A stretch of DNA of 58,499 nt from the NCBI GenBank assembly GCA_965369445.1, contig CBDUQU010000002.1, positions 1 through 58,499 of the forward strand, given 5' to 3'. The DNA comes from an uncultured bacterium (GTDB taxonomy: Bacteria; Zixibacteria; MSB-5A5; SM1-73). The notes under the pieces are model-generated. The model was not told the origin of the DNA, made no database searches, and saw only the letters and a program-made list of their open reading frames with translations. This document shows positions 1-58,499 of the stretch, in pieces. Each line of letters starts with the position of its first letter. Position 1 is the first letter of the stretch. Position numbers and translations under genes: made by a program.

Positions 1-2
1 TC

Positions 3-536
3 GACGTCTTTCTCGCAGCCAATAAGGTCGGAGAAACCGGATGGGTCATTGGAGTGGACATGACGCCGGAGATGATAAGAAGGGCAAGATCCAACGCCCG
101 AAAAGGCGGGTACAAGAACGTTGAGTTCCGATTAGGGGAGATCGAAGCCCTGCCGATTGAAGATGAATCGGTGGACGTGATCATAAGCAACTGCGTGATA
201 AATCTCTCCCCGGACAAGGAGAAAGTTTTCGCGGAAGGTTACCGGGTCCTGAGGCGGGGAGGGAGGATGGTGATCTCCGACATTGTCACCGATCAGGAGT
301 TGCCGGACGATATAAGGAAATCATTCTCGGCTTGGGCCGAGTGCATCGGCGGAGCGCTGGTGAGAAAAGAGTACCTGAGCGCGATTAAAAGGGTCGGCTT
401 CAGCCGAATCAGAATATTGGATGAAAAGGTATTCTTAGAGGAGGGGATGAGCGATAAAATCAAGGGGAGGATAACGAGCATCAAGGTAGAGGCGAAAAAA
501 GAACGCACACGCAGATCACGACCTCCTCGTATGTGA
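3..536 (+). CDS. arsM: Arsenite/SAM-dependent methyltransferase (ArsM-like), 5'-truncated by the window edge
   Basis: The frame is open from nt 3 ([24 protein letters not shown]...). It then shows [29 protein letters not shown] and [10 protein letters not shown], typical of class I SAM methyltransferases of the ArsM type. The ORF track lists only 54..536. Confidence 0.7.
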
Positions 537-590
537 ACCGAAGCTTTCGATCTATTGACCATTCACCATTGACTACTGACCGAATTTCCC

Positions 591-684
591 GGAGAGGTGG
601 CCGAGTTGGCTGAAGGCAGCTGCCTGCTAAGCAGTTGTAGGGCTTATAACTCTACCCCGGGTTCGAATCCCGGCCTCTCCGCCA
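591..684 (+). tRNA. tRNA-Ser (anticodon GCT), class II with long variable arm, CCA encoded
   Basis: Hand-folded cloverleaf. Acceptor GGAGAGG/CCTCTCC, anticodon arm GCTGC-CTGCTAA-GCAGT, long variable arm, T-arm CCGGG-TTCGAAT-CCCGG, then G-CCA. Confidence 0.9.
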
Positions 685-724
685 TGAACCATACGATTCA
701 TGGCTCCGCTTTTTATTATCCGTC

Positions 725-982
725 GTGTACTACGTTTACATCCTTCAGATGAAGAAAACGGGACGCTATTATATAGGGCAAACTCGGAATCTGGCCAAGC
801 GTTTAGAGAAACACTCACTTGGCAAGACGAAATCGGTGAAGAATCGCGGTGAGTTTGCACTGGTGTATTCTGAGCAGTGTTTCTCTCGCGCACAAGCGAT
901 GAGACGAGAGAAACAGATAAAGGCATACAAAGGAGGCAATGCATTCAAGGAGCTGCTGGAAGGCTGGGATGCCAGCGCATGA
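725..982 (+). CDS. GIY-YIG nuclease family protein (UPF0213/YhbQ-like), copy 1
   Basis: YYVYILQMKKTGRYYIGQT...RLEKH...RREKQIK matches the GIY-(10-11 aa)-YIG, Arg and Glu core of small GIY-YIG proteins. GTG start at 725. Confidence 0.8.
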   Translation: MYYVYILQMKKTGRYYIGQTRNLAKRLEKHSLGKTKSVKNRGEFALVYSEQCFSRAQAMRREKQIKAYKGGNAFKELLEGWDASA

Positions 983-985
983 CAG

Positions 986-1212
986 GCGCTGAACTGGCGG
1001 AAGTCCCGCCTTTGGCGGGATAAGCAGTTGTAGGGCTTATAACTCTCGGGATGTATCAGGGGAACGAAGTCCTGATGTTATGATGCTCGGCTTCCGCATT
1101 CCCTAATGTCGAAGGATCTGAGATCCCGCCATTGGCGGGATACCCCGGGTTCCCTTCGGCTCGTCCTTCGGACTCTCGTTCAGGATCTAAGGACGAATCC
1201 CGGCCTCTCCGC
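986..1212 (+). repeat. Fragmented tRNA-Ser-derived pseudo-tRNA A
   Basis: 1021-1046 is an exact copy of tRNA nt 628-653, 1141-1152 of 653-664, and 1195-1212 of 665-682. A 42-nt insert (1153-1194) splits the T-loop. REP-like hairpins lie at 1004-1020 and 1124-1140. Confidence 0.65.
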
Positions 1213-1227
1213 TTTTTATTATCCGTC

Positions 1228-1644
1228 GTGTACTACGTTTACATCCTTCAAATAAAGAAAACCGGGCGCTATTACAAAGGGCAGACGAAGGACCTGACTA
1301 AGCGTCTGGAGAAACACTCTCGAGGCGAGACCAAGTCCGTTAAGAACCGTGGGAAGTTCGATGTGGTCTATGTGGAGGAATGCTCATCCCGATCTGAAGC
1401 CATGAGGCGAGAGAAGGAGATAAAGAGCTACAAGGGTGGTGAGGCACTCAAGCGTTTATTATCAGATTTCGCTGAGAAAGGGAGATCAGCCGTGGAGTTG
1501 GCTGAAGTCCCGCCTTTGGCGGGATACCCCGGGTTCCCTTCGGCTCGTCCAAAAGACTCGCTCCCTTCGGTCTGCCCGGACGCCCATACGGGCCCGTCTG
1601 GGGGCAAGCGTCTGCTTGAGCTCAGGGTCGAAGACAGGGTCTGA
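1228..1644 (+). CDS. GIY-YIG nuclease family protein, copy 2, with read-through C-terminal extension
   Basis: VYYVYILQIKKTGRYYKGQT...RREKEIKSYKGG is a paralog of copy 1. The GTG at 1228 lies in the same 44-nt block as the copy 1 start. There is no stop at the homologous position, so the ORF runs about 53 codons into pseudo-tRNA B. The 1132 start in the ORF track is probably artefactual. Confidence 0.7.
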   Translation: MYYVYILQIKKTGRYYKGQTKDLTKRLEKHSRGETKSVKNRGKFDVVYVEECSSRSEAMRREKEIKSYKGGEALKRLLSDFAEKGRSAVELAEVPPLAGYPGFPSARPKDSLPSVCPDAHTGPSGGKRLLELRVEDRV

Positions 1645-1664
1645 CGACGAATCCCGGCCTCTCC
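1481..1664 (+). repeat. tRNA-like pseudo-gene B, T-loop interrupted by a 112-nt insert
   Basis: GGAGA...AGTTGGCTGAAG (1496-1507 matches tRNA 604-615). Hairpin tcccgcctttggcggga at 1508-1524. taccccgggttc at 1525-1536 matches tRNA 653-664. Insert at 1537-1648. gaatcccggcctctcc at 1649-1664. Confidence 0.6.
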
Positions 1665-1698
1665 TTTCTCTTTTGTCCGAAGTTCCCTCAGGCTACTC

Positions 1699-2505
1699 AT
1701 GATAAGAGGAATCCAAGTAGTCGACACAAACGCAGACAATATCTGCGACTACCCACTGTGTGGCTACAAGAACATCAAGCAGGAGGGCTACAAGCGGAAG
1801 ACCGATTGGCTAAAGCGACGCTTCAAAGAGGGGATGAAGGTCAAAGTCCTGCATTCACCTCAGGATGGATCTGTGGGGATGATTGAATACGTTCCGGGGG
1901 AATATACCTGGCGAGCGGTAGATGCAGAAGGATACATGCTGATTCACTGTATATTCATAATGCCCAAGAAACTCAAGGGCAAAGGCTATGGGTCACTTAT
2001 GGTGGAAGAGTGCGTGAAGGATACTAAAAGGCAGAAAATGCATGGCGTAGCGGTCGTTACTCGCAAAGGCACCTGGATGGCGGGTAAGGAACTGTTTCTC
2101 AAAAACGGTTTTGAAGTTGTTGACACAGCGCCCCCCGACTTTGAGTTGCTGGTCAAGAAATTCAAGAAGAGCGCACCCTTGCCCAAGTTCAAAGGTGACT
2201 GGGATAAGAGACTGGGCAAATATGATAGAGGTCTGACTATCATTCGATCGGATCAATGTCCTTATGTCGCAAAAGCGTTCAGGGAAATCAGCCAGACAGC
2301 GCAGAGCACCTATGGTATTAAGCCGAGAGTAATCGAGCTAAGAAGCAGCAAGGAAGCACAACGCGCCCCTTCGCCATTCGGTGTCTTCAGCATCATTCTT
2401 GATGGCAAGCTGGTGGCCGATCATCCCATAAGCAACACCAGGTTTGTGAACATCATGAATAAGGAACAGGAATTCCTTAAGAAGTGGGAACAGCGGCACT
2501 CTTGA
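1699..2505 (+). CDS. GNAT family N-acetyltransferase with YoaP-like C-terminal domain
   Basis: The acetyl-CoA-binding region KGKGYGSLMVEECV...KNGFEVV is followed by the C-terminal SDQCPYV...FGVFSIILDGKLV pattern seen in YoaP-like domains. Confidence 0.7.
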   Translation: MIRGIQVVDTNADNICDYPLCGYKNIKQEGYKRKTDWLKRRFKEGMKVKVLHSPQDGSVGMIEYVPGEYTWRAVDAEGYMLIHCIFIMPKKLKGKGYGSLMVEECVKDTKRQKMHGVAVVTRKGTWMAGKELFLKNGFEVVDTAPPDFELLVKKFKKSAPLPKFKGDWDKRLGKYDRGLTIIRSDQCPYVAKAFREISQTAQSTYGIKPRVIELRSSKEAQRAPSPFGVFSIILDGKLVADHPISNTRFVNIMNKEQEFLKKWEQRHS

Positions 2506-2531
2506 GATGACTGAGTCGGCCAAAACGATGG

Positions 2532-2930
2532 GTGGGGGTGGACATGATAGTCAAGTATGCCGTAGCATGGCTCCTGATGCCAATCATCGGGATCATAAAC
2601 GGGACAATTCGACAATACGCATACAGTAACGCTCTGGGCGAGCTGCGTGCACACCAGGTCTCCACGGTGACCGGGATCTTCCTCTTCGGTCTCTATATCT
2701 GGGCGCTAACCCTTCTTTGGAAAATACGTTCATCTGCCGAGGCTATCGCAATTGGCCTCATATGGTTGACTCTAACCATAGCATTTGAGTTTCTGTTCGG
2801 GCATTACGTTATGAAGCATTCGTGGAGCAGACTGTTTCACGATTACAACCTCTTCGAAGGCAGGCTGTGGGTGCTGGTGCTGCTCTGGGTCACATTAGCA
2901 CCCTACGTCTTCCACAAACTCTCCAACTGA
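2532..2930 (+). CDS. Small integral membrane protein, function unknown
   Basis: Four hydrophobic segments. No motif recognised. The start may be the ATG at 2544 (MIVKYAV). Confidence 0.5.
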   Translation: MGVDMIVKYAVAWLLMPIIGIINGTIRQYAYSNALGELRAHQVSTVTGIFLFGLYIWALTLLWKIRSSAEAIAIGLIWLTLTIAFEFLFGHYVMKHSWSRLFHDYNLFEGRLWVLVLLWVTLAPYVFHKLSN

Positions 2931-2979
2931 TCGGAGTGCTAACCGGTCTCCCGAAACCAAGAACTGCAAAGGTGTAAAA

Positions 2980-3678
2980 GTGAACAACACCGATTTTGAG
3001 AGATCTTGGCTGTCGAAGCTCTCCTCCTGTCTGGACAAGATTGTAGGAGAAGATACAAGAAAGAAAATACTGCAGGGCAGCGAGAAGCTTACATCGGATT
3101 CTCCTTCGGATGAGATTATTGAGTGGACCAGGCAGGCCATGGATCGCCTGGATGCACTGGTGGATGAAGAAAAACGAATAGAGATAATGACCGGGTGTGC
3201 CTGTCGGTATCCAGAATCTGAGCTGCGCGAAATCAGGGATGGATATGTCAAGACAAAAGACATTGGCGCGGGTCATAGGATGCTAAGAGACAGGTTCCTT
3301 TCGTTTTTGAAGAACACACTGGGGCTCGAAGACGACTCAGTCGAAGACATCATGAGTCGGGGATGGGGCTTGGCCGGAGTTAGGAAGGGAAACACGATCA
3401 TTGCTACCAAGATGCCCAAAAGCGGGAACCTTGAGGAGTATCTGAAAGAGACGGATCCGAAAAAGCGGCGGGCAATCTATTGTCATTGCCCCAGGATCCG
3501 AGAGGCCATAGGATCGAACACGATAATCTCTCCCACCTACTGCTACTGCGGGGCTGGTTTCTACAAAGGGATATGGGAATACATATTGCAGCAACCTGTA
3601 AAGGTCGAGTTGCTGGAATCAGTCTTGCAGGGAGACGAGGTTTGTAAAGTAGCGATCCATCTGCCGCAGGCGAGGTGA
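2980..3678 (+). CDS. Hypothetical Cys-containing protein
   Basis: 232-aa ORF with coding-like composition and a C-terminal CHCP...YCYCGAGFY cysteine pattern. Family not recognised with certainty. Confidence 0.5.
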   Translation: MNNTDFERSWLSKLSSCLDKIVGEDTRKKILQGSEKLTSDSPSDEIIEWTRQAMDRLDALVDEEKRIEIMTGCACRYPESELREIRDGYVKTKDIGAGHRMLRDRFLSFLKNTLGLEDDSVEDIMSRGWGLAGVRKGNTIIATKMPKSGNLEEYLKETDPKKRRAIYCHCPRIREAIGSNTIISPTYCYCGAGFYKGIWEYILQQPVKVELLESVLQGDEVCKVAIHLPQAR

Positions 3679-3685
3679 GGCGATT

Positions 3686-4264
3686 GTGAAGATGAGTAAA
3701 ACGCTATACGTGACCAATCGGGATGATTGGCGGGCATGGCTGAGGAAAAACCACGGTACCCAAAAAGAAGTGTGGTTGATCTATTACAAGAAACACACCG
3801 GCAAGCCGAGAATCCCATATGATGATGCGGTTGAAGAGGCGTTGTGCTACGGGTGGATAGACAGCACGGTGAAAAGGATTGACGACGAGAAATATGCCCA
3901 GAAGTTCACGCCCCGCAATGAGAAGAGCAACTGGTCCGAGTTGAATAAGAAAAGAGCTAGGAAGATGATTAAGATAGGGAGAATGACTGAAGTAGGCCTG
4001 GCCAAGTTCAAACAAGCAGGGAGGCAGAGAAACGAAAAGGCTATAAGCGAACCACCCAAGAAAAGGCTTATTACTCCTCCAGATCTGAAGAAAGCATTAT
4101 CGGCGAACAAAAAAGCTCTAAGGAATTTCAAGAACTTCGCCCCCAGCTACCGGAGATCGTATATCGCCTGGATAGCTGATGCAAAGCGGAAAGAAACCCG
4201 AGAGAAAAGAATCAAGCAGACCGTCAAATGGTCTGCGGGGAACAAAAAGCCGGGCATGATGTGA
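3686..4264 (+). CDS. YdeI/OmpD-associated family protein
   Basis: WRAWLRKNH...EVWLIYYKK...AVEEALCYGWIDS and the C-terminal YIAWI..AKR.ETR.KRI are characteristic of the YdeI/OmpD-associated family. Confidence 0.7.
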   Translation: MKMSKTLYVTNRDDWRAWLRKNHGTQKEVWLIYYKKHTGKPRIPYDDAVEEALCYGWIDSTVKRIDDEKYAQKFTPRNEKSNWSELNKKRARKMIKIGRMTEVGLAKFKQAGRQRNEKAISEPPKKRLITPPDLKKALSANKKALRNFKNFAPSYRRSYIAWIADAKRKETREKRIKQTVKWSAGNKKPGMM

Positions 4265-4321
4265 CTGTGGGTCAGGAAGCCCCCGTGCCCAGACGGGCTC
4301 GTCCGAGCTCCTGACACTAGG

Positions 4322-4690
4322 CTAACCGAAGTGCTTCATTATCCTTCCTCGATCTTCATTCTCTTTGTCAGCCTTGTAGTAGATCTCGATTAGGACAACC
4401 TTGTCCTCTTTTTCGTAATAGCCATAGATCAGCCTGATGCCGGATTTAGCGCCTTTCCCCTTGAGTGAGCGGCAGGCGAACTTGAGTACCTTGTATACCT
4501 TTGGGGTTTCTATGTCCAAATCGGAGATTCGGACCGTTCCACCGGTTTCCTTTCCTAATTTGTGATAGAGCTTCAACTGGTTTCCGATACAAATATCCAG
4601 ATCATCTTCAAGGGTCTTGTATCGTTTCAGAAGTCTCTTCATGTCCCGCTCGAATTCAGGGAGACGCAAGATCTCACTAAATATCTTCAT
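4322..4690 (-). CDS. RelE/ParE-superfamily-like toxin (putative PanT)
   Basis: 122 aa with a helical N-terminus followed by GIRLIYGYYEKEDKVVLIEIYYKADKEN, a RelE/ParE-type beta-sheet signature. It overlaps the upstream antitoxin gene by 14 nt. Confidence 0.55.
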   Translation of the reverse strand: MKIFSEILRLPEFERDMKRLLKRYKTLEDDLDICIGNQLKLYHKLGKETGGTVRISDLDIETPKVYKVLKFACRSLKGKGAKSGIRLIYGYYEKEDKVVLIEIYYKADKENEDRGRIMKHFG

Positions 4691-5471
4691 CGTATTGTCT
4701 CACCGAATACGGGGCAGTCCTGTAGAAGACGGATTCGTACTCTATGATACCATCATCTTCTGCCGTCAGCCAGGGAACGTCATTGTGGGAGTACTCGCTT
4801 ATCTGCTTGGCACTCATATCCGAAAGCCGGCTCAGCACGTTGTCCATGACTTCCTTTCCTTCCGCCGTGAACTCAGAGAGGTGAGGATCTCTAAGTGGCA
4901 TATACTTCCTTTTCGGGAAACCAAAGTGCTCGCTCTGCACTGGTTCGATCTGGTCATCTTCGATCATCTTCTCAACTATCTTCTGGAACTCCATTGGCGT
5001 GGGACCATATTTGTTCTTCTGATAGGTGGCGCCAATCAGCTGCTCCTCATACAGTTCATAGTAATCGAAATCGATGAAATAGAGGAGCTTGTAGATTACC
5101 GTTTCTCCCACGTTGGGCTTTGAGCCAACCCTGCCGAGGATGTAAAGCAGGACTTCCTTGAACTTCCTGAGGTTCTTCTGAGGAACATTGATTCTGATTT
5201 GGGCCTTGGTCTTTTTCCTTTGCTTTCCTTCCTGCAGGACGACTTCAGGCGCCTTCTCGAATTCCAGCAAGCTCCCAATTGAGACGCCGAATATCTCTGA
5301 GAGGTTTTTCAACTCAGCAAGGGTGATCTTCCTTTTTCCTGCCTCCATCTGGGAAATCGTCGCGTGAGCTGCAATTCCCAGCCTCTTAGCTAGTTTCTCC
5401 TGTGTGATTCCCATTCGTTGTCTGAGTTGCTTTATCCTCTGTCCGAGTTTTTTCTCGAACTGACTCATCAT
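4677..5471 (-). CDS. XRE-family HTH fused to Panacea (DUF4065/SocA-like) antitoxin domain
   Basis: N-terminal LGQRIKQLRQRMGITQEKLAKRLG...ISQMEAGKR (Cro/C1 HTH). C-terminal KLLYFIDFDYYELYEEQLIGATYQKNKYGPTP is typical of DUF4065. Confidence 0.75.
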   Translation of the reverse strand: MMSQFEKKLGQRIKQLRQRMGITQEKLAKRLGIAAHATISQMEAGKRKITLAELKNLSEIFGVSIGSLLEFEKAPEVVLQEGKQRKKTKAQIRINVPQKNLRKFKEVLLYILGRVGSKPNVGETVIYKLLYFIDFDYYELYEEQLIGATYQKNKYGPTPMEFQKIVEKMIEDDQIEPVQSEHFGFPKRKYMPLRDPHLSEFTAEGKEVMDNVLSRLSDMSAKQISEYSHNDVPWLTAEDDGIIEYESVFYRTAPYSVRQYDEDI

Positions 5472-5922
5472 TGACTCCTTTTCTCATACCCCTTCATCAG
5501 TACACATCATGTAACGAAATCTATCGCAGGGTTGTTTGAAAAGATTACATCGGTTTGTTGCACTCGGCTCACGAATCAAACGAGATAGCACGTCAGGTGC
5601 CCTGTCCTCTTGGGCCTTCACTGCGTAGTCCCCCTACGTAAGCCTTATGCGTTTTGACCGTATTGACGAATTTCTCTTCGCTTTTATGTTGACTAAACAG
5701 GATAGCACGCATCGACCGATTTTTTCCCTTGACACGTGATTCGGCTTCGGCTATTCTGGCGGAGAGGGATAACAAGGAACAACACCAGGATTCTTTATAG
5801 ATCGGAAGGCTGCTTCCGTGTTTAGCAACTCGCGTTTGGTTGAGTTAGGGTTCTAACAGAAAGGAGGAGGCTCAGAGACCGTACTGACTTCGTCCACTAC
5901 CTATGAAAGGAGGTGAAGTAAG

Positions 5923-6360
5923 ATGAAAAAGACAACGGCTTTGATAATGATGATTTTGTTTCTGGGGCTGATTGTGTATGCTTGTGCCCAGAAAGAAGAG
6001 GAAAATGAGAAGGTAGTTGATCCCGCTGAGGAGTTGGCCAAGTCCGTTGAAAACGGAAAGATGCTGTTCAGCGATACGACCCTGGGAACAAGCGGGATGA
6101 CCTGCAACTCCTGCCACATGGAGGGAGGAACCAAGGCGGGCAAGATGGGTGACATGGTCGTTCCTGCCTGGGATAACCTGGCAGCAAAATATCCCAAGTA
6201 TTTCGGAATGGCCAAAAAGGTCATGACCTTAGACCAGGTGAACAACTGGTGCATAGTGAATCCACTTAAAGGGAAACCACTGGCCTGGGACGACCAGAGG
6301 CTTACCGACCTGACCGCTTACGTAGCTTCCGTCAAGAAGGTGGAGAAGAAGGAGAAATAA
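5923..6360 (+). CDS. Monoheme c-type cytochrome lipoprotein
   Basis: Signal peptide with lipobox-like VYAC and a single CNSCH heme-binding motif. Strong SD (aaaggagg) upstream. Confidence 0.7.
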   Translation: MKKTTALIMMILFLGLIVYACAQKEEENEKVVDPAEELAKSVENGKMLFSDTTLGTSGMTCNSCHMEGGTKAGKMGDMVVPAWDNLAAKYPKYFGMAKKVMTLDQVNNWCIVNPLKGKPLAWDDQRLTDLTAYVASVKKVEKKEK

Positions 6361-6541
6361 AGCCTACGCACGGATAAAGAATTGCGCGGCGGCGGGGACA
6401 GCTTCCTTACTAAAGGAACCCCCGCCGTGAATCACCGCGCGCTGTCCTGAGGCATCCTTTCGTCCAGGGAAAGACCATTCATCCGGGAGATCGCTACGCC
6501 TCAACGAGGAAGCTGGGGGCTGAAAGTAAAAGGATTAACAT

Positions 6542-7249
6542 ATGGCGTTTCATACCAAGTCCATACTTGCGATCTTTTTTCTTGTAACAGGATTGGTGGC
6601 AGTCATCTGCATGTTGACCCTGATGGGCAGAACGGAGAGAAAAGTCAGTGCAACGTTTTTGCGAAGAATGCACAAGGGTGCGGGAACCCTCTTCGCAGTG
6701 ATGTTCCTGGTGATAAGCTACTTCTGCCTGCAATACGTGAAAACGGCCGGCGATGGGCTCTCCGCCAGGGCCGTCTTTCACGGCGTGCTGTCGCTGTCGC
6801 TTTTCTTCGTCCTGGCGCTCAAGCTATCAATAGCGCGATTCTATAAACAGTTCATCAGATACGTGCCCGGACTGGGTATGACGGCTTTTGGACTTGCCTT
6901 TATCGTGTTCCTTACGTCTGCGGGTTATTTCTTCCTGGTGACAGAAAAGACCACGGTCGCAGGAGAAGCGGTCTCCGAGGTCAGCGGACCCTCGAGCGTT
7001 GGGAGAGGTCAGGGGCTATTCGACAACCAGTGTTCCTTCTGCCACTTCGCCGACAGGACCGATTCAAAGATGGGTCCAGGTTTGAAGGGAGTTCTAAGGG
7101 GAGAGACGTTGCCGGTTAGCGGAAAACCCGCCACGCCGGAAAACGTCACCCGGCAGCTTCTGAATCCCTATAAGAACATGCCATCCTTTAAGACTACTCT
7201 TTCCGAGCAGGAGATCAAAGACCTGGTGGCTTATCTGACGATGCTTTGA
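6542..7249 (+). CDS. Membrane protein (about 4-5 TM) with C-terminal class I cytochrome c domain
   Basis: Hydrophobic N-terminal 140 aa, then GQGLFDNQCSFCH...MPSF...DLVAYL (CxxCH plus a distal Met region). Confidence 0.7.
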   Translation: MAFHTKSILAIFFLVTGLVAVICMLTLMGRTERKVSATFLRRMHKGAGTLFAVMFLVISYFCLQYVKTAGDGLSARAVFHGVLSLSLFFVLALKLSIARFYKQFIRYVPGLGMTAFGLAFIVFLTSAGYFFLVTEKTTVAGEAVSEVSGPSSVGRGQGLFDNQCSFCHFADRTDSKMGPGLKGVLRGETLPVSGKPATPENVTRQLLNPYKNMPSFKTTLSEQEIKDLVAYLTML

Positions 7250-7522
7250 ACCTGGTGCATGTACTGCACCGTGAACCCACCTATCTTTTGCTGGTGCGAG
7301 TGCTGCGGCTGGTGACGTATGTAGGCACCTGAACTTGTAAGAAGGAGCACAGAGAAAACGGGCGAGCAGGTTTTCTTGCTCGCCCGGTGGCTCTTTCTCT
7401 CAGTTCGCCGACAACGGACGCCTTGCCCGTGACGAACCTAGAAAGAGGTTGAGACGATCAGAGTTGATCCAAATCAGGTCAAGTTCTATTTCGACAAAAA
7501 CATCTGGTCTGACATCTTAAGT

Positions 7523-8395
7523 ATGACAGACACGGAGCTGTCGGATTTTCGGGCGTTAATAGAACCGCTGAGGAGGCAGTCAAGAATCGGAATCTGGTAT
7601 TCGCCGATTGGCGTGCTTGAACTAGTGAAGCAGGTGTCGCTAGAGAAGTATTACGATGAGTGCCAGCGTGAGATTAGGTTCGCCTCTGAGATGACTGACA
7701 AGAATCTCCTTGACCATCCGTGGGATCACATCCGCCGTATCGCATACTATAAGATGGGTAAGGCATTCCACGAACCCGATACAGGTTTCCTGAATTTGTG
7801 CCGAGAAATCGCGGTACTTCCGTACAGCCAGATGAAGCACAAGATCGCTAGATTGAGAAAGGTCGCCAGATGGGAGAAGAACTGGGCGCAGGACTTGAGA
7901 CAAGTCGCGACAGATATGAGAAGAGATTTCGGGCTAGAGCCGAGAGACACAAGCCTCAGGGTAGAGACGGATGAGTTTCGAAGCGTTCGCGGCATCCTGT
8001 GGCGAAGAATGAAAAACTGGCGCTATTTTTGTCAGCACTTCAGATTGCCCAGCGAACTACAGGATTTGGCGTTCGAAGATGCAATTCGTCTCTTTCCTTC
8101 ATTCTTATATTGGGTGGACTACCGCATCACGTATGAGAATAAAGTCATTTATGACAACAAGAAGCCGAAGCCCTCAGATTATCTCGACTGGGAGCAACTT
8201 GTCTATCTCAACATAATGGACTACCTCGTCACCAATGATAAAGGACTGAGGAGAATACTGCGGGAATCAATAAACCCAGACCTGGAGCAAGTGACCTTAG
8301 GGTTCGATGAATTCGTTGGGTGTCTCCGAGGGCAGCTTCCGCCTCGAAGGGCTCCGGATTCGGCCGATCGGGTGTGGAAGGACACTAGGATCTGA
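7523..8395 (+). CDS. Hypothetical protein (orphan, 290 aa)
   Basis: Long ORF with coding-like composition and no confidently recognised domain. The C-terminal IMDYLVTNDKGLRRIL faintly resembles the last acidic motif of PIN-like nucleases. Confidence 0.5.
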   Translation: MTDTELSDFRALIEPLRRQSRIGIWYSPIGVLELVKQVSLEKYYDECQREIRFASEMTDKNLLDHPWDHIRRIAYYKMGKAFHEPDTGFLNLCREIAVLPYSQMKHKIARLRKVARWEKNWAQDLRQVATDMRRDFGLEPRDTSLRVETDEFRSVRGILWRRMKNWRYFCQHFRLPSELQDLAFEDAIRLFPSFLYWVDYRITYENKVIYDNKKPKPSDYLDWEQLVYLNIMDYLVTNDKGLRRILRESINPDLEQVTLGFDEFVGCLRGQLPPRRAPDSADRVWKDTRI

Positions 8396-8433
8396 GGCAC
8401 TCTGTGTTGGGGGAGTGATAAGGACTCCGCGTA

Positions 8434-9102
8434 TTACATCTCTTCTCTAGCCTTGAGACTCTCCTCGACTATCTTCACTCCGGAGGAGGTGCCAATCCTA
8501 TTGGCGCCGGCATGAATTAGCTTCATAGCGGTCGCGTACTCGCGAATTCCTCCGGAGGCTTTGACTCCCATACTTTCGCCTGCAATCTTTCTTAAGAGCT
8601 TCACGTCTTCTACGGTGGCGCCGCCGTATCCAAATCCGGTGGAGGTCTTGACGAAATCGGCTTCGCAGGCCTTGACTATCTCGGTGGCTTTCACTTTCTC
8701 CTCGTTGGTCAACACGCCTGCCTCGATTATTACCTTCAGTACTTTATCGTTCCCAATTGCATTTCGGACATCCTTGATCTCTTTCTCCACCAGCATAAGA
8801 TTGCCGGTTTTGAAGGCGCCGATATTCATCACCATATCGATCTCATCAGCGCCATCGCGAATGCCGATCTCCGCCTCTTTAGCTTTGATCTCGGGCTTGC
8901 TGGCCCCCAACGGGAAGCCGGAAACGGTGCACACCATGACCCCGGTGCCTTCAAGCTGATCTTTGCAGTACCTCACCCAAACCGGATTTACCACTATGGT
9001 AATGAAGCCATGCTCCCTGCCCTGCACGCAGAGCTGTTCCACCTGCTGCCTGACAACGTCCGGCTTGAGAAGAGACTGATCGATCATCCTGGCTATGTCC
9101 AT
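8434..9102 (-). CDS. deoC: Deoxyribose-phosphate aldolase
   Basis: IDQSLLKPD, VKTSTGF (Schiff-base Lys) and VKASGGIR motifs. The ATG at 9102, preceded by gagagg, is preferred over the TTG at 9138. Confidence 0.9.
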   Translation of the reverse strand: MDIARMIDQSLLKPDVVRQQVEQLCVQGREHGFITIVVNPVWVRYCKDQLEGTGVMVCTVSGFPLGASKPEIKAKEAEIGIRDGADEIDMVMNIGAFKTGNLMLVEKEIKDVRNAIGNDKVLKVIIEAGVLTNEEKVKATEIVKACEADFVKTSTGFGYGGATVEDVKLLRKIAGESMGVKASGGIREYATAMKLIHAGANRIGTSSGVKIVEESLKAREEM

Positions 9103-9197
9103 CTGAACCTCTCTGTTTAAGTCCGCCGTCCGCCGCAAAATCCCTGAGGTTTGTTAAATCCGTTTAATCCGCTCGATCCGCTGACCGTCTTATCTGT

Positions 9198-9581
9198 TCA
9201 CCCTTTGTCAAAAGCCTTAGGCAGTAGCTCCTTCAGAGTATACCTCTCCACTTTCCCCTTGAGATTGGCACAAACGATCTTCAGGTCCTTCACAAACTCG
9301 GAGAGAACCTGCCTGCAGGCTCCGCACGGGGTCACCGGGGGATTCCTATCCGTCACCACCGCTATCTTGGCGAAATTCCTATCTCCTTTGTTCACCGCCT
9401 TGAATACTGCAATCCTCTCGGCACAGACGGTCAACCCAAAGGTGGAATTCTCCACGTTTGCGCCGGTGTATACCTTGCCGCTTTTGGTCAACAGCGCGGC
9501 ACCGACCTTGAAGTTGGAGTAGGGAGCATACGCCTTAAGTCTGGCCCTTTTAGCTTTTTCGATTAACTCTTTTTCTGTCAT
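9198..9581 (-). CDS. cdd: Cytidine deaminase
   Basis: CAERIAVFKAV and PCGACRQVL zinc-binding motifs. True start is MTEKELIEKA at 9581. The 9797 start in the ORF track would overlap deoB. Confidence 0.9.
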   Translation of the reverse strand: MTEKELIEKAKRARLKAYAPYSNFKVGAALLTKSGKVYTGANVENSTFGLTVCAERIAVFKAVNKGDRNFAKIAVVTDRNPPVTPCGACRQVLSEFVKDLKIVCANLKGKVERYTLKELLPKAFDKG

Positions 9582-9660
9582 GATTCCCAATCTGTGAACG
9601 CGAATTTGTAGCCGCCCCGCCTTTGGCGGGGCGCTCTCTCTCGCACCCTGAAGGGTACGG

Positions 9661-10833
9661 CTACCATCTGATCTCCTCAAGGAAGCTCTTCCCGCTTCCC
9701 GTTCCTTTGATACCGAAAATCTCGGCAATGGTTGCGCCCACATCGGCGAAACTCTCTCGCACTCCCAGATTCTTGCCCTTTGCGATCGACTCGCCACACA
9801 CCAGCAGGGGCACGTATTCTCGGGAATGATCGGTGCTGGGAGTGGTGGGATCGCATCCGTGATCTGCGGTGATGATTAGGATATCCTGTTTTTGCAGAAG
9901 CTCCATCACCTCAGGCAATCTCCTGTCGAATTCTTCCAGGCCGTGGGCAAACGCGCGTGGATCGTTGCGGTGCCCCCACAGCATGTCGAAATCGACTAAG
10001 TTTATGAAAATAAGCCCTTCTTTGAATTCCTGTACCGCCTCAACCAGCCTATCCATACCATCTGAGTTATTCTTCGAATGGATGCTAAAAGTTAAGCCCT
10101 TTCCGGCGAAGAGATCTTTGATCTTACCCAAGCCGATGACCGGCAGGTGATTTCTTTTTAGAATGTCCAAGGCCGTGTCGGATGGCGGAGGCAAAGAGAA
10201 GTCCTTTCTTCGCTCGGTCCTTTTGAAAGAGCCCGGCTTTCCCACGAAGGGGCGCGCAATTACCCTGACCACAGCGTGTTCTCCCACCAGTATGTTTCTG
10301 GCGGTCCTGCACATCTGGTACAACCTGTCTACCGGGATGATCTCTTCATGAGCGGCACTCTGGAAGACGCTGTCGGCTGAAGTGTAGACTATGGGCTTGC
10401 CCGTTCTGACGTGCTCTTCCCCAAGCTCCTTAATGATCTCGGTCCCGGAAGCGGGCTTGTTCCCCAGAATCTTCTTGCTAATGGCTCGTTCAAACGGCTG
10501 GATTACCTCCGGCGGAAAACCTTGGGGATAGACCGGATGAGGTTTCTCCGTGATCAAGCCCATGATCTCCCAGTGCCCGCTGCTGCTGTCCTTTCCTACG
10601 GAAAGCTCAGCCATCTTCCCAAAATTGGCCAGAGCTGAAGCGTTGGGACTGACCCCAAGAATGGTATCGATGTTTCCCAGGCCCAGCTTCTCCAGGTTGG
10701 GCAGCTTCAGTCCCCCCACTGCTCTTGCAGTATTGACTATAGTATTTGACCCCTCGTCGTTATAGAGATGCGCATCGGGAAGTTCGCCGATGCCGCAGGC
10801 GTCCAGGATGATCAGGATAACTCGCTTGCTCAT
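9661..10833 (-). CDS. deoB: Phosphopentomutase
   Basis: [17 protein letters not shown] and [10 protein letters not shown] motifs, length 390 aa. Forms a deoB-cdd-deoC operon on the minus strand. Confidence 0.9.
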
Positions 10834-10953
10834 GGCAGACGAAATCTAACGGGTCAGAAGCCAAATGTAAAGCGAAATGATGATAGACTAATCGGTTAGG
10901 CTTCCTGGCGACGAGCCTATAGCAGATTTATTAGAAAAATCAAGAAAAAGTAC

Positions 10954-10981
10954 TTGACAAATTACGGGTTGTCTGTATTAT
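10954..10981 (+). promoter_or_regulatory. Putative sigma70-type promoter of the cohesin/dockerin gene
   Basis: TTGACA, 16-nt spacer, TATTAT, about 100 nt upstream of the ATG at 11083. Confidence 0.35.
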
Positions 10982-11082
10982 AAGAGTAGATTTCAAAGAA
11001 AGTGGGCTGTGATTTTGTGACCCTTTGCTAAAGGTTTTTTAAAACCAAGAACCTTTAACCTTTCACTGCGGAGGGTCTTTCT

Positions 11083-12684
11083 ATGTGTCTCTTAAAACCA
11101 CAACCGGTTTTAGGGCGAGCATTTGTTGCTGTTTGCCTTTTGGTTGTTCTTCTGGTCATCAATCCGCGCTTTGCCAGAGGCCAGGCGGAATTGGACCCGG
11201 TTCGTCTGGATCCTGTGGGAAAAACCACCTTAGCGTCTATCAAGATTGACACCGTCAGCCAGACCTATCCCTCCCCAGCGGAGATCCCAATTTTGATTCG
11301 AAACGATGTGGAGATTGGTCAATTCCAATTGGAGGTCGATTTCTGCTACCAACACCTCACCTTTGTGGGAGCAGAGAGAGGAGAAGCTCTCTCCGACACG
11401 ACCGACGGAAGATATGATTGGGAGAAATTCACCTACCGTCTTCTTACCCATACAGACACCCTTTACAAGGTGCAGCTCTTCGGAATCTACGATCTTCCAG
11501 ATGGGCTTCCCGGAGTTCCACTTGGCCCAAACTCTGAGTATGTGAGTCTGGTAGTGCTGCACTTCGTCTTTAACAACTGGTTCCCTGAGGATACTTTTTT
11601 ACCCATCGTATTCGAGTGGGAAGTGGGTGACTGCCTCGAGAACACTCTTCAGAACCTGTTCTATGATACCTTATATGTCAGCCAGGATTCTGCTCAGTTC
11701 AATACCTTCGAGTGTCCTCCGGAGAGTCTGGAATTTCTTTCTATGCTCCCCTCTTTAGAGTTTTTTGATGGAGGAATTTACGCCGCGGGCGATACGGGGG
11801 GCTGTAAACGGGGCGACATCAATTATAACAGCATCCCGTATGAGGTAGCAGATCTGGTGCTGTTTTACAGCTTCCTTCTTGAGGGTCCGGGAGTGCTTCA
11901 TTACGATTCCGTGTATCAGACCTGCGCATCCGACGTAAATGCCGACAGCCTGTACTGGACCATTGCCGACCTTCTCTATTTAGTTCGGGTCATTCTCCAC
12001 GACTCGCCGGAAATCCCGCTGAAAGGTGCGGAAGGTGGTTGGCAGGAGCATTCCTCTGACGAGTTGAGACTGGTTTCTTCCTCGGCTCATCCGGGAGAAC
12101 TCGTTTCCGTTCCTGTGTGGCTGTCAAATTCCATCAACGCTTGGGGCACAACCTTCAAGCTGGTCTTTGACGAAAGCGCACTCTCTGTTGAGCGGGTGGA
12201 AATTGCGCAAACCCGAATCGCAGAGTGGGAAGAGGTTAATCCGGTGATCAATCCGGGCGAGCTGTTTTTCCTGGCCTTTGTCAATTTACTCCCCAGCGAA
12301 GGTGGCTATCCGTCCATTGGATCGGGTGAAGGTATCTTGGTAAGAGTGGATTTCAGGGTGGATGAAAGCGTTCCTTCTGGAACGTTTCTGCCGATCACCT
12401 TCGAAGCTGTAGAAGCTCTTGGACACTATAACTCCTACACCGATACGACGGGTCTGACCTTTGTTCAACCACCCACCGTCTCCGGCTGGATATTTACCGA
12501 TGTGATCTCAGGCGATGCCAACAGCGATGGAATCGTTGACGTGGCTGACTTAGTTTACGTCATAAACTACCTATACAGGGGAGGCATGCCGCCCAGTCCG
12601 GTGAGCCTGGGAGACTTCAACCAGGATGGCGAGGTCAATCTGGCCGACTTGGTTGCCCTGATCAACTACCTTTTCCGCGGCTAA
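11083..12684 (+). CDS. Secreted protein with two cohesin-like modules and a C-terminal type I dockerin
   Basis: Signal peptide. Cohesin-like IPILIRNDVEIGQFQLEVDF and LVSVPVWLSNSINAWGTTFKLVFDESAL. Duplicated dockerin Ca-binding repeats GDANSDGIVDVADLVYVINYLYRGG and GDFNQDGEVNLADLVALINYLFRG. Confidence 0.7.
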   Translation: MCLLKPQPVLGRAFVAVCLLVVLLVINPRFARGQAELDPVRLDPVGKTTLASIKIDTVSQTYPSPAEIPILIRNDVEIGQFQLEVDFCYQHLTFVGAERGEALSDTTDGRYDWEKFTYRLLTHTDTLYKVQLFGIYDLPDGLPGVPLGPNSEYVSLVVLHFVFNNWFPEDTFLPIVFEWEVGDCLENTLQNLFYDTLYVSQDSAQFNTFECPPESLEFLSMLPSLEFFDGGIYAAGDTGGCKRGDINYNSIPYEVADLVLFYSFLLEGPGVLHYDSVYQTCASDVNADSLYWTIADLLYLVRVILHDSPEIPLKGAEGGWQEHSSDELRLVSSSAHPGELVSVPVWLSNSINAWGTTFKLVFDESALSVERVEIAQTRIAEWEEVNPVINPGELFFLAFVNLLPSEGGYPSIGSGEGILVRVDFRVDESVPSGTFLPITFEAVEALGHYNSYTDTTGLTFVQPPTVSGWIFTDVISGDANSDGIVDVADLVYVINYLYRGGMPPSPVSLGDFNQDGEVNLADLVALINYLFRG

Positions 12685-12705
12685 CCTCAAAAGAGCCAAG
12701 AAAAA

Positions 12706-12742
12706 GCCCCCCTCTTGCCGGGTCAAGGGAGGGGCTTTTTTC
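12706..12742 (+). terminator. Rho-independent terminator
   Basis: GC-rich hairpin gcccccctctt / aagggaggggc followed by TTTTTT, directly after the stop at 12684. Confidence 0.6.
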
Positions 12743-12783
12743 AAGGTATCGACAGCACTCCTGAGCAAAAACCAAAAAATATC

Positions 12784-12812
12784 TTGACTTTGGTAAGTCA
12801 TTCCCTTATAGT
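12784..12812 (+). promoter_or_regulatory. Putative sigma70-type promoter of the scaffoldin-like gene
   Basis: TTGACT, 17-nt spacer, TATAGT. This would give a leader of about 260 nt. Confidence 0.35.
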
Positions 12813-13076
12813 ACTGTTGCTTGCATAAGAGAGTATGTGGGCTGGTAAACTAACGACGTTAGACGATTCTCTTGTCACATCAACACATAAGTGCCATCGG
12901 TTTTAGAATGAATAGCCCGGCTTTTACAGGAATAAAAAGATATAAGTGTGATCCACCTTTCGGGTAACCGGCTGCCCGATTCTGAGTTTGCGGTGAACGG
13001 CCTTCCCGCGAGCAAGGTCGTTTAAGTCAGGTTCCCTCAATTAGTCTCTAACTCTCCCATCGGAAGGAGTCGAGAA

Positions 13077-16000
13077 ATGAAACTGAAAAAAATCTTCTAT
13101 CTGCTGGTAGCCGCGCTTCTGTTTTGTCCCTTCGCAGCAGGCAGCGCGGAAACGTTTGAAGTCGTCGTAGAGGACAGCATTCTGGCCTATGCTGGTCAGC
13201 CGGACCTGGAAGTACCGGTTTATTTTGAGCAATCGGACGGGGTGTACTATTTTCGGGTGGAAGTGGAGTATGACCCGAGTAAGCTGGAATTCCTGTACGC
13301 CAGCACTGGTCGCTTTGGGTCTGTCAACGCTCACACTAATTTCTGCGGTCCCGGCTTTTTGCACGTTTTCGCTTTTGCAGGGGGAGACGGGTGCGCCGAG
13401 CCGGGGAGCGAACCGGCGTTTTACATCCACTTTGCGGTAGATGGGGGTGTTTCCGAGGAGACCGTCATCCCTCTGACCTTCAACGATCCATTCTGCTACT
13501 CCCTGCAGGCGGTGGTGAATGGATGCGCCCCGAGTTACCCGACGTACATCCCAACTTACGACTTTGGGAGCGTGTACATCCCACCGGTTCCGGAGTTTGA
13601 ATTTGCCATCTCCGAAAACATACCAGCCTACCCTGGCCAGCCGGATCTCGAGGTCCCGGTCTACTTCGATCAAGGCGCGGGGGTGTATTACTTCCGGGTG
13701 GAAGTGGAATATGACGCCAGTAAGCTGGAATTCCTGTCTGTCAGCGGTGGTCGCTTCACAAGCTTTAACGCGCACACCGACTTCTGTGGTCCAGGATTCT
13801 TGCACGTCTTCGGCTTTGCAGGGGGAGCGGAAGACTGCACCCAGCCGGGAAGTGAGCCGGCTTTTTACATTCATTTCAGGGTGGATGGGTCGGTTCCCGG
13901 TGGGACCACCATCCCTTTGATCTTCAACGATCCCTTCTGCTATTCGCTCCAGGCCGTGGTCAACGGATGCGCGCCGGAGTATCCGGCCTACAGCGCCACT
14001 TACGATTTCGGGAGTGTATACGTCGAGGCGCTTCCGGAGTTCGAGGTCATCATCGCCGACAACATCTCCGCCTATCCCGGTCAGTCCGACCTCGAGGTTC
14101 CGGTCTACTTGGATCAGGGGGTCGGTGTCAACTATTTCCGGGTGGAGCTGGAATACGACCCGAATCAGTTGCAGTACAGATTCGCTGAGGCTGGTCGCTT
14201 TGGGATTCTCAACGCCCATACTGATTTCTGCGGCCCTGGATTCTTACATGTTTTCTTGACCGCAGGGGCGGAAGGCTGCATCCAGCCGGGAAGCGAGCCT
14301 GCCTTCTACGTTCACTTCAAGGTCCAGGATACCGTGTCGGTAGGGAACGTGATACCCTTGGTCTTCAATAATCCGTTCTGCTACTCGCTCCAGGCAGTAG
14401 TCAACGGATGCGCGCCGGACTACTTTGCCTACATCCCAACCTATGACTTCGGAAGCGTCTTTGTTGATCACAGGGGAGTCAAGTTTACCCTTCCGGACAA
14501 TGTTCTGACTTATGCCGGCAGTAATGCCCGGCTCCCGGTCTACGTGCACAATGAGGAGGGCTTGATATACTTCAGGGTAGATATGGCCTACGATCCGGAC
14601 AAGCTGATCTACCAAAGCGTGGAGGATGCTCGCTTTGCTGTCACCAATACCCTCTTCTGCGGGGACGATCCCGCACATGTTTCGGTCTTCTCCACCAACG
14701 GTCACTGCATCTTGGCTGATCCCGATTATCCCGGAGGAGTCGGATTTTACATCACCTTCAAGGTGCAGTCCGGGGTCCCCGTCGGAACGGTCATCCCCAT
14801 AACCTTTACCGATACCACCTGCAACCTGATTCTCACTCTGGCCAACGGCTGCGAGCCGATGTACTCCACGTTCCTTCCGGAATGGGATCACGGCAGCATC
14901 AAGGTCAAAAGCCAGCCATCACCGGGTTGTCCTTTTGTCTTTGCTTGGACGGGAGAACGCTTTGAGAAGGACAACACCATCCTGACTCAATCAGAGGATC
15001 CGTACAGGTCTGAGCTTTCTGTCACAGATCATCTGCTCTTGAGGCAAAAGCCGGCCCTGGTGCAGGATGAGTACCGGCTGCAGATCCGGGAGTTCGAGCA
15101 GGAGGTCTCCTACCTGGACAATCTCGAGTTGATTGTGGTGGATCATGCTCTGGGAACCGAGGTGGCGGTATCTCCCGACGGAGAGATTCACCTGTATGAG
15201 AATGAGATCGCTCCGCTTTCCTGTACCGATCATAACGGAGTTGATCAATTGGACAAGATCAGGGAAAAGGACGGAGTCTTCTATACCTGTGACCAGGCTG
15301 GTCATCTGGTGCTCACCCTAAAGCAGGAGGTAAACTCGGAAGGTCTTCCTTCCTTTGTCGTTTCCGGGGTGGGCCCGCGTCCCCCACCAAAGAACATTCC
15401 GAAAACAGCCGGTTCGCCCGAGCCTTCCATGCTCAAAATCGAGATCCAGGCAAAGGATGGGAGTTGGATCGAACTATCCGATCTTCCTCCTCGAGATAGT
15501 CCACAGAAATCCTTCTGCTTCATTGATCCTCAATACGTGGATGAAAACGGAGAGATGAAAATCAGGATCTCCTGGACAGGCTTCTATTCGGCGGACGAGA
15601 TAAGTTACTTTCTGGTGAGCTCTGAGAAGCCTGAGCTTTACCGCAATCTTCCGGTTCGGGCATCCCATTCGGCAAGTGCTCGGGTCTTGAGCCGGCTGGA
15701 GCAGGAGGATGGAGAATTCGTCGTGCTTTCACCCGGTGAGAAAATTGAGCTGGTTTTTCTCTCCCCGGGAAACCCGAAGCCGGACGTCGCCAGGGACTTC
15801 GTCTTAAGATCCCGCGGATATTATGTGCAGCAGCACAAAACGGGTGCGCCCTCCCTGCCTTCGGTCTGCCAGCTCCTGGACAACTATCCTAACCCGTTCA
15901 ACATGGAGACAATCATCTCTTACGTTCTGTCTCAGGAGGCCAACGTGCAGCTTCGAGTTTACAACGTCCTGGGAGAGAGAGTCAGAACCCTGGTGGACGA

Positions 16001-16139
16001 GCGTCAAACCCCCGGTACCAAGAAGGTCAGCTGGGACGGAAAGGATGAGAGAGGAGAGGACGTGACCAGCGGCGTTTACTTCTATAAGCTGAAAGCAGGT
16101 GCCAGCGTGCACTCCAAGAAGATGTTGCTGCTGAAGTAA
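13077..16139 (+). CDS. Large surface protein with four tandem cohesin-like modules, an unknown middle domain and a T9SS (Por) C-terminal sorting domain
   Basis: Signal peptide. Four modules of about 147 aa (LEVPVYF.Q..GVYYFRVEVEYD..KLEF...). C-terminal NYPNPFN...VYNVLGERVRTLVD...SGVYFYKL is typical of T9SS/FlgD-Ig-like sorting domains. Confidence 0.75.
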   Translation: MKLKKIFYLLVAALLFCPFAAGSAETFEVVVEDSILAYAGQPDLEVPVYFEQSDGVYYFRVEVEYDPSKLEFLYASTGRFGSVNAHTNFCGPGFLHVFAFAGGDGCAEPGSEPAFYIHFAVDGGVSEETVIPLTFNDPFCYSLQAVVNGCAPSYPTYIPTYDFGSVYIPPVPEFEFAISENIPAYPGQPDLEVPVYFDQGAGVYYFRVEVEYDASKLEFLSVSGGRFTSFNAHTDFCGPGFLHVFGFAGGAEDCTQPGSEPAFYIHFRVDGSVPGGTTIPLIFNDPFCYSLQAVVNGCAPEYPAYSATYDFGSVYVEALPEFEVIIADNISAYPGQSDLEVPVYLDQGVGVNYFRVELEYDPNQLQYRFAEAGRFGILNAHTDFCGPGFLHVFLTAGAEGCIQPGSEPAFYVHFKVQDTVSVGNVIPLVFNNPFCYSLQAVVNGCAPDYFAYIPTYDFGSVFVDHRGVKFTLPDNVLTYAGSNARLPVYVHNEEGLIYFRVDMAYDPDKLIYQSVEDARFAVTNTLFCGDDPAHVSVFSTNGHCILADPDYPGGVGFYITFKVQSGVPVGTVIPITFTDTTCNLILTLANGCEPMYSTFLPEWDHGSIKVKSQPSPGCPFVFAWTGERFEKDNTILTQSEDPYRSELSVTDHLLLRQKPALVQDEYRLQIREFEQEVSYLDNLELIVVDHALGTEVAVSPDGEIHLYENEIAPLSCTDHNGVDQLDKIREKDGVFYTCDQAGHLVLTLKQEVNSEGLPSFVVSGVGPRPPPKNIPKTAGSPEPSMLKIEIQAKDGSWIELSDLPPRDSPQKSFCFIDPQYVDENGEMKIRISWTGFYSADEISYFLVSSEKPELYRNLPVRASHSASARVLSRLEQEDGEFVVLSPGEKIELVFLSPGNPKPDVARDFVLRSRGYYVQQHKTGAPSLPSVCQLLDNYPNPFNMETIISYVLSQEANVQLRVYNVLGERVRTLVDERQTPGTKKVSWDGKDERGEDVTSGVYFYKLKAGASVHSKKMLLLK
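13155..14907 (+). repeat. Intragenic tandem repeat, 4 units of about 438-444 bp
   Basis: Units start at 13155, 13596, 14040 and 14478. Units 1-3 are highly similar at the nucleotide level; unit 4 is diverged. Confidence 0.8.
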
Positions 16140-16169
16140 CGCATTCCTCCCCTGGTTTTGGCGGCAGAT

Positions 16170-16205
16170 GAATCACCTCAGTCTCTCACTAGGCTGAGGT
16201 GATTC
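16170..16205 (+). terminator. Putative terminator hairpin
   Basis: gaatcacctcag...ctgaggtgattc inverted repeat 30 nt after the stop. The T-tract is weak. Confidence 0.4.
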
Positions 16206-16435
16206 TTATCTGTACCCCGCTTTTGACACTTTCAAAAGGGGCATCTGTTCTTGGCCCGGCAACCTGCGCTCTGAAGCGTACCCTAAAGGGTGCGGCTACC
16301 GGTTTGGATGTCTGCCGCCGTCTACCAGCGGATAGGATCGATCCTACCCCCTTCACCGATCTTTCTGACGCACTCAGAATGAAAAGTGGTTTGCCTGTTT
16401 TCCGTTGACAAGTGGGCAATTTGTGTTAACTTGAT

Positions 16436-17305
16436 ATGCTCTGGAGAGTTAATCTCATGCGCATTACAGATCCAAAAATAAAGCACCTGATACACCTGGC
16501 GCTGTCGGAGGATATCGGCAGCGGGGATGTGACCTCAGAAGCACTTCTGGGGAACGAACCTTCCGGTCAGGCAGTCATCGCAGCCAAACAGGAAGGGGTT
16601 CTGGCCGGATTGCCGGTAGCCAGGATGGTATTCCGGACGGTGAATCCCAGGGTCGTTTTCAGAATACTCAAACAAGACGGGGAAAGGATCAAGAAGGGTC
16701 AGAAGGTGGCTTTGATTCAGGGCAAGACGAAGGGAATACTCTCTGCGGAAAGAACGGCATTGAATTTCCTGCAAAAACTCTCCGGAATTGCCACCCTGAC
16801 CGCAAAGTATGCGGAGAGAATAAAAGGAACCAAAACAAAGATTCTGGATACCAGAAAGACCACGCCGGGCCTGAGGGTGCTCGAAAAGTATGCGGTGAAG
16901 ACAGGGGGCGGCGAGAATCATCGCATGGGGTTGTTCGACATGATCCTGATTAAGGAGAATCACATCAAGGCCGCGGGTGGGGTCTCCAGGGCGATCATGC
17001 TGGCGCGATCGAAGTGCCCAAAAGAGAAGATTGAGATGGAGGTCAGAAATCTATCCGAGGTGAGGGAGGCAATTGAGTCAAAGCCGGATTGGATAATGCT
17101 GGACAACATGAGGATTGACCGGATGAGAAAGGCCGTGCGAATGATCCGCTCCGCCAGCCGGGCCATCAAAATCGAAGCGTCGGGGAGCGTCAACCTAAAG
17201 AATGTCAGAAAGATCGCATTGACCGGAGTCGACTTCATCTCGGTGGGGGCTTTGACTCATTCCGCCCCTGCGCTGGATATGAGTCTGATACTTGTCGAAC
17301 CGTAG
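16436..17305 (+). CDS. nadC: Nicotinate-nucleotide diphosphorylase (quinolinate phosphoribosyltransferase)
   Basis: LSAERTALNFLQ..SGIAT, DTRKTTPGLR, NHR and IEASGG motifs of QPRTase. The start may be the ATG at 16457. Confidence 0.9.
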   Translation: MLWRVNLMRITDPKIKHLIHLALSEDIGSGDVTSEALLGNEPSGQAVIAAKQEGVLAGLPVARMVFRTVNPRVVFRILKQDGERIKKGQKVALIQGKTKGILSAERTALNFLQKLSGIATLTAKYAERIKGTKTKILDTRKTTPGLRVLEKYAVKTGGGENHRMGLFDMILIKENHIKAAGGVSRAIMLARSKCPKEKIEMEVRNLSEVREAIESKPDWIMLDNMRIDRMRKAVRMIRSASRAIKIEASGSVNLKNVRKIALTGVDFISVGALTHSAPALDMSLILVEP

Positions 17306-17352
17306 TTACGGATTTGAGTAAGGACGCTTTAACTCCATCACCCGACATATGG

Positions 17353-17373
17353 GGGCGGGAATTCATCCCGCCC
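17353..17373. repeat. REP-like hairpin, R1 family (cgggaattcatcccg)
   Basis: Stem GGGCGGGA/TCCCGCCC around loop ATTCA. Other copies lie at 34507-34521 and 56851-56865, with an inverted variant at 27294-27308. Confidence 0.7.
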
Positions 17374-17440
17374 TCATGCTTAGCTCGTTCGGCGAGGGAT
17401 TGGGTTTCACCCACATAACCAGGAGAGCGACGGACGTTAT

Positions 17441-18427
17441 ATGACAAGAAGTATGCAGGCAGCCGGTGAAGAGGTGCTTTCACTTCTACGAAGAAGTCGG
17501 CGAACATTTTTGAGCACAAAAGAGATCTCGGAGACGCTGCGGGTGCATCCTTACGTGGTCTATCAGGCGGTCAAGGAACTCCGAAGGTGGGACTTTGAGA
17601 TCTTATCCGAAAAGGGAAGGGGCTACCGGCTGCTGAAAAGCCCTGATCTCATTCTGGCTGGAGAGGTGAAGGGAAAGCTGAAGACGAAGATTCTGGGAAA
17701 GGACGTCCTGTCCTACCGCAGCGTGGGATCGACCAACCGGTTGGGATTCCGTCTGGCAGAGGCGGGAGCCAGGGAGGGGACTCTGATCGTGGCGGATGAA
17801 CAGACCAAAGGTAAGGGAAGAATGGGGAGGGGCTGGTATTCCCCGCCGGGGCTGGGTTTGTGGATAAGCCTTATCTTGCGCCCGAACGTACCGCCCTTTA
17901 AGGCCCCCGGGCTCTCCCTCTGTGCCGGATTGGCCCTGGCCCAAACCATCAGAAAACTCACCGGATTGGATGCCAGGATAAAATGGCCCAATGATTGTTT
18001 GATAAACGGTCTGAAGGTGGGCGGAATACTCCTCGAACTCTCCGCGGAGCTGGACAGAACCAATTTCGTCGTCGCGGGGATAGGAGTGAACGTTAACCAC
18101 CTACCCAAGGATTTCCCCAAGAATCTCTCCGCACGTGCCACCTCTATCAGGATGGAGTGGGGAGAGGAAATCACTAGGGTGAAGCTTCTGACCTCCTTTC
18201 TCAAGAGATTTGAAGCCATCTACCTGGATTTCAAAAAGAATGGATTGTCTCCACAGCGCCAGCTGATAAAGAAGTTCTCTTCGCTTCTGGGCAGAAGCGT
18301 GACTGTGAAATTCGGACGAGAGAAGGTAGAGGGACTGGCCCAGGACATTGACGATGATGGATCTTTAGTGATAAGAACTACAAAGGGTAAGAAGGTCGTC
18401 AGGGCAGGTGAGGTGACGGTGGTGTGA
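17441..18427 (+). CDS. birA: Bifunctional biotin-[acetyl-CoA-carboxylase] ligase / repressor BirA
   Basis: N-terminal winged HTH, GKGRMGRGWYSPPG (GRGRxGRxW-type) motif and KWPND. Confidence 0.85.
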   Translation: MTRSMQAAGEEVLSLLRRSRRTFLSTKEISETLRVHPYVVYQAVKELRRWDFEILSEKGRGYRLLKSPDLILAGEVKGKLKTKILGKDVLSYRSVGSTNRLGFRLAEAGAREGTLIVADEQTKGKGRMGRGWYSPPGLGLWISLILRPNVPPFKAPGLSLCAGLALAQTIRKLTGLDARIKWPNDCLINGLKVGGILLELSAELDRTNFVVAGIGVNVNHLPKDFPKNLSARATSIRMEWGEEITRVKLLTSFLKRFEAIYLDFKKNGLSPQRQLIKKFSSLLGRSVTVKFGREKVEGLAQDIDDDGSLVIRTTKGKKVVRAGEVTVV

Positions 18428-18434
18428 TTTTCCA

Positions 18435-18518
18435 AGAACCTCACCTTAAGCCCTCTTCTTAAGAAAGGAGAGGGAACGTGAAGTCCCTTCCTTCTTAAGG
18501 AGGAGATTCAAGGGAGGT
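18435..18518 (+). repeat. Intergenic hairpin-repeat element, copy 1 (upstream of the GT-C gene)
   Basis: agaacctcacc...ccctcttcttaagaaaggagagg...aagtcccttccttcttaaggagg.gatt.a.gggaggt. Same order and orientation as 20145-20278. Confidence 0.7.
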
Positions 18519-18595
18519 TCGGAGACAATAATTGTCAACCGACCCTCGGCTTCATTTCCGCAATAGAACGAAAAGGCTCAGGAGTACTTTCTCAG

Positions 18596-20122
18596 ATGAA
18601 TACGGACAGCGGGAAGACCGTAGGGATTGTGGTACTGATTGTCCTCGTCACCATCTTGACGCGGGGTCTTCTAACATATTATTCCAACCACTTCGCAGAT
18701 GACTCGTTCATCACCTTTCGCTACGCAGAAAACATTGCCTCCGGGAAGGGATTTGTCTATAACGAGGGTGAGAGAATACTAGGGACTTCCACTCCCTTAT
18801 ACACGCTGCTGTTGGCCTTGCTGGTCAAGCTGGGCTTGCCAATTCTGCTGTTTGCCCGGATAATAAATATCGGAGCGGACTGTCTCAGTGGAATCCTGAT
18901 ATTTCTGCTGCTGAGACAGTTCAAGATAAGTGTGGCGACGCTTGCGGCCCTCTTCTACGTTCTCTTCCCCCGGGTGATGGTCTGGTCTATCTCCGGCATG
19001 GAGACCAGTCTGTATGTGTTCTTCATCGTCGCTTCTCTTTATTGCTACCACAAGAAGAATTTCGGTTTGACCGCTCTGCTCTTGGGCTTAACCATATTGA
19101 CCAGGGTGGATGGAGTTATTCTTGGACTTGCCATTTTAGTCCACTTCACCTGGCAACATAGGAGATTTCCGGTAAAGATGGCTCTGGGTTCCCTGGCCGT
19201 GGTGCTGCCGTGGCTTATTTTCTCCTTTTTGTATTTCGGCTCGCCCATTCCCAATTCAGTGCCGGGCAAGAAAGCCCTGTACTCCGCTACGGTGTGGGAG
19301 ACACCCAAGTGGAGGATCTTCTGGGAGTTCCTGTTCCTGAGGATCAAAATAGGTTGGCCCATGTTGTTGCTGGCATTGGCCGGAGTCTACACGGTCTTAA
19401 CCAGAGCCAAATCTTACGCCATCATAGCTCTGTGGACCGTCCTGTATTTCATCTTCTTTTTCCTTGGCGGTACCAAGATGCACATGTGGTATTACGTTCC
19501 CTTTTATTTGGGCTACCTGATTTTGGTCGCTTTAGGAGTTGATCTAATGTTCGAGACGGCGGACGGACTTTGGAAGAGGAGAATTGGCTCCTTAAGGCAG
19601 AGAGGGAGCACTGTCATGAGTCTTAACACTCTGAGAATAGCTCTTATATCTGCAGTTTGCATCCTGGCAGGACTCATTTACTTTCAGCAGATGAAGCGCA
19701 CCTTCAGGTTGGTGACTGTGGAACAGATAGCCTTAGAAGACATTCACAAAAGCATTGGACTATGGCTTTTGGAGAATACTGAGCCGGGTGATACGGTCTG
19801 CGCAGAGGATATCGGCTACATGGGCTACTATTCCGGGCGCTATATCCTGGATCAGGACGGGCTCATCTCCCCTCAAGTGATTCCCTTCAACAAGAACCGA
19901 GACCGTCTCGGTTTTATAAGAGAATATAGGCCGGCCTATTTCCTGATAGGATTTGCCGGACCATATTTTTCGCAGGTGATACAAAGTGAGTGGTTGGCGG
20001 ATAACTACGAAAGGCTGGCGACCTTCGACGCATCCTCCGTGGATATCAGTCGAGCAAAAATCCGCTTAGAGGATTTGGAATTGAACGTATGTAGATATGA
20101 TATCTTTAAGAGGATTCCCTGA
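18596..20122 (+). CDS. Polytopic membrane protein, GT-C-fold glycosyltransferase-like (ArnT/PMT-like)
   Basis: At least 10 hydrophobic segments. First-loop acidic motif FADDSFITFRYAENIASGKGFVYN is typical of GT-C enzymes. Family assignment is tentative. Confidence 0.5.
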   Translation: MNTDSGKTVGIVVLIVLVTILTRGLLTYYSNHFADDSFITFRYAENIASGKGFVYNEGERILGTSTPLYTLLLALLVKLGLPILLFARIINIGADCLSGILIFLLLRQFKISVATLAALFYVLFPRVMVWSISGMETSLYVFFIVASLYCYHKKNFGLTALLLGLTILTRVDGVILGLAILVHFTWQHRRFPVKMALGSLAVVLPWLIFSFLYFGSPIPNSVPGKKALYSATVWETPKWRIFWEFLFLRIKIGWPMLLLALAGVYTVLTRAKSYAIIALWTVLYFIFFFLGGTKMHMWYYVPFYLGYLILVALGVDLMFETADGLWKRRIGSLRQRGSTVMSLNTLRIALISAVCILAGLIYFQQMKRTFRLVTVEQIALEDIHKSIGLWLLENTEPGDTVCAEDIGYMGYYSGRYILDQDGLISPQVIPFNKNRDRLGFIREYRPAYFLIGFAGPYFSQVIQSEWLADNYERLATFDASSVDISRAKIRLEDLELNVCRYDIFKRIP

Positions 20123-20144
20123 GTAGATTGAGAAAAGCATCTTC

Positions 20145-20278
20145 GAGAACCTCACCCCCGTCGCTGGGGAGCCCGTACGGACACCCCGCTGGCGATATTT
20201 TAAACCTGACCCTCTCCTTATAAAGGAGAGGAGACACATCAAGTCCCCTCCTTTGTAAGGAGGGGATTTAGGGGAGGT
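20145..20278 (+). repeat. Intergenic hairpin-repeat element, copy 2 (downstream of the GT-C gene)
   Basis: gagaacctcacc, an extra segment of about 50 nt, then ccctctccttataaaggagagg...aagtcccctcctttgtaaggaggggatttaggggaggt. Confidence 0.7.
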
Positions 20279-20304
20279 CAAACCTGTAAGGATAGTGCGT
20301 AGCA

Positions 20305-21117
20305 TTGTCCTTAATTGAGAAAACCATCATGTTGTTGGCAATTGACATTGGGAACACCCATACGGTGCTGGGAGTATTCCGGAGCAGTAAGCTTATCGAT
20401 CATTTTCGGGTGACGTCGAATCACGCCGTCACCGTGGACGAGTGCGGAATCCTGGTGAGGCAGTTTTTGCATAATCACCACAAAATCAACGGCGTGATAA
20501 TCTGCTCCGTGGTTCCCCCGCTCACCCCGATCTATCAGGAGATGAGCAGGAAATTTTTGAAAGTCGATCCTGTTCTGGTCAACTGGAGGCTCCCTCTGGG
20601 AATCAAAATCCTCTATGATGACCCCTCCAAGGTGGGGGGCGACCGGATCGCCAATGCGGTAGCGGCTTACCAGATTTACGGAGGCCCCGCCATCGTGGTG
20701 GACTTGGGAACCTCCACCAATTTCGACGTGATCTCGGATGAGGGAGAATACCTGGGCGGAGCCATCGCCCCCGGAGTGGAGACCTCAGCTTCGCATCTCT
20801 TCCAGAGAGCGGCGCAGCTCTTTAAGGTCAGCCTGGAGAGACCCGGGAAGGCCATCGGCAGCAGCACCGAGGAGAGCATGATATCCGGGATCATCTTCGG
20901 ATCGGTGGGGCAGATAGATGAGATAGTAAACAGGATAAAGGAGGAGTTGAAAAAGGAGCACAAGATAAGAAAAAGGCCGAAAGTTGTTGCCACCGGCGGG
21001 CTTGCAGCCTTGATGGCAAAGGAATCCAGGACAATCGAAGAGGTCAATCCGACCCTAACCCTGGAGGGGTTGAGAAGAATATACCTGCAGGTGAAAAAAT
21101 CCCAAAAAAGTAGTTGA
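20305..21117 (+). CDS. coaX: Type III pantothenate kinase
   Basis: LLAIDIGNTHTVLGVF, GGDRIANAV, VVDLGTSTNFDV and ATGGLA motifs. The start is possibly the ATG at 20329. Confidence 0.9.
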   Translation: MSLIEKTIMLLAIDIGNTHTVLGVFRSSKLIDHFRVTSNHAVTVDECGILVRQFLHNHHKINGVIICSVVPPLTPIYQEMSRKFLKVDPVLVNWRLPLGIKILYDDPSKVGGDRIANAVAAYQIYGGPAIVVDLGTSTNFDVISDEGEYLGGAIAPGVETSASHLFQRAAQLFKVSLERPGKAIGSSTEESMISGIIFGSVGQIDEIVNRIKEELKKEHKIRKRPKVVATGGLAALMAKESRTIEEVNPTLTLEGLRRIYLQVKKSQKSS

Positions 21118-21142
21118 CAAGACAAGTCCGGGCCTATATATT
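21114..21142 (+). promoter_or_regulatory. Sigma70-type promoter of groESL
   Basis: TTGACA (21114-21119), 17-nt spacer, TATATT (21137-21142). Confidence 0.5.
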
Positions 21143-21229
21143 CCCACATCGTCGCCTGATGGCCTTTCCGGCATTGGCAGGTGCCAAGCCGGGATCGCCG
21201 CAAAGGCGCAGAATTTTTTTGCAAACTCT

Positions 21230-21256
21230 TTAGCACTCTCCGGCGTAGAGTGCTAA
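21230..21256 (+). promoter_or_regulatory. CIRCE operator (HrcA binding site)
   Basis: TTAGCACTC-tccggcgta-GAGTGCTAA is a perfect match to the consensus TTAGCACTC-N9-GAGTGCTAA, 58 nt upstream of groES. Confidence 0.9.
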
Positions 21257-21313
21257 CAGGCTTTCGAGATCAAGTGCAATTACAGTCAAACTTTCAAACA
21301 AGGAGGTTGTGTT

Positions 21314-21601
21314 ATGCAGGTTAAGCCTTTGGCAGACAGGGTATTGATTAAGTCCCTGGAGGTGGGGGAACAAAAGAAGGGCGATATAATCATCCCGGAT
21401 ACGGCCAAGGAGAAGCCCCAGGAGGGAAAGGTCGTAGAGGTGGGCCCGGGCCGAATGACGGACGATGGGAAGCAGGTCGCCATGGAGGTCAAGAAGGGTG
21501 ACAAGGTTCTCTATGGCAAGTATTCCGGGACCGAGGTCACCGTCGATGACGTGGATTATCTCATCATGCGGGAGAGTGACATATTCGCCGTGATTGGGTA
21601 G
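21314..21601 (+). CDS. groES: Co-chaperonin GroES
   Basis: [10 protein letters not shown]...[22 protein letters not shown], 95 aa. Confidence 0.95.
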
Positions 21602-21641
21602 TCGAGCGTAGAGGTTAAAACAGTTCTCTAAACAAAATTGA

Positions 21642-23297
<1,656 letters not shown>

Positions 23298-23444
23298 CGG
23301 CAGATGACAGTAGGCAGACGCCGTACGGGCGTATGCCGTAGGGCAGATAACAGACAACAGAATGAATGTCATTGCGAGCCCCCCGTATGGGGGACGAAGC
23401 AATCTCTTAAGAAGCCGGATCCGCTCTTTTGGCAAATCAAATAA

Positions 23445-23480
23445 AACCAGAACCTAACTTACGTTAGGTTCTGGTTTTTT
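23445..23480 (+). terminator. Rho-independent terminator of groESL
   Basis: 14-bp stem aaccagaacctaac / gttaggttctggtt with loop ttac, followed by TTTTTT. Confidence 0.8.
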
Positions 23481-23883
23481 CGTTTGACGACCGCCGGTTA
23501 CTGGTTAAGAGTGCCTACAACAAAGCGGTCAGCGGTATGAACCATATGGTTCATACCAGCGGATTAAACGGATGACGCGGATCAAGGCAGCGCAAACGTA
23601 TCTTACTAGTGATCCTGCCGGAGAGAGGCTTTGAAAGTGGAGCGCCGACGCGCTCCGCTACATTTTTTCCTCATGCGTCGAGGCCATGGTAGTGCCGCAC
23701 GCGGGCAACTGCTCGCATTTACCATTCATTCACCGGTCAAAAATCTTGCCTTGGGGTTATCATTTGGATATCTTAAGTTGTATAAATAGTCGAAGATGGA
23801 GCCGAAACCAATATGGGCGGCATATTTTCAAGCCCGGATGCAGGATAGTCTCTAGTATGCTTTTTTTGTGAAGATCACTTCAG

Positions 23884-26800
23884 ATGTGTGAAATAAACAA
23901 CAAAATCATACCGTACCTTCTGGTCAGCTTTTGCCTGTTCCTCTCCTCTGGCCCTGCCTTTTCCGCTGAAGAGACCGTCAAGGAACCCATCCAGCTGTTG
24001 AATGCCGATTACTCAGAGCTCCGGATGGAGGAAGACAACATGATGGTCAACCTGATCGGGAACGTGGTCTTCAAGCATGGTGACCTGAATCTAAGGAGCA
24101 ATCGAGCGGTCTGGTATCGAACCGCGGGTCAGGTGGTTTTCATCGACAGCGTCACCATTGAGGACCCGGACCAGACTCTTAACGCAGACCGGGTTACCTA
24201 CCACCGGAATTCAAGGAAGGTGGTCGCCGACGGGGATGTTGTCCTTCTGAGCAAGAAGGAGGATGCGAAGATAACCGGGGGGCATGGGGAATACGATAGG
24301 GCCGCGAAACTGGTCGTGTTCACCCAATCTCCTTCGTTAATCCTGAAGCCCGGAAAAGGCGACAGCAGCGTGGTGGTCAGAGGTGAAAGGTTGGAATATT
24401 ACGTTGATGAAAAGAAGGGCCTGGCCAAAGAGAACGTGCGCATAGCCAAAGCTGAAATGAGCGCCACCTGTGATGAGGCCGAGTGGATAAGCAGCGAACA
24501 GAAGATAATCCTCAGAGGAGGCCCGGAGGCCGAGAAGCAGAATGATCGTCTCAGCGGCGAGACTATGCATATGTTCATTCAGGAGGATAAGATAAACAGG
24601 ATCGACGTTGACGGTGATGCCAGGGCCTCGCACTTGGAGATTATCGATTCGGTAACTCAGGACACAAGGGAGAGCTTTCTGGCCTCAAAGAAGATGGTCT
24701 TCTTCTGGGAGGATGAGAAGCTAAAGAAAGTGAGGGCTTGCGGAAACGCCACCAGCATATACTATCCCCAATCTTCGAGCGGATCCGGGGAAAGAATCTC
24801 ACAGGATAGAAACGAGGCCTCGGGCGACACCATAGACCTCTTCTTCGCCGGTGAACGACTGGAGGAGGTGCTGATCAAAGGCGGGGCCATGGGAACATAC
24901 ACCTTTGCCGAGGAAAAGACCGAAGAAAGCTCAAATGCAGAGGACACCATCAACTATTCAGCGGAGGTGATAGACTACCGGATAGACAAAAATTGGATCA
25001 CCCTGGAGGAACAGAGTAACCTCAAGTATGGAGAGATCTCGCTCTCGGCCGGGAAGATAGTCTATGACACAGAAGAGCGGATTCTGGTGGCGGAGGGGAT
25101 TCAGACCGGTGAGGGTGAGGAAAAAATCTGGAAGGGGTTGCCGGTCCTTCAAGATGGAAATGATAGGATAGAAGGCGAGCGCATGAGCTATGACTTGCGC
25201 AACAGAAGAGGTAAAGTCACAGCAGGGGTCACCAGCATACAGAGAGGAACTTACAGGGGAAAGCTGTTGAGAAAGATAACCGACCAGGTGCTTCTGGCTG
25301 ACCGGGGCACCTATACCACCTGCGACTTAGACGAGCCTCACTTCCATTTTTACTGCCGAAGGATGAAGATAATTGCCAAGGATAAGGTTATCACCAAACC
25401 GGTGGTGCTGCGCATCGGTCACCTTCCGGTTGCCATCATTCCCTACTATGTTTTTCCCATCAAGCCGGGAAGACACTCGGGATTTTTGACCTTCGATATA
25501 GGGAACTTAGAGGCGGGAGAGAGGTTCATCCGAAATCTGGGCTACTACTGGGCAGCCTCGGACTACTGGGATTTGAAGACCGCCTTCGACTATTATGAGG
25601 GGTCGGGGTGGATAATAAGGTCACAGACTCGTTATGCCAAGCGCTACGCCTTGAGCGGGAGCGTGGCGGGGTCGTATAACCATCGATCCTGGTGGAACCT
25701 GGCCACTTTGACCAAATCCCGAAGCAACCGCTGGGACTTAACCTTCAATCACCGGCACACCGTCTCTCCCACGCTTTCTCTTTCTGCATCCGGAACCTTC
25801 TTGAGCGATAAGGACTACTGGCGTGATCTCAACCTGGACCCGGTGGAGAGAAGGAACAGATCCCTGCACTCGCAAGCCAACCTGAGCAAGAGGTGGGAGA
25901 CAGCCAGCGCCACCTTTGCCTTAGATCACAGATGGAATCTGGACACCGACGATCGGACCCTCAGTCTTCCCGTGGTAAGCTTCAGTCGACCATCTTTGCC
26001 CCTTATTTCTCCAAGGGAGAATGAAAGAGGAGAGGTGGAGCGGAGATGGTTCAACTCCATATATTACTCCTTCTCCTCGAATTTCCTCAATTATCAGTTC
26101 CGTCGAAAAAGGGAGGGAGATTTTGATAGAAAAAAATTCATGGTGTCGGACAACCGTTTTTCCCTTTCTGCTCCTCAGAAGCTTTTGGGGTGGCTGGTTT
26201 TAAATCCAGGCTTTCGCTATCAGGAGACCTGGTACTGGATCTTCAAAACCAATCTCTCCGAGGATTTTCCGATTCCCGGAAACAGCACCGCCAGGAGGGG
26301 CACTTATTCTGCCAGCCTTTCGGCCAACACGGTCCTCTACGGAACTTTCCGGCCCAGGATAGGAAGGCTGGAGGGAATAAGGCACGTGATGACGCCCAGC
26401 GCAAGTTTGTCATGGCAGCCTGAATTCACTCGCAAACAGGAATACATCTCCTACACCGGAAGAGGAGGCTCGGGAGCCAAACGGAAAGCCATGGCCTTCA
26501 GGCTGAACAACCTGTTTCAGATAAAAACCCGGTCCGTGAAAGATGGCAAGGAGGTGGAGAAGAAGCTCGATCTCTTTTACGTCAACTTCTCGTCCGGATA
26601 CAACTTTCTGGCCAAGGATCGCAAGATGTCCAATCTTTCCACCGTTTTGCGCTCCACCGCCGTTAGAAATCTCGATGTCGCTGCCTCGGTCGTTCACGAT
26701 TTACATGACCCATCCGGCCAGCTGAAGTTGCTGTCGCCGCGCTGGTTGAGTTTCAGCCTGGATACCCGCCTCAATCTTCGGGGAACCTGGGAGGAATCGG

Positions 26801-27216
26801 CAGGGATGAGAGGGCCGGGAGAGACTGAAGACTTGGGCGAAGGAGAAATACCGGAGAGTGGAGATTACGAAGCGGAAGGACTGCTGAAGAGGGCGACTCG
26901 GTCCTGGAGCCTGAACCTAAGCCATCGATACAGCCAGGCCAGAGGAGGAGCGAAAACCCACTGGGCCAGCGCTTCTCTGAGTCTGCCACTGACACGACGC
27001 TGGCTCTTGAGCTATCGTAACCGATATGATTTCTCAGATAGGAAGATCACCGAACAAACCTTCGAATTCTATCGGGACATGCACTGCTGGGAAGCAAGAT
27101 TTACCTGGATCGCCACCGGCTTTAGAGAAGGTTACTATTTTCGTATAAATATCAAGGCCCTGCCGGAAGTTAAGATCGAGAAGAGCCGTGGGGGGTTAAG
27201 GGAGGTATTCTTCTGA
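23884..27216 (+). CDS. lptD: LPS-assembly outer-membrane protein LptD/OstA family (large FCB-type)
   Basis: Signal peptide, repeated OstA-like N-terminal beta-jellyroll segments (NADYSE...GNVVFKHGDLNLRSNRAVW...ADRVTYH), then a long beta-rich C-terminal region ending in an aromatic residue. Confidence 0.6.
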   Translation: MCEINNKIIPYLLVSFCLFLSSGPAFSAEETVKEPIQLLNADYSELRMEEDNMMVNLIGNVVFKHGDLNLRSNRAVWYRTAGQVVFIDSVTIEDPDQTLNADRVTYHRNSRKVVADGDVVLLSKKEDAKITGGHGEYDRAAKLVVFTQSPSLILKPGKGDSSVVVRGERLEYYVDEKKGLAKENVRIAKAEMSATCDEAEWISSEQKIILRGGPEAEKQNDRLSGETMHMFIQEDKINRIDVDGDARASHLEIIDSVTQDTRESFLASKKMVFFWEDEKLKKVRACGNATSIYYPQSSSGSGERISQDRNEASGDTIDLFFAGERLEEVLIKGGAMGTYTFAEEKTEESSNAEDTINYSAEVIDYRIDKNWITLEEQSNLKYGEISLSAGKIVYDTEERILVAEGIQTGEGEEKIWKGLPVLQDGNDRIEGERMSYDLRNRRGKVTAGVTSIQRGTYRGKLLRKITDQVLLADRGTYTTCDLDEPHFHFYCRRMKIIAKDKVITKPVVLRIGHLPVAIIPYYVFPIKPGRHSGFLTFDIGNLEAGERFIRNLGYYWAASDYWDLKTAFDYYEGSGWIIRSQTRYAKRYALSGSVAGSYNHRSWWNLATLTKSRSNRWDLTFNHRHTVSPTLSLSASGTFLSDKDYWRDLNLDPVERRNRSLHSQANLSKRWETASATFALDHRWNLDTDDRTLSLPVVSFSRPSLPLISPRENERGEVERRWFNSIYYSFSSNFLNYQFRRKREGDFDRKKFMVSDNRFSLSAPQKLLGWLVLNPGFRYQETWYWIFKTNLSEDFPIPGNSTARRGTYSASLSANTVLYGTFRPRIGRLEGIRHVMTPSASLSWQPEFTRKQEYISYTGRGGSGAKRKAMAFRLNNLFQIKTRSVKDGKEVEKKLDLFYVNFSSGYNFLAKDRKMSNLSTVLRSTAVRNLDVAASVVHDLHDPSGQLKLLSPRWLSFSLDTRLNLRGTWEESAGMRGPGETEDLGEGEIPESGDYEAEGLLKRATRSWSLNLSHRYSQARGGAKTHWASASLSLPLTRRWLLSYRNRYDFSDRKITEQTFEFYRDMHCWEARFTWIATGFREGYYFRINIKALPEVKIEKSRGGLREVFF

Positions 27217-27293
27217 TGCGACGACGAGGACGGGGTCATGGAAGGCTCAAGCGGCCGAACGACCGTTTCCCGGTTTTGGCCCCATCTTCGCGG

Positions 27294-27308
27294 CGGGACG
27301 AATTCCCG
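27294..27308. repeat. REP-like hairpin, R1 family, inverted variant
   Basis: cgggacgaattcccg is the reverse complement of cgggaattcgtcccg, one substitution from the R1 core. Confidence 0.5.
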
Positions 27309-27390
27309 TCGCTATGATAAGAAACCGGCGGGCCCGGAAGGAGCCCTTGAGTTGTGAAGCTGGGTCAACCTCAATTCGGTCTGCTTTTTG

Positions 27391-27419
27391 TTGACAAGTT
27401 GCTGGAATACGTTTAGTAT
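27391..27419 (+). promoter_or_regulatory. Putative sigma70-type promoter upstream of galT
   Basis: TTGACA, 17-nt spacer, TAGTAT. Confidence 0.4.
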
Positions 27420-27488
27420 AAGTCCGGCGATTTCTTGAACTGAAGATTGAACCTTTGAACCCTTGAACTCTAAAACCGGAATCCAAAG

Positions 27489-28514
27489 ATGCCCACTTTA
27501 AGAAGAAACCCCATCACCGGAGGATGGGTAGTCAATCCGGGCAGGGGAGAGGATCGTGCCTCCAGTTTGATCGAGATGGAGAAACTGATAGACCAGGGGA
27601 TTTGTCCTTTTTGCGAAGGCAACGAAAAGCACACGCCGCCGGAGATCTTCGCGCTGAGAAGAAAGGGGTCTGAGAGGGACGGGACGGGCTGGCAGGTGAG
27701 GGTGGTGCCCAATATCTCTCCCGCCCTGACCATCGAGCCGGACTTGGACAGAAGGGCAGAGCGGATGTATGATCTGATGAATGCAGTAGGAGCACACGAG
27801 GTGATCATCGAAACCCCCCGGCATATACTTAATCTGGCCGACTTGGATGCCTCGCAGATCAAGAAGGTGATCGATACCTACAAAGCGAGAATCCTGGACT
27901 TAAAAAAGGATCAACGGTTCAGATCGGTGTTCATCTTCAAGAACTATGGAGAAAGAGCCGGCTCCTCCCCCATAAAACATACTCATTCTCAGCTTATCGC
28001 CATCTCCGTCACCCCCAAGAACTTAAAGGAGGAGTTGGTGGGGGCAAAACAATACTACGATTACAAGGAAAGATGCGTCTTCTGCGACATGATCAAACAG
28101 GAATTATCCACTAAGAAGAGGATAGTTTGCTTAAATGCTGATTTCCTGGCCATCGCGCCCTTTGCTTCACGATTCACCCACGAAGTCTGGATTCTGCCCA
28201 GAAAACACTCCGTTGATTTTGAAAATATGAGCGATGCCAGAGGCCAGAATCTGGCCGTCCTACTTAAGGAGGTTCTCCTCCGACTGAAGATTCTCTTGGG
28301 CGATCCGCCTTACAACTTTATCCTCCATTCCGGCCCCAACCGCACCAAAAGGAGAGGAGCGGCCTGGAAGACCCTGAGTGACGATTATCACTGGCATATA
28401 GAGATCATGCCGCGGTATACCAGAATAGACGGGCTCGAATGGGGAACCGGGCTTTACATCAATGCCACCACCCCGGAGGAGGCAGCGGCGAGCTTGAGAC
28501 AGGTGAAGATATAA
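27489..28514 (+). CDS. galT: Galactose-1-phosphate uridylyltransferase (HIT superfamily, class I)
   Basis: CPFCEGNE zinc motif and HTHSQLIA (HxHxQ active site). 341 aa. Confidence 0.8.
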   Translation: MPTLRRNPITGGWVVNPGRGEDRASSLIEMEKLIDQGICPFCEGNEKHTPPEIFALRRKGSERDGTGWQVRVVPNISPALTIEPDLDRRAERMYDLMNAVGAHEVIIETPRHILNLADLDASQIKKVIDTYKARILDLKKDQRFRSVFIFKNYGERAGSSPIKHTHSQLIAISVTPKNLKEELVGAKQYYDYKERCVFCDMIKQELSTKKRIVCLNADFLAIAPFASRFTHEVWILPRKHSVDFENMSDARGQNLAVLLKEVLLRLKILLGDPPYNFILHSGPNRTKRRGAAWKTLSDDYHWHIEIMPRYTRIDGLEWGTGLYINATTPEEAAASLRQVKI

Positions 28515-28587
28515 GGACCTGCCCCAAGACCTCACTCCCTTTCCCTCTCTCCATGATGTGGGACAGGTGAGTATTGACTGAAATGCT

Positions 28588-29031
28588 ATGTCAAGAATTC
28601 TGGCGATAGATTTTGGCGAAAGAAGAATCGGGCTGGCGCTTTCCGATCCCCTGGGAATTACTGCTCAGGGCCTTCCCACCATCGACACCAGGAAGATCAA
28701 AGACGTGTTTGCCTACATCAAGAATTTGGTTGTAGAGAAAGATGTGGTAAAACTGGTGGTGGGGATGCCAAGAAACATGAACGGCAGCATCGGTCCCCAG
28801 GGTGAAAAGGTGAAGAAGTTCATCGGGAAGCTGGCTCACAAGACTGAAGCGGAAGTCATAGCCTGGGACGAAAGACTAACCTCGGTGCAGTCACTCAGGA
28901 GCATGAGAGAGATGGGAACCAAACAGAAGCGAAAAGGGGTGACGGACCGGATCTCCGCCACCCTGATTCTGCAAAGCTATTTGGATAGTCTAAGCAATAG
29001 AGAAAAACGATCTTTAACCGATGAAGTCTGA
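28588..29031 (+). CDS. ruvX: Putative pre-16S rRNA nuclease / Holliday junction resolvase-like YqgF
   Basis: ILAIDFGERRIGLALSD, VVGMPRNMNGS and DERLTS motifs. Confidence 0.85.
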   Translation: MSRILAIDFGERRIGLALSDPLGITAQGLPTIDTRKIKDVFAYIKNLVVEKDVVKLVVGMPRNMNGSIGPQGEKVKKFIGKLAHKTEAEVIAWDERLTSVQSLRSMREMGTKQKRKGVTDRISATLILQSYLDSLSNREKRSLTDEV

Positions 29032-30151
29032 GCAAAAGCACATAACCATAACAGACTGGATCGTCTTTTTTGTCTCCACGTTCCTGATATTCCTTTCCTC
29101 GGTACTCTTAGTCATCTCGGGTGTCGTCTTTGCACTGTTCCGCTTAGCCAGGAGAAGGCCGGTTCTTACTCTGGCGTCGGTGATTGGCCTGGTCGTTTTG
29201 TTTTTCGTCGCTGAGTGGATGGTCATACCTATTTCCTGGCGAGCAGACGCCGAGTCTGTTCACGTAACCATAGAAAACGGCGACAGCATGACCCGGATAG
29301 TCCGGAGACTGAAGGAGGCGAAGGTGATACAGGATGGAACCGCGCTTTTAATACTGGCTAAGTTGTCGGGAAAGGATCGGGAGATTCAAGCGGGAAGGTA
29401 CAGCTTCGAAAAGGGCACAACGTTGTACTCCATCTTCAACAAACTCACTCGGGGAGATGTAACCCTAAGGGAGGTAACCATCCCCGAGGGATTGACCATA
29501 AGACAGATCGCGGGGATTTTGAACCGACAGATCGAAATCGATTCCCTGGAGTTCGTGAGATTAGCTATCGACAGCCGGTTTGTCAAGGGTCTGGGGATTC
29601 CGGCCTCGAACCTGGAAGGATACCTGTTTCCTGATACCTACAGGCTCTCCTGGGGCACAACTCCGGAGAAGGTGGTGCGGGTCATGGTGGAACAGTTCAA
29701 GAAGACATTCACCGATAGTCTGACCAGACGTGCCGGGGAGATTGACTTCTCCTTAGCCGACGTGGTAACTTTAGCCTCCATGATTGAAGCCGAGGCAAGA
29801 GATGGGAATGAAAGGGATTTGATCTCGGCCGTATACCACAATCGCTTGAGGCGAGGCATGCTTCTGCAGTGCGATCCCACGGTCATCTATGCCCTGCCTG
29901 AGCTTGACCGGCCGCTGTTGCTAAAGGATCTGGAAGTCGATTCACCCTACAACACTTACAAATATCCCGGTCTTCCGCCCGGACCGATCTGCAATCCGGG
30001 TAAGGCTTCTATTCTGGCGGCGCTCTACCCGGCGGATGTAAAGTATCTGTATTTTGTGGCCACGGGAGAGGGCTCACATATTTTCTCCACCAGCCTAACC
30101 CAACACAATCTGGCAAGAACCAAAATTAAACGAGCCGGAAGGAACAGGTAA
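29021..30151 (+). CDS. mltG: Endolytic murein transglycosylase MltG (YceG-like)
   Basis: N-terminal TM anchor, LEGYLFPDTY, ASMIEAE and YNTYKYPGLPPGPICNPG motifs. Overlaps ruvX by 11 nt. Confidence 0.85.
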   Translation: MKSEQKHITITDWIVFFVSTFLIFLSSVLLVISGVVFALFRLARRRPVLTLASVIGLVVLFFVAEWMVIPISWRADAESVHVTIENGDSMTRIVRRLKEAKVIQDGTALLILAKLSGKDREIQAGRYSFEKGTTLYSIFNKLTRGDVTLREVTIPEGLTIRQIAGILNRQIEIDSLEFVRLAIDSRFVKGLGIPASNLEGYLFPDTYRLSWGTTPEKVVRVMVEQFKKTFTDSLTRRAGEIDFSLADVVTLASMIEAEARDGNERDLISAVYHNRLRRGMLLQCDPTVIYALPELDRPLLLKDLEVDSPYNTYKYPGLPPGPICNPGKASILAALYPADVKYLYFVATGEGSHIFSTSLTQHNLARTKIKRAGRNR

Positions 30152-30180
30152 TTCTATTTTGCTTTTTTACTTTATATTGC

Positions 30181-30208
30181 TTGACATTCAGAACGTATAA
30201 GATATATT
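30181..30208 (+). promoter_or_regulatory. Putative promoter of the initiator tRNA
   Basis: TTGACA, 16-nt spacer, TATATT, ending 10 nt before tRNA position 1. Confidence 0.45.
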
Positions 30209-30218
30209 GAAAAACGAT

Positions 30219-30274
<56 letters not shown>

Positions 30275-30292
<18 letters not shown>

Positions 30293-30566
30293 TTTTTTCA
30301 TGCCTCGAAAACACCTTTCACTTTGATTTCCTGCAGGCTGACAGTTCGTCCGCCGCCGAAGTCGGGGGGAGGTCGCAGGTTTGCTTCGGCTTACAGCCTC
30401 AGCACTATCGCAAATCCTGCCCCCGCTATTTTTTCATGCCTCGAAAACACCTTTCACCTTGATCTCCTGCAGGCTGGCAGTTCATCCCCCCCCGAAAGCG
30501 GGGGGAGGTCGCAGGTTTACTTCGGCTTACAGCCTCAGCACTATCGCAAATCCTGTCCCGCTATTG
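30275..30566 (+). repeat. Tandem repeat (136-bp period, about 2.1 copies) seeded in the tRNA-fMet T-loop
   Basis: caaatcctgcccccgctatttttt recurs at 30275 and 30411, and as a degenerate copy at 30547. Units are about 90% identical. Each unit contains aggtcgcaggtt, a 29-nt insert, then caaatcctgcccccgct. Confidence 0.85.
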
Positions 30567-31345
30567 AATCCTGACTAGTTACGAGGAGGGAGCCAGAGTT
30601 CAAATCGGAGACGCATCTATTTCGCATCTGATGCCCACCATTTCTTACAGCCCTTCGTGACCCAATACGGTCTAATACGGACAACGCAGATTCCGGCTGA
30701 GCACAACTGCCGAACCTGAATGCGTCGATCTAAGGGAACCCGGGATCGAATGTCCATGTCTCCTTATCGCCCGGAGCGAGCGCATTTCAGCGTGGCTGCT
30801 GCCTTGCTCCAAAAGCGAAGTTAATTGCGTCGGAATTCCAGTGTCCCGCTAAGACTTGTCGGGACCTGATTTTTCCAAAGCGCCAAAAGCCTGTAAAAAG
30901 AACTGTACAGCAACTGCCGACATAGGTTAACAGAGGTGCCCCGAATTCCGGTGCGTCGAGAATCCTTTAGGGCTGACACGAGAGTGGTTACACCGACGGC
31001 ACCTCAAAACTCCTTCGCCGCTATTAAGATAATCCTGAAAATGCCGAAAAATAGAATGGATACCGCTTTACTGACGTCCCCGTGATTCGAGTGCGAAATC
31101 GAGCTTTGTTTTGGAGACAATCTCATACTGAGTTTTCGAGATTGGGAACAGGAGCGCGCAGCATCACAAGAGGCGAGAAAATCTTTGTGTAGTGTCGGAG
31201 TTCAGGGATGGTTCTTGTGATTCGTTCCCCGCAAAGCACGCTCTAATCCTACAGATTCAATACAGCAAGAAAGAGAAAAGCGACTCTGACTGAGAGCTTT
31301 CTCTCTGAAGCGAAATGGGCTCTTATCTTTGAAAATCGGAGGAGA

Positions 31346-32941
31346 GTGAAGATGAAATCCATTCTGTATTTCATGGTCGTCCTAATCTTATTGGCCACCA
31401 ACGTCTCCTGGGCCGGTATGATGGAAACGGTTCCGGTGGGAGAAGAGGTCTACGGGTGGGTATACGAATACCTGGATGAACTTTATGCCCGGGGACTTAT
31501 CAGCGATCTTCACCTGGGGACCAAGCCCTATTTCAGGGGACAGGTTGCCCAAGAGCTTCTATCAGTACGGGAGAAAATCTACCAAGACGAAGTTTCTCTG
31601 GCATGGCCAGAGACCTATCTGCTTGAGGAGTTGGAAAAGGAATTCTCCGGCGAGTTCAATCAATTGGAGCTTCAGGCAGGCTCAGCTGACGACCAAAAGC
31701 TCCTGAAGAGATTTTCCTGGGGATTGGACTTTGAGGAAGGGTCAAGTTTCAAGTCCGGGGACAAAGCCGTCTTTCGGGAGACCCTCTGTCCTTACGTTAA
31801 GGCCCAGATCGGTCCCAATTTCTTTGCCTGCACACGGTATATGATTGACGAGAATTTGGCCAAGGATTCCGATTACGATGGAAAAGTGTGGAAAGGATTT
31901 GCCGGAGACGCGGCCCAGGCATACCTGGCGTTCAACCTGCCTTACTTCAAGATGCTCCTGGGCAGGGAGAGAATCGCTTGGGGACAAAAGTCCACCGGAG
32001 GGTTGATCCTGTCCGAGAACGCCTTTCCCTTAGATATGGTCAAAATCCAGGGGGGTTGGGGGGTTTTTCAGGGAAGCTCCTTTTTTGCATTCTTGTCTTC
32101 CCTTGGAACGACAGATTCGTCCGGGGAACTCAGTCGTGTAAGCCGCTATCTTTCCGGTCACAGAATAAGCCTAAACCTTTTTTCGAAGATTCAGTTAGGT
32201 CTCTCTGAGACGGTGGTGTACGGGGGAGAGAATCGTCAGGTGGAAGCGTACTATCTTAATCCCCTTCTATGGTACCACGGGGCGCAGCTTAATGAGAAAA
32301 GGGACGATAATACCTTCTTTGCTTTTGACTTCAATCTCCGTCCCAAGCGGGACATCGTTCTTTATGGAGAGTTCTTAATAGACGATCTTCAGATTGAGAA
32401 GAAATCCCAGGGAGACAAAGAACCGAATGAGCTGGCCTACTTCGGCGGGCTTTCCCTTCTGGATCCCTTCGGCTTGAGGGGAGCTGAGATAAACGTGGAG
32501 TATATGCACATAAACAACTGGACCTATAACCAGGTGGAGGAGAGAAACCGTTATCTTAACCGAGAAAAACTCTTGGGCAATCCCCTGGGGCCAGACACGG
32601 ACCAATTCAGCGCCAGTTTTTCTCTCTGGTTAAGGAAAGGACTTAAATCGAAGCTGAGCTATCAGAAAACAAGGAGTGGAGAGGGAAGCGTGAACTCTCC
32701 CTGGAGCCAGCCCTGGATGTCAGCCCAGGGAGAATATAAGGAGAAATTTCCCAGCGGAGTGGTGGAGACTGAGGACAACTTCGGTCTCGCCCTGCAATAC
32801 CGTCATTCGAATACTCTCGGTTGCAGGCTCAAGTGGGATTATCTCAACTTCGCGAACTACCAAAACATTGAAAATCGTGAGGAGAGCTACAACCAGGTTA
32901 GCTTGAATTTGAGCTATCACTTTCAGGGCTTGTTTCACTGA
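31346..32941 (+). CDS. Outer-membrane protein, capsule assembly Wzi-like
   Basis: Signal peptide. N-terminal YEYLDELYARGLISDLHLGTKPYFRGQVAQEL resembles the Wzi-family N-terminal helix motif. Beta-rich remainder with a C-terminal aromatic. Sits next to a sugar transferase gene. Confidence 0.5.
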   Translation: MKMKSILYFMVVLILLATNVSWAGMMETVPVGEEVYGWVYEYLDELYARGLISDLHLGTKPYFRGQVAQELLSVREKIYQDEVSLAWPETYLLEELEKEFSGEFNQLELQAGSADDQKLLKRFSWGLDFEEGSSFKSGDKAVFRETLCPYVKAQIGPNFFACTRYMIDENLAKDSDYDGKVWKGFAGDAAQAYLAFNLPYFKMLLGRERIAWGQKSTGGLILSENAFPLDMVKIQGGWGVFQGSSFFAFLSSLGTTDSSGELSRVSRYLSGHRISLNLFSKIQLGLSETVVYGGENRQVEAYYLNPLLWYHGAQLNEKRDDNTFFAFDFNLRPKRDIVLYGEFLIDDLQIEKKSQGDKEPNELAYFGGLSLLDPFGLRGAEINVEYMHINNWTYNQVEERNRYLNREKLLGNPLGPDTDQFSASFSLWLRKGLKSKLSYQKTRSGEGSVNSPWSQPWMSAQGEYKEKFPSGVVETEDNFGLALQYRHSNTLGCRLKWDYLNFANYQNIENREESYNQVSLNLSYHFQGLFH

Positions 32942-33003
32942 TTTCCTGGCAACTGCGTGAAACGATCGTGTGTTGCTGATCTTTTCTGAGAAAAAGGGGG
33001 CGT

Positions 33004-34422
33004 ATGCTAAGACGAAACCTACCGCTAATCAGAGGTTTTCACTTAGTCTTTGATCTGGGACTGACCTCTCTTTCCTTGCATCTGGCTCTTCTGCTTCGGC
33101 AGAGTCTGGCGAAGACTGCTCTATTTGATCCGCTGAACATGGACAAGCCCTATGCACTTTTGTTCTTCATCCTTCCCATCTGGGCGTTTTTTATCTTTCT
33201 GAAGCGGGAGTGTTACGAATATCGAGGCAAACCATTTCATGAGATGTTGAAGAACACCGGGGTTGTGATCCTGAAAGGTCTCGCCTTGCTTCTGGCCGTT
33301 CTTTTCTTCACAAAAACGCTGGACCAGAGCAGGGCGCTTGGCTTGATTTTCCTGTTGGTGAATTTTGTTCTTTTGTTGTCCTTCAGAGGGTTTGTCTCTC
33401 GACTCTTGGGCTACCTGCGGAAAAGAGGGTACAACTTCAAGAACATACTGATAATCGGCACCGGTTCGCCGGCAAGGGATCTCATCCGCGACGTCAAAGA
33501 CAACCCGGAATGGGGCTATCGCATTTCGGGACTTCTGGATTGGGACCATAGCCTGAAGGGGAAATATGTCGAAGGCTTTCGGGTTACCGGGAGTCTCGAC
33601 GATCTGCCTACTATCCTGAAGAACGATCACGTGGATTATGCAGTGTTTGCGGTGTGCAGGAGATTTCTGAATCGGGTGGAGGGGAGTCTCCTCACCTGCG
33701 AGGAGATGGGCGTGCCCACTTGTCTTCTGGCGGATTTCTTCCCTTTGAGATTCTCTAAGAGAAAGGTGGGGGAGTTTCAAAAGAAGCCGGCCATACTCTT
33801 TTCGACTGCGCCGGATTCGAGCGCTTCACTTCTCCTGAAACACATAAGCGACAGGCTATTCACGCTCTTGGGAATAATCCTTCTGTCGCCTCTCATGCTG
33901 TCTTTATCCTTTCTGGTCAAGTTGACCTCCAAGGGCCCTGTGCTTTTCAAGCAGAAAAGATGCGGGCTAAACGGGAGAAAGTTTACCATGCTTAAATTCC
34001 GCACCATGGTGGAGAATGCGGATCAGATGAAGGATCTTCTTGCGGACAAAAATGAGATGGACGGCCCTGCCTTTAAGATCACCGACGATCCCCGCATGAC
34101 CAGGGTGGGTCACGTCTTGCGTAAACTGAGCTTGGATGAGCTTCCCCAGCTCTTTAATGTGTTGCGGGGAGAGATGTCATTGGTGGGTCCCCGGCCGCCT
34201 CTGCCCAGGGAGGTCAGCCAGTATGATCCGTGGCAGAGGCGGAGACTCTCCATGAAGCCGGGATTAACCTGCTTGTGGCAGGTTAATGGTCGAAATAACG
34301 TCAACTTCGAGAAATGGATGAAGATGGACTTGGAATACATCGACAACTGGTCTTTGTGGCTGGACACCAAGATACTTGTCAAAACCATTCCTGCGGTGAT
34401 GCTGGCAAAAGGGGCGAAGTGA
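33004..34422 (+). CDS. Exopolysaccharide polyprenyl-phosphate glycosylphosphotransferase (WbaP/EpsB-type sugar transferase)
   Basis: Four or five N-terminal TM segments, a Rossmann-like linker, then C-terminal KRCGLNGRKFTMLKFRTM...DELPQLFNVLRGEMSLVGPRP...KPGLTCLWQVNGR. Confidence 0.85.
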   Translation: MLRRNLPLIRGFHLVFDLGLTSLSLHLALLLRQSLAKTALFDPLNMDKPYALLFFILPIWAFFIFLKRECYEYRGKPFHEMLKNTGVVILKGLALLLAVLFFTKTLDQSRALGLIFLLVNFVLLLSFRGFVSRLLGYLRKRGYNFKNILIIGTGSPARDLIRDVKDNPEWGYRISGLLDWDHSLKGKYVEGFRVTGSLDDLPTILKNDHVDYAVFAVCRRFLNRVEGSLLTCEEMGVPTCLLADFFPLRFSKRKVGEFQKKPAILFSTAPDSSASLLLKHISDRLFTLLGIILLSPLMLSLSFLVKLTSKGPVLFKQKRCGLNGRKFTMLKFRTMVENADQMKDLLADKNEMDGPAFKITDDPRMTRVGHVLRKLSLDELPQLFNVLRGEMSLVGPRPPLPREVSQYDPWQRRRLSMKPGLTCLWQVNGRNNVNFEKWMKMDLEYIDNWSLWLDTKILVKTIPAVMLAKGAK

Positions 34423-34453
34423 GGGAAGTTTCTGTGATTGGGGGGGTAGGGGA

Positions 34454-34521
34454 GGGCTGAATGCCCCCCCCCTCTGATTTACAGAGAACATCTTTTGCCG
34501 TAGCAACGGGAATTCATCCCG
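34454..34521. repeat. Composite REP-like element (R2 hairpin gggctgaatgccc plus R1 hairpin cgggaattcatcccg)
   Basis: The same two hairpins in the same order occur at 56797-56865. Their loops, TGAAT and ATTCA, are reverse complements. Confidence 0.65.
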
Positions 34522-34569
34522 CCGCAGCGAAGTGCGCTCAACTTCATGTTGCGGTGCAACCGGCGTTGA

Positions 34570-34773
34570 TCATCTGATGATGAGTTTCACCGAAGTACTT
34601 CGGCCGCAGTCGTCCTGGCAGACTAACAGATGCTCTCCAGTCTCAGGAAAGATGAAGGCCTTTTCCTCTGGTTCGCCCGACCAGATCAATTCTCCATCCA
34701 GGAACCAGAAGATCTTGTTTGCCGAGTTGTCTACCGAAGCGTCCAGGAGTATCTTTTGATATTCACGGCCCAT
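34570..34773 (-). pseudogene. Orphan fragment resembling the C-terminal domain of penicillin-binding protein 1C (BiPBP_C)
   Basis: KIFWFLDGELIWSGEPEEKAFIFPETGEHLLVCQDDCGRSTSVKLII matches the WFLDG...G.H.l...D..G pattern at the extreme C-terminus of PbpC. No transglycosylase or transpeptidase part lies upstream. Confidence 0.4.
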
Positions 34774-34807
34774 GCTCTCGCATCGTGATGGTTGCTTTCA
34801 TTAGCCT

Positions 34808-35155
34808 TCAGATGTCCCAGGACGGAGACCAGAGATAACGGTCGAAATCGATTGAATCGTTTTGATCAAACTCGATGCCCTCCTGCCGCAAAAGCTCTTT
34901 TTGAATTTCGTAGCCGTAGCCTGGTTTCAAGGCTATGCGCCCCTGGCGGTTGACGATCCTGTGCCAGGGTAACTTATCTTTATCTGAAGAGGAGTGCAAT
35001 ATCCTAACCACCTGGCGGGCTGCGCGGGGATTGCCTGCCAAGGCCGCAATCTGACCATACGTGGCAACTTTGCCTTTGGGTATCTTTTTGATAAGGTCTT
35101 TTATTCTCGGGCCAAGAGAAAGGTCCTTAGCTGGCCCTTTTCGTTTTGCCTTCAT
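34808..35155 (-). CDS. Alkyltransferase-like protein (MGMT/Ogt DNA-binding domain without the catalytic Cys)
   Basis: IPKGKVATYGQIAALAGNPRAARQV...LPWHRIVN. The PCHR active site is replaced by PWHR, as in ATL proteins. The ATG at 35155 with an aggag SD is preferred over 35233. Confidence 0.7.
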   Translation of the reverse strand: MKAKRKGPAKDLSLGPRIKDLIKKIPKGKVATYGQIAALAGNPRAARQVVRILHSSSDKDKLPWHRIVNRQGRIALKPGYGYEIQKELLRQEGIEFDQNDSIDFDRYLWSPSWDI

Positions 35156-35593
35156 GCGGGTTTGAGACTCCTGTGTTTTCCTATGATCTGATAACCGGTC
35201 AATCATCGGATACCCTGTCGGCTTTCGGGTCATTGCAATCTAAAAGGATTTTCCGATCGGACAAGTCAAAACAACTCACATGAGAGGAAAACCCTGCACA
35301 GAAGATATTGAGTCAAGCTTATCCTGAAGAACAGGCAAAAAGAAAGCTCCCTGGATAAGGGGAGCCTTCCTTGTCAAGCCGACGCCATCCCTTGACGGCG
35401 GGGTTTGAGAAACCTTTTCGCTTGGACTCGATTGAGCCAAGAAAGAGGGGCAGTTTAACGTCATGCCCGGGACTGCCTACTGCAGCCTGAACTGCAGCGC
35501 GCAACTCGAGGAATGGTGTATCGTTTCATCGCGTCCTCCTGGTTGGAGTTTGGTTTGTTTGCGGGCCGTTTAGGACCCTGGCATCTCGGTCAA

Positions 35594-35764
35594 CTACTTC
35601 TTCTCCTCACCCGGCGGGCAGCACTCCGATTTGCCCTCCTTCGCTGCTTTAAACATGGGCATGCAGCAGCAGGAGAACCACTCCTTCAGATCCTTACCGG
35701 TCACCTCGATGCGGAAGCCCTCGTCGGTCTCGGTGAACTTAATCTGTCCTTTTTCCTTTTCCAT
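35594..35764 (-). CDS. Small Cys-rich protein (56 aa), absent from the ORF track
   Basis: My own translation: MEKEKGQIKFTETDEGFRIEVTGKDLKEWFSCCCMPMFKAAKEGKSECCPPGEEKK. Strong SD aaggagg 7 nt upstream. Lies 86 nt downstream of arsR on the same strand. Confidence 0.5.
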   Translation of the reverse strand: MEKEKGQIKFTETDEGFRIEVTGKDLKEWFSCCCMPMFKAAKEGKSECCPPGEEKK

Positions 35765-35815
35765 GAGATTCACCTCCTTTTGTTCTTTAACGTCTTCATA
35801 TAGTTATATGTAGAT

Positions 35816-35825
35816 ATATCGATAT
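35816..35825. promoter_or_regulatory. Perfect palindrome ATATCGATAT between arsR and the small Cys-rich ORF (candidate operator)
   Basis: 10-bp perfect inverted repeat in the 86-nt gap. Resembles the ATATG-N2-CATAT site upstream of arsR. Confidence 0.25.
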
Positions 35826-35850
35826 TTGTTTCAAAAAAATTTGCCCCCTC

Positions 35851-36165
35851 CTACTTTTTTTTCCTCTTGACGGAGCGCTTTCGAGTTTCCAGCCCGTCAC
35901 AGAAGCAAACGCAGCAGTTTTGAACCGCCTTTTTGTTTAAGCTGTAATAGACCCTTTGTCCATCCCGGCGGTCGACGGCGATTCCGGCTTCCCGGAGTAT
36001 GGCCAGATGCCGGCTCACCGTGGGCTGGGAGAGACGCACCGCCTTGACTATCTCGTTGACGGTCATCTCCTTAGACGACAGAAGCTGCAATATCCGCAGC
36101 CGGGAACGATCGGAGAAGGCCTTGAAGTATTTGCTGAAGGTTTTCTCGTTCATCTTCATCGCCAC
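35851..36165 (-). CDS. ArsR/SmtB family metalloregulator
   Basis: FKAFSDRSRLRILQLL...MTVNEIVKAVRLSQPTVSRHLAILREAG wHTH. C-terminal Cys cluster NCCVCFCDG. Confidence 0.85.
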   Translation of the reverse strand: MAMKMNEKTFSKYFKAFSDRSRLRILQLLSSKEMTVNEIVKAVRLSQPTVSRHLAILREAGIAVDRRDGQRVYYSLNKKAVQNCCVCFCDGLETRKRSVKRKKK

Positions 36166-36214
36166 CGCTCCGTTTCAAGCAGGACCATTTGCTTTGTGCA
36201 TCTAAATAGTACAA

Positions 36215-36226
36215 ATATGAACATAT
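36215..36226. promoter_or_regulatory. Candidate ArsR operator ATATGAACATAT
   Basis: ATATG-N2-CATAT inverted repeat 50 nt upstream of the arsR start, in the divergent intergenic region. Confidence 0.3.
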
Positions 36227-36373
36227 CTCCTTTTTGTCAAGAAGTTTTTGCGCGCTACGGCAGGCAAGATATTTGAGTTGGTGTTCTTCGGGAAATATTG
36301 ACTTGGGCAGAGAATTCTCATATAATAGAACAGCCGTCGGTTGTGACACAACATCTTTCACGGAGGTTGCATT

Positions 36374-36772
36374 ATGAACGACGAAGGGCTTGGTGAGCAA
36401 AGCGCCAAGAACTTAGAGGAGGAGAGGGCGTTCCAGAGGCGCCATATGGCCGGGAAGTTGGACGCGGTGGGATGGGGGCTGTTCTTCATCTGGGTGGGGA
36501 TTGCGTTTTTGGCGGACCTGGGCTGGGGGGTGGGTCTGGTGGGCGTGGGCGTGCTTGGCTTAGGTGAGCAGGTGGCTCGCAGACATTACCATCTGAACAT
36601 TGAAGGGTTCTGGGTGGTTGTCAGTTTCCTGTTCATAGTGGGCGGTATTTGGACGCTCTTGGATGCGCAAGTCGCCCTGGTGCCGCTCCTGCTGATCGTG
36701 GCTGGCCTGGCCGTGCTTGTGTCGGCCTTCTGGGGCAAACCACGATCAGAAGATGATTCCTGTGGTCAGTGA
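36374..36772 (+). CDS. Small membrane protein, unknown function
   Basis: Three or four Gly/Val/Leu-rich TM segments. Divergent from arsR. Confidence 0.5.
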   Translation: MNDEGLGEQSAKNLEEERAFQRRHMAGKLDAVGWGLFFIWVGIAFLADLGWGVGLVGVGVLGLGEQVARRHYHLNIEGFWVVVSFLFIVGGIWTLLDAQVALVPLLLIVAGLAVLVSAFWGKPRSEDDSCGQ

Positions 36773-37043
36773 TTCATTGCATTCGGGTAGACGCAGATTC
36801 TTCCAGGCGTCCCAAGGCGCGATCTGAGCATTCCCGGCAAGATGAGGGCGGAAATTCCCCAGAAGCTCTTTGGTCTGCGCGCTTCGATCAGGACAAGCTC
36901 TAATGCACAGGCTCCCAGCAGTTTAGCTCTCAATCTGCCCCCCTCGGTCTCTCAGCGTGCCCTAAGCAGATGACTTGTATCATAACCTCCCCCTGATCGG
37001 CACATCTTGTGTAAAAAAAATGTCTTGACCCCCATATTTTGTC

Positions 37044-37072
37044 TTGACAAGCGAAATGCGATTGGTTAGATT
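37044..37072 (+). promoter_or_regulatory. Putative sigma70-type promoter
   Basis: TTGACA, 17-nt spacer, TAGATT. No ORF for about 300 nt downstream. Confidence 0.4.
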
Positions 37073-37375
37073 ATAAGAGTTCAATGGGCAACTAAGATTC
37101 GACTCCTATGGAAGACGTTTCGAATAGCGATTGTAGAGGGAGGCTCACTTTGAGATTCGGGGGAAGATCTCAGACACGCCAACCAGATAGTTCATTTCCG
37201 CGTTTATTCCTGTCCCGTTGTAGGGATTCATTGAGGGGGGAATTTCGCTTCTTAATTCACAGATTGCCCCTTCCTGTGAAGAAATCCCCGTTAAAGTATT
37301 CTCTGAGATCTTCCCCTTTGAGATTGCTGCTTTGAGTCCCCGAACTCGAAAAGTCTTTTGGGGAAGGAGGAAGCA

Positions 37376-37555
37376 GTGCCAAGAAAGCCATCGAAGTACC
37401 AGGAAAGGATCAAGGTCCTGCGCAAGCAGGCAGACCGTGGCAGCAATAGAGCCATGGAGGAATTGCACAAGAGATACCACATAAACGAGATGATGATCAA
37501 CGGCGAGGTGATCAACCTGAAAGACAGATTCGTGGAATCTCTGAGCAGGTTCTAA
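37376..37555 (+). CDS. Small basic hypothetical protein (59 aa from the GTG start)
   Basis: SD gaaggagg 5 nt before the GTG at 37376. VPRKPSKYQERIKVLRKQADRGSNRAMEELHKRYHINEMMINGEVINLKDRFVESLSRF. No family recognised. Confidence 0.35.
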   Translation: MPRKPSKYQERIKVLRKQADRGSNRAMEELHKRYHINEMMINGEVINLKDRFVESLSRF

Positions 37556-37842
37556 AAATAACCAAGAAGCCAGGATCTCAAGACTTGGGGGACGGCAAAC
37601 GCCTATCCTGATACATCGGGAATGGGAATTTATCAAGCTTTCTTTGTATCTGTATCTCCTTTCCTTCGACCCTGCCTCGCACTGAGTGCGCTCGGCACGA
37701 AGTGAGGTCTTCCTTCGACATCCCGCCTGTGACGGGAGACGAAGCGCAGGATGAATCCTTCAGTATAAATCCTAATGCCGATGCATCAAGTTTTTCTCCC
37801 TCCTGAAGCCAACCCGCCGAAATGGAAATACCGTCACAGATG

Positions 37843-37871
37843 TTGACTTCAACTTAGGATTCTGATATACT
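37843..37871 (+). promoter_or_regulatory. Consensus-like promoter, copy 1 of a duplicated promoter/leader
   Basis: TTGACT, 17-nt spacer, TATACT. The surrounding roughly 165 bp (37796-37962) aligns with 39653-39820. Confidence 0.5.
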
Positions 37872-37957
37872 GAGTTCGACTTTGCCCGATGAGGAGTGGA
37901 AGAAACATGTGAGTTTGCCAGCCATGTGTGGCTCATTCGCGAGATATGGAAAGTAGA

Positions 37958-38038
37958 ATGAACGTGATGTTAACGAAAACGTCGATGTCGGCAATGCTCT
38001 TAGTGCCATGTCGAGGATTGTTCCAGGAGATTGTTTGA
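37958..38038 (+). pseudogene. 26-codon remnant of a lipoprotein/SBP signal peptide
   Basis: MNVMLTKTSMSAMLLVPCRGLFQEIV* occupies the position that, in copy 2 of the leader, starts the ABC substrate-binding protein (MRRNSIKTLMLLVFF...). Confidence 0.3.
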
Positions 38039-38061
38039 CCAACGGGTGGGTGGTATAAAAG

Positions 38062-38688
38062 ATGACACGCAAGCGGAGTATTCTTGCTGGCTTCACCGAT
38101 TACACTGGCTATTCGATGGGGGACATTATCGCTCATCTGCGGGATTGGAAGCGGAATACAGAGGAGGTTCGTGAGCTACTGAGACGGCACCTTGAAGCTG
38201 TTCAGAATAACCTTGATCGCTTAGATAGTCCAGGAGATATCGAGAGTTACATTCGCTTCTTCCTTGACCTATACGGTCGCTTCCAGGACGACTTTGAACG
38301 ACTCCTCAAGGAACTGCCGAATGGAGTGCGATCTCGCCACGTCCAGATCGTCACACAGATCTACGACGGGAGTCGGAGAGCAGACCGATTGTGCCGGGGC
38401 TTTAAGGAAGATCACATTGAGCGAGTACTAAAGGACGAGAGCCTGAGATACTCGCTTATCGATCAAATTTACGGTGACACTCGCGAAATGTTGAGTGACT
38501 ATCGAGACCTTGCCAACCTGGCGCACAGGCTGAAGACGTTCGTAGAGGAAGGAACTCAGGCCGCGAGCGAGGGCGTCCTTGACGGACTCGACCTCAAACC
38601 CAATCTCTGGGGCATCGGTGTGGATGTCAAGCACTGGATCAAGAAAGCTCTGAACTGGTTCAAAGCAAGGAAGAGAATCCAAGAGTAA
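38062..38688 (+). CDS. Hypothetical all-alpha protein (208 aa) with an amphipathic basic C-terminus
   Basis: Coding-like composition and no recognised domain. C-terminal LDLKPNLWGIGVDVKHWIKKALNWFKARKR. Confidence 0.55.
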   Translation: MTRKRSILAGFTDYTGYSMGDIIAHLRDWKRNTEEVRELLRRHLEAVQNNLDRLDSPGDIESYIRFFLDLYGRFQDDFERLLKELPNGVRSRHVQIVTQIYDGSRRADRLCRGFKEDHIERVLKDESLRYSLIDQIYGDTREMLSDYRDLANLAHRLKTFVEEGTQAASEGVLDGLDLKPNLWGIGVDVKHWIKKALNWFKARKRIQE

Positions 38689-39316
38689 GTAGCTCGGATA
38701 TGTTCCCCCTACGGGAGACTATCCGACATTTCGGACCTTCGCTAAGATCGTCCCCCTCACCTTTCCCCGTCGGGGACATCCTCTCCCCGGAGGGGACATG
38801 AGATTAGTCCCTCTCTCCTTTGAGGGTGTGTCATAATGTCATTCTGAGGCGCAGCCGAAGAATCTGGGGTTGGGGGCTTTTCCCGATTTGCCAGCCGGTA
38901 GCGAGCTGTTCCCCCCTTGGCCCGTCATTTATGATGAGTTTCAAACCATTCTAATACCCGCCCCCTATCCTCTCTTTCCACAAAGAGCAAATATACCTCA
39001 CCTTTGATGGTGAAGAAGATAGCTCCAGTGTGTATGGAGGGCATATCTTGTTTCGCGCTCGTCTTCAAATCCCCTGGCGAGCAATGCAGACAATCGAATG
39101 CTCTCCCGGACATGCGGAAAAGAGATTCGATATGAACTATCCAACTGATTGTGACCCTCTTTTTGGTAACGGATGCCTCCCTCAAGATACATCATCTGAC
39201 GCACAGCTCGTAGGTCAAGCATGGCGTCCAGACCGATCCGTAGGATAGCCTGCTCGACGAAAAAGTCTCATCTGGGACGACCAACTACTTTTATGGTGAG
39301 CTTCCGAACCATTTAT

Positions 39317-39575
39317 GCTGAGTTTCGAAGCACTTGTGCTGAGTTTCGAAGCATACTCAGAATACAGATTCGAACGTACATAATTCTTTACCTGATAACT
39401 GTTTGGAGGAAAAGTGAGAAAAAAATAAACAAACCACCAGAAGCACCAGAAGCACCAGAAGCACCAGTACCACCGGTCAAACATCATCATTCACGGTGTC
39501 CTTCGATCCCGAAGATCTTCAGGATCGAGGGAAATCCGTTTACGGTGAACCCGTTCACGGTGAATCCGTTCAATC
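39317..39575. repeat. Cluster of short tandem repeats in non-coding DNA
   Basis: gctgagtttcgaagca x2 (21-nt period, 39317-39353). caccagaag x3.5 (39435-39466). ccgttYacggtgaaY x2.6 (39535-39575). Near-palindrome at 39500-39531. Confidence 0.75.
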
Positions 39576-39701
39576 GGTTGGTATGACCCGCATGGTTCAC
39601 TATCCGACATTTCGTGTCCGAAAGTCCTGACTGACGCTTCGGACCTGCGCCCTTGTCCCTCCTAAAGGCTGCTCGCCCAAATCGAAATCCCCTCACAGAT
39701 A

Positions 39702-39730
39702 TTGACTTCAACTTCGGATTATGATATACT
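39702..39730 (+). promoter_or_regulatory. Consensus-like promoter, copy 2 (drives the ABC transporter operon)
   Basis: TTGACT, 17-nt spacer, TATACT. Same spacer length and similar spacer sequence as copy 1 at 37843. Confidence 0.5.
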
Positions 39731-39816
39731 GAGACGAATTCCGCCTAACCAGGAGTTCGCGAAGTGTGTGAGTCTGTCATTCACATATGATTCATTCGCA
39801 AGAAATGGAGAGTGAA

Positions 39817-40854
39817 ATGAGAAGAAACTCAATCAAGACCTTGATGTTGTTAGTGTTCTTCACCGGATTACTGTTTTTGGCTTTTGGATGCGAGAAGGCA
39901 GAGCAAGTTAAGAACGGGAAAATTCCCGTGGTTGCGGTTGGGTCGCAGTGGTATGGCCACATTCCGGTCTGGGTCGGGATCGAAAGAGGCATCTTCGAGA
40001 AACACAGCTTCAACGTGAAGTGGACGTTCATCGGGAAGAGCATGGATAGGCTGAACGCCATATCCTCAGGCGACGCCCAATTTGCCAGCTTGGGCCAGGT
40101 GGCTATGTTGAGCGCCATGGCGCAGGGCAACAATCGTTTTTACTGGGTGGGGAATCAGGACATCGCACCCGGATTCGAGGGATTGGTATCCCAGCCCGGG
40201 ATCACGTCGTTTGAGCAACTGCGGGGCAAGACGATCGGGTACCCGTTCGGCTCGTCCGTGGATTTGACCGCGCGCATGCTCTTAAAAGACCATGGTCTTG
40301 ATCCGAAAAAGGACGTTCAGTTAGTGAACTTAGAGGTCGGCGACGTTCCTGCAGTGTTTCGGGCAGGAAATGTCGACGCCGCGATCATCTGGGAGCCGGG
40401 GTTTTCCCAATTGAAGGAAGTCGAGGGAGCCACGGTTTTGGGAATGGATACGGATACGCCGGTTTACAAAAGGTTCGGAACCATGACCGGACCGGACGTG
40501 CTTATTTTGAGCAAGGGTTGGTGTGACGAGGATCCGGATCGTTCAACAAGGTTCCTGGTTGCATACTTCGAGTCGCTGGAGTGGGTGAAGGACAATCCGG
40601 ATTCGGCAGCGGCCATAGTCCACGAAAAGTACATTGTGCAAGACGTTGATCTGATAAGGCAGAGCATATCCCGCTTCGTGTGGCACACGCTCGAGGATCA
40701 AAAACAGGTGATGAGCGACGAGGGTATCTTCGGTCAGACCGAGTACGTGTTGCAGATCCTACATGAGGAGATGAAGGCCATACCAATCAAGCCGGAATTT
40801 CGCCAGTGGGTTCCATTTCACATTTTTCCTTTCGAAGAAGACTCGCCGGATTGA
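39817..40854 (+). CDS. ABC transporter substrate-binding lipoprotein (NMT1/SsuA/TauA-like)
   Basis: MRRNSIKTLMLLVFFTGLLFLAFGC lipobox. NMT1-like fold motifs. The ATG at 39817 with a GGAGAG SD is preferred over 39787. Confidence 0.85.
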   Translation: MRRNSIKTLMLLVFFTGLLFLAFGCEKAEQVKNGKIPVVAVGSQWYGHIPVWVGIERGIFEKHSFNVKWTFIGKSMDRLNAISSGDAQFASLGQVAMLSAMAQGNNRFYWVGNQDIAPGFEGLVSQPGITSFEQLRGKTIGYPFGSSVDLTARMLLKDHGLDPKKDVQLVNLEVGDVPAVFRAGNVDAAIIWEPGFSQLKEVEGATVLGMDTDTPVYKRFGTMTGPDVLILSKGWCDEDPDRSTRFLVAYFESLEWVKDNPDSAAAIVHEKYIVQDVDLIRQSISRFVWHTLEDQKQVMSDEGIFGQTEYVLQILHEEMKAIPIKPEFRQWVPFHIFPFEEDSPD

Positions 40855-40876
40855 AACCTCCGAAGCATAGCTTATC

Positions 40877-41665
40877 ATGGACGAAGAACCATTAGGACTC
40901 TGGACAATAGCCGTCATAGGCGCCGTGGCTGTCGTCGGCTTCATCGCCCTCTGGGAGACGGTGGTCAGAATCGGAGTGATCGATGCCTTCTTCCTGCCTG
41001 CGCCGTCGATGATCATCAAGCGCGCCTACGTGATGGCAGCCACCGGGGAGAAGATTCTGTTGCAGGATATCTGGAAGAGCGCAACGCGCGTTCTGATAGG
41101 TTTTGCACTGAGCGGCTTAGTGGGGGTACCCCTGGGCTTGGTGATGGGCATGAACAAATATGTGCGCGCGGCTCTCAATCCGATTATCTCCATCATCAGG
41201 CCGCTGCCGGCATTAAGCTGGATACCGCTCTCCATGTTGTGGCTGGGTATAGGAGAGCAGCAGAAGTTCGCCATCGTCTTCATGGGATGCTTTGCCTCAG
41301 TGCTGGTCTACACCGTCGCGGCAACCCTGCGGGTGGACGTTATCCTTCAACGTGCAGCGCGCAACCTGGGAGCATCGCGCCTGCAGGTCATTCGTCACGT
41401 GACCCTGCCGGGAGCGCTTCCCAATATCCTGAGTGGACTGAAAGTCGTTCTGGCCATCGCCTGGACCTGTGTGATCAGCGCGGAGATGGTGGGGGCTAAC
41501 AGTGGCTTAGGCTTTCGCATCTGGACCGGCAAGGAGTGGTCCGATACCGGTCAGGTGCTGGTGGGGATGATCTCGATCAGCGTAACGGTCCTGATTTTAG
41601 ACATCGTGTTCCGCGGGGTCGAATGGCTGCTTCTTCCCTGGCAGCGAGAGGGGACAACTTCATGA
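40877..41665 (+). CDS. ABC transporter permease (nitrate/sulfonate/taurine family)
   Basis: Six TM segments and an EAA-like loop AARNLGASRLQVIRHVTLPGALP. Confidence 0.85.
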   Translation: MDEEPLGLWTIAVIGAVAVVGFIALWETVVRIGVIDAFFLPAPSMIIKRAYVMAATGEKILLQDIWKSATRVLIGFALSGLVGVPLGLVMGMNKYVRAALNPIISIIRPLPALSWIPLSMLWLGIGEQQKFAIVFMGCFASVLVYTVAATLRVDVILQRAARNLGASRLQVIRHVTLPGALPNILSGLKVVLAIAWTCVISAEMVGANSGLGFRIWTGKEWSDTGQVLVGMISISVTVLILDIVFRGVEWLLLPWQREGTTS

Positions 41666-42441
41666 GCGAGGCGTTGATTCAAGCCAAAGAGGTCACCAAG
41701 ACCTTCGGGAAGGGGAAGAAGGCCGTCACCGCTGTCGAAGATTTCGACCTGGTGGTCAAGGCCAGGGAGGTGGTTACCCTGGTGGGACCTTCCGGCTGCG
41801 GTAAGTCAACCGTGCTCAATATGGTTGCTGGTTTCATGTCGGCCTCGTCCGGCCAGATACTGCTGAATGGCAAGCCGGTGACGTCTGTCGAGCCGCAGTG
41901 CGGCATGATCTTTCAGAGCTATGCCCTCTTTCCCTGGATGACCGTGCAGGAGAACGTGGAGTTCGGGCCGCGGGTCAACCGGCTGCCCCGCGCGGAGCGT
42001 CTTGACCGGGCCAAACGCTACATCGAGATGGTGGGGTTAAACGGCTTTGAAGATGCCTATCCAAATCAGCTTTCCGGGGGGATGCTTCAGCGGGTTGCCC
42101 TGTGCCGGGCATTGGCCAATGAGCCGGAGATCCTACTCTGCGATGAACCCTTTGCAGCACTGGATGCCATGACCCGCCAGGTGATGCAGGAGGAGCTTCT
42201 GCGGATCGTGGATCGGTCCGGGCAGACTGTGCTCTTTATCACCCACTCCATCGACGAGGCGCTCATCTTAAGCGACCGCATAATAGTCATGTCGGCCCGG
42301 CCGGGTCGAGTCAAGGACACCATCGAGAACCATCTTCCCCGGCCGCGGCACGTGGACATGCAACTGGGAGAAGACTTCCTTCGCATGAAACGGAGAATCT
42401 GGAAAATGGTGGAGGAGGAAGTGGTGGCATCGATGAGGTAG
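41662..42441 (+). CDS. ABC transporter ATP-binding protein
   Basis: Walker A GPSGCGKST, signature LSGGMLQRV, Walker B ILLCDEPF. ATGA overlap with the permease stop. The 41536 start in the ORF track is rejected. Confidence 0.9.
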   Translation: MSEALIQAKEVTKTFGKGKKAVTAVEDFDLVVKAREVVTLVGPSGCGKSTVLNMVAGFMSASSGQILLNGKPVTSVEPQCGMIFQSYALFPWMTVQENVEFGPRVNRLPRAERLDRAKRYIEMVGLNGFEDAYPNQLSGGMLQRVALCRALANEPEILLCDEPFAALDAMTRQVMQEELLRIVDRSGQTVLFITHSIDEALILSDRIIVMSARPGRVKDTIENHLPRPRHVDMQLGEDFLRMKRRIWKMVEEEVVASMR

Positions 42442-42546
42442 CGGTCCGGAAGGGTCCGGCCCGAAAACAAGCAGATCACACAGAACAGTTGAATAAAGTT
42501 CGTGGACAAAAATTAACACCTCTGAAGCTTAAGATTCATTCAAAGG

Positions 42547-44676
42547 ATGGAGAAGCCAATGTTAAGATTGTCTTTGTGTTCAATGTTGATTCTAACCGGG
42601 AGTCTTATTGTGGGTTCGTGCGATAGTCAGGTGGAGCTTAAGCCGCCGAAGGCGAAGATCGAGGCGAAGGTGGATACCTTATTTGGCCGGGAGATGGTGG
42701 ACAACTACTTTTGGCTGCGGGAGCGGGATAATCCCGAGGTTATGGATTATCTGAAAGCGGAGAATGCGCACACCAAAGCGGTGATGAAACACACGGAGAA
42801 GCTTCAGACAAGGCTGTATGAGGAGATGGTGTCCCGCATCAAGGAGACCGATCTCTCCGTGCCGGTGAAACGCGATAATTACTACTACTATTACCGAACC
42901 GAGGAGGGCAAGCAGTACCGGATATATTGCCGCAAGAAGGGAAGCCTTGAGGCGGAAGAGGAGATATTGCTTGACGTCAACCAACTTGCCGAGGGGAAGG
43001 ACTACATGTATCTGGGAGTCTACGAGGTCAGTCCTGATCACAACCTGCTGGCCTTTGGGATTGATACCACGGGAAGCGAGCGCTATACGTTACGGGTGAA
43101 GAACCTCGAGACCGGCGAAGTCTATCCGGACGTCATTGACAGCGTCTCGACCTCGTTTGAATGGGCCAATGATAATCAAACGTTTTTCTACACCATAATG
43201 GATGAAGCCTGGCGGCCGTTTAAGCTTTTCCGTCACACGCTGGGCGACGAGGTTGAGAACGACGTGTTGGTTTTCCACGAGAAGGATGATGCTTTCTTCT
43301 TGGGCATCCAGAAATCCAAGAGCATGGACTATCTTTTTATTCAACTGGGGAGCATGAACACCACAGAGGTGCATTATCTCGATGCCGGCAAGCCCACGGG
43401 CAAATTCGAGCTGGTGCATCCCCGGCAGCAAGACATGGAATACGAGCTGTCCCATCATGGCGATCACTTCTATATCGTCACCAATGACAATGCCAAAAAC
43501 TTCAAGCTAATGCGGGCGCCGGTGTCGAACCCGTCAAAGAAAAACTGGAAAGAGGTGATCCCCCACCGCGATTCTGTCAAGCTGGACCGCATCGAGGTCT
43601 TCAGGGATTTCATGGTCCTCTATGAGCGGGAGAACGGCTTAAAGCAGATGAGGATCAAGGACTTCACTACCGACGAGATTCACACGGTCGAGTTTCCTGA
43701 GCCAGTGTACACCTTCTGGCAGGCGTGGAACCCTGACTTTAAGGGACGGCTTTTGCGTTTTCACTACACCTCTTTCATTACCCCCGAGTCGGTCTACGAC
43801 TACGACATGAAAACTAAGGAGCGGGAGCTGAAGAAGCAAACGGAGGTGCTGGGCGGGTATGATCCTGAGTTGTACCAGTCGGAGCGGATATTCGCCACAG
43901 CAGATGACGGCAGCAGGATTCCGATCTCGATGGTCTACAAGAAGGGTATGGTTAAGGACGGCAATAGCCCGCTCTACCTTTATGGATATGGCGCCTACGG
44001 TGCCAGCGTGGAGCCTTACTTCTCCTCGAACCGCTTGAGCCTTCTGGATCGGGGATTCATTTACGCCAGGGCTCACGTCCGTGGTGGAGGGGAGATGGGC
44101 CGGTACTGGTATGACGATGGGAAGCTGCTTTTCAAAAAGAACACCTTTACCGACTTTATCACCGCCTGTGAGCATCTGATTGCGGAGAAGTACACATCCT
44201 CCGAAAGATTAATCATCAGCGGTGTCAGTGCCGGAGGTCTATTGATCGGCTCGGTGGTCAACATGCGGCCGGAGTTGTTCAAGATTGTCATTGCCGACGT
44301 GCCGTTCGTGGACCTGATCAACACCATGCTTGATCCCAGCATTCCGCTCACGGTCATCGAGTATGAAGAGTGGGGTAATCCGAATAAGAAGGAATATTTC
44401 GACTACATGCTATCCTATTCGCCATACGATAACGTCGAGGCTGAGGATTATCCCAACATGCTCATTCTGGCCAGCTTAAACGATACCCGGGTGCAGTACT
44501 GGGAATCAGCCAAATGGACCGCCAAGTTGAGGGCGAAAAAGACCGACAGCAACCGCCTTCTGCTTAAGACCATCATGGGAGCGGGCCACGGCGGCGTGTC
44601 GGGGCGGTACGACCAGCTTAAGGAACTGGCGTTCGAATACGCCTTTGTTTTAGATGTTCTGGGATGGAAAGAATAA
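42547..44676 (+). CDS. ptrB: Oligopeptidase B / S9A prolyl oligopeptidase family serine protease (lipoprotein)
   Basis: Lipobox VGSC, N-terminal beta-propeller region, catalytic GVSAGGLL, D...GAGHGG. Confidence 0.85.
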   Translation: MEKPMLRLSLCSMLILTGSLIVGSCDSQVELKPPKAKIEAKVDTLFGREMVDNYFWLRERDNPEVMDYLKAENAHTKAVMKHTEKLQTRLYEEMVSRIKETDLSVPVKRDNYYYYYRTEEGKQYRIYCRKKGSLEAEEEILLDVNQLAEGKDYMYLGVYEVSPDHNLLAFGIDTTGSERYTLRVKNLETGEVYPDVIDSVSTSFEWANDNQTFFYTIMDEAWRPFKLFRHTLGDEVENDVLVFHEKDDAFFLGIQKSKSMDYLFIQLGSMNTTEVHYLDAGKPTGKFELVHPRQQDMEYELSHHGDHFYIVTNDNAKNFKLMRAPVSNPSKKNWKEVIPHRDSVKLDRIEVFRDFMVLYERENGLKQMRIKDFTTDEIHTVEFPEPVYTFWQAWNPDFKGRLLRFHYTSFITPESVYDYDMKTKERELKKQTEVLGGYDPELYQSERIFATADDGSRIPISMVYKKGMVKDGNSPLYLYGYGAYGASVEPYFSSNRLSLLDRGFIYARAHVRGGGEMGRYWYDDGKLLFKKNTFTDFITACEHLIAEKYTSSERLIISGVSAGGLLIGSVVNMRPELFKIVIADVPFVDLINTMLDPSIPLTVIEYEEWGNPNKKEYFDYMLSYSPYDNVEAEDYPNMLILASLNDTRVQYWESAKWTAKLRAKKTDSNRLLLKTIMGAGHGGVSGRYDQLKELAFEYAFVLDVLGWKE

Positions 44677-44894
44677 ATAGCGCGTCAGGTGCTTGGAATC
44701 AGACCACACCGCGGTAAGCGTGCGGTCTCTTGGTTCGTGACGGTCAGACGACCGCCCCCATACAGGCCCGTCTGGGCGTCCGTTACCAACGCAGGTATCA
44801 TCCTCTTCTGATACTTTAGGATATACCCGGTCTGTTAAGCAGACCGGGCCACCCAGCCCCATGTCCGGGTCTTTTCAAAAAGTTAAAAATGTGC

Positions 44895-44922
44895 TTGAGT
44901 TGTGGCGACGATTAATTATATT
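44895..44922 (+). promoter_or_regulatory. Putative promoter of the redox operon
   Basis: TTGAGT, 16-nt spacer, TATATT, 60 nt upstream of 44985. Confidence 0.3.
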
Positions 44923-44984
44923 GTGCAACGTGGCAAATGAGTTCGGATGGACCAGATATCTAATCATTTCAGAACAGGGAGTAG

Positions 44985-45542
44985 ATGAAGATGCCTGAAT
45001 GCCAACACCAGTGGGAGATGACGAATATTCAGTTTGGCTTCGTAGTTTTCGAGAAGTGCTTTCACTGCAACGACCTGAGAACTTACTTTTCCGTTGAGGA
45101 CAATCCCATCCTGGGGGACAAGTACCGGGAGGGTGACCATTACTGGAGCCGGGTGGAAAACGCCCAGACCTTCACCTTTGACCTGAAGTGCACGCAATGC
45201 AACCATACAGAGAAGTTCAACGACCTGATGGGACTCTTGCACTGCACCGGATGCCTGCCCGACTGCGAGGTGGAGATCATGCGGAAGAAGTTGGAAGCCG
45301 AAAAGACCTGGATCGTGGTGGCGTTCGGATTTCTTCCCCAGGCAAAGACCGAACCGATCCCACCGCACAAGTTAGATATGCTTACCGACTACTTCAACCA
45401 GAGGAGAGATACCTCCCGCTCCAGGATCAAGGTGGTCCCGTTCAATCTGATCGATGATCTTGCTCGCTGCAAAGGCGACTTCATTCACGACGTGGGCATG
45501 CTTTCCCTGGAACCGCCACCGGGCAGAAAATCTCCATTTTGA
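44985..45542 (+). CDS. Hypothetical protein with two zinc-ribbon-like Cys pairs
   Basis: C6...CFHC and CTQC...CTGC..DC spacing. First gene of the DRTGG/hydrogenase-like cluster. No family recognised. Confidence 0.5.
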   Translation: MKMPECQHQWEMTNIQFGFVVFEKCFHCNDLRTYFSVEDNPILGDKYREGDHYWSRVENAQTFTFDLKCTQCNHTEKFNDLMGLLHCTGCLPDCEVEIMRKKLEAEKTWIVVAFGFLPQAKTEPIPPHKLDMLTDYFNQRRDTSRSRIKVVPFNLIDDLARCKGDFIHDVGMLSLEPPPGRKSPF

Positions 45543-45587
45543 TCGTAACGTTAGCTCAAGCTAAAAAAATCAAGCAGGAGAAATTTC

Positions 45588-45923
45588 ATGACCACCCAAG
45601 ACTTGATTGAGAAGCTCGGACTGAAAGCTTTAAGCAAGTTTGAACACCGGGACGTGGATGGTGTTTTCGTCTCGGATATGTTAAGTGACGTCATGGCCGG
45701 CGCCAAATCCGGCAACCTGTGGCTCACCATCCAGACCCATAAAAGCATCGTGCCAGCGGCCAACTTAGTGGACGTTTCCGCCGTGATCATCACCAGCGGC
45801 AAGGAGGTTCCGCAGGAGACCGTGGACCTGGCCAGCAAGTATGATATCGCCATCCTCTCCAGCGACCTGGCCACCTTCGAGCTGGTGGGAAAGCTGTACG
45901 GGTTGGGTCTGGGAAGCAAGTAG
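45588..45923 (+). CDS. DRTGG domain protein
   Basis: VSDMLSDVMAGAKSGNLWLTIQTHKSIV...AVIITSGKEV...ILSSDLATFELVGKLYGLGL matches stand-alone DRTGG proteins found next to hydABC-type operons. Confidence 0.8.
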   Translation: MTTQDLIEKLGLKALSKFEHRDVDGVFVSDMLSDVMAGAKSGNLWLTIQTHKSIVPAANLVDVSAVIITSGKEVPQETVDLASKYDIAILSSDLATFELVGKLYGLGLGSK

Positions 45924-46030
45924 CTGGATTCAATGTCGGTTAGACGTGTTCTCAGGCGGGTCCAAACCAAGGGAGCCGCCGGATGGTTCATGCCATGGTC
46001 AGAAGCGGGACAGGGGTCGTGGAGATAAGA

Positions 46031-46816
46031 ATGATCAAAGACGTGCTGCAGGCCACCGTGATCGAGGGCGAAGACAAACTCGACACCGCGGTCGAGCGGG
46101 TGTATGCTTCTGATCTGATGAGCGACGTCTTGGCCTTCGGCAGGTCCAATTCCATTCTGTTTACCGGGCTGGCAAGCCAGCAGGCGGTCATCTCCGCCCA
46201 CATGGCAGAATTCAAAGGAGTTGTGTTCGTACGGGGCAAGATGCCTAAGGATGGCTCGAAGGAGTTCGCCAGAGAGAACGACCTGGTTCTGCTCTCCACC
46301 GAGCTGGACATGTACGATGCCTGCGTGAGGATAGAGTCGGTCAGGAGGGGAAATGACGCAGGCTTGAAAGCCAGACCGGCCGGCGAAAGATCCGAGAAGA
46401 TGCTCCTGGGCCATGAGTTCTTCATTGAAGGAAGCGATTTCGCCAACGCGGGGATGGCATCCACCAAGGTGAAGTCCATTCTCAAGAAAATCGGATTCGA
46501 TCCCAAGCTGGTGCGGAGGGTTGCCATCTCCACCTACGAGGGGGAGATGAACGTGGTGATGCATGCCCAGAGGGCCAAGGTCAAACTGGCGGTCACTTCC
46601 GGGCTGATCGAGGTGGTAATCGACGACGAAGGCAAGGGCATCCCGGACGTGGATCTGGCCATGCAGAAGGGATATACCACCGCCACCGAGGAGATGAGAG
46701 CCATGGGATTCGGTTCGGGAATGGGACTGCCCAACATAAAGAAGAATTCGGACGAATTGGATATCAAAAGTGAGGTGGGAAAGGGAACCACACTGCGGAT
46801 GAGGTTTTATACCTAA
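46031..46816 (+). CDS. DRTGG domain fused to an RsbW/SpoIIAB-like Ser/Thr kinase (HATPase_c)
   Basis: N-terminal ASDLMSDVLAFGRSNSILFTGLASQQ. C-terminal VVIDDEGKGIPD...GFGSGMGLPN...GKGTTLRMRF (N, G1 and G2 boxes). The ATG at 46031 with a GGAG SD. Confidence 0.75.
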   Translation: MIKDVLQATVIEGEDKLDTAVERVYASDLMSDVLAFGRSNSILFTGLASQQAVISAHMAEFKGVVFVRGKMPKDGSKEFARENDLVLLSTELDMYDACVRIESVRRGNDAGLKARPAGERSEKMLLGHEFFIEGSDFANAGMASTKVKSILKKIGFDPKLVRRVAISTYEGEMNVVMHAQRAKVKLAVTSGLIEVVIDDEGKGIPDVDLAMQKGYTTATEEMRAMGFGSGMGLPNIKKNSDELDIKSEVGKGTTLRMRFYT

Positions 46817-46849
46817 AGAACTCGTCTTTAAAAGGAGCGGAAAGGCAAA

Positions 46850-48115
46850 TTGGCGCAGTATTACCATGCTCATAAAGTAGTCTTGGACAAGTGTCGCGGA
46901 CACATGACCTGTATGCGTCACTGTCCTACCCAGGCCATTCGGGTAAGGGGAGGCAAAGCGGTCATATCCGAGGAACTGTGCGTCGATTGCGGCACCTGCA
47001 TCTCGGTGTGTCCTGCGGGAGCCATTGTCCCGATTACCGATGCGGTGGCGGAAATCTCTCATCTCAAATATAAGGTGGTAGTACCTTCGCCGGTGCTCTA
47101 TTCCCAGTTCGAATCCAACGTCCATCCATACATCATTCACCTAGCTTTCAAGAAGCTCGGTTTCGACGAGGTGGTGGACGTGGGCGCCTCATCGGCAGCA
47201 CTGGCCCGGACCCTGGTGAAGCATATGGAAAAATACCAGGGCCGGCTTCCCCTCATATCCTCTCACTGTCCTTCCGCGCTCAGGCTGATCCAGGTGAAGT
47301 ACCCTGACTTGGTCGAGCTGGTGATTCCGCTGGACGTGCCCAGGGAGGTGACCGCACGTGAGGTTAGAAAAAGTCTGCCGGCCAAACTGGGACTCAAGCC
47401 GGAGGATATCGGGATAATCTATGTAGCTCCCTGCCCGGCAAAGATCGTCTCTATCAAGCAGCCGGCTGAAAAGGCCAGATCCTGGTTCGACGGAGTGGTC
47501 TCCATTCAGGATGTCTATTCTATTCTGCTGCCCCAGGTCGTGGCCATAAAGGAGACCTTCAAGGAGAGCCAGGTGCCGGACGATTTCGCCTTCAATGCGG
47601 GTTGGGCCACGTTGGGAGGCATGGTCAGGGCGGTGCAGACGGAGAACTGGCTGGCCGTCTCGGGATCGGATCACGTGAAGATGATCTTAGACGATATCGA
47701 GAATTCGCGGCTGCGGAACGTCGATTTCGTGGAAGTCTTAGCCTGCATGTTGGGCTGCATCGGCGGAAGCCTCAACGTGGAGAACCCCTATGTGGCCCGA
47801 ACCAACAGCATAAAGCAAAGAGCCAGGTATGAAGACCGCATAAAAGTCGATGATGAGGATATCGACCGAAAGCTCAAAGAAGGGTACTATTTCCTGGAAA
47901 ATCCGATTCTGCCTCGTCCCACCAAATACTTCGACACCGACTTGGAGACCTCCATTAAGAGAATGAAGGAAAGGGAGAGGGTCTACCAGAAGCTTCGCCA
48001 GACCGACTGCGGGTGCTGCGGAGCACCCACCTGTATGGCCTTTGCCGAGGATTTCGTCAGGGGAGAGGTGGAACTTACCGATTGTATCTTCCTGGCACAG
48101 AAGGGTGAGGAATGA
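46850..48115 (+). CDS. [FeFe]-hydrogenase-like protein with a non-canonical H-cluster domain, putative sensory type
   Basis: TTG start. Fe-S motifs CRGHMTCMRHCP (CxxHxxCxxxCP) and CVDCGTCISVCP. H-domain-like motifs SSHCP, APCPAK and EVLACMLGCIGG. C-terminal CGCCGAPTC...C Fe-S motif. Confidence 0.7.
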   Translation: MAQYYHAHKVVLDKCRGHMTCMRHCPTQAIRVRGGKAVISEELCVDCGTCISVCPAGAIVPITDAVAEISHLKYKVVVPSPVLYSQFESNVHPYIIHLAFKKLGFDEVVDVGASSAALARTLVKHMEKYQGRLPLISSHCPSALRLIQVKYPDLVELVIPLDVPREVTAREVRKSLPAKLGLKPEDIGIIYVAPCPAKIVSIKQPAEKARSWFDGVVSIQDVYSILLPQVVAIKETFKESQVPDDFAFNAGWATLGGMVRAVQTENWLAVSGSDHVKMILDDIENSRLRNVDFVEVLACMLGCIGGSLNVENPYVARTNSIKQRARYEDRIKVDDEDIDRKLKEGYYFLENPILPRPTKYFDTDLETSIKRMKERERVYQKLRQTDCGCCGAPTCMAFAEDFVRGEVELTDCIFLAQKGEE

Positions 48116-48609
48116 CGAAAAAGCGGACCGTTCGGAAGAGGAGCGCAGGCGGCTCAAAGACGGCGGAGCGTTACGCCCGCATATTCTCCGAGTTCAGAGG
48201 CGACGAGGGCGACCTGATTCCCATCCTGCAGAAGACTCAGGAGAAGTTTGGATTCATCCCTAAAGAGGCGGTTAATCGCATCTCGCGATACTTAAAGATC
48301 TCGGAAAACCAGATCTACGGCGTGGCTTCGTTCTATTCACAGTTTCGCTTCACCGCGCCGGGCAGAAACTCGATCAAGGTCTGTTTAGGGACAGCCTGTC
48401 ACGTGCAGGGAGGGCAGATCCTGTGCGAGGCGGTGGAGAGGGAGCTCGACCTCAAGCCGGGTGAGACGACCGCAGACAGGCGATACGACTTGGAGAGAGT
48501 AGCTTGTCTGGGATGCTGCGCCCTGGCGCCGGTGATTCAGATCAACGAAGACATTTACAGCCGGATGACGGTGATTCGGTTGAAAGAAATCTTGGGCAAA
48601 TATGAGTGA
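48112..48609 (+). CDS. nuoE: NuoE/HydC-like [2Fe-2S] thioredoxin-fold subunit
   Basis: CLGTACHVQG...CLGCCALAP cluster motif. ATGA overlap with the upstream stop. Confidence 0.85.
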   Translation: MTKKRTVRKRSAGGSKTAERYARIFSEFRGDEGDLIPILQKTQEKFGFIPKEAVNRISRYLKISENQIYGVASFYSQFRFTAPGRNSIKVCLGTACHVQGGQILCEAVERELDLKPGETTADRRYDLERVACLGCCALAPVIQINEDIYSRMTVIRLKEILGKYE

Positions 48610-50506
48610 TTTCGAGAAGAAAAGAAAACAGGCTCAGAAGAAATGGGATCTGCTCAAGAGCAGTAAGATCCCGGTAATCTACCTGGGCACCGCTTCCTGC
48701 GGCAGGGCTGCCGGCGCTATGGAGGTCCTTGGGTCCGTCCGGGAGACTTTGAAAAAGAACCGGCTGAAAGCCAAGATCGTCCAGGTGGGGTGCATCGGAC
48801 CCTGTTACTTGGAACCGCTGATGGACATAGCGGTGCCGGGCCAGCCGCGAATAAGCTACGCCAATATGAACCAGCATAAGGCCAAGCGAGTGATAGAATC
48901 CTACCTGAAGAAAGGTGACCCGTTCCTACAGTTCGCTGTGGGGCATTTCGGAGAGAAGGAGTGGCAGTCGGGCAACGGGATTCCCAGGTTCTTCGACCTT
49001 CCCATGCTTAAGCCCCAGGTGAGGGTGGTGCTTAGAAACTGCGGGTTTATCGATCCGGAGGAGATCGACCACTACATAGCCACCAAGGGATACGAAGGCA
49101 TCATGAATGCCTTCAGGAAAGGCCCCCGGGCGGTAATCGAGGAGGTTAAGGAGGCCGGGCTCCGCGGAAGGGGGGGAGCGGGATTTCCCACCTACAAGAA
49201 GTGGGAGATATGCCGGAGCGCTCCAGGTGAGACGAAATATATGATCTGCAATGCTGATGAGGGGGATCCGGGGGCATTCATGAACCGGTCCCTGATTGAA
49301 GGCGATCCACACTCGGTTCTTGAAGGGATGCTGATTGCCGCATATGCCATCGGCGCTTCGCTCGGGTACATTTATATAAGGGCGGAATATCCCCTGGCCA
49401 TCGCTCGTCTGAGAAAAGCCATTGCCCAAATGACCGATTACGGCTTCTTGGGCAAGAACATTCAGAACTCAGGCTTCGACTTTGACATCAACATAAAGGA
49501 AGGGGCGGGTGCCTTCGTCTGCGGTGAGGAGACCGCGCTTATAGGTTCTATTGAAGGTAAACGCGGCATGCCCAGATCCCGACCGCCGTTTCCTGCAGTG
49601 TCGGGCCTGAACGGAAAGCCTACCATCATCAATAACGTGGAGACTCTGGGAACCCTTCCCAATATCCTGAGAAACGGGGCGGGATGGTACAAACAGTACG
49701 GCACCCAGGGGAACCATGGCACCAAGACCTTTTCCCTGGTGGGAAAGATACGCCGTTCGGGCTTAATCGAGGTGCCGCTGGGAATGACGCTGAGGAAGAT
49801 CATATTCGACATAGGGGGCGGTTCGGCAAAACCCTTCAAGGCGGTTCAGACAGGTGGTCCCTCCGGGGGATGTCTCTCCGAGGAATTCTTAGACACGCCC
49901 ATAGATTATGAATCCCTGGACGCGGCCGGTTCCATTATGGGATCCGGGGGTCTGATCGTGATGGACGAGGACACCTGTGTGGTGGACCTGGCCCGCTATT
50001 TCCTCGACTTCACCCAGAAGGAATCCTGCGGCAAATGCTCTCCCTGCCGGGTGGGGAGCAGGCATATGGTGGAGATCTTAGAGAGGATCACCAGGGGAGA
50101 AGGAGAGCCGGAAGATCTGCCAAAGCTTAAGGCCTTAGGGGAAACGATGAAAAGAGGCTCGCTCTGTGGCCTGGGCCAGACCGCTCCTAATCCGGTTCTG
50201 ACCACCCTGCGCTACTTCCGGCCGGAGTATCTCTTGCACGTCAAGGAGAAGCACTGTCCGGCCACTGTGTGCAACGAGCTTATCGAATACCGGGTGATCC
50301 CGGAGAAATGTACCGGATGCCAGCGCTGCGTGAATGTCTGTCCCACCGGCGCCATAACCGGACCCAGGGCGGAACCACACAACCTGGATCCGTCCAAGTG
50401 CATCAAGTGCCGAGCCTGCTATGAGATCTGCCGCTTCGACGCCATAGCTGGCGACGCCATTATCATCAGATCCAAACGGAGAACCTCTGATGAGCAAACG
50501 GAGTGA
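48602..50506 (+). CDS. nuoF: NuoF/HydB-like NAD(H)- and FMN-binding flavoprotein with extra Fe-S domains
   Basis: GRGGAGFPTYKKWE and CGKCSPCRVG (N3-type). C-terminal CTGCQRCVNVCP and CIKCRACYEICR. N-terminal thioredoxin-like [2Fe-2S] region. Confidence 0.9.
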   Translation: MSDFEKKRKQAQKKWDLLKSSKIPVIYLGTASCGRAAGAMEVLGSVRETLKKNRLKAKIVQVGCIGPCYLEPLMDIAVPGQPRISYANMNQHKAKRVIESYLKKGDPFLQFAVGHFGEKEWQSGNGIPRFFDLPMLKPQVRVVLRNCGFIDPEEIDHYIATKGYEGIMNAFRKGPRAVIEEVKEAGLRGRGGAGFPTYKKWEICRSAPGETKYMICNADEGDPGAFMNRSLIEGDPHSVLEGMLIAAYAIGASLGYIYIRAEYPLAIARLRKAIAQMTDYGFLGKNIQNSGFDFDINIKEGAGAFVCGEETALIGSIEGKRGMPRSRPPFPAVSGLNGKPTIINNVETLGTLPNILRNGAGWYKQYGTQGNHGTKTFSLVGKIRRSGLIEVPLGMTLRKIIFDIGGGSAKPFKAVQTGGPSGGCLSEEFLDTPIDYESLDAAGSIMGSGGLIVMDEDTCVVDLARYFLDFTQKESCGKCSPCRVGSRHMVEILERITRGEGEPEDLPKLKALGETMKRGSLCGLGQTAPNPVLTTLRYFRPEYLLHVKEKHCPATVCNELIEYRVIPEKCTGCQRCVNVCPTGAITGPRAEPHNLDPSKCIKCRACYEICRFDAIAGDAIIIRSKRRTSDEQTE

Positions 50507-53018
50507 GACCGTTAGCATAAACATCGATAATTCGCCCTTTGAAGTAGAAAAAGGGCTGACCATCCTTGAGGCTGCAGAGTTAAACGACATCTACATCCCC
50601 ACGCTGTGTGCCCATAAGGATCTGACACCCTTTGGAGGCTGCCGGATGTGCATTGTGGAGGTGGAGGGGATGCGGGGCCTGCCCACCTCCTGTACCACGC
50701 CGGTAGAGGAGGGGATGATCATAAGAACTCACACCGCTCAGGTTCAGGCGGAGAGGAAGGAGATTCTGCAACTGATCTTAAGCGAACATACCTCCAGCTG
50801 CCTGATCTGCGAGGAGAGCGACGAGTGCAAGGAATACATGGGCACCGTCCGCAAGGCCGGCGTGACCACGGGATGCCGGTACTGTCCCAACGACGGAAAG
50901 TGCGAGCTGCAGGACGTGGTGGAGAAGATGGAGATCAAGGAGATCGGCTACCCGGTCTACTACCGTGGGCTGCGGGTGGAAAAGGATGATCCCTTTTATG
51001 ACCGGGACTATAACCTGTGCATCCTATGCGGAAGATGCATCCGGATGTGCCAGGAGATTCGCACGGCCAACACCTTGGCTTTCAAGCAAAGGGGACGTTA
51101 CACGGTGATCGGTCCGGCTTACGAACGGACTCACCTGGAGGCTGGCTGCGAATTCTGCGGAGCCTGCGTGTCGGTTTGCCCCACCGGAGCTCTCTCAGAG
51201 AAGGTCAGTAAATGGGAGGGAAAACCGGATCGGGAACAGACAACTACCTGTCCCTTCTGCGGGGTGGGATGCCAGATTCGATTGCAGGTAAAAGGGACCG
51301 AGATCATCGGCAGCCTGCCGGAGCAGGACACTCTGATAAATAATGGACAGCTTTGCGTGAAAGGGAGGTTCTGCGTTGCCGAGGTGGTGAACAACCACCG
51401 GCGCTTGAGGCGGTCCTACAGAACCCAGAACAATACCAGGGTGGAGCTCTCCTGGGAGGAGGCCGTCGAGTTAACGGTCGAGAGGCTTTCAGCCTGCTCG
51501 GGCGAAGACTTTAGTATGCTGGTCTCGCCGAACTGTTCTAACGAAGATTTGTACGTCGCTCAGAAATTTGCCAGGGTTGTGATGGGCTCACATGATATCG
51601 ATACTTCTTCAAGAACATTCTACGCAGCCAGCCTCAATGCCTACCTTAACCTCACGCAGATGGCTGTCACACTATCCGACCTTCGGAAAGCTTCGGTCAT
51701 CCTGTGCCTGGGGCTGGATACCAGGTTCAGCCGATCGGTGGTGGGTGTGGAGCTGCGAAAAGCGATCGCAAGGGGAGCGAAGGTTGTGACCATTAACCCG
51801 CGCCATCACAGCCTCTCGGTGATCGCGGAGAAGTGGATTCAGCCAGCTTTCGGCACGGAACTCAGTCTGTTTGATTACCTTGTGAAGTTGACCCAGAAGA
51901 AGGCGAAGCCTTCGCGGGCCGGCTCGAAGGCAGCCGTAAAAAGCCTCGATGGTGAGTTGTCAGAGGTGGCCGAAATGCTGAAAGAGGCCTCTGCTTGCGT
52001 GATCCTGGTGGGTTCGGAGTTTCTGCAGTGTGACGAAAGCCCGCGAATTCTTGAGTGCGTCGAGAAGATAGCGCAAAATGTGGGCGCCGGAGTTCTTCCG
52101 TTGCCGGCTCAGAACAACCTTTTCGGTTCCATTCTCATGGGGACGTACCCCGAACTCCTGCCAGGCGGACTCTCCTCCGGAAAGAGGAAGATGATCGAAG
52201 AGCTGAAGAGAAAATGGCGGGCGGACGTACCCTATTTCACTTCTCGAATGAGCCGAGAGATCTTTGCGCCCAAGAAGAGACTAAAAGTGCTTTACCTGGT
52301 GGGAGAGGTTCCGGCAGATACTCTTCCTGAGTCTGAGTTCCTGATCGTCCAGAACATGTATCCCCCTGATCCCTGGCATGCAGCTGATCTGGCCCTGCCG
52401 ACGGCCTCCTTCGCGGAGGTGGACGGGACGTTCATCAATGGAGAGGGACGAGTCCAGCGGGTTCGAAAGGCGGTAGATCCTCCGGGTGAGGCCCTGCCCG
52501 ACTGGGAGATACTCTGCCGGATCGCCCGGAAGATGGGGAAGAAGGGTTTTGATTTCTCCAGCGCGCGCAAGGTTCATAAGGAGATATCCAGCCTGGTGAG
52601 AAGATTCGGGAACTTTGACAAGCCCTCTCGTAAAGCCACCCCGTTGACATGCGAAGTAGAGTTGTTCATCCCCAAGGCTAAGTCCAGAAGGATGAAGAAA
52701 ACAGACAAGAGGTTTCCGTTTCTTCTTAACACTTCGATGATTGAGCACACGTACCGCGGTTTCCCGCTGTCGACCTGGGTGGAGGGAGCAAGGGTGCTGT
52801 TTCCCGAAGGGGTTCTGCATGTGAACTCAGCGGATGCTAAGAAAACCAGGATATCCGAGGGTGATGAGGCAGTGGTAACCTCGGCTGATTTCGAGAGGAC
52901 GTGGCCTGTTAGAATCGTCAGCGAACAGCCGGAAGGGACGCTGCACGTGACGCTGCATCAGGGTGAATCGGTTGGACCTAACCCTCATCGGGTGAGAATA
53001 AGGAAGAAGAATGTTTAA
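50490..53018 (+). CDS. NuoG-like Fe-S subunit fused to a formate-dehydrogenase-like molybdopterin domain lacking the catalytic Cys/Sec
   Basis: [2Fe-2S] CAHK..GGCRMC, His-ligated HTSSCLICEESDEC, two ferredoxin motifs, then TCPFCGVGCQI...LCVKGRF. At the position of FdhF CARVUH it reads SSRTFY. Confidence 0.8.
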   Translation: MSKRSETVSINIDNSPFEVEKGLTILEAAELNDIYIPTLCAHKDLTPFGGCRMCIVEVEGMRGLPTSCTTPVEEGMIIRTHTAQVQAERKEILQLILSEHTSSCLICEESDECKEYMGTVRKAGVTTGCRYCPNDGKCELQDVVEKMEIKEIGYPVYYRGLRVEKDDPFYDRDYNLCILCGRCIRMCQEIRTANTLAFKQRGRYTVIGPAYERTHLEAGCEFCGACVSVCPTGALSEKVSKWEGKPDREQTTTCPFCGVGCQIRLQVKGTEIIGSLPEQDTLINNGQLCVKGRFCVAEVVNNHRRLRRSYRTQNNTRVELSWEEAVELTVERLSACSGEDFSMLVSPNCSNEDLYVAQKFARVVMGSHDIDTSSRTFYAASLNAYLNLTQMAVTLSDLRKASVILCLGLDTRFSRSVVGVELRKAIARGAKVVTINPRHHSLSVIAEKWIQPAFGTELSLFDYLVKLTQKKAKPSRAGSKAAVKSLDGELSEVAEMLKEASACVILVGSEFLQCDESPRILECVEKIAQNVGAGVLPLPAQNNLFGSILMGTYPELLPGGLSSGKRKMIEELKRKWRADVPYFTSRMSREIFAPKKRLKVLYLVGEVPADTLPESEFLIVQNMYPPDPWHAADLALPTASFAEVDGTFINGEGRVQRVRKAVDPPGEALPDWEILCRIARKMGKKGFDFSSARKVHKEISSLVRRFGNFDKPSRKATPLTCEVELFIPKAKSRRMKKTDKRFPFLLNTSMIEHTYRGFPLSTWVEGARVLFPEGVLHVNSADAKKTRISEGDEAVVTSADFERTWPVRIVSEQPEGTLHVTLHQGESVGPNPHRVRIRKKNV

Positions 53019-53853
53019 GCTGATCGAAAACCGGATGATTGTGCCTAATATGCACCTGCTGACGCTGGAGGCACCGGAGGTTGTCCGCCAGATGCAGCCG
53101 GGGCAGTTCGTGATCGTGCGAGCCGATGATGGAGGCGAGAGAATACCTCTCTCCATCGCTGACTGGGATGCAGAAGAAGGAACAGTTACCGTCATCGTGA
53201 TGAACATAGGAAGCACCACCGACCGTCTGGCATCACTTACTGCCGGAGTGAGCCTCCCCACCGTGGTGGGGCCATTGGGCAATCCAACGGAGATCGAAAA
53301 GTTCGGCACGGTCCTCTGTCTCGGTGGATGTTACGGGATCGGGAGCATCTTCCCCATCGCCCGGGCGCTGAAGGAGAAAGGGAACAAAGTTATCACGGTC
53401 ATCGAGGCCAGAAGCTCATATCTTCTCTTCTGGGAGGAGAGGCTAAAAGAAGTCTCCGACGAGCTCATCTGCATCACCCGGGACGGGACGAAGGGACACA
53501 AAGGACACGTGGGAAGGCTCACCGAGATCATAAAATCGTCTGACAAGCCGGTCGATCGGATCATCGTCAACGGCTGCACCTTCCTTTTGAAGAGAGGGTC
53601 GGACATGAGCCGGCCGCTGGAGATAAAGACGATAGTCAGCTTGAATCCGATTATGATCGACGGCACGGGAATGTGTGGGGTATGCCGGGTCACGGTGGGA
53701 AAGACCACCAGATTCGCCTGCGTGCACGGCCCGGACTTTGACGGACATGAGGTGGATTGGAAGGAGCTTTTGCAGCGGCGTAAGACTTACATGCGCGAAG
53801 AAGTGATTCCGCTGAGGACAAGCCGGTGTGAACAACACCGTGTCAAATTGTAG
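53011..53853 (+). CDS. nfnA: NfnA/SudB-type FAD/NAD(P)-binding [2Fe-2S] subunit (PyrK-like)
   Basis: QPGQFVIVR, ERIPLSIAD, GGCYGIGSIFPIARAL, and C-terminal GMCGVCRV...FACVHGPDF. Confidence 0.85.
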   Translation: MFKLIENRMIVPNMHLLTLEAPEVVRQMQPGQFVIVRADDGGERIPLSIADWDAEEGTVTVIVMNIGSTTDRLASLTAGVSLPTVVGPLGNPTEIEKFGTVLCLGGCYGIGSIFPIARALKEKGNKVITVIEARSSYLLFWEERLKEVSDELICITRDGTKGHKGHVGRLTEIIKSSDKPVDRIIVNGCTFLLKRGSDMSRPLEIKTIVSLNPIMIDGTGMCGVCRVTVGKTTRFACVHGPDFDGHEVDWKELLQRRKTYMREEVIPLRTSRCEQHRVKL

Positions 53854-53854
53854 T

Positions 53855-55267
53855 ATGCCTGTTATGCCAAAGCCGCAGAAGAAGAAATTGGATTTGAACA
53901 GAAGGGATATGCCCAAGCAGCCGCCTGAGGTGAGGAGGCATAATTTCAACGAGGTGGCGTTGGGTTATACTCCGGAAACTGCAATCGAGGAAGCCAAGCG
54001 ATGCCTGCAGTGCAAAAAGCCCAAGTGTGTCGCTCAGTGCCCGGTGGAGATAGACATTCCCGGGTTCATCAAGTGCATTGCAGAAGGAGACTTCGCCACA
54101 GGAACCAGGATACTAAAGGATAAAAACTGTCTACCCGCGATGTGCGGCCGGGTCTGCCCCCAGGAGGAGCAGTGCGAAGAGGTATGCGTTCTGGTTAAGA
54201 AAGGTGGGCAGATCGCGGTGGGCAGGCTGGAGCGGTTCCTGGCAGACTGGGAGGGAGAGCAAAGCGAGCCTGAGACGCCGAAGATGCCGCGATCAACCGG
54301 AAGAAAGGTCGGTGTCGTGGGAGGAGGACCTGCCGGACTCACCGTGGCCAGTGATCTGATAAAATTGGGACACCAGGTGACCATCTTCGAGGCGCTGCAT
54401 GAGGTGGGAGGGGTGCTAATCTATGGCATCCCGGAGTTCAGGCTTCCCAAGGTCATCGTGCACCGGGAGGTTGAGTATCTCCAGAAGCTGGGTGTGGATG
54501 TGGTGACCGACTATGTTGTCGGCAAGACCAGAAGCGTGGACAGTCTTTTGGAGGAATATGACGCCATGTTCATCGGCTCGGGCGCCGGGCTTCCCTGGTT
54601 TATGGACGTTCCCGGTGAGAATCTAAACGGCGTCTACTCGGCCAACGAATACCTCACCAGGATGAACCTGATGAAGGGTTTCCTCTTCCCCGACTACCAC
54701 ACTCCCGTCAAGGAGCACAAGAGGGTTGCGGTGATGGGGGGTGGGAACGTGGCCATGGACTGCGCCAGAACCGCTCTAAGGCTGGGGGCAGAGGCCAGGA
54801 TCATCTACCGAAGATCCAGACAGGAACTGCCGGCGCGCTTGGAAGAGATAGAGAATGCTGAGGAGGAGGGGGTGATCTTCGATTTCCTGACTCTTCCCAT
54901 CAAGTATATCGGGGATGAGAATGGGTGGTTGAAGGAGATCGAATGCCTGAAGATGAAGCTGGGTGAACCGGATGACTCCGGAAGAAGACGACCTGTTCCC
55001 ATAGAAGGTTCTGAATATAGAGTCCCCATGGACGCGGTGGTATGCGCCATCGGCAACAGCCCCAACCCCCTGGTTCCCGCCGCCACTCCCGGACTGGAGG
55101 TGGGCAAGAGGGGAAACATCGTGGCGGACGAGGAGACCGGCAAGACCTCCCGGGATCGAATCTGGGCTGGCGGCGACGTGGTCACCGGAGCCGCAACTGT
55201 TATCCAAGCCATGGGCGCCGGGAGAAAAGCTGCCAGATCTATCCACGAGTATCTCTGCTCTCTCTAA
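53855..55267 (+). CDS. nfnB: NfnB/SudA/GltD-type NADPH-dependent oxidoreductase, glutamate synthase small-subunit-like
   Basis: CLQCKKPKCVAQCP, GRVCPQEEQCEEVC, VGVVGGGPAGL, VAVMGGGNVAMD. The ATG at 53855 lies just after the nfnA stop. The ORF track starts at 53828. Confidence 0.85.
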   Translation: MPVMPKPQKKKLDLNRRDMPKQPPEVRRHNFNEVALGYTPETAIEEAKRCLQCKKPKCVAQCPVEIDIPGFIKCIAEGDFATGTRILKDKNCLPAMCGRVCPQEEQCEEVCVLVKKGGQIAVGRLERFLADWEGEQSEPETPKMPRSTGRKVGVVGGGPAGLTVASDLIKLGHQVTIFEALHEVGGVLIYGIPEFRLPKVIVHREVEYLQKLGVDVVTDYVVGKTRSVDSLLEEYDAMFIGSGAGLPWFMDVPGENLNGVYSANEYLTRMNLMKGFLFPDYHTPVKEHKRVAVMGGGNVAMDCARTALRLGAEARIIYRRSRQELPARLEEIENAEEEGVIFDFLTLPIKYIGDENGWLKEIECLKMKLGEPDDSGRRRPVPIEGSEYRVPMDAVVCAIGNSPNPLVPAATPGLEVGKRGNIVADEETGKTSRDRIWAGGDVVTGAATVIQAMGAGRKAARSIHEYLCSL

Positions 55268-55352
55268 ATAAATCCCATACAATTCACTGTTCTCCGACGC
55301 TTGCGAGAGACGAGTCTGTCTGGTCCGCTCCAGACTCAAAAGATCAAGCGCC

Positions 55353-55381
55353 TTGACACACACCCGCCGCTGGCTTATTTT
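55353..55381 (+). promoter_or_regulatory. Putative promoter of the MFS gene
   Basis: TTGACA, 17-nt spacer, TATTTT. Confidence 0.3.
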
Positions 55382-55475
55382 ACGCCGGTGAGTTAGAAGC
55401 TGTGATGCCTGCCGTCGATGCGGAAGCTATTGGTGCCGCACAACTTTTTCACCTTTCTTTGAGTATATACAGATT

Positions 55476-56777
55476 GTGAAGAGAAATTCTACGGATCTCG
55501 GAATCACGCGAAAAGCGGTTAACGTTGTTATCGATTATTGGGGACATCTAAAGCTCTTCTCCAGGAATGCCCGGCTGTTTCTGGTCGGCATCTTCTTCGT
55601 GGGGTTGAACTGGGCCATCTTCATGTTGCTTCTGAATCTATATTTTAAAGAACTCGGCTTCACCGAAGATCTGATCGGAGAGGTTTTGTCTGCCACCGCT
55701 TGGGGAATGGCCATTATTTCGGTGCCAGCTGCCTTGCTCATTCCCAGACTTTCGATAAAAAAAATCTTGGTCTACTCGGTGTTCTTTGTCGGGTTTTTTT
55801 CCATTCTGCAGGCAACGGTGGTGGAACGAACGCCGCTTCTTGTGGTGAGCCTTATTCTTGGAATGGCCCGGAGTATTACCTGGGTGACGGCAGCTCCTTT
55901 CATGATGCGAAACAGTACCCCCAAGGAGAGAACCTATCTTTTCAGCTTGAATTTCGGCACCTATCTTGTAGCAGCGATAGTCGGGAGCGTGGCCGGTGGT
56001 TACCTGCCGGATTTATTCTCGCATTTCGCAGCCTCCAAAGCAATCGCTTTCCGGTATTCTCTTTACGTATCTGTGTTCCTTGGCGTCTTGGCTTTGATCC
56101 CGTTTCTTATGATGGCGCGGGAGAAAAAGGCCGAAGAAAAGTCTCGAGATAAAAAGGGATGGGACCGGAGGCTGTTGAAAGAGAGGGGAACTCTGCTTCT
56201 CAGGCTCTGTCTTCCTTATTTTATCGTAGGTATGGGGGCTGGCTTTGTCATTCCATTCCTGAATCTCTACTTCAGAGATCGGTTTCATCAGCCAGCCGGA
56301 ACCATCGGGATATATTTCGCCCTGGTGCAGTTCTTTATGCTGGGAGGAATATTGATCGGACCCCTTTTGTCCAAGAGATTCGGGATGATCAGAACTGTCG
56401 TCTCCACTCAGCTTGCCTCTATCCCCTTTATGCTGATTCTGGCGTTCTCCTACTATTTGCCGCTGGCGGTGGGGGCTTTTCTGTTCCGCGGCGCGCTGAT
56501 GAACATGGGGCAGCCCATTGCCACAAACTTCGCTATGGAGAAAGTAAAGGAGAAGGAACAGGCCCTGACCAACGCTTTGTTGATGCTCTCCTGGACCGGC
56601 TCCTGGGCCATAACCACCAACTTAGGGGGGAGGCTGATAAAGGCCTATGCTTTTACCCCGCCACTCCTTATCACGGTCGGGCTTTACGTTCTCTCCAGCA
56701 TTCTCTACTATATCTTCTTCTCCTCGGAAGAGGACAGGAAAATGGGGAAAGCAATTTTGCCTTTAAGGGAGACATAG
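55476..56777 (+). CDS. MFS transporter
   Basis: About 12 TM segments in a 6+6 arrangement with a central basic loop (REKKAEEKSRDKKGWDRR). GTG start. Confidence 0.8.
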   Translation: MKRNSTDLGITRKAVNVVIDYWGHLKLFSRNARLFLVGIFFVGLNWAIFMLLLNLYFKELGFTEDLIGEVLSATAWGMAIISVPAALLIPRLSIKKILVYSVFFVGFFSILQATVVERTPLLVVSLILGMARSITWVTAAPFMMRNSTPKERTYLFSLNFGTYLVAAIVGSVAGGYLPDLFSHFAASKAIAFRYSLYVSVFLGVLALIPFLMMAREKKAEEKSRDKKGWDRRLLKERGTLLLRLCLPYFIVGMGAGFVIPFLNLYFRDRFHQPAGTIGIYFALVQFFMLGGILIGPLLSKRFGMIRTVVSTQLASIPFMLILAFSYYLPLAVGAFLFRGALMNMGQPIATNFAMEKVKEKEQALTNALLMLSWTGSWAITTNLGGRLIKAYAFTPPLLITVGLYVLSSILYYIFFSSEEDRKMGKAILPLRET

Positions 56778-56796
56778 AGTGGCAGTGAGTTAGGCG

Positions 56797-56865
56797 TCAG
56801 GGCTGAATGCCCTGACCTGTGATGATATGAATAGCACTTTATCATAGAGGCGGGAATTCATCCCG
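56797..56865. repeat. Composite REP-like element (R2 plus R1 hairpins), second copy
   Basis: gtcagggctgaatgccctgac at 56797-56817 and ggcgggaattcatcccg at 56849-56865, immediately after the MFS stop. Confidence 0.65.
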
Positions 56866-57105
56866 TCCAATGTTCACGTCCCTCCGCGGAATCTTCGCCC
56901 ACGAGCATGTTGTCTGATGCCGGGTAGTAGACAGCGGAGCGTCAGATCTGCCTGAAGGCAGATACTCCAAACACCTTGTGATCAGGTAGATTCTTGTTGC
57001 CAGCACAGGAAAAGCCGTTATTTTACAGATAGAGCTTCAGTGTATTTCAAGATACATCAAGATGAGATGACGTTGTCATTTTCAATCTTGGAGTAGGAGG
57101 TTTGC

Positions 57106-58499
57106 GTGTCAGAGAGGCGGGTATTTGTAGTGGCAGTTCTGACCTTACTACCGCTATTCTGGGCTTTGTCCGCTTTAGCGGAGATGATTGTGGATACCGC
57201 TTGGGTACGGACATACGACGGGGAAGGCTGGTATGACTTCGCCGAAGCCATAGCCGTAGATGGTTCCGGCAATGTCTACGTGGCCGGCATGACCGCCGAC
57301 AGCACGTTCTCCTTCGATTATGCCACGGTGAAATATTACCCCAACGGCGATACTGCCTGGGCAAGAACATACAACGGGCCGGGAGACGGCTGGGACGTCG
57401 TATCCGGAATGGCGGTCGACAGTTCCTCAAACGTGTATGTGACGGGATTCAGCAGGGACAGTACCGCGGGCGATGACTGCACCACCATAAAATACTATCC
57501 CGACGGAGACATCGCCTGGGTGAAAAGGTATGACGGGTCGGCTGGCTTAGGGGATTATGCCCACGCCATCACTGTGGATGACTCCGGCTACGTGTATACT
57601 ACCGGCTGCTCCTTTGATACTGCGACCTACTCCGGTTCTAACAGCAATTACGTCACCATAAAGTACCATCCCGGAGGAGATACCGCCTGGGTGAGAAGAT
57701 ACGATGGACCCGGGTCCTCCAAGGACGTAGCCCAGGCCATAGCCGTGGACGGGTTTGGGAATGTGTACGTGACCGGGGCAAGCAAGAGCCGGGAATCGTT
57801 CGAGGACTATGCCACCATAAGGTACTATCCGAATGGAGACACCGCCTGGGTGAGACGGTACGACGGACCAGCGTACCTTCGGGACGAGGCTTTTTCGATA
57901 GACGTGGATGCTTCCGGAAATGTGTGTGCGACCGGATGGAGCTGGAATGGAACAGATTACGATTACGCCACTATCAAGTACTACCCGAACGGAGATACTG
58001 CATGGGTCAGACGGTACGACGGTCCCGGACACCTTCTGGACTCAGCGGTTGCGGTGGTGATGGATGGGTGGGGTAATGTGTATGTGACCGGGAGCAGTTG
58101 GATAACCCAGACCGATTGCGACTATCTTACGATAAAGTACTCTCCAAACGGGAACATTTCCTGGGTGAGAAGGTTCGACTGTCCGGCAAACGGAGTGGAG
58201 CATGCCTGCGCCATGGCCATGGATGATGCCGGCAACTTATACGTGGCCGGAACAAGCGATTGGCTTGGGGTGGGTCATGATTACGTTACAGTGAAGTACG
58301 ATTCCTCGGGGCGCGAGCTCTGGGTGAGACGATACAACGGGCCGGACGATGGTCCGGATGTGGCCTCTGCCATAGCGGTGGATGACTATGGCAATGTCTA
58401 CGTTACAGGGACCAGCAGGAACAGTGGATCGCGAGAAGATTTCGTGACGGTGCAATACGTTCAGACCGGTTTGTGGCGGGGTGATGCGAATGTAGATGG
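57106..58499 (+). CDS. Secreted SBBP beta-propeller repeat protein, 3'-truncated by the window; a dockerin-like segment begins at the end
   Basis: Not in the ORF track because there is no stop in the window. GTG at 57106 follows SD ggagg. Signal peptide VAVLTLLPLFWALSALA. At least 8 repeats of W.R.Y(D/N)G......A.AI.VD..GNVYV(T/A)G. The last codons read GDANVDG. Confidence 0.75.
   Translation, partial: MSERRVFVVAVLTLLPLFWALSALAEMIVDTAWVRTYDGEGWYDFAEAIAVDGSGNVYVAGMTADSTFSFDYATVKYYPNGDTAWARTYNGPGDGWDVVSGMAVDSSSNVYVTGFSRDSTAGDDCTTIKYYPDGDIAWVKRYDGSAGLGDYAHAITVDDSGYVYTTGCSFDTATYSGSNSNYVTIKYHPGGDTAWVRRYDGPGSSKDVAQAIAVDGFGNVYVTGASKSRESFEDYATIRYYPNGDTAWVRRYDGPAYLRDEAFSIDVDASGNVCATGWSWNGTDYDYATIKYYPNGDTAWVRRYDGPGHLLDSAVAVVMDGWGNVYVTGSSWITQTDCDYLTIKYSPNGNISWVRRFDCPANGVEHACAMAMDDAGNLYVAGTSDWLGVGHDYVTVKYDSSGRELWVRRYNGPDDGPDVASAIAVDDYGNVYVTGTSRNSGSREDFVTVQYVQTGLWRGDANVD

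Follow-up and report, generated by a model that had tools for sequence, protein, structure and literature searches.

Organization of the tRNA-Ser(GCT) locus

The window, i.e., the complete stretch of 58,499 nucleotides of Zixibacteria DNA that was analyzed, contains an intact tRNA-Ser(GCT) gene that is followed by two GIY-YIG genes, A1 and A2, and by two interrupted partial copies of the tRNA, called pseudo-tRNAs 1 and 2. The features of the array are:

591-684, + strand: intact tRNA-Ser(GCT) with encoded CCA, the resident gene heading the array (ARAGORN; Rfam)
682-703, + strand: 22-nt hairpin starting from the CCA, CCATGAA..TTCATGG (sequence; terminator scan 681-704)
704-747, + strand: 44-nt block made up of CTCCG (tRNA 3' strand end), a spacer and the 5'-most 23 nt of ORF A1
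725-982, + strand: GIY-YIG gene A1, 85 aa, GTG start (Pfam PF01541, E 1.8e-15)
991-1003, + strand: piece 'a' of pseudo-tRNA 1, a degenerate D-loop copy, gaactggcggaag versus GAGTTGGCTGAAG (repeat family)
1004-1020, + strand: hairpin H1, TCCCGCCTTTGGCGGGA, in place of tRNA positions 26-37
1021-1046, + strand: exact copy of tRNA positions 38-63 (26/26 versus 628-653)
1047-1123, + strand: conserved 77-nt insert inside the composite pseudo-tRNA; can form hairpins
1124-1140, + strand: hairpin H2, TCCCGCCATTGGCGGGA
1141-1152, + strand: copy of TACCCCGGGTTC, tRNA positions 63-74 (exact match)
1153-1193, + strand: T-loop insert of about 42 nt after GGGTTC, homologue of a type B tail
1194-1211, + strand: 3' piece 'b' with T-loop, 3' T stem and 3' acceptor strand, CGAATCCCGGCCTCTCCG
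1228-1644, + strand: GIY-YIG gene A2, 138 aa with a core of about 82 aa, GTG start (Pfam E 4.2e-14)
1495-1507, + strand: piece 'a' of pseudo-tRNA 2, exact copy of GAGTTGGCTGAAG, tRNA positions 13-25, inside ORF A2 (13/13)
1508-1524, + strand: hairpin H3, TCCCGCCTTTGGCGGGA, in place of tRNA positions 26-62 (anticodon and variable arm)
1525-1536, + strand: copy of TACCCCGGGTTC (tRNA positions 63-74) in pseudo-tRNA 2
1537-1647, + strand: T-loop insert of about 112 nt, type B tail with an extra internal insertion
1648-1664, + strand: last copy of the tRNA T-loop and 3' acceptor, end of the array
start at 1699: YoaP-type GNAT gene after the array

The resident tRNA was recognized by the Rfam tRNA model with 58.8 bits (591-681). 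A previous sequence-only reading of this DNA had described the locus as a tRNA followed by two units, each composed of a GIY-YIG gene and a pseudo-tRNA, and this layout is correct. All exact repeats that it listed, i.e., the 44-nt block, the 26-nt copy, the tRNA fragments, and the hairpins, were matched base for base by script, and an independent repeat search recovered the same repeat families at 591-1664. Exact copies of TACCCCGGGTTC, which runs from the last part of the variable arm through the 5' T stem into the T loop, begin at 653, 1141, and 1525, and those of CGAATCCCGGCCTCTCC at 664, 1194, and 1648. The hairpin TCCCGCC(T/A)TTGGCGGGA occurs at 1004, 1124, and 1508. The reported breaks of the T loop after GGGTTC, by 42 nt and by 112 nt, were reproduced by script as well. 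The block at 704-747 is identical to 1207-1250 at 44 of 44 positions and represents the head-to-tail junction of the unit, and piece 'b' at 1194-1211 directly abuts the next unit.

The hairpin at 682-703 is flanked by direct repeats of CTCCG (677-681 and 704-708), and it looks like a terminator because a T run lies 3' of it. CCA-hairpins of the same family precede, in related loci, type B cassettes, which encode a 107-aa GIY-YIG protein; the variants CCATTGTC..GACAATGG and CCATTGCC..GGCAATGG are found in L001, L023, and L100 (loci of other genomes are given as L numbers). A promoter scan between the tRNA-Ser gene and the ORFs yielded nothing convincing.

Properties of the two GIY-YIG genes

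A1 and A2 scored 57.4 and 53.0 bits with PF01541, at a cut-off of 22.6. The catalytic core of A1 is complete; compared with the canonical 99-aa form, in which the stop codon directly follows the hairpin, the C-terminal tail of A1 is shifted in frame. The A1 protein is 88% identical to P0001 of L001. A2 carries YKG where YIG would be expected, and a tree grouped it with the type found in L017, L024, and L021. As had been noted before, the second copy lacks a stop codon at the homologous position and extends 53 codons beyond the stop of the first ORF; it reads into pseudo-tRNA 2 because it has lost the TAA that the anticodon loop supplies.

The ORF regions 704-949 and 1207-1452 are 76% identical, and pN between A1 and A2 is 0.17. 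The sequence-only reading had proposed a serial insertion of the cassette. The two units are indeed present, but a pS of 0.745 indicates that A1 and A2 are old paralogues and not the products of a recent duplication. The 44-nt block is identical although synonymous sites are saturated in the remainder of both ORFs, and such an identical junction within saturated paralogues may be an indirect hint of co-conversion. The dN/dS values were 0.09-0.22 for A1 versus relatives and about 0.05 for A2 versus L009, and the GIY-YIG protein is thus under purifying selection (dN/dS 0.05-0.2).

Hairpins replace arms in the pseudo-tRNAs

In pseudo-tRNA 1, H1 stands where the tRNA has its 3' D stem and 5' anticodon stem together with most of the anticodon loop. 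The exact copy behind H1 includes the TAA of the anticodon loop as well as the 3' anticodon stem and variable arm. The D-loop piece at 991-1003 could also be aligned with L013, L015, L016, and L022. The 77-nt insert is kept in the same four loci, with few compensatory changes among these five sequences only. A copy of H2 with the loop ATT lies at the same place in L013, L015, and L016, and the loop is ATC in L022. The 17-mer of H1 is identical in the Microgenomates locus L039. For the 15-mer of the hairpin, nine matches were found, versus 0.23 expected by chance, and for the 17-mer three exact copies, versus 0.45 expected even when three mismatches are allowed.

The insert of about 42 nt matches L001 3659-3712, L023 3219-3295, and L100 4598-4695; in these loci, the sequence covers the last part of the 107-aa GIY-YIG ORF and the tail behind it. 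The insert of about 112 nt matches L023 3226-3290, L100 4605-4690, and L001 3765-3838. Both T-loop inserts are tails left over from type B cassettes that are intact in relatives, and the one at 1153-1193 is the remnant of a lost type B unit.

A further copy of the 15-mer had been noted at 9616-9630. It lies within GCCCCGCCTTTGGCGGGGC, between cdd and deoB, genes of the other strand, and was set aside because its flanks and context differ; no tRNA-derived sequence adjoins it, and it is probably unrelated and outside the locus. Rfam searches of the first 3 kb of the window (E<=10) and of ten related loci (gathering thresholds) returned nothing except tRNA.

Variation of the locus among Zixibacteria

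The tRNA-Ser(GCT) gene sits after a methyltransferase gene in all syntenic loci of the Zixibacteria relatives. Presence and copy number of the cassettes are polymorphic: the site is empty in L097, with the same methyltransferase and tRNA-Ser context, L102 has a solo pseudo-tRNA without GIY-YIG ORF, L009 holds one cassette, and L013 holds two. The sister genomes therefore display presence and absence of cassettes and no ordinary decaying tRNA array, the observation that would have spoken against the earlier proposal. The combination of type A and type B cassettes differs among the syntenic loci, some of which have type B only. Many copies are degraded, e.g., in L107 and L023.

Two contigs, L006 and L008, contain head-to-tail junctions and were found beside the single-copy contigs L001-L005 of the same study. 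Repeats in metagenome assemblies can be chimeric, yet independent assemblies agree with one another (L013, L017, and L103; L015 and L016), and the same composite pseudo-tRNA is present in five independent assemblies. In L015 and L016, the end of the array and the downstream gene are the same as in the window, and the region downstream of the array (1699-8433) differs among relatives. Because synonymous sites are saturated within this group, the cassette at the tRNA-Ser gene of Zixibacteria looks old, and its mobility may be slow.

Distribution and conservation of the cassette family

At E<=1e-10 and 50% identity, relatives of the 85-aa GIY-YIG protein fall into 7,154 clusters. The ORF has a same-strand tRNA gene as neighbor, at a distance of about 120 nt or less, in 72 of 80 species-level genome loci; the remaining eight are truncated by a contig end or have intervening pseudo-tRNA repeats. 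ORF and tRNA share their orientation for 118 of the 121 tRNAs of these loci. The link of homologous GIY-YIG genes in other genomes to a tRNA and its fragments, which the sequence-only reading had required, was nearly always found. A partial or whole copy of the neighboring tRNA adjoins the gene, and in this copy a hairpin stands in for a D, anticodon, variable, or T arm. The hairpin, which the earlier reading had described in place of the anticodon arm, is thus no local replacement but the conserved hallmark of a whole family, and it substitutes for tRNA arms precisely in many phyla.

The cassettes have a size of about 0.3-0.5 kb (330-500 bp) and consist of three parts. The first is a minimal GIY-YIG nuclease gene, Slx1/UPF0213-like, with a core of 80-85 aa. 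The second is a short tRNA piece, 'a', which lies just 5' of one arm and is overlapped by the 3' end of the ORF. The third is a 17-nt hairpin, 'H' (YCCCGCC-N3-GGCGGGR), which replaces the arm and is followed by the remainder of the tRNA up to its 3' end, 'b'. The architecture of tRNA, GIY-YIG gene, and hairpin is conserved family-wide in many bacterial phyla, and one to four tandem copies occur per locus. For some metagenome-assembled genomes, the taxonomic assignment is not reliable, and claims of inter-phylum transfer are accordingly weaker.

Family-wide, the hairpin follows the pattern YCCCGCC-loop-GGCGGGR, with a fixed stem and a free loop. CCCGC..GCGGG was found at a distance of at most 200 nt from the ORF in 61 of 80 loci, at a density 31 times that in the rest of the loci, and most of the other loci contain variant or compound hairpins. 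Only 17 hairpins were present in 300 kb of flanking sequence of the loci. The seventh pair of the stem covaries among copies with a 6-bp core (44 T-A, 41 C-G, 2 unpaired), and 43 different loops of 2-8 nt were found. The D arm is replaced at tRNA-Pro (junctions 10|26-28), the anticodon arm (25-28|43-48) at the tRNAs for Thr, Tyr, Lys, Asp, and Glu, the T arm (49|65) in L027, and the variable arm in L024. Two or three hairpins occur in single pseudo-tRNAs of L037, L042, L056, and L094. In about 100 independent loci, the boundaries of the tRNA fragments coincide with the ORF ends and the hairpin. In L102, L107, L047, and L175, the variable arm or the T stem of the pseudo-tRNA is unlike that of the resident tRNA; some pseudo-tRNAs are thus foreign in origin. 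The protein clades in the tree track the tRNA type, and one clade uses tRNAs for Gly, Thr, and Asp.

The proteins of the family have 79-85 aa and contain the catalytic domain only, without a DNA-binding module. Among 57 sequences, Y16, G18, R26, and E62 are invariant and Y5 and H30 nearly so; these columns would include the Tyr of the GIY and YIG motifs, the Arg, and the catalytic Glu of the GIY-YIG family. The subfamily motif GxTKSxKNRGxF is conserved. A C-terminal peptide '..ELAEVPPxAG' ('..AEVPPLAG') was considered as a further protein motif and rejected because proteins whose ORF does not include the hairpin lack it; the peptide is the translated D-loop piece plus hairpin. With the family profile, the closest solved structures were the UPF0213 proteins 1zg2 (E 4.8e-15) and 1ywl, and Slx1 was also matched. 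By sequence, the proteins of the window belong to the GIY-YIG superfamily and, within it, to the minimal Slx1/UPF0213-like branch. Current annotations read "GIY-YIG nuclease family protein" or "putative endonuclease".

No integrase gene was detected in the cassettes, in the window at 1699-9138, or in the flanks of the relatives, in line with the earlier statement that the window contains none. Searches of phages, plasmids, and viral contigs for relatives yielded nothing except one weak plasmid match (37% identity). A phage-borne homing endonuclease was ruled out, as no phage or viral relatives were found. PADLOC, which scans for defence systems, returned only insignificant partial matches.

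Comparison with known systems

The Seg family comprises free-standing GIY-YIG homing endonuclease genes of T-even phages, and SegB is located in the tRNA gene cluster of T4. Like Seg genes, the GIY-YIG genes of the cassettes lie between or beside conserved genes, including tRNA genes, and they show presence/absence polymorphism at a conserved site (L097 is empty, L102 has a solo pseudo-tRNA). The spread of Seg genes has been attributed to break-induced recombination, and, according to one report, a Seg-type nuclease drives segmental amplification of a tRNA region (PMC13096335). However, Seg proteins have more than 200 aa, contain DNA-binding domains, and are phage-borne, whereas the cassettes are chromosomal and encode a bare core of 80-85 aa, without a module that could bind a long target. 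Seg loci also lack the arm-swapped tRNA copy and the conserved hairpin that every cassette copy carries.

The Slx1-like/UPF0213 proteins are regarded as the minimal stand-alone variant of the GIY-YIG nucleases (Dunin-Horkawicz et al. 2006, PMC1564403; PDB 1zg2, 1ywl). They share fold family and size with the cassette proteins and include the nearest solved structures by sequence profile, but the cassette subfamily has its own motif and its own genomic context. That 2006 survey mentions no tRNA-gene link, pseudo-tRNA, or hairpin. In the open literature, no description of a minimal GIY-YIG gene linked to tRNA genes was found, and the module was not described there or in Rfam; in a paper on Patescibacteria, the GIY-YIG domain is merely listed among transferred genes. 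We thus found no description of the tRNA-nested GIY-YIG/hairpin module in the open literature or in Rfam.

Integrative elements at tRNA genes likewise leave an intact tRNA with a duplicate of its 3' part downstream, and they can form serial arrays at one tRNA. The direct repeats of the tRNA 3' part are present here ('b' at 1021-1046, 1194-1211, and 1648-1664) and the tRNA is regenerated, but the cassettes contain no integrase gene, their units measure only 0.3-0.5 kb, and the duplicate additionally includes a 5' tRNA piece and the arm-replacing hairpin.

With REP/RAYT, IS200/IS605, and integron attC sites, the cassettes share a short GC-rich palindrome or hairpin as a cis site beside the gene of the presumed enzyme, and a folded single strand would be recognized; as in integrons, arrays of promoterless units share one orientation. 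The enzyme, however, is a GIY-YIG hydrolase and not an HUH enzyme, such as the Y1 transposase of REP/RAYT systems, or a tyrosine recombinase. In contrast to REP elements, the hairpins are not dispersed in the available sequence but concentrated 31-fold at cassettes, where they sit in tRNA copies in the places of arms.

In their DNA architecture, the cassettes resemble omega RNAs (TnpB/IscB) and ToxI in that a structured non-coding element, possibly in tandem, lies at the end of a small nuclease gene. The cassettes differ by the lack of RuvC/HNH or ToxN-type proteins and by tRNA-derived flanks that match the neighboring gene.

Proposed mechanism and alternative explanations

With moderate confidence, we favor the view that the locus is an array of two selfish mini-cassettes within the transcription unit of tRNA-Ser(GCT), which would spread and amplify via tRNA-derived homology. 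Insertion would proceed by recombination through the tRNA segment: since the cassette brings its own tRNA segment, 'b' (or 'a', if longer) could recombine with the resident tRNA, whereby a unit would be inserted. Insertion would be nearly neutral because the tRNA is left intact. The same homology could lead to head-to-tail amplification, to loss of the ORF leaving a solo pseudo-tRNA, and to cassette exchange between strains. The cassette is probably co-transcribed with the tRNA, and its expression would ride on the tRNA promoter. The hairpin is most likely the site of nuclease action because it alone accompanies the protein constantly, regardless of the tRNA involved; the nuclease would bind or cut it as a folded stem-loop of single-stranded DNA or RNA and thereby trigger insertion or amplification. 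A dimer site on double-stranded DNA is unlikely because the spacer ranges from 2 to 8 nt.

Several points speak against selfish cassettes. A nuclease that cuts tRNA genes would also hit the adjoining intact tRNA, and ordinary RecA recombination requires longer homology than the 10-14 nt of the short 'a' pieces. Precise arm swaps of equal length, sometimes several per copy, are not expected from simple homologous insertion, and they hint either at a step directed by structure or at selection that acts on the RNA. A bolder version, which we offer tentatively and judge rather unlikely, is that the hairpin and the 80-aa nuclease constitute a structure-directed system of a new kind. Either the nuclease would act on stem-loops of tRNA genes and swap whole arms for the hairpin, i.e., hairpin homing at the level of secondary structure, or the hairpin-bearing pseudo-tRNA would be an RNA cofactor that programs the minimal nuclease through its tRNA-identical flanks. 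If true, either version would represent programmable, nucleic-acid-specified targeting on the smallest known nuclease domain.

The strongest alternative to selfish cassettes, unlikely in our estimation, assigns the function to the RNA; the sequence-only reading had already raised a tRNA-like RNA coupled to the nuclease. The pseudo-tRNA would be a functional RNA, with the hairpin presented on a stable tRNA-like scaffold and bound by the GIY-YIG protein, and it could be an antitoxin-like inhibitor in the manner of type III toxin-antitoxin systems, a regulator, or a guide that pairs with the tRNA gene by means of its tRNA-identical flanks. This would account for the exchange of arms at exact boundaries for a 17-nt hairpin of equal length, which keeps the cloverleaf geometry, for the fixed stem with a free loop that is typical of protein-binding RNA hairpins, for the several hairpins possible per pseudo-tRNA, and for the overlap with the 3' end of the ORF, which is reminiscent of omega RNAs. 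The pseudo-tRNAs of Bacteroidota are still tRNA-like (Rfam 45.6 bits, ARAGORN call), and pseudo-tRNA 2 of the window forms a cloverleaf in the minimum-free-energy structure. However, the folding z-score of this copy is only -1.9, and the pseudo-tRNAs of many lineages lack a full cloverleaf. In CPR and Zixibacteria, the copies have no 5' acceptor strand, and pseudo-copies upstream of the ORF end in the T loop, so a universal tRNA-like fold was rejected. Furthermore, a guide that matches the adjoining intact tRNA gene would hit its own locus.

The same-strand linkage to tRNAs across many phyla and the strong purifying selection would also fit small GIY-YIG enzymes of tRNA or DNA metabolism that are co-transcribed with tRNAs, the fragments being by-products of local duplication. 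We consider such a housekeeping role improbable: it leaves the conserved hairpin without a role, and neither the empty site and the solo pseudo-tRNA in close relatives, nor the one to four tandem copies per locus, the different tRNAs used by different lineages, and the many degraded copies (L107, L023) agree with it.

It is very improbable that the fragments are attR-type remnants of tyrosine-integrase islands at the anticodon or T loop, with the GIY-YIG gene as cargo. The fragments do run, att-like, from the anticodon loop (position 38) and from the T loop to the 3' end of the tRNA, and the downstream region 1699-8433 is variable among relatives. Yet an integrase is absent from this variable region and from all cassettes, the 'islands' would measure just 0.35-0.5 kb, the 5' tRNA piece and the conserved hairpin are foreign to att sites, and in many phyla the same module is found with a D arm or a T arm replaced. 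Lastly, tandem tRNA arrays do decay and metagenome repeats are hard to assemble, but a decaying tRNA-Ser array or an assembly artefact that lies beside GIY-YIG genes by chance is hardly credible in view of fragment boundaries that match ORF ends and hairpin in about 100 independent loci, a composite pseudo-tRNA that is shared by five independent assemblies, and the 31-fold enrichment of the hairpin near the ORF.

Implications

As selfish units, the cassettes may be among the smallest autonomous selfish DNA units in bacteria, with about 330 bp that comprise an 80-aa nuclease gene, a hairpin, and a borrowed tRNA piece. They may account for pseudo-tRNAs and duplicated tRNA genes in the genomes of CPR, Bacteroidota, Omnitrophota, and Zixibacteria, and also for tRNA calls with odd D arms and for over-long ORF calls through tRNA sequence. 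The exact exchange of an arm for a hairpin with an invariant stem suggests that a folded nucleic acid is recognized by a bare GIY-YIG core. Such a system would in principle be reprogrammable, provided that its target is set by the tRNA-derived flanks. A family of more than 7,000 clusters (50% identity) would thereby gain a genomic context and a testable role.

The tRNA-Ser(GCT) array

An intact tRNA gene is followed by two type A cassette genes:

591-684, tRNA-Ser(GCT) (ARAGORN; 58.8 bits with the Rfam tRNA model)
725-982, GIY-YIG-domain ORF A1
1228-1644, GIY-YIG-domain ORF A2

A script check reproduced every repeat that a sequence-only reading had listed for this layout. The 44-nt block at 704-747 is identical to 1207-1250, the anticodon/variable arm (628-653) has a 26-nt copy at 1021-1046, and TACCCCGGGTTC, CGAATCCCGGCCTCTCC and the hairpin TCCCGCC(T/A)TTGGCGGGA are each present in three copies. 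In the pseudo-tRNAs, broken tRNA copies with the hairpin in place of an arm, GGGTTC is followed by an insert of 42 nt in one and of 112 nt in the other. This repeat set is well beyond chance expectation. Repeated TTGAC(C/T)A-like boxes (attgaccattcaccattgactactgaccgaattt) abut the 5' side of the tRNA at 545-590; they are kept in the related loci L097 and L100, and in L107 they are duplicated along with the 5' half and the hairpin. They may act as promoter of the tRNA or as a further upstream element driving the cassettes too.

The 15-mer core at 9616-9630, which had been listed with the locus, lies within 9610-9636 (GCCCCGCCTTTGGCGGGGC), between cdd (9198-9581, - strand) and deoB (9661-10833, - strand). 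This fourth core has 15 nt in common with the cassette hairpin; because its flanks are unlike and no tRNA-derived sequence adjoins it, it was treated as unrelated. In relatives of the L009 type the cassette is only ~1.5 kb from the cdd/deoB operon, so a distant relation is conceivable.

A1 and A2 differ with a pS of 0.745 and a pN of 0.17, and the dN/dS of the window cassette genes versus relatives is 0.05-0.22. A1 groups with the L001/L016 type and A2 with the L017/L024/L021 type. Judged by sequence, the two genes are old paralogues, and the 44-nt junction identity would thus stem from a recent conversion or recombination event rather than from duplication of recent date. In its canonical form, the ORF of this clade encodes 99 aa and ends in ..ELAEVPPxAG*, a tail consisting of the translated D-loop piece GAGTTGGCTGAAG, the hairpin GTCCCGCCnnnGGCGGGA and TAA, this stop corresponding to U36-A37-A38 in the anticodon-loop copy. 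A1 has a frameshift and stops earlier than the canonical form. In A2, position 63 (TACCCC) directly follows the hairpin, so that the TAA is lost; this explains why A2, as had been noted, reads 53 codons past the stop position of A1 into the pseudo-tRNA.

Gene callers have produced over-long family members (proteins P0008, P0014, P0022, P0039 and many other database entries). Over-long C-termini are translated hairpin and tRNA copy (..AEVPPLAG, ..ISSCKAYNSRDV..), and over-long N-termini are extensions of 20-60 aa reading through the upstream tRNA or pseudo-tRNA. Hairpin-bearing copies are called tRNA-Pro or tRNA-Ser by ARAGORN and Rfam (L060, L077, L094).

Syntenic relatives vary in cassette content

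The nearest homologues were found in Candidatus Zixiibacteriota genomes and metagenomes, and they share the site: an ArsM-like methyltransferase gene, tRNA-Ser(GCT) and then cassettes. The content downstream of the tRNA differs, and a search with the methyltransferase yielded further variants (L095-L109).

Content of syntenic loci
L009 type: after the tRNA a single cassette, then deoC-cdd-deoB
L013: after the tRNA two cassettes, then lexA and dinB
L001: after the tRNA a type A cassette plus a 107-aa GIY-YIG of type B, then the YoaP-GNAT gene of the window
L015, L016: after the tRNA one cassette and a composite pseudo-tRNA as in window 983-1212, then YoaP
L097: empty site, an OPT-like transporter ORF directly after the tRNA
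L102: tRNA, 34 nt, solo pseudo-tRNA with hairpin, ORF absent
L096, L100, L109: upstream 5' half and hairpin, then real tRNA, then type B only
L107: 107-nt unit (upstream region, 5' half, hairpin) three times in tandem
L095: hairpin-bearing copy at the window's real-tRNA position, 5' half intact, D loop with a 39-nt insert

The methyltransferase of L095 is 98% identical to that of the window. L006 and L008 start with a head-to-tail junction, i.e. ORF end, 'a' (tRNA piece 5' of the replaced arm), hairpin, 'b' (remainder to the tRNA 3' end), spacer and ORF start; L001-L005 and L007, from the same study and with the same protein, have the real tRNA in its place. The sequence-only reading had envisaged an empty site with a GNAT gene behind the tRNA; the empty allele is L097, with the transporter ORF in that position. 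In L108, a third, more divergent GIY-YIG subtype (1579-1967; 41% identity to type A, 35% to type B) lies directly 3' of the syntenic tRNA-Ser(GCT).

Window 1699-8433 is missing in L009-type relatives, where deoC directly follows the cassette. No integrase was found in this variable island 3' of the tRNA array, which encodes a YoaP-type GNAT, DUF6144, an OmdA/YdeI protein, two cytochrome c proteins and unknown ORFs. The island also contains an HTH and Panacea (SocA-like) antitoxin-type protein (4680-5471, - strand) and, just downstream and overlapping, a small ORF (4325-4690, - strand); the pair is a possible PanA-type toxin-antitoxin candidate.

The module is widespread

One genome per species was retained, giving 80 loci from Zixibacteria, several CPR/Patescibacteria lineages, Omnitrophota, Planctomycetes-labelled genomes, Bacteroidales, Chitinophagales, Marinimicrobia, Calditrichota and others. 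The labels are partly unreliable, and names are doubtful among 'binchicken'/TPA metagenome-assembled genomes (L017-L022, L033, L038, L040): "Ignavibacteria" contigs are Zixibacteria-like and syntenic with Zixibacteria, and on CPR-like "Gammaproteobacteria" contigs the GIY-YIG clusters with CPR and the tRNAs are the same. Therefore, no claim of inter-phylum transfer is based on them. The family comprises 7,154 representatives at 50% identity (E<=1e-10), and database searches revealed no relatives in phages, plasmids or viral contigs apart from one weak plasmid hit (37% identity).

The proposed linkage to tRNAs and tRNA fragments extends beyond the window: of the 80 loci, 72 have a tRNA of the same strand no more than ~120 nt away from the ORF, the other eight having a contig end or intervening pseudo-tRNA repeats, and 118 of 121 tRNAs share the strand of the ORF. 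Two layouts were observed. In the first, the real tRNA is upstream, 0-60 nt separate it from the ORF start (in CPR genomes the ATG overlaps the discriminator base), and the pseudo-tRNA is downstream. In the second, the real tRNA is downstream with the ORF stop codon ~15 nt within it, and the upstream pseudo-tRNA ends in the T loop just 5' of the ATG. Bacteroidales arrays contain up to four units of 360 nt (L060, L094, L175).

A folded hairpin replaces tRNA arms

Near the ORF (within 200 nt), CCCGC..GCGGG is present in 61/80 loci, at 31 times its density elsewhere in the loci; most of the other loci have variant or compound versions. Where the core is CCCGCC/GGCGGG, 44 copies have T-A as the seventh pair, 41 have C-G and two are unpaired there, and the loops (2-8 nt) have 43 different sequences. 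This covariation and the variable loops argue for a conserved folded stem; the loops speak against a spaced site on double-stranded DNA. A Microgenomates locus (L039) carries exactly the same 17-mer as the window. Mapped onto the neighbouring tRNA, the hairpin stands in for whole arms.

Arms replaced by the hairpin (tRNA positions joined)
D arm: 10 to 26-28, all tRNA-Pro loci with both flanks mapped
Anticodon arm: 25-28 to 43-48, Thr, Tyr, Lys, Asp and Glu loci
T arm: 49 to 65, L027 and the final units of L056 and L094
Variable arm: L024
Partial anticodon arm, or anticodon and variable arms: 25 to 38 or 25 to 63, Zixibacteria

A single pseudo-tRNA can contain two or three hairpins. The constant feature is that both flanks are identical to tRNA over at least ~10 nt.

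By sequence comparison, the pseudo-tRNA appears to move together with the cassette. Its variable arm is unlike that of the resident tRNA in L102 and L107, and its T stem differs by compensatory pairs in L047 and L175. Protein clades track tRNA type and layout; a single CPR clade is found with Gly, Thr and Asp tRNAs, indicating that retargeting has happened.

Type B cassettes

In L001, L023 and L100, a tRNA or pseudo-tRNA is followed by a CCA-hairpin, a leader and a 107-aa UPF0213-like GIY-YIG ORF, whose final codons, ..(N/S)GFPS (GGGTTCCCTTCG), precede a 40-75 nt tail and then CGAATCCCGGCCTCTCCG. The T-loop inserts of the window are indeed present after GGGTTC, and they are reinterpreted as type B leftovers, corresponding to the type B tail minus the ORF. 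In the CCA-hairpins (CCA-TTGYC..GRCAA-TGG), the first bases are precisely the encoded CCA of a tRNA or pseudo-tRNA, the stems covary across loci, and a type B cassette is usually next (L001 3361-3380 and 3720-3739; L023 2851-2871; L100 4263-4281). Window 682-703 carries a 22-nt member of this set, with a terminator-like score. Distant type B proteins, too, have an adjoining same-strand tRNA-like gene: tRNA-Ser(TGA) in L177 (471-1240; conserved tail GGGTTTCCTTCG... tandemly repeated), the tmRNA gene directly 5' in L178 (413-1173), and tRNA-Trp in L179 (715-1296, between rpmG and tRNA-Trp in the secE-nusG cluster).

A proposed selfish cassette in a tRNA transcription unit

The best-supported interpretation is that the locus represents a selfish mini-cassette (nuclease gene, 'a', hairpin and 'b') in a tRNA transcription unit. 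The tRNA-derived segment would offer a recombination route for cassette insertion, head-to-tail amplification and loss, and recombination would always leave an intact tRNA behind. The real tRNA is found on whichever side has the longer homology piece ('b' of ~49 nt where it is upstream, 'a' of ~28 nt where it is downstream), which fits recombination through this segment. The hairpin, with its invariant stem sequence, is the sole partner retained across different tRNAs, making it the likeliest, albeit putative, site of nuclease action. The protein is assigned to the GIY-YIG superfamily, minimal Slx1/UPF0213-like branch, and its nearest relatives include Slx1, a structure-specific nuclease.

In the main rival model, the hairpin-bearing pseudo-tRNA would serve the protein as an RNA partner, be it scaffold, inhibitor or guide. 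In its favor, arms are replaced exactly and at equal length, and Bacteroidota pseudo-copies score as tRNA-like; however, some pseudo-copies cannot form a cloverleaf, which argues against it as a universal explanation. A housekeeping enzyme is contradicted, e.g. by the empty site L097 and the solo pseudo-tRNA L102. A plain decaying tRNA-Ser array, the outcome that the sequence-only reading had set against its own proposal, is contradicted by the variable cassette presence in sister loci and by the hairpin density near the ORF, and integrase att scars by the lack of any integrase in the cassettes, in window 1699-9138 and in the flanks of relatives.

Rfam contains no family for the module, and searches of the openly accessible full-text literature found no description of tRNA linkage of minimal GIY-YIG genes. 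In behavior, the element seems closest to a hybrid of two known types, free-standing homing endonuclease genes and tRNA-site integrative elements. The former include the T4 Seg family, with SegB in a tRNA cluster; in contrast to these, the element's protein has no DNA-binding module and the element does not occur in phages, and it lacks the integrase that defines tRNA-site integrative elements. As in REP/RAYT, IS200/IS605 and integron attC systems, a hairpin would serve as the cis site, but the enzyme class is different and the hairpins are confined to tRNA copies. Taken at sequence level, the element would be nuclease-encoding selfish DNA, and there is a real chance that its mechanism is of a new kind.

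Follow-up and report, generated by a model that had tools for sequence, protein, structure and literature searches.

Five consecutive genes in a 58,499-nt stretch of DNA from an uncultured bacterium (hereafter the window, meaning the whole stretch analysed) probably specify a single enzyme of several subunits that belongs to the Bfu (HydABC-like) family and whose NADP(H) module would be NfnAB, encoded as a separate pair, a reading to which we assign a probability of roughly 55%. When the operon was compared with the family definition of Schut et al. 2022, the domain content of BfuB, BfuC and BfuA was in each case that of the family (Pfam, alignment). BfuB and BfuC would form the FMN/iron-sulfur bifurcating core for NAD(H) and ferredoxin, and BfuA would serve as scaffold and electron wire, with an FDH-like domain from which the Cys/Sec, His and Arg required to oxidise formate have been lost. 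The third substrate, NADP(H), would be taken by the separately encoded NfnB, docked on BfuA along with a specialised NfnA. The predicted reaction is an Nfn/Stn-type NADP(H) transhydrogenation dependent on ferredoxin and NAD(H), and the enzyme would in effect be a Stn/NfnABC relative in unfused form, with NfnA retained. We infer the physical complex, its electron path and its stoichiometry from sequence comparison.

The block (48112-55267; Table 1) consists of NuoE-, NuoF- and NuoG/FDH-like genes followed by nfnA and nfnB, and the domain assignments of the proteins were borne out by Pfam and NCBIfam profiles. [quoted passage not shown] Since such tight junctions, overlapping or separated by a few nucleotides, recur in most of approximately 70 related loci from other phyla, they are not due to chance. 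Promoter and terminator scans of the locus gave signal no higher than background. Parts of the BfuC, BfuB, BfuA and NfnA genes are represented in marine-sediment metatranscriptomes by contigs of 95-99% identity, none of which crosses a gene junction of the operon.

Table 1. Genes and sequence features of the operon and its upstream cassette (positions in the window).
Feature	Position	Strand	Description
Cys-rich protein, family unknown	44985..45542	+	185 aa; first cassette gene
DRTGG-domain protein	45588..45923	+	111 aa; PF07085, E=9.7e-6, and Hpr_kinase_N
DRTGG-GHKL ATPase fusion	45983..46816	+	277 aa; PF13581/PF02518 + DRTGG; SpoIIAB/RsbW-like kinase fold
HydS-like (sensory-type) [FeFe]-hydrogenase-like protein	46850..48115	+	421 aa
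BfuC gene	48112..48609	+	165 aa; NuoE/HydC-like, [2Fe-2S] thioredoxin-like
BfuB gene	48602..50506	+	634 aa; NuoF/HydB-like, FMN/NAD(H) site, bifurcating type
BfuA gene	50490..53018	+	842 aa; NuoG-type cluster domains + FdsA-like molybdopterin-fold domain
BfuA His-cluster motif and extra half-copy	50787..50903	+	H100-x3-C-x2-C-x5-C113, then C129-x2-C132-x5-C138-ELQ
BfuA F377-Y378	51618..51623	+	site of Mo-ligand Cys/Sec and catalytic His in FDHs
BfuA P539	52104..52106	+	site of catalytic Arg (R587 of R. capsulatus FdsA)
nfnA	53011..53853	+	280 aa; NfnA/NfnS paralogue, FAD, [2Fe-2S], Bfu-linked subfamily
NfnA GGCYGIG	53323..53343	+	dinucleotide-binding loop
nfnB	53855..55267	+	470 aa from ATG; NfnB/NfnL, NADP(H), FAD, two [4Fe-4S]

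The predicted bifurcating core and the FDH-like subunit

BfuC matched PF01257 (1e-47, Pfam), and its top solved-structure match was NfnC of Thermococcus sibiricus (9n5u_C, 7e-46). BfuB gave clear Pfam matches to Complex1_51K (PF01512), NADH_4Fe-4S (PF10589) and two C-terminal Fer4 motifs (2x PF00037), along with a weak match to SLBB (E=0.0026). Its top solved match was T. sibiricus NfnB (9n5u_B, 4e-226), with C. saccharolyticus 9bov_B and StnB 8oh5_B also among the top matches. BfuB carries the B1, B3 and B4 cysteines, the C552/C557/H546 site and GGPSGG (418-423), and its cluster Cys and His residues are invariant across 42 homologs. C-terminal clusters and a GGPSG loop are typical of bifurcating BfuB (PMC9304861, PMC12018979). 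From its residues, the BfuB/BfuC pair has the predicted features of bifurcating cores, and its best matches are the three solved Nfn-Bfu cores.

The third subunit had been described as a protein with NuoG-type N-terminal clusters and a molybdopterin domain, and the Pfam and NCBIfam profiles agreed: the Pfam domains found were Fer2_4, NADH-G_4Fe-4S_3, Fer4_Nqo3, Molybdop_Fe4S4 and Molybdopterin, and no Pyr_redox or Fer4_20 domain was found by Pfam in the 842 residues. By sequence and by fold, BfuA is closest to the alpha subunits of NAD-dependent FDHs (FdsA-type), and its AF2 model (pLDDT 76.8, pTM 0.74) has an FdsA-like fold. This resemblance, and the label 'formate dehydrogenase alpha subunit' that several public records give to homologs, would favor an ordinary NAD-dependent (or bifurcating) FDH with an alternative catalytic residue. 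The catalytic positions, as aligned by phmmer with FdsA of Rhodobacter capsulatus (6tg9_A), leave that reading extremely improbable. BfuA has SSRTFYAAS opposite CARVCHSPT of FdsA, placing F377-Y378 at Cys386-His387, which upholds the absence of Sec/Cys and His reported before; in addition, PLPAQNN stands opposite PLRGQNN, so that the catalytic Arg587 is replaced by P539. The Cys/Sec-His pair is missing at this position in all BfuA homologs of at least 38% identity, and among these inactive-type homologs there is no Arg at the P539 position. More distant relatives, in contrast, retain CARLC(U)H and Arg; Dehalococcoidia relatives have Cys, His and Arg intact with NfnAB downstream, and Nitrospirota relatives retain the Cys and are missing the Arg. 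BfuA is thus without the FDH catalytic residues Cys/Sec, His and Arg. A C-terminal FDH-like domain that is inactive, as judged in BfuA by F377, Y378 and P539, would be a feature shared with Stn/NfnABC, whose homologous domain is pterin-free and inactive (PMC10482914, PMC11829005).

In the N-terminal part of BfuA, the His-cluster motif is followed by an extra half-copy, and each of the two copies aligns with the same T. kivui HydA1 residues. All seven ligand residues of the motif and half-copy are invariant in 45 homologs (40-85% identity), and FdsA is without the extra C129-x2-C132-x5-C138. Past its insert, C. saccharolyticus NfnA aligns with BfuA starting at residue 568 of the former and residue 132 of the latter, and the duplicated CxxCx5C half-motif lies near where the Stn-type insertion sits.

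NfnA, NfnB and their linkage to BfuA

NfnA matched NF004862 (2e-104, NCBIfam) and P. furiosus NfnS (5jca_S, 1e-79), and it retains the [2Fe-2S] motif DGTGMCGxCR...FAC (Asp/Cys3). Its dinucleotide-binding loop conforms to the xGC(Y/F)G(I/L)(G/A) present in 69 of 72 Bfu-linked NfnA proteins, whereas 119 of 120 ordinary NfnA proteins, including Moorella thermoacetica protein P0357, have GGG(V/I)Gx(A/P). The window NfnA also reads ADWD where ordinary NfnA reads ADxD and, unlike many ordinary NfnA, has no Pfam NAD_binding_1 match. Ordinary proteins occur alongside this subfamily: loci L060 and L081 contain a second copy, of NfnA only, that is of the ordinary type, and in another Zixibacteriota genome a complete ordinary NfnAB adjoins fatty-acid synthesis genes. 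The operon NfnA is, by these sequence features, a separate, specialised paralogue with an altered nucleotide loop. The preliminary description had carried over to this operon the property that NfnAB alone is bifurcating, which, since NfnA is specialised and its loop altered, is not simply transferable.

NfnB is close to its stand-alone counterparts. It matched TIGR01316 (6e-176, NCBIfam) and T. maritima NfnB (4ylf_B, 1e-176), has Fer4_20 and Pyr_redox_2 domains (Pfam) with both [4Fe-4S] cluster motifs, retains GIPEFRLPK (residues 191-199) including the Arg by which the bifurcating FAD is tuned, and is approximately 65-67% identical to stand-alone NfnB. Comparison of the Bfu-linked set with a canonical Zixibacteriota NfnB yielded a single residue near-invariant in the former and different in the latter, and no Bfu-specific signature was found. 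Since NfnB is near-canonical, keeps this Arg and bears no such signature, NfnAB could work alone. The operon would then encode two enzymes, a self-sufficient ordinary NfnAB and a BfuABC-like NADH/ferredoxin oxidoreductase, coupled only via the soluble NADH and ferredoxin pools, with NADH and reduced ferredoxin produced by the Bfu enzyme and consumed by NfnAB, 1:1 in both cases. The intact [2Fe-2S] motif of NfnA is in keeping with this arrangement, as are the relatives with intact FDH residues that have NfnAB downstream, in which a path from formate to NADH and reduced ferredoxin and on to NADPH would be sensible; indeed, Matheus Carnevali et al. interpreted a similar neighborhood as an FDH and a separate Nfn (PMC6349859). 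We nevertheless consider two enzymes unlikely for the inactive-type operon, because an inactive-type BfuABC without a third substrate of its own would, alone, merely dissipate ferredoxin energy, and because the genomic evidence points the other way.

That evidence starts with the 58 loci that have an inactive-type BfuA followed by 2.5 kb or more of sequence. In 57 of these, nfnA-nfnB directly follow the BfuA gene, and the remaining locus has an assembly gap. The 57 intact loci span at least 12 phyla, including Zixibacteria, Ignavibacteria, Latescibacterota, Gemmatimonadota, Planctomycetota, Acidobacteriota/Aminicenantes, Desulfobacterota (among them the isolate Syntrophorhabdus aromaticivorans UI), Anaerolineae, Actinomycetes and others. 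In addition, natural BfuA-NfnA fusions of 1131-1153 aa were found at two genome loci and in six protein clusters from independent sources. Pairwise-distance matrices were correlated at r=0.93 for BfuA-NfnA, 0.88 for NfnA-NfnB and 0.54 for BfuA-BfuB, values to which shared operon inheritance contributes part of the signal; BfuA divergence thus parallels that of NfnA more than that of BfuB. At three loci the BfuA-NfnA-NfnB block lies apart from BfuC-BfuB. Linkage in all 57 intact loci, the fusions and the correlated divergence support the earlier suggestion that the five genes act as one unit, and the distinct linked NfnA, with an ordinary NfnAB elsewhere in a related Zixibacteriota genome, likewise argues against a second, free-standing enzyme. 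Since NfnAB is also found downstream of relatives with intact FDH residues, the linkage is older than the active-site loss, and its first purpose may have been metabolic coupling.

The upstream sensor-type cassette

A sensor cassette had been described upstream of the operon, and DRTGG, GHKL ATPase and HydS-like genes were indeed found there. The Cys-rich 185-aa protein encoded first had no match in Pfam or NCBIfam, and in most related loci a gene for a homolog of it directly precedes the DRTGG gene. The DRTGG gene accompanies the operon across related loci. The DRTGG-GHKL protein matched TIGR01925 (anti-sigma F factor) at 7e-16, under the family cutoff; at locus L082 its DRTGG part is joined to the C-terminus of NfnB instead.

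The HydS-like protein has 2x[4Fe-4S], Fe_hyd_lg_C and PF04060 FeS domains (Pfam) and retains all four Cys of the H-cluster together with the Lys (SSHCP, APCPAK, ACMLGC). With these ligands intact, a stop codon overlapping the NuoE-like start and a gene present at most inactive-type loci, the protein could be taken for the catalytic subunit of an H2-dependent enzyme, in which H2 oxidation or production replaces formate oxidation; separate H-cluster subunits are known from the Hyt/Fdh complex (PMC9304861). Several observations make this highly improbable. The proton-relay Cys and Glu are changed to His and Ser, respectively, the position of the gene varies and it was absent from the flanks examined at Anaerolineae loci, and DRTGG and GHKL ATPase genes accompany it without exception. 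Furthermore, at locus L081 (Syntrophorhabdaceae) the HydS-like module is fused to a HisKA-HATPase histidine kinase, with response regulator genes after it, which indicates a sensor. H-cluster ligands, an altered proton pathway and linkage to signalling domains place the protein, as predicted, in the sensory (HydS-type) class. The most likely role of the cassette (Cys-rich, DRTGG, DRTGG-GHKL ATPase and HydS-like proteins) would be regulation of the enzyme in response to H2 or redox state.

Relation to known enzymes and the electron path

The preliminary description regarded the architecture as uncharacterised. This holds insofar as no paper describing the five proteins as one enzyme was found in the literature searched, although known enzymes, Stn/NfnABC and SfrAB, come nearer than had been assumed. 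Stn/NfnABC is known from Sporomusa ovata, Caldicellulosiruptor saccharolyticus and Thermococcus sibiricus, whose proteins are the best matches of the window BfuB and BfuC. It has a NuoE/NuoF-like core, NuoG-type clusters, an inactive pterin-free FDH-like domain and access to NADP(H) via an NfnB/GltD-like FAD module (PMC10482914, PMC11829005, PMC12018979), all of which the window enzyme would share. In Stn/NfnABC, however, the NfnB-like domain is contained within the BfuA polypeptide (PMC10482914, PMC11829005), whereas in the window NfnB has a gene of its own and is essentially canonical, and the window BfuA bears the duplicated half-motif near the insertion point. Stn/NfnABC also has three subunits without an NfnA homolog, whereas nfnA is present in every intact locus of the window operon type.

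SfrAB of Geobacter sulfurreducens is said to have been purified by Coppi et al. in 2007 as a soluble enzyme with an NADPH-binding GltD/NfnB-like subunit, and it is not known to have a NuoE/NuoF-like core or NfnA. As described in PMC7483475, it resembles the window operon in that its NuoG/FDH-like subunit is partnered by a GltD/NfnB-like subunit that is a separate protein. FdsABG and Fdh-Bfu have the same three-gene core layout and provide the closest sequence and fold match for BfuA, which unlike theirs is without the catalytic Cys/Sec, His and Arg; the window BfuB, a bifurcating-type protein, has C-terminal clusters that are absent from FdsB (PMC9304861). NfnAB/NfnSL of Thermotoga maritima, Pyrococcus furiosus and Moorella thermoacetica shares the NfnB clusters, GIPEFRLPK and the NfnA [2Fe-2S] motif with the window pair and differs in having GGG(V/I)G and ADxD in place of GGCYGIG and ADWD. 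Window-type NfnA is always encoded after the BfuA gene and sometimes fused to BfuA; this strict linkage and the fusions argue against NfnAB as a free heterodimer.

A complex doing no more than the Stn enzyme would make NfnA unnecessary, and a simple Stn-like model gives no explanation of its strict conservation. A two-stage machine would employ it, with NfnB contributing its bifurcating FAD, placed in series via BfuA with the flavin/cluster site of BfuBC, at a non-canonical stoichiometry. With potentials as quoted in PMC9304861, routing the low-potential branch of NfnB into BfuA would give approximately 4 NADPH : 3 NADH : 1 ferredoxin (2 e-) and an equilibrium ferredoxin potential near -680 mV; routing the NfnA branch into BfuA would give approximately 4 NADPH : 1 NADH : 3 ferredoxin and an equilibrium near -413 mV. 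Both modules retain sequence hallmarks of bifurcating enzymes, NfnA is strictly kept although Stn functions without it, and the NfnA loop, the fusions and the r of 0.93 suggest that the NfnA end is wired to BfuA. A series of two bifurcating modules has a proposed precedent in benzoyl-CoA reductase Bam-Bfu, in which a BfuABC module and a second bifurcating module (HdrA) would be joined in one complex (PMC9304861), although the second module, substrates and subunit set are all different from those of the window. We nevertheless hold two bifurcating stages to be improbable, since the homologous FAD of Stn is non-bifurcating despite the Arg in its sequence (PMC10482914, PMC12018979) and the proposal is built from sequence inference and thermodynamic book-keeping, with no evident physiological need for either stoichiometry. 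As for the electron path of the single Bfu-family enzyme, the evidence favors a BfuA-NfnA contact. What would be new in this enzyme is that NfnB is encoded separately and NfnA is added, an arrangement that occurs in many anaerobic phyla.

Operon structure and distribution

The ORF map of the window places nine ORFs on the + strand between 44985 and 55267, with gaps of no more than 59 nt, and these include the genes for BfuC, BfuB, BfuA, NfnA and NfnB. The junctions claimed in the preliminary description (an ATGA at 48112, then three overlaps measuring 8, 17 and 8 nt, and a single-nucleotide gap) are all present in the junction sequences, and its domain assignments were all confirmed with Pfam and NCBIfam. 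That ATGA is shared by the upstream hydrogenase-like gene and the NuoE-like gene, so translational coupling reaches past the five-gene set. In three metatranscriptome runs, matching contigs were all 300 nt or shorter and none extended across a gene junction; they indicate only that the genes are expressed. A promoter and terminator scan of 44500-55700 was discarded as uninformative because its counts were on a level with those of shuffled sequence.

Features of the window
Feature	Position	Strand	Remarks
Protein with HTH and SocA/Panacea antitoxin-like domains	4677-5471	-	
Large cohesin-domain protein	11083-12684		Dockerin domain also present
Large cohesin-domain protein	13077-16139		Type IX secretion C-terminal sorting domain
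Cys-rich protein, 185 aa	44985-45542	+	
NuoE-like (BfuC), 165 aa	48112-48609	+	Pfam/NCBIfam domains
NuoF-like (BfuB), 634 aa	48602-50506	+	Pfam/NCBIfam domains
BfuA, 842 aa	50490-53018	+	Pfam/NCBIfam domains
NfnA, 280 aa	53011-53853	+	Pfam/NCBIfam domains
NfnB, 470 aa from ATG	53855-55267	+	Alternative start GTG at 53828

The window also carries an antitoxin-like gene and two genes for cohesin proteins, the latter being unusual outside cellulosome-forming Firmicutes.

Near homologs belong to Candidatus Zixiibacteriota, and the DNA occurs in marine-sediment and cold-seep metagenomes. A scan using one genome per species gave 80 loci, onto which the window proteins were placed with tblastn. The order NuoE-NuoF-BfuA-NfnA-NfnB was also found in Zixibacteria, Ignavibacteria, Latescibacterota, Gemmatimonadota, Planctomycetota/Phycisphaerae, Acidobacteriota/Aminicenantes, Anaerolineae, Actinomycetes, Eisenbacteria, WOR-3, Desulfomonilaceae and Syntrophorhabdus, including the isolate S. 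aromaticivorans UI. The genes nfnA and nfnB lie directly 3' of the inactive-type BfuA gene at 57 of 58 loci (BfuA of the type with at least 38% identity, at least 2.5 kb of downstream sequence). Locus L023 was rejected as a real case lacking nfnAB because a run of N lies at its BfuA 3' end. Junctions in the related loci, that of BfuA and nfnA among them, mostly overlap or are separated by a few nt. At three loci the gene order is permuted, with the BfuA-NfnA-NfnB block intact and NuoE-NuoF following the sensor genes. In addition, the much lower identity to the window of NuoE/NuoF (42-58%) than of BfuA/NfnA/NfnB (58-82%) at the loci L005, L016 and L030 suggests that the BfuBC pair was swapped between operons.

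The BfuBC core and the formate dehydrogenase-like BfuA

Schut et al. 2022 (PMC9304861) defined the Bfu family and divided it into four types. The top solved matches of BfuB were T. sibiricus NfnB (9n5u_B, 4e-226), C. saccharolyticus NfnB (9bov_B) and StnB (8oh5_B), so that Nfn-Bfu cores ranked above hydrogenase HydB subunits and far above complex I or FdsB; that of BfuC was T. sibiricus NfnC. (NfnABC, or Stn, has subunits of its own named NfnA, NfnB and NfnC.) BfuB contains the GGPSG loop, the B1, B3 and B4 cysteines and, preceding the C-terminal ferredoxin domain, a conserved Cys/His site, its Cys and His residues being invariant in 42 homologs, and these features separate bifurcating from non-bifurcating homologs (Schut et al. 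2022, PMC9304861; Xiao et al. 2025, PMC12018979). Judged by these matches and features, the BfuBC core is predicted to be bifurcating and of the Nfn-Bfu kind.

BfuA most closely matched NAD-dependent formate dehydrogenase (FDH) alpha subunits (9wxb_B, 6tg9_A) among solved structures. Alignment to R. capsulatus FdsA bears out the earlier statement that Sec/Cys and His are absent, with SSRTFYAAS opposite CARVCHSPT (Cys386-His387 replaced by F377-Y378), and reveals a third loss beyond that statement, PLPAQNN opposite PLRGQNN (Arg587 replaced by P539). All BfuA homologs of at least 38% identity lack both the Cys-His pair and the Arg. An AlphaFold2 model of BfuA built with 45 homologs (mean pLDDT 76.8, pTM 0.74) was confident in the molybdopterin-fold part and of low confidence solely in cofactor-dependent cluster regions, and Foldseek with this model again placed FdsA-type FDHs at the top. 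Given this fold and the three replaced catalytic positions, BfuA is predicted to be an FdsA fold minus its catalytic residues. Proteins of the 842-aa type are nevertheless widely labeled 'formate dehydrogenase alpha subunit' and formate metabolism has been deduced from them (PMC6349859), a deduction for which the sequences give no support. For example, Matheus Carnevali et al. 2019 reported that nuoE/nuoF/fdhA adjoin nfn in Margulisbacteria and Saganbacteria and read this as a true FDH and a separate Nfn (PMC6349859).

More distant relatives with NfnAB downstream retain FDH residues: the full Cys-His-Arg set in Dehalococcoidia, including D. mccartyi, and some catalytic residues, with the Arg lost, in Nitrospirota. 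From this retention, the NADP(H) module probably joined a formate-oxidizing Bfu enzyme whose formate site was lost afterwards. In a Dehalococcoides mccartyi MAG (L073:8001-12170), the BfuA homolog has the full catalytic set (CARLCH, NPLRGQNN) and is followed after ~640 nt by an nfnA of the Bfu-linked type and then nfnB.

BfuA also contains the canonical His-cluster motif H100-x3-C-x2-C-x5-C113 followed by a second half-copy, C129-x2-C132-x5-C138-ELQ, which is absent from FdsA. In alignment both copies match one and the same set of residues in T. kivui HydA1, and none of the seven motif residues of the two copies varies among 45 homologs. The three extra cysteines may hold an additional cluster that takes electrons from NfnAB. 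Nfn-Bfu enzymes (Stn/NfnABC) differ in having an NfnB-like domain inside BfuA (PMC9304861), and because the portion of C. saccharolyticus NfnA that follows this insert aligns from BfuA residue 132, the duplication appears to lie close to the Stn-type insertion point. This reading is only suggestive, since a Chloroflexi Stn-like protein carries its insertion elsewhere, within the 2x[4Fe-4S] domain, and the half-motif as the exact insertion point was thus only partly supported. In that protein (L066:10666-13320), an FDH-type BfuA, the NfnB/GltD-like domain interrupts the 2x[4Fe-4S] ferredoxin domain, not at the point used in Stn, and the ORF ends at an in-frame TGA, possibly selenocysteine, directly after DHCARL.

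Association with NfnAB and the upstream cassette

Contact between BfuA and NfnA is favored by several sequence features. The two form a single polypeptide of 1138-1140 aa with a linker of ~40 residues in two Acidobacteriota genomes, and the protein database holds six clusters of such fusions from JGI, NCBI and ENA with mutual identities of 57-84%, natural fusions ranging from 1131 to 1153 aa. At one fusion locus (L082), NfnB is likewise fused, to a DRTGG domain. An apparent BfuB-BfuA fusion at locus L049 was rejected because a stop codon separates the two. Across 42 complete operons, the correlation of pairwise-distance matrices was highest for BfuA-NfnA (r=0.93), followed by NfnA-NfnB (0.88), NuoE-NuoF (0.87) and BfuA-NuoF (0.54).

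The NfnA encoded after BfuA is also distinct in sequence. Its dinucleotide-binding loop reads xGC(Y/F)G(I/L)(G/A) in 69 of 72 Bfu-linked proteins, most of which have (A/S)DW(D/N), whereas ordinary NfnA has GGG(V/I)G (119/120, the Moorella thermoacetica protein included), the type with which the solved T. maritima and P. furiosus NfnA subunits agree. Two Syntrophorhabdaceae loci (L060 and L081) contain a second NfnA of the ordinary type, and in a Zixibacteriota genome an additional NfnAB of the ordinary kind (L083:261-2548, GGGVG loop) immediately precedes yceD, rpmF and plsX-fabH-fabD-fabG-acpP-fabF, which fits NADPH supply for lipid synthesis. NfnB has no comparable signature, a single position differing from canonical Zixibacteriota NfnB; it shares ~65-67% identity with stand-alone NfnB and retains GIPEFRLPK. 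Short Cys/His-rich tails end Bfu-linked and ordinary NfnA alike (window 53812-53853, PLRTSRCEQH; Moorella P0357, GGGCGCH; P0285 and others), and a C-terminal Cys-x2-His signature for an inter-subunit ligand was rejected because ordinary tails are also Cys/His-rich.

The preliminary description regarded the genes upstream as a sensor cassette, and three observations agree: an altered proton path, DRTGG and GHKL partners, and a histidine-kinase fusion. The 421-aa hydrogenase-like protein retains the Lys and all four cysteines of the H-cluster, has His and Ser in place of the proton-relay Cys and Glu, and is accompanied by DRTGG and GHKL ATPase proteins. In Syntrophorhabdaceae (L081:12808-16820), a HydS-like module fused to HisKA-HATPase lies directly downstream of nfnB, followed by a response regulator and a hybrid kinase. 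The fused NfnB with its C-terminal DRTGG domain (582 aa; L082:12405-14153, context of P0153) precedes a stand-alone GHKL ATPase and a HydS-like gene. Together with the ATGA coupling, the NfnB-DRTGG fusion hints that the cassette proteins may bind or act on the enzyme itself. Finally, homologs of the Cys-rich 185-aa protein, which had no match in Pfam or NCBIfam, lie 5' of the DRTGG gene at most of the related loci, in different phyla.

Proposed enzyme and its significance

Structures of Stn and NfnABC have an inactive, pterin-free FDH-like domain (PMC10482914, PMC11829005), and the Stn structures show an electron path from NfnB to BfuA to be possible. Stn has no NfnA homolog, as stated in the Stn paper (PMC10482914). 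According to Kremp et al. 2020, Stn and Nfn almost exclude one another in acetogens; the authors listed SfrAB as a NuoG-like and GltD-like pair (PMC7483475). NfnSL (NfnAB) and NfnABC/Stn have been presented as unrelated solutions to one reaction and are reported as alternatives in Thermococcaceae (PMC7483475, PMC9304861, PMC12018979). BfuABC with a separate NfnAB as one enzyme is undescribed in the searchable full-text literature, a body that excludes most subscription journals.

The operon is best read as encoding a Bfu-family enzyme with a separate, specialized pair of NfnA and NfnB. It occurs widely, carries a mistaken formate dehydrogenase annotation and merits biochemistry. The five proteins most likely form one Bfu-type enzyme, to which we assign a probability of roughly 0.55. 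BfuBC would handle NAD(H) and ferredoxin, BfuA would serve as wire and scaffold, NfnB would provide the NADP(H) site and the specialized NfnA would couple NfnB to BfuA, for a net Nfn-type transhydrogenation. With physiological potentials of -280 mV for NADH, -380 mV for NADPH and -500 mV for ferredoxin (PMC9304861), an Stn-like path would use NADPH, NADH and two-electron ferredoxin at 2:1:1. A machine bifurcating in series at the NfnB FAD and the BfuBC FMN/cluster site via NfnA and BfuA, which would also be an unfused evolutionary link between NfnSL and NfnABC, seems to us improbable. It would instead run at 4:3:1 on the low-potential branch of NfnB (equilibrium ferredoxin ~-680 mV) or at 4:1:3 on the NfnA branch (~-413 mV), and the potential of the ferredoxin pool with which NADPH equilibrates would be very different. 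The observation in the preliminary description stands, and its interpretation is borne out in part, a single Bfu-type enzyme being the preferred reading.

The operon unites both Nfn solutions in one conserved unit, which occurs in at least 12 anaerobic phyla that inhabit sediments and digesters and are for the most part uncultured. Should the five proteins assemble into a single complex, it would be a new subunit arrangement for the Bfu family, a natural unfused intermediate for tracing the origin of Stn and a test case for two bifurcation sites in series.
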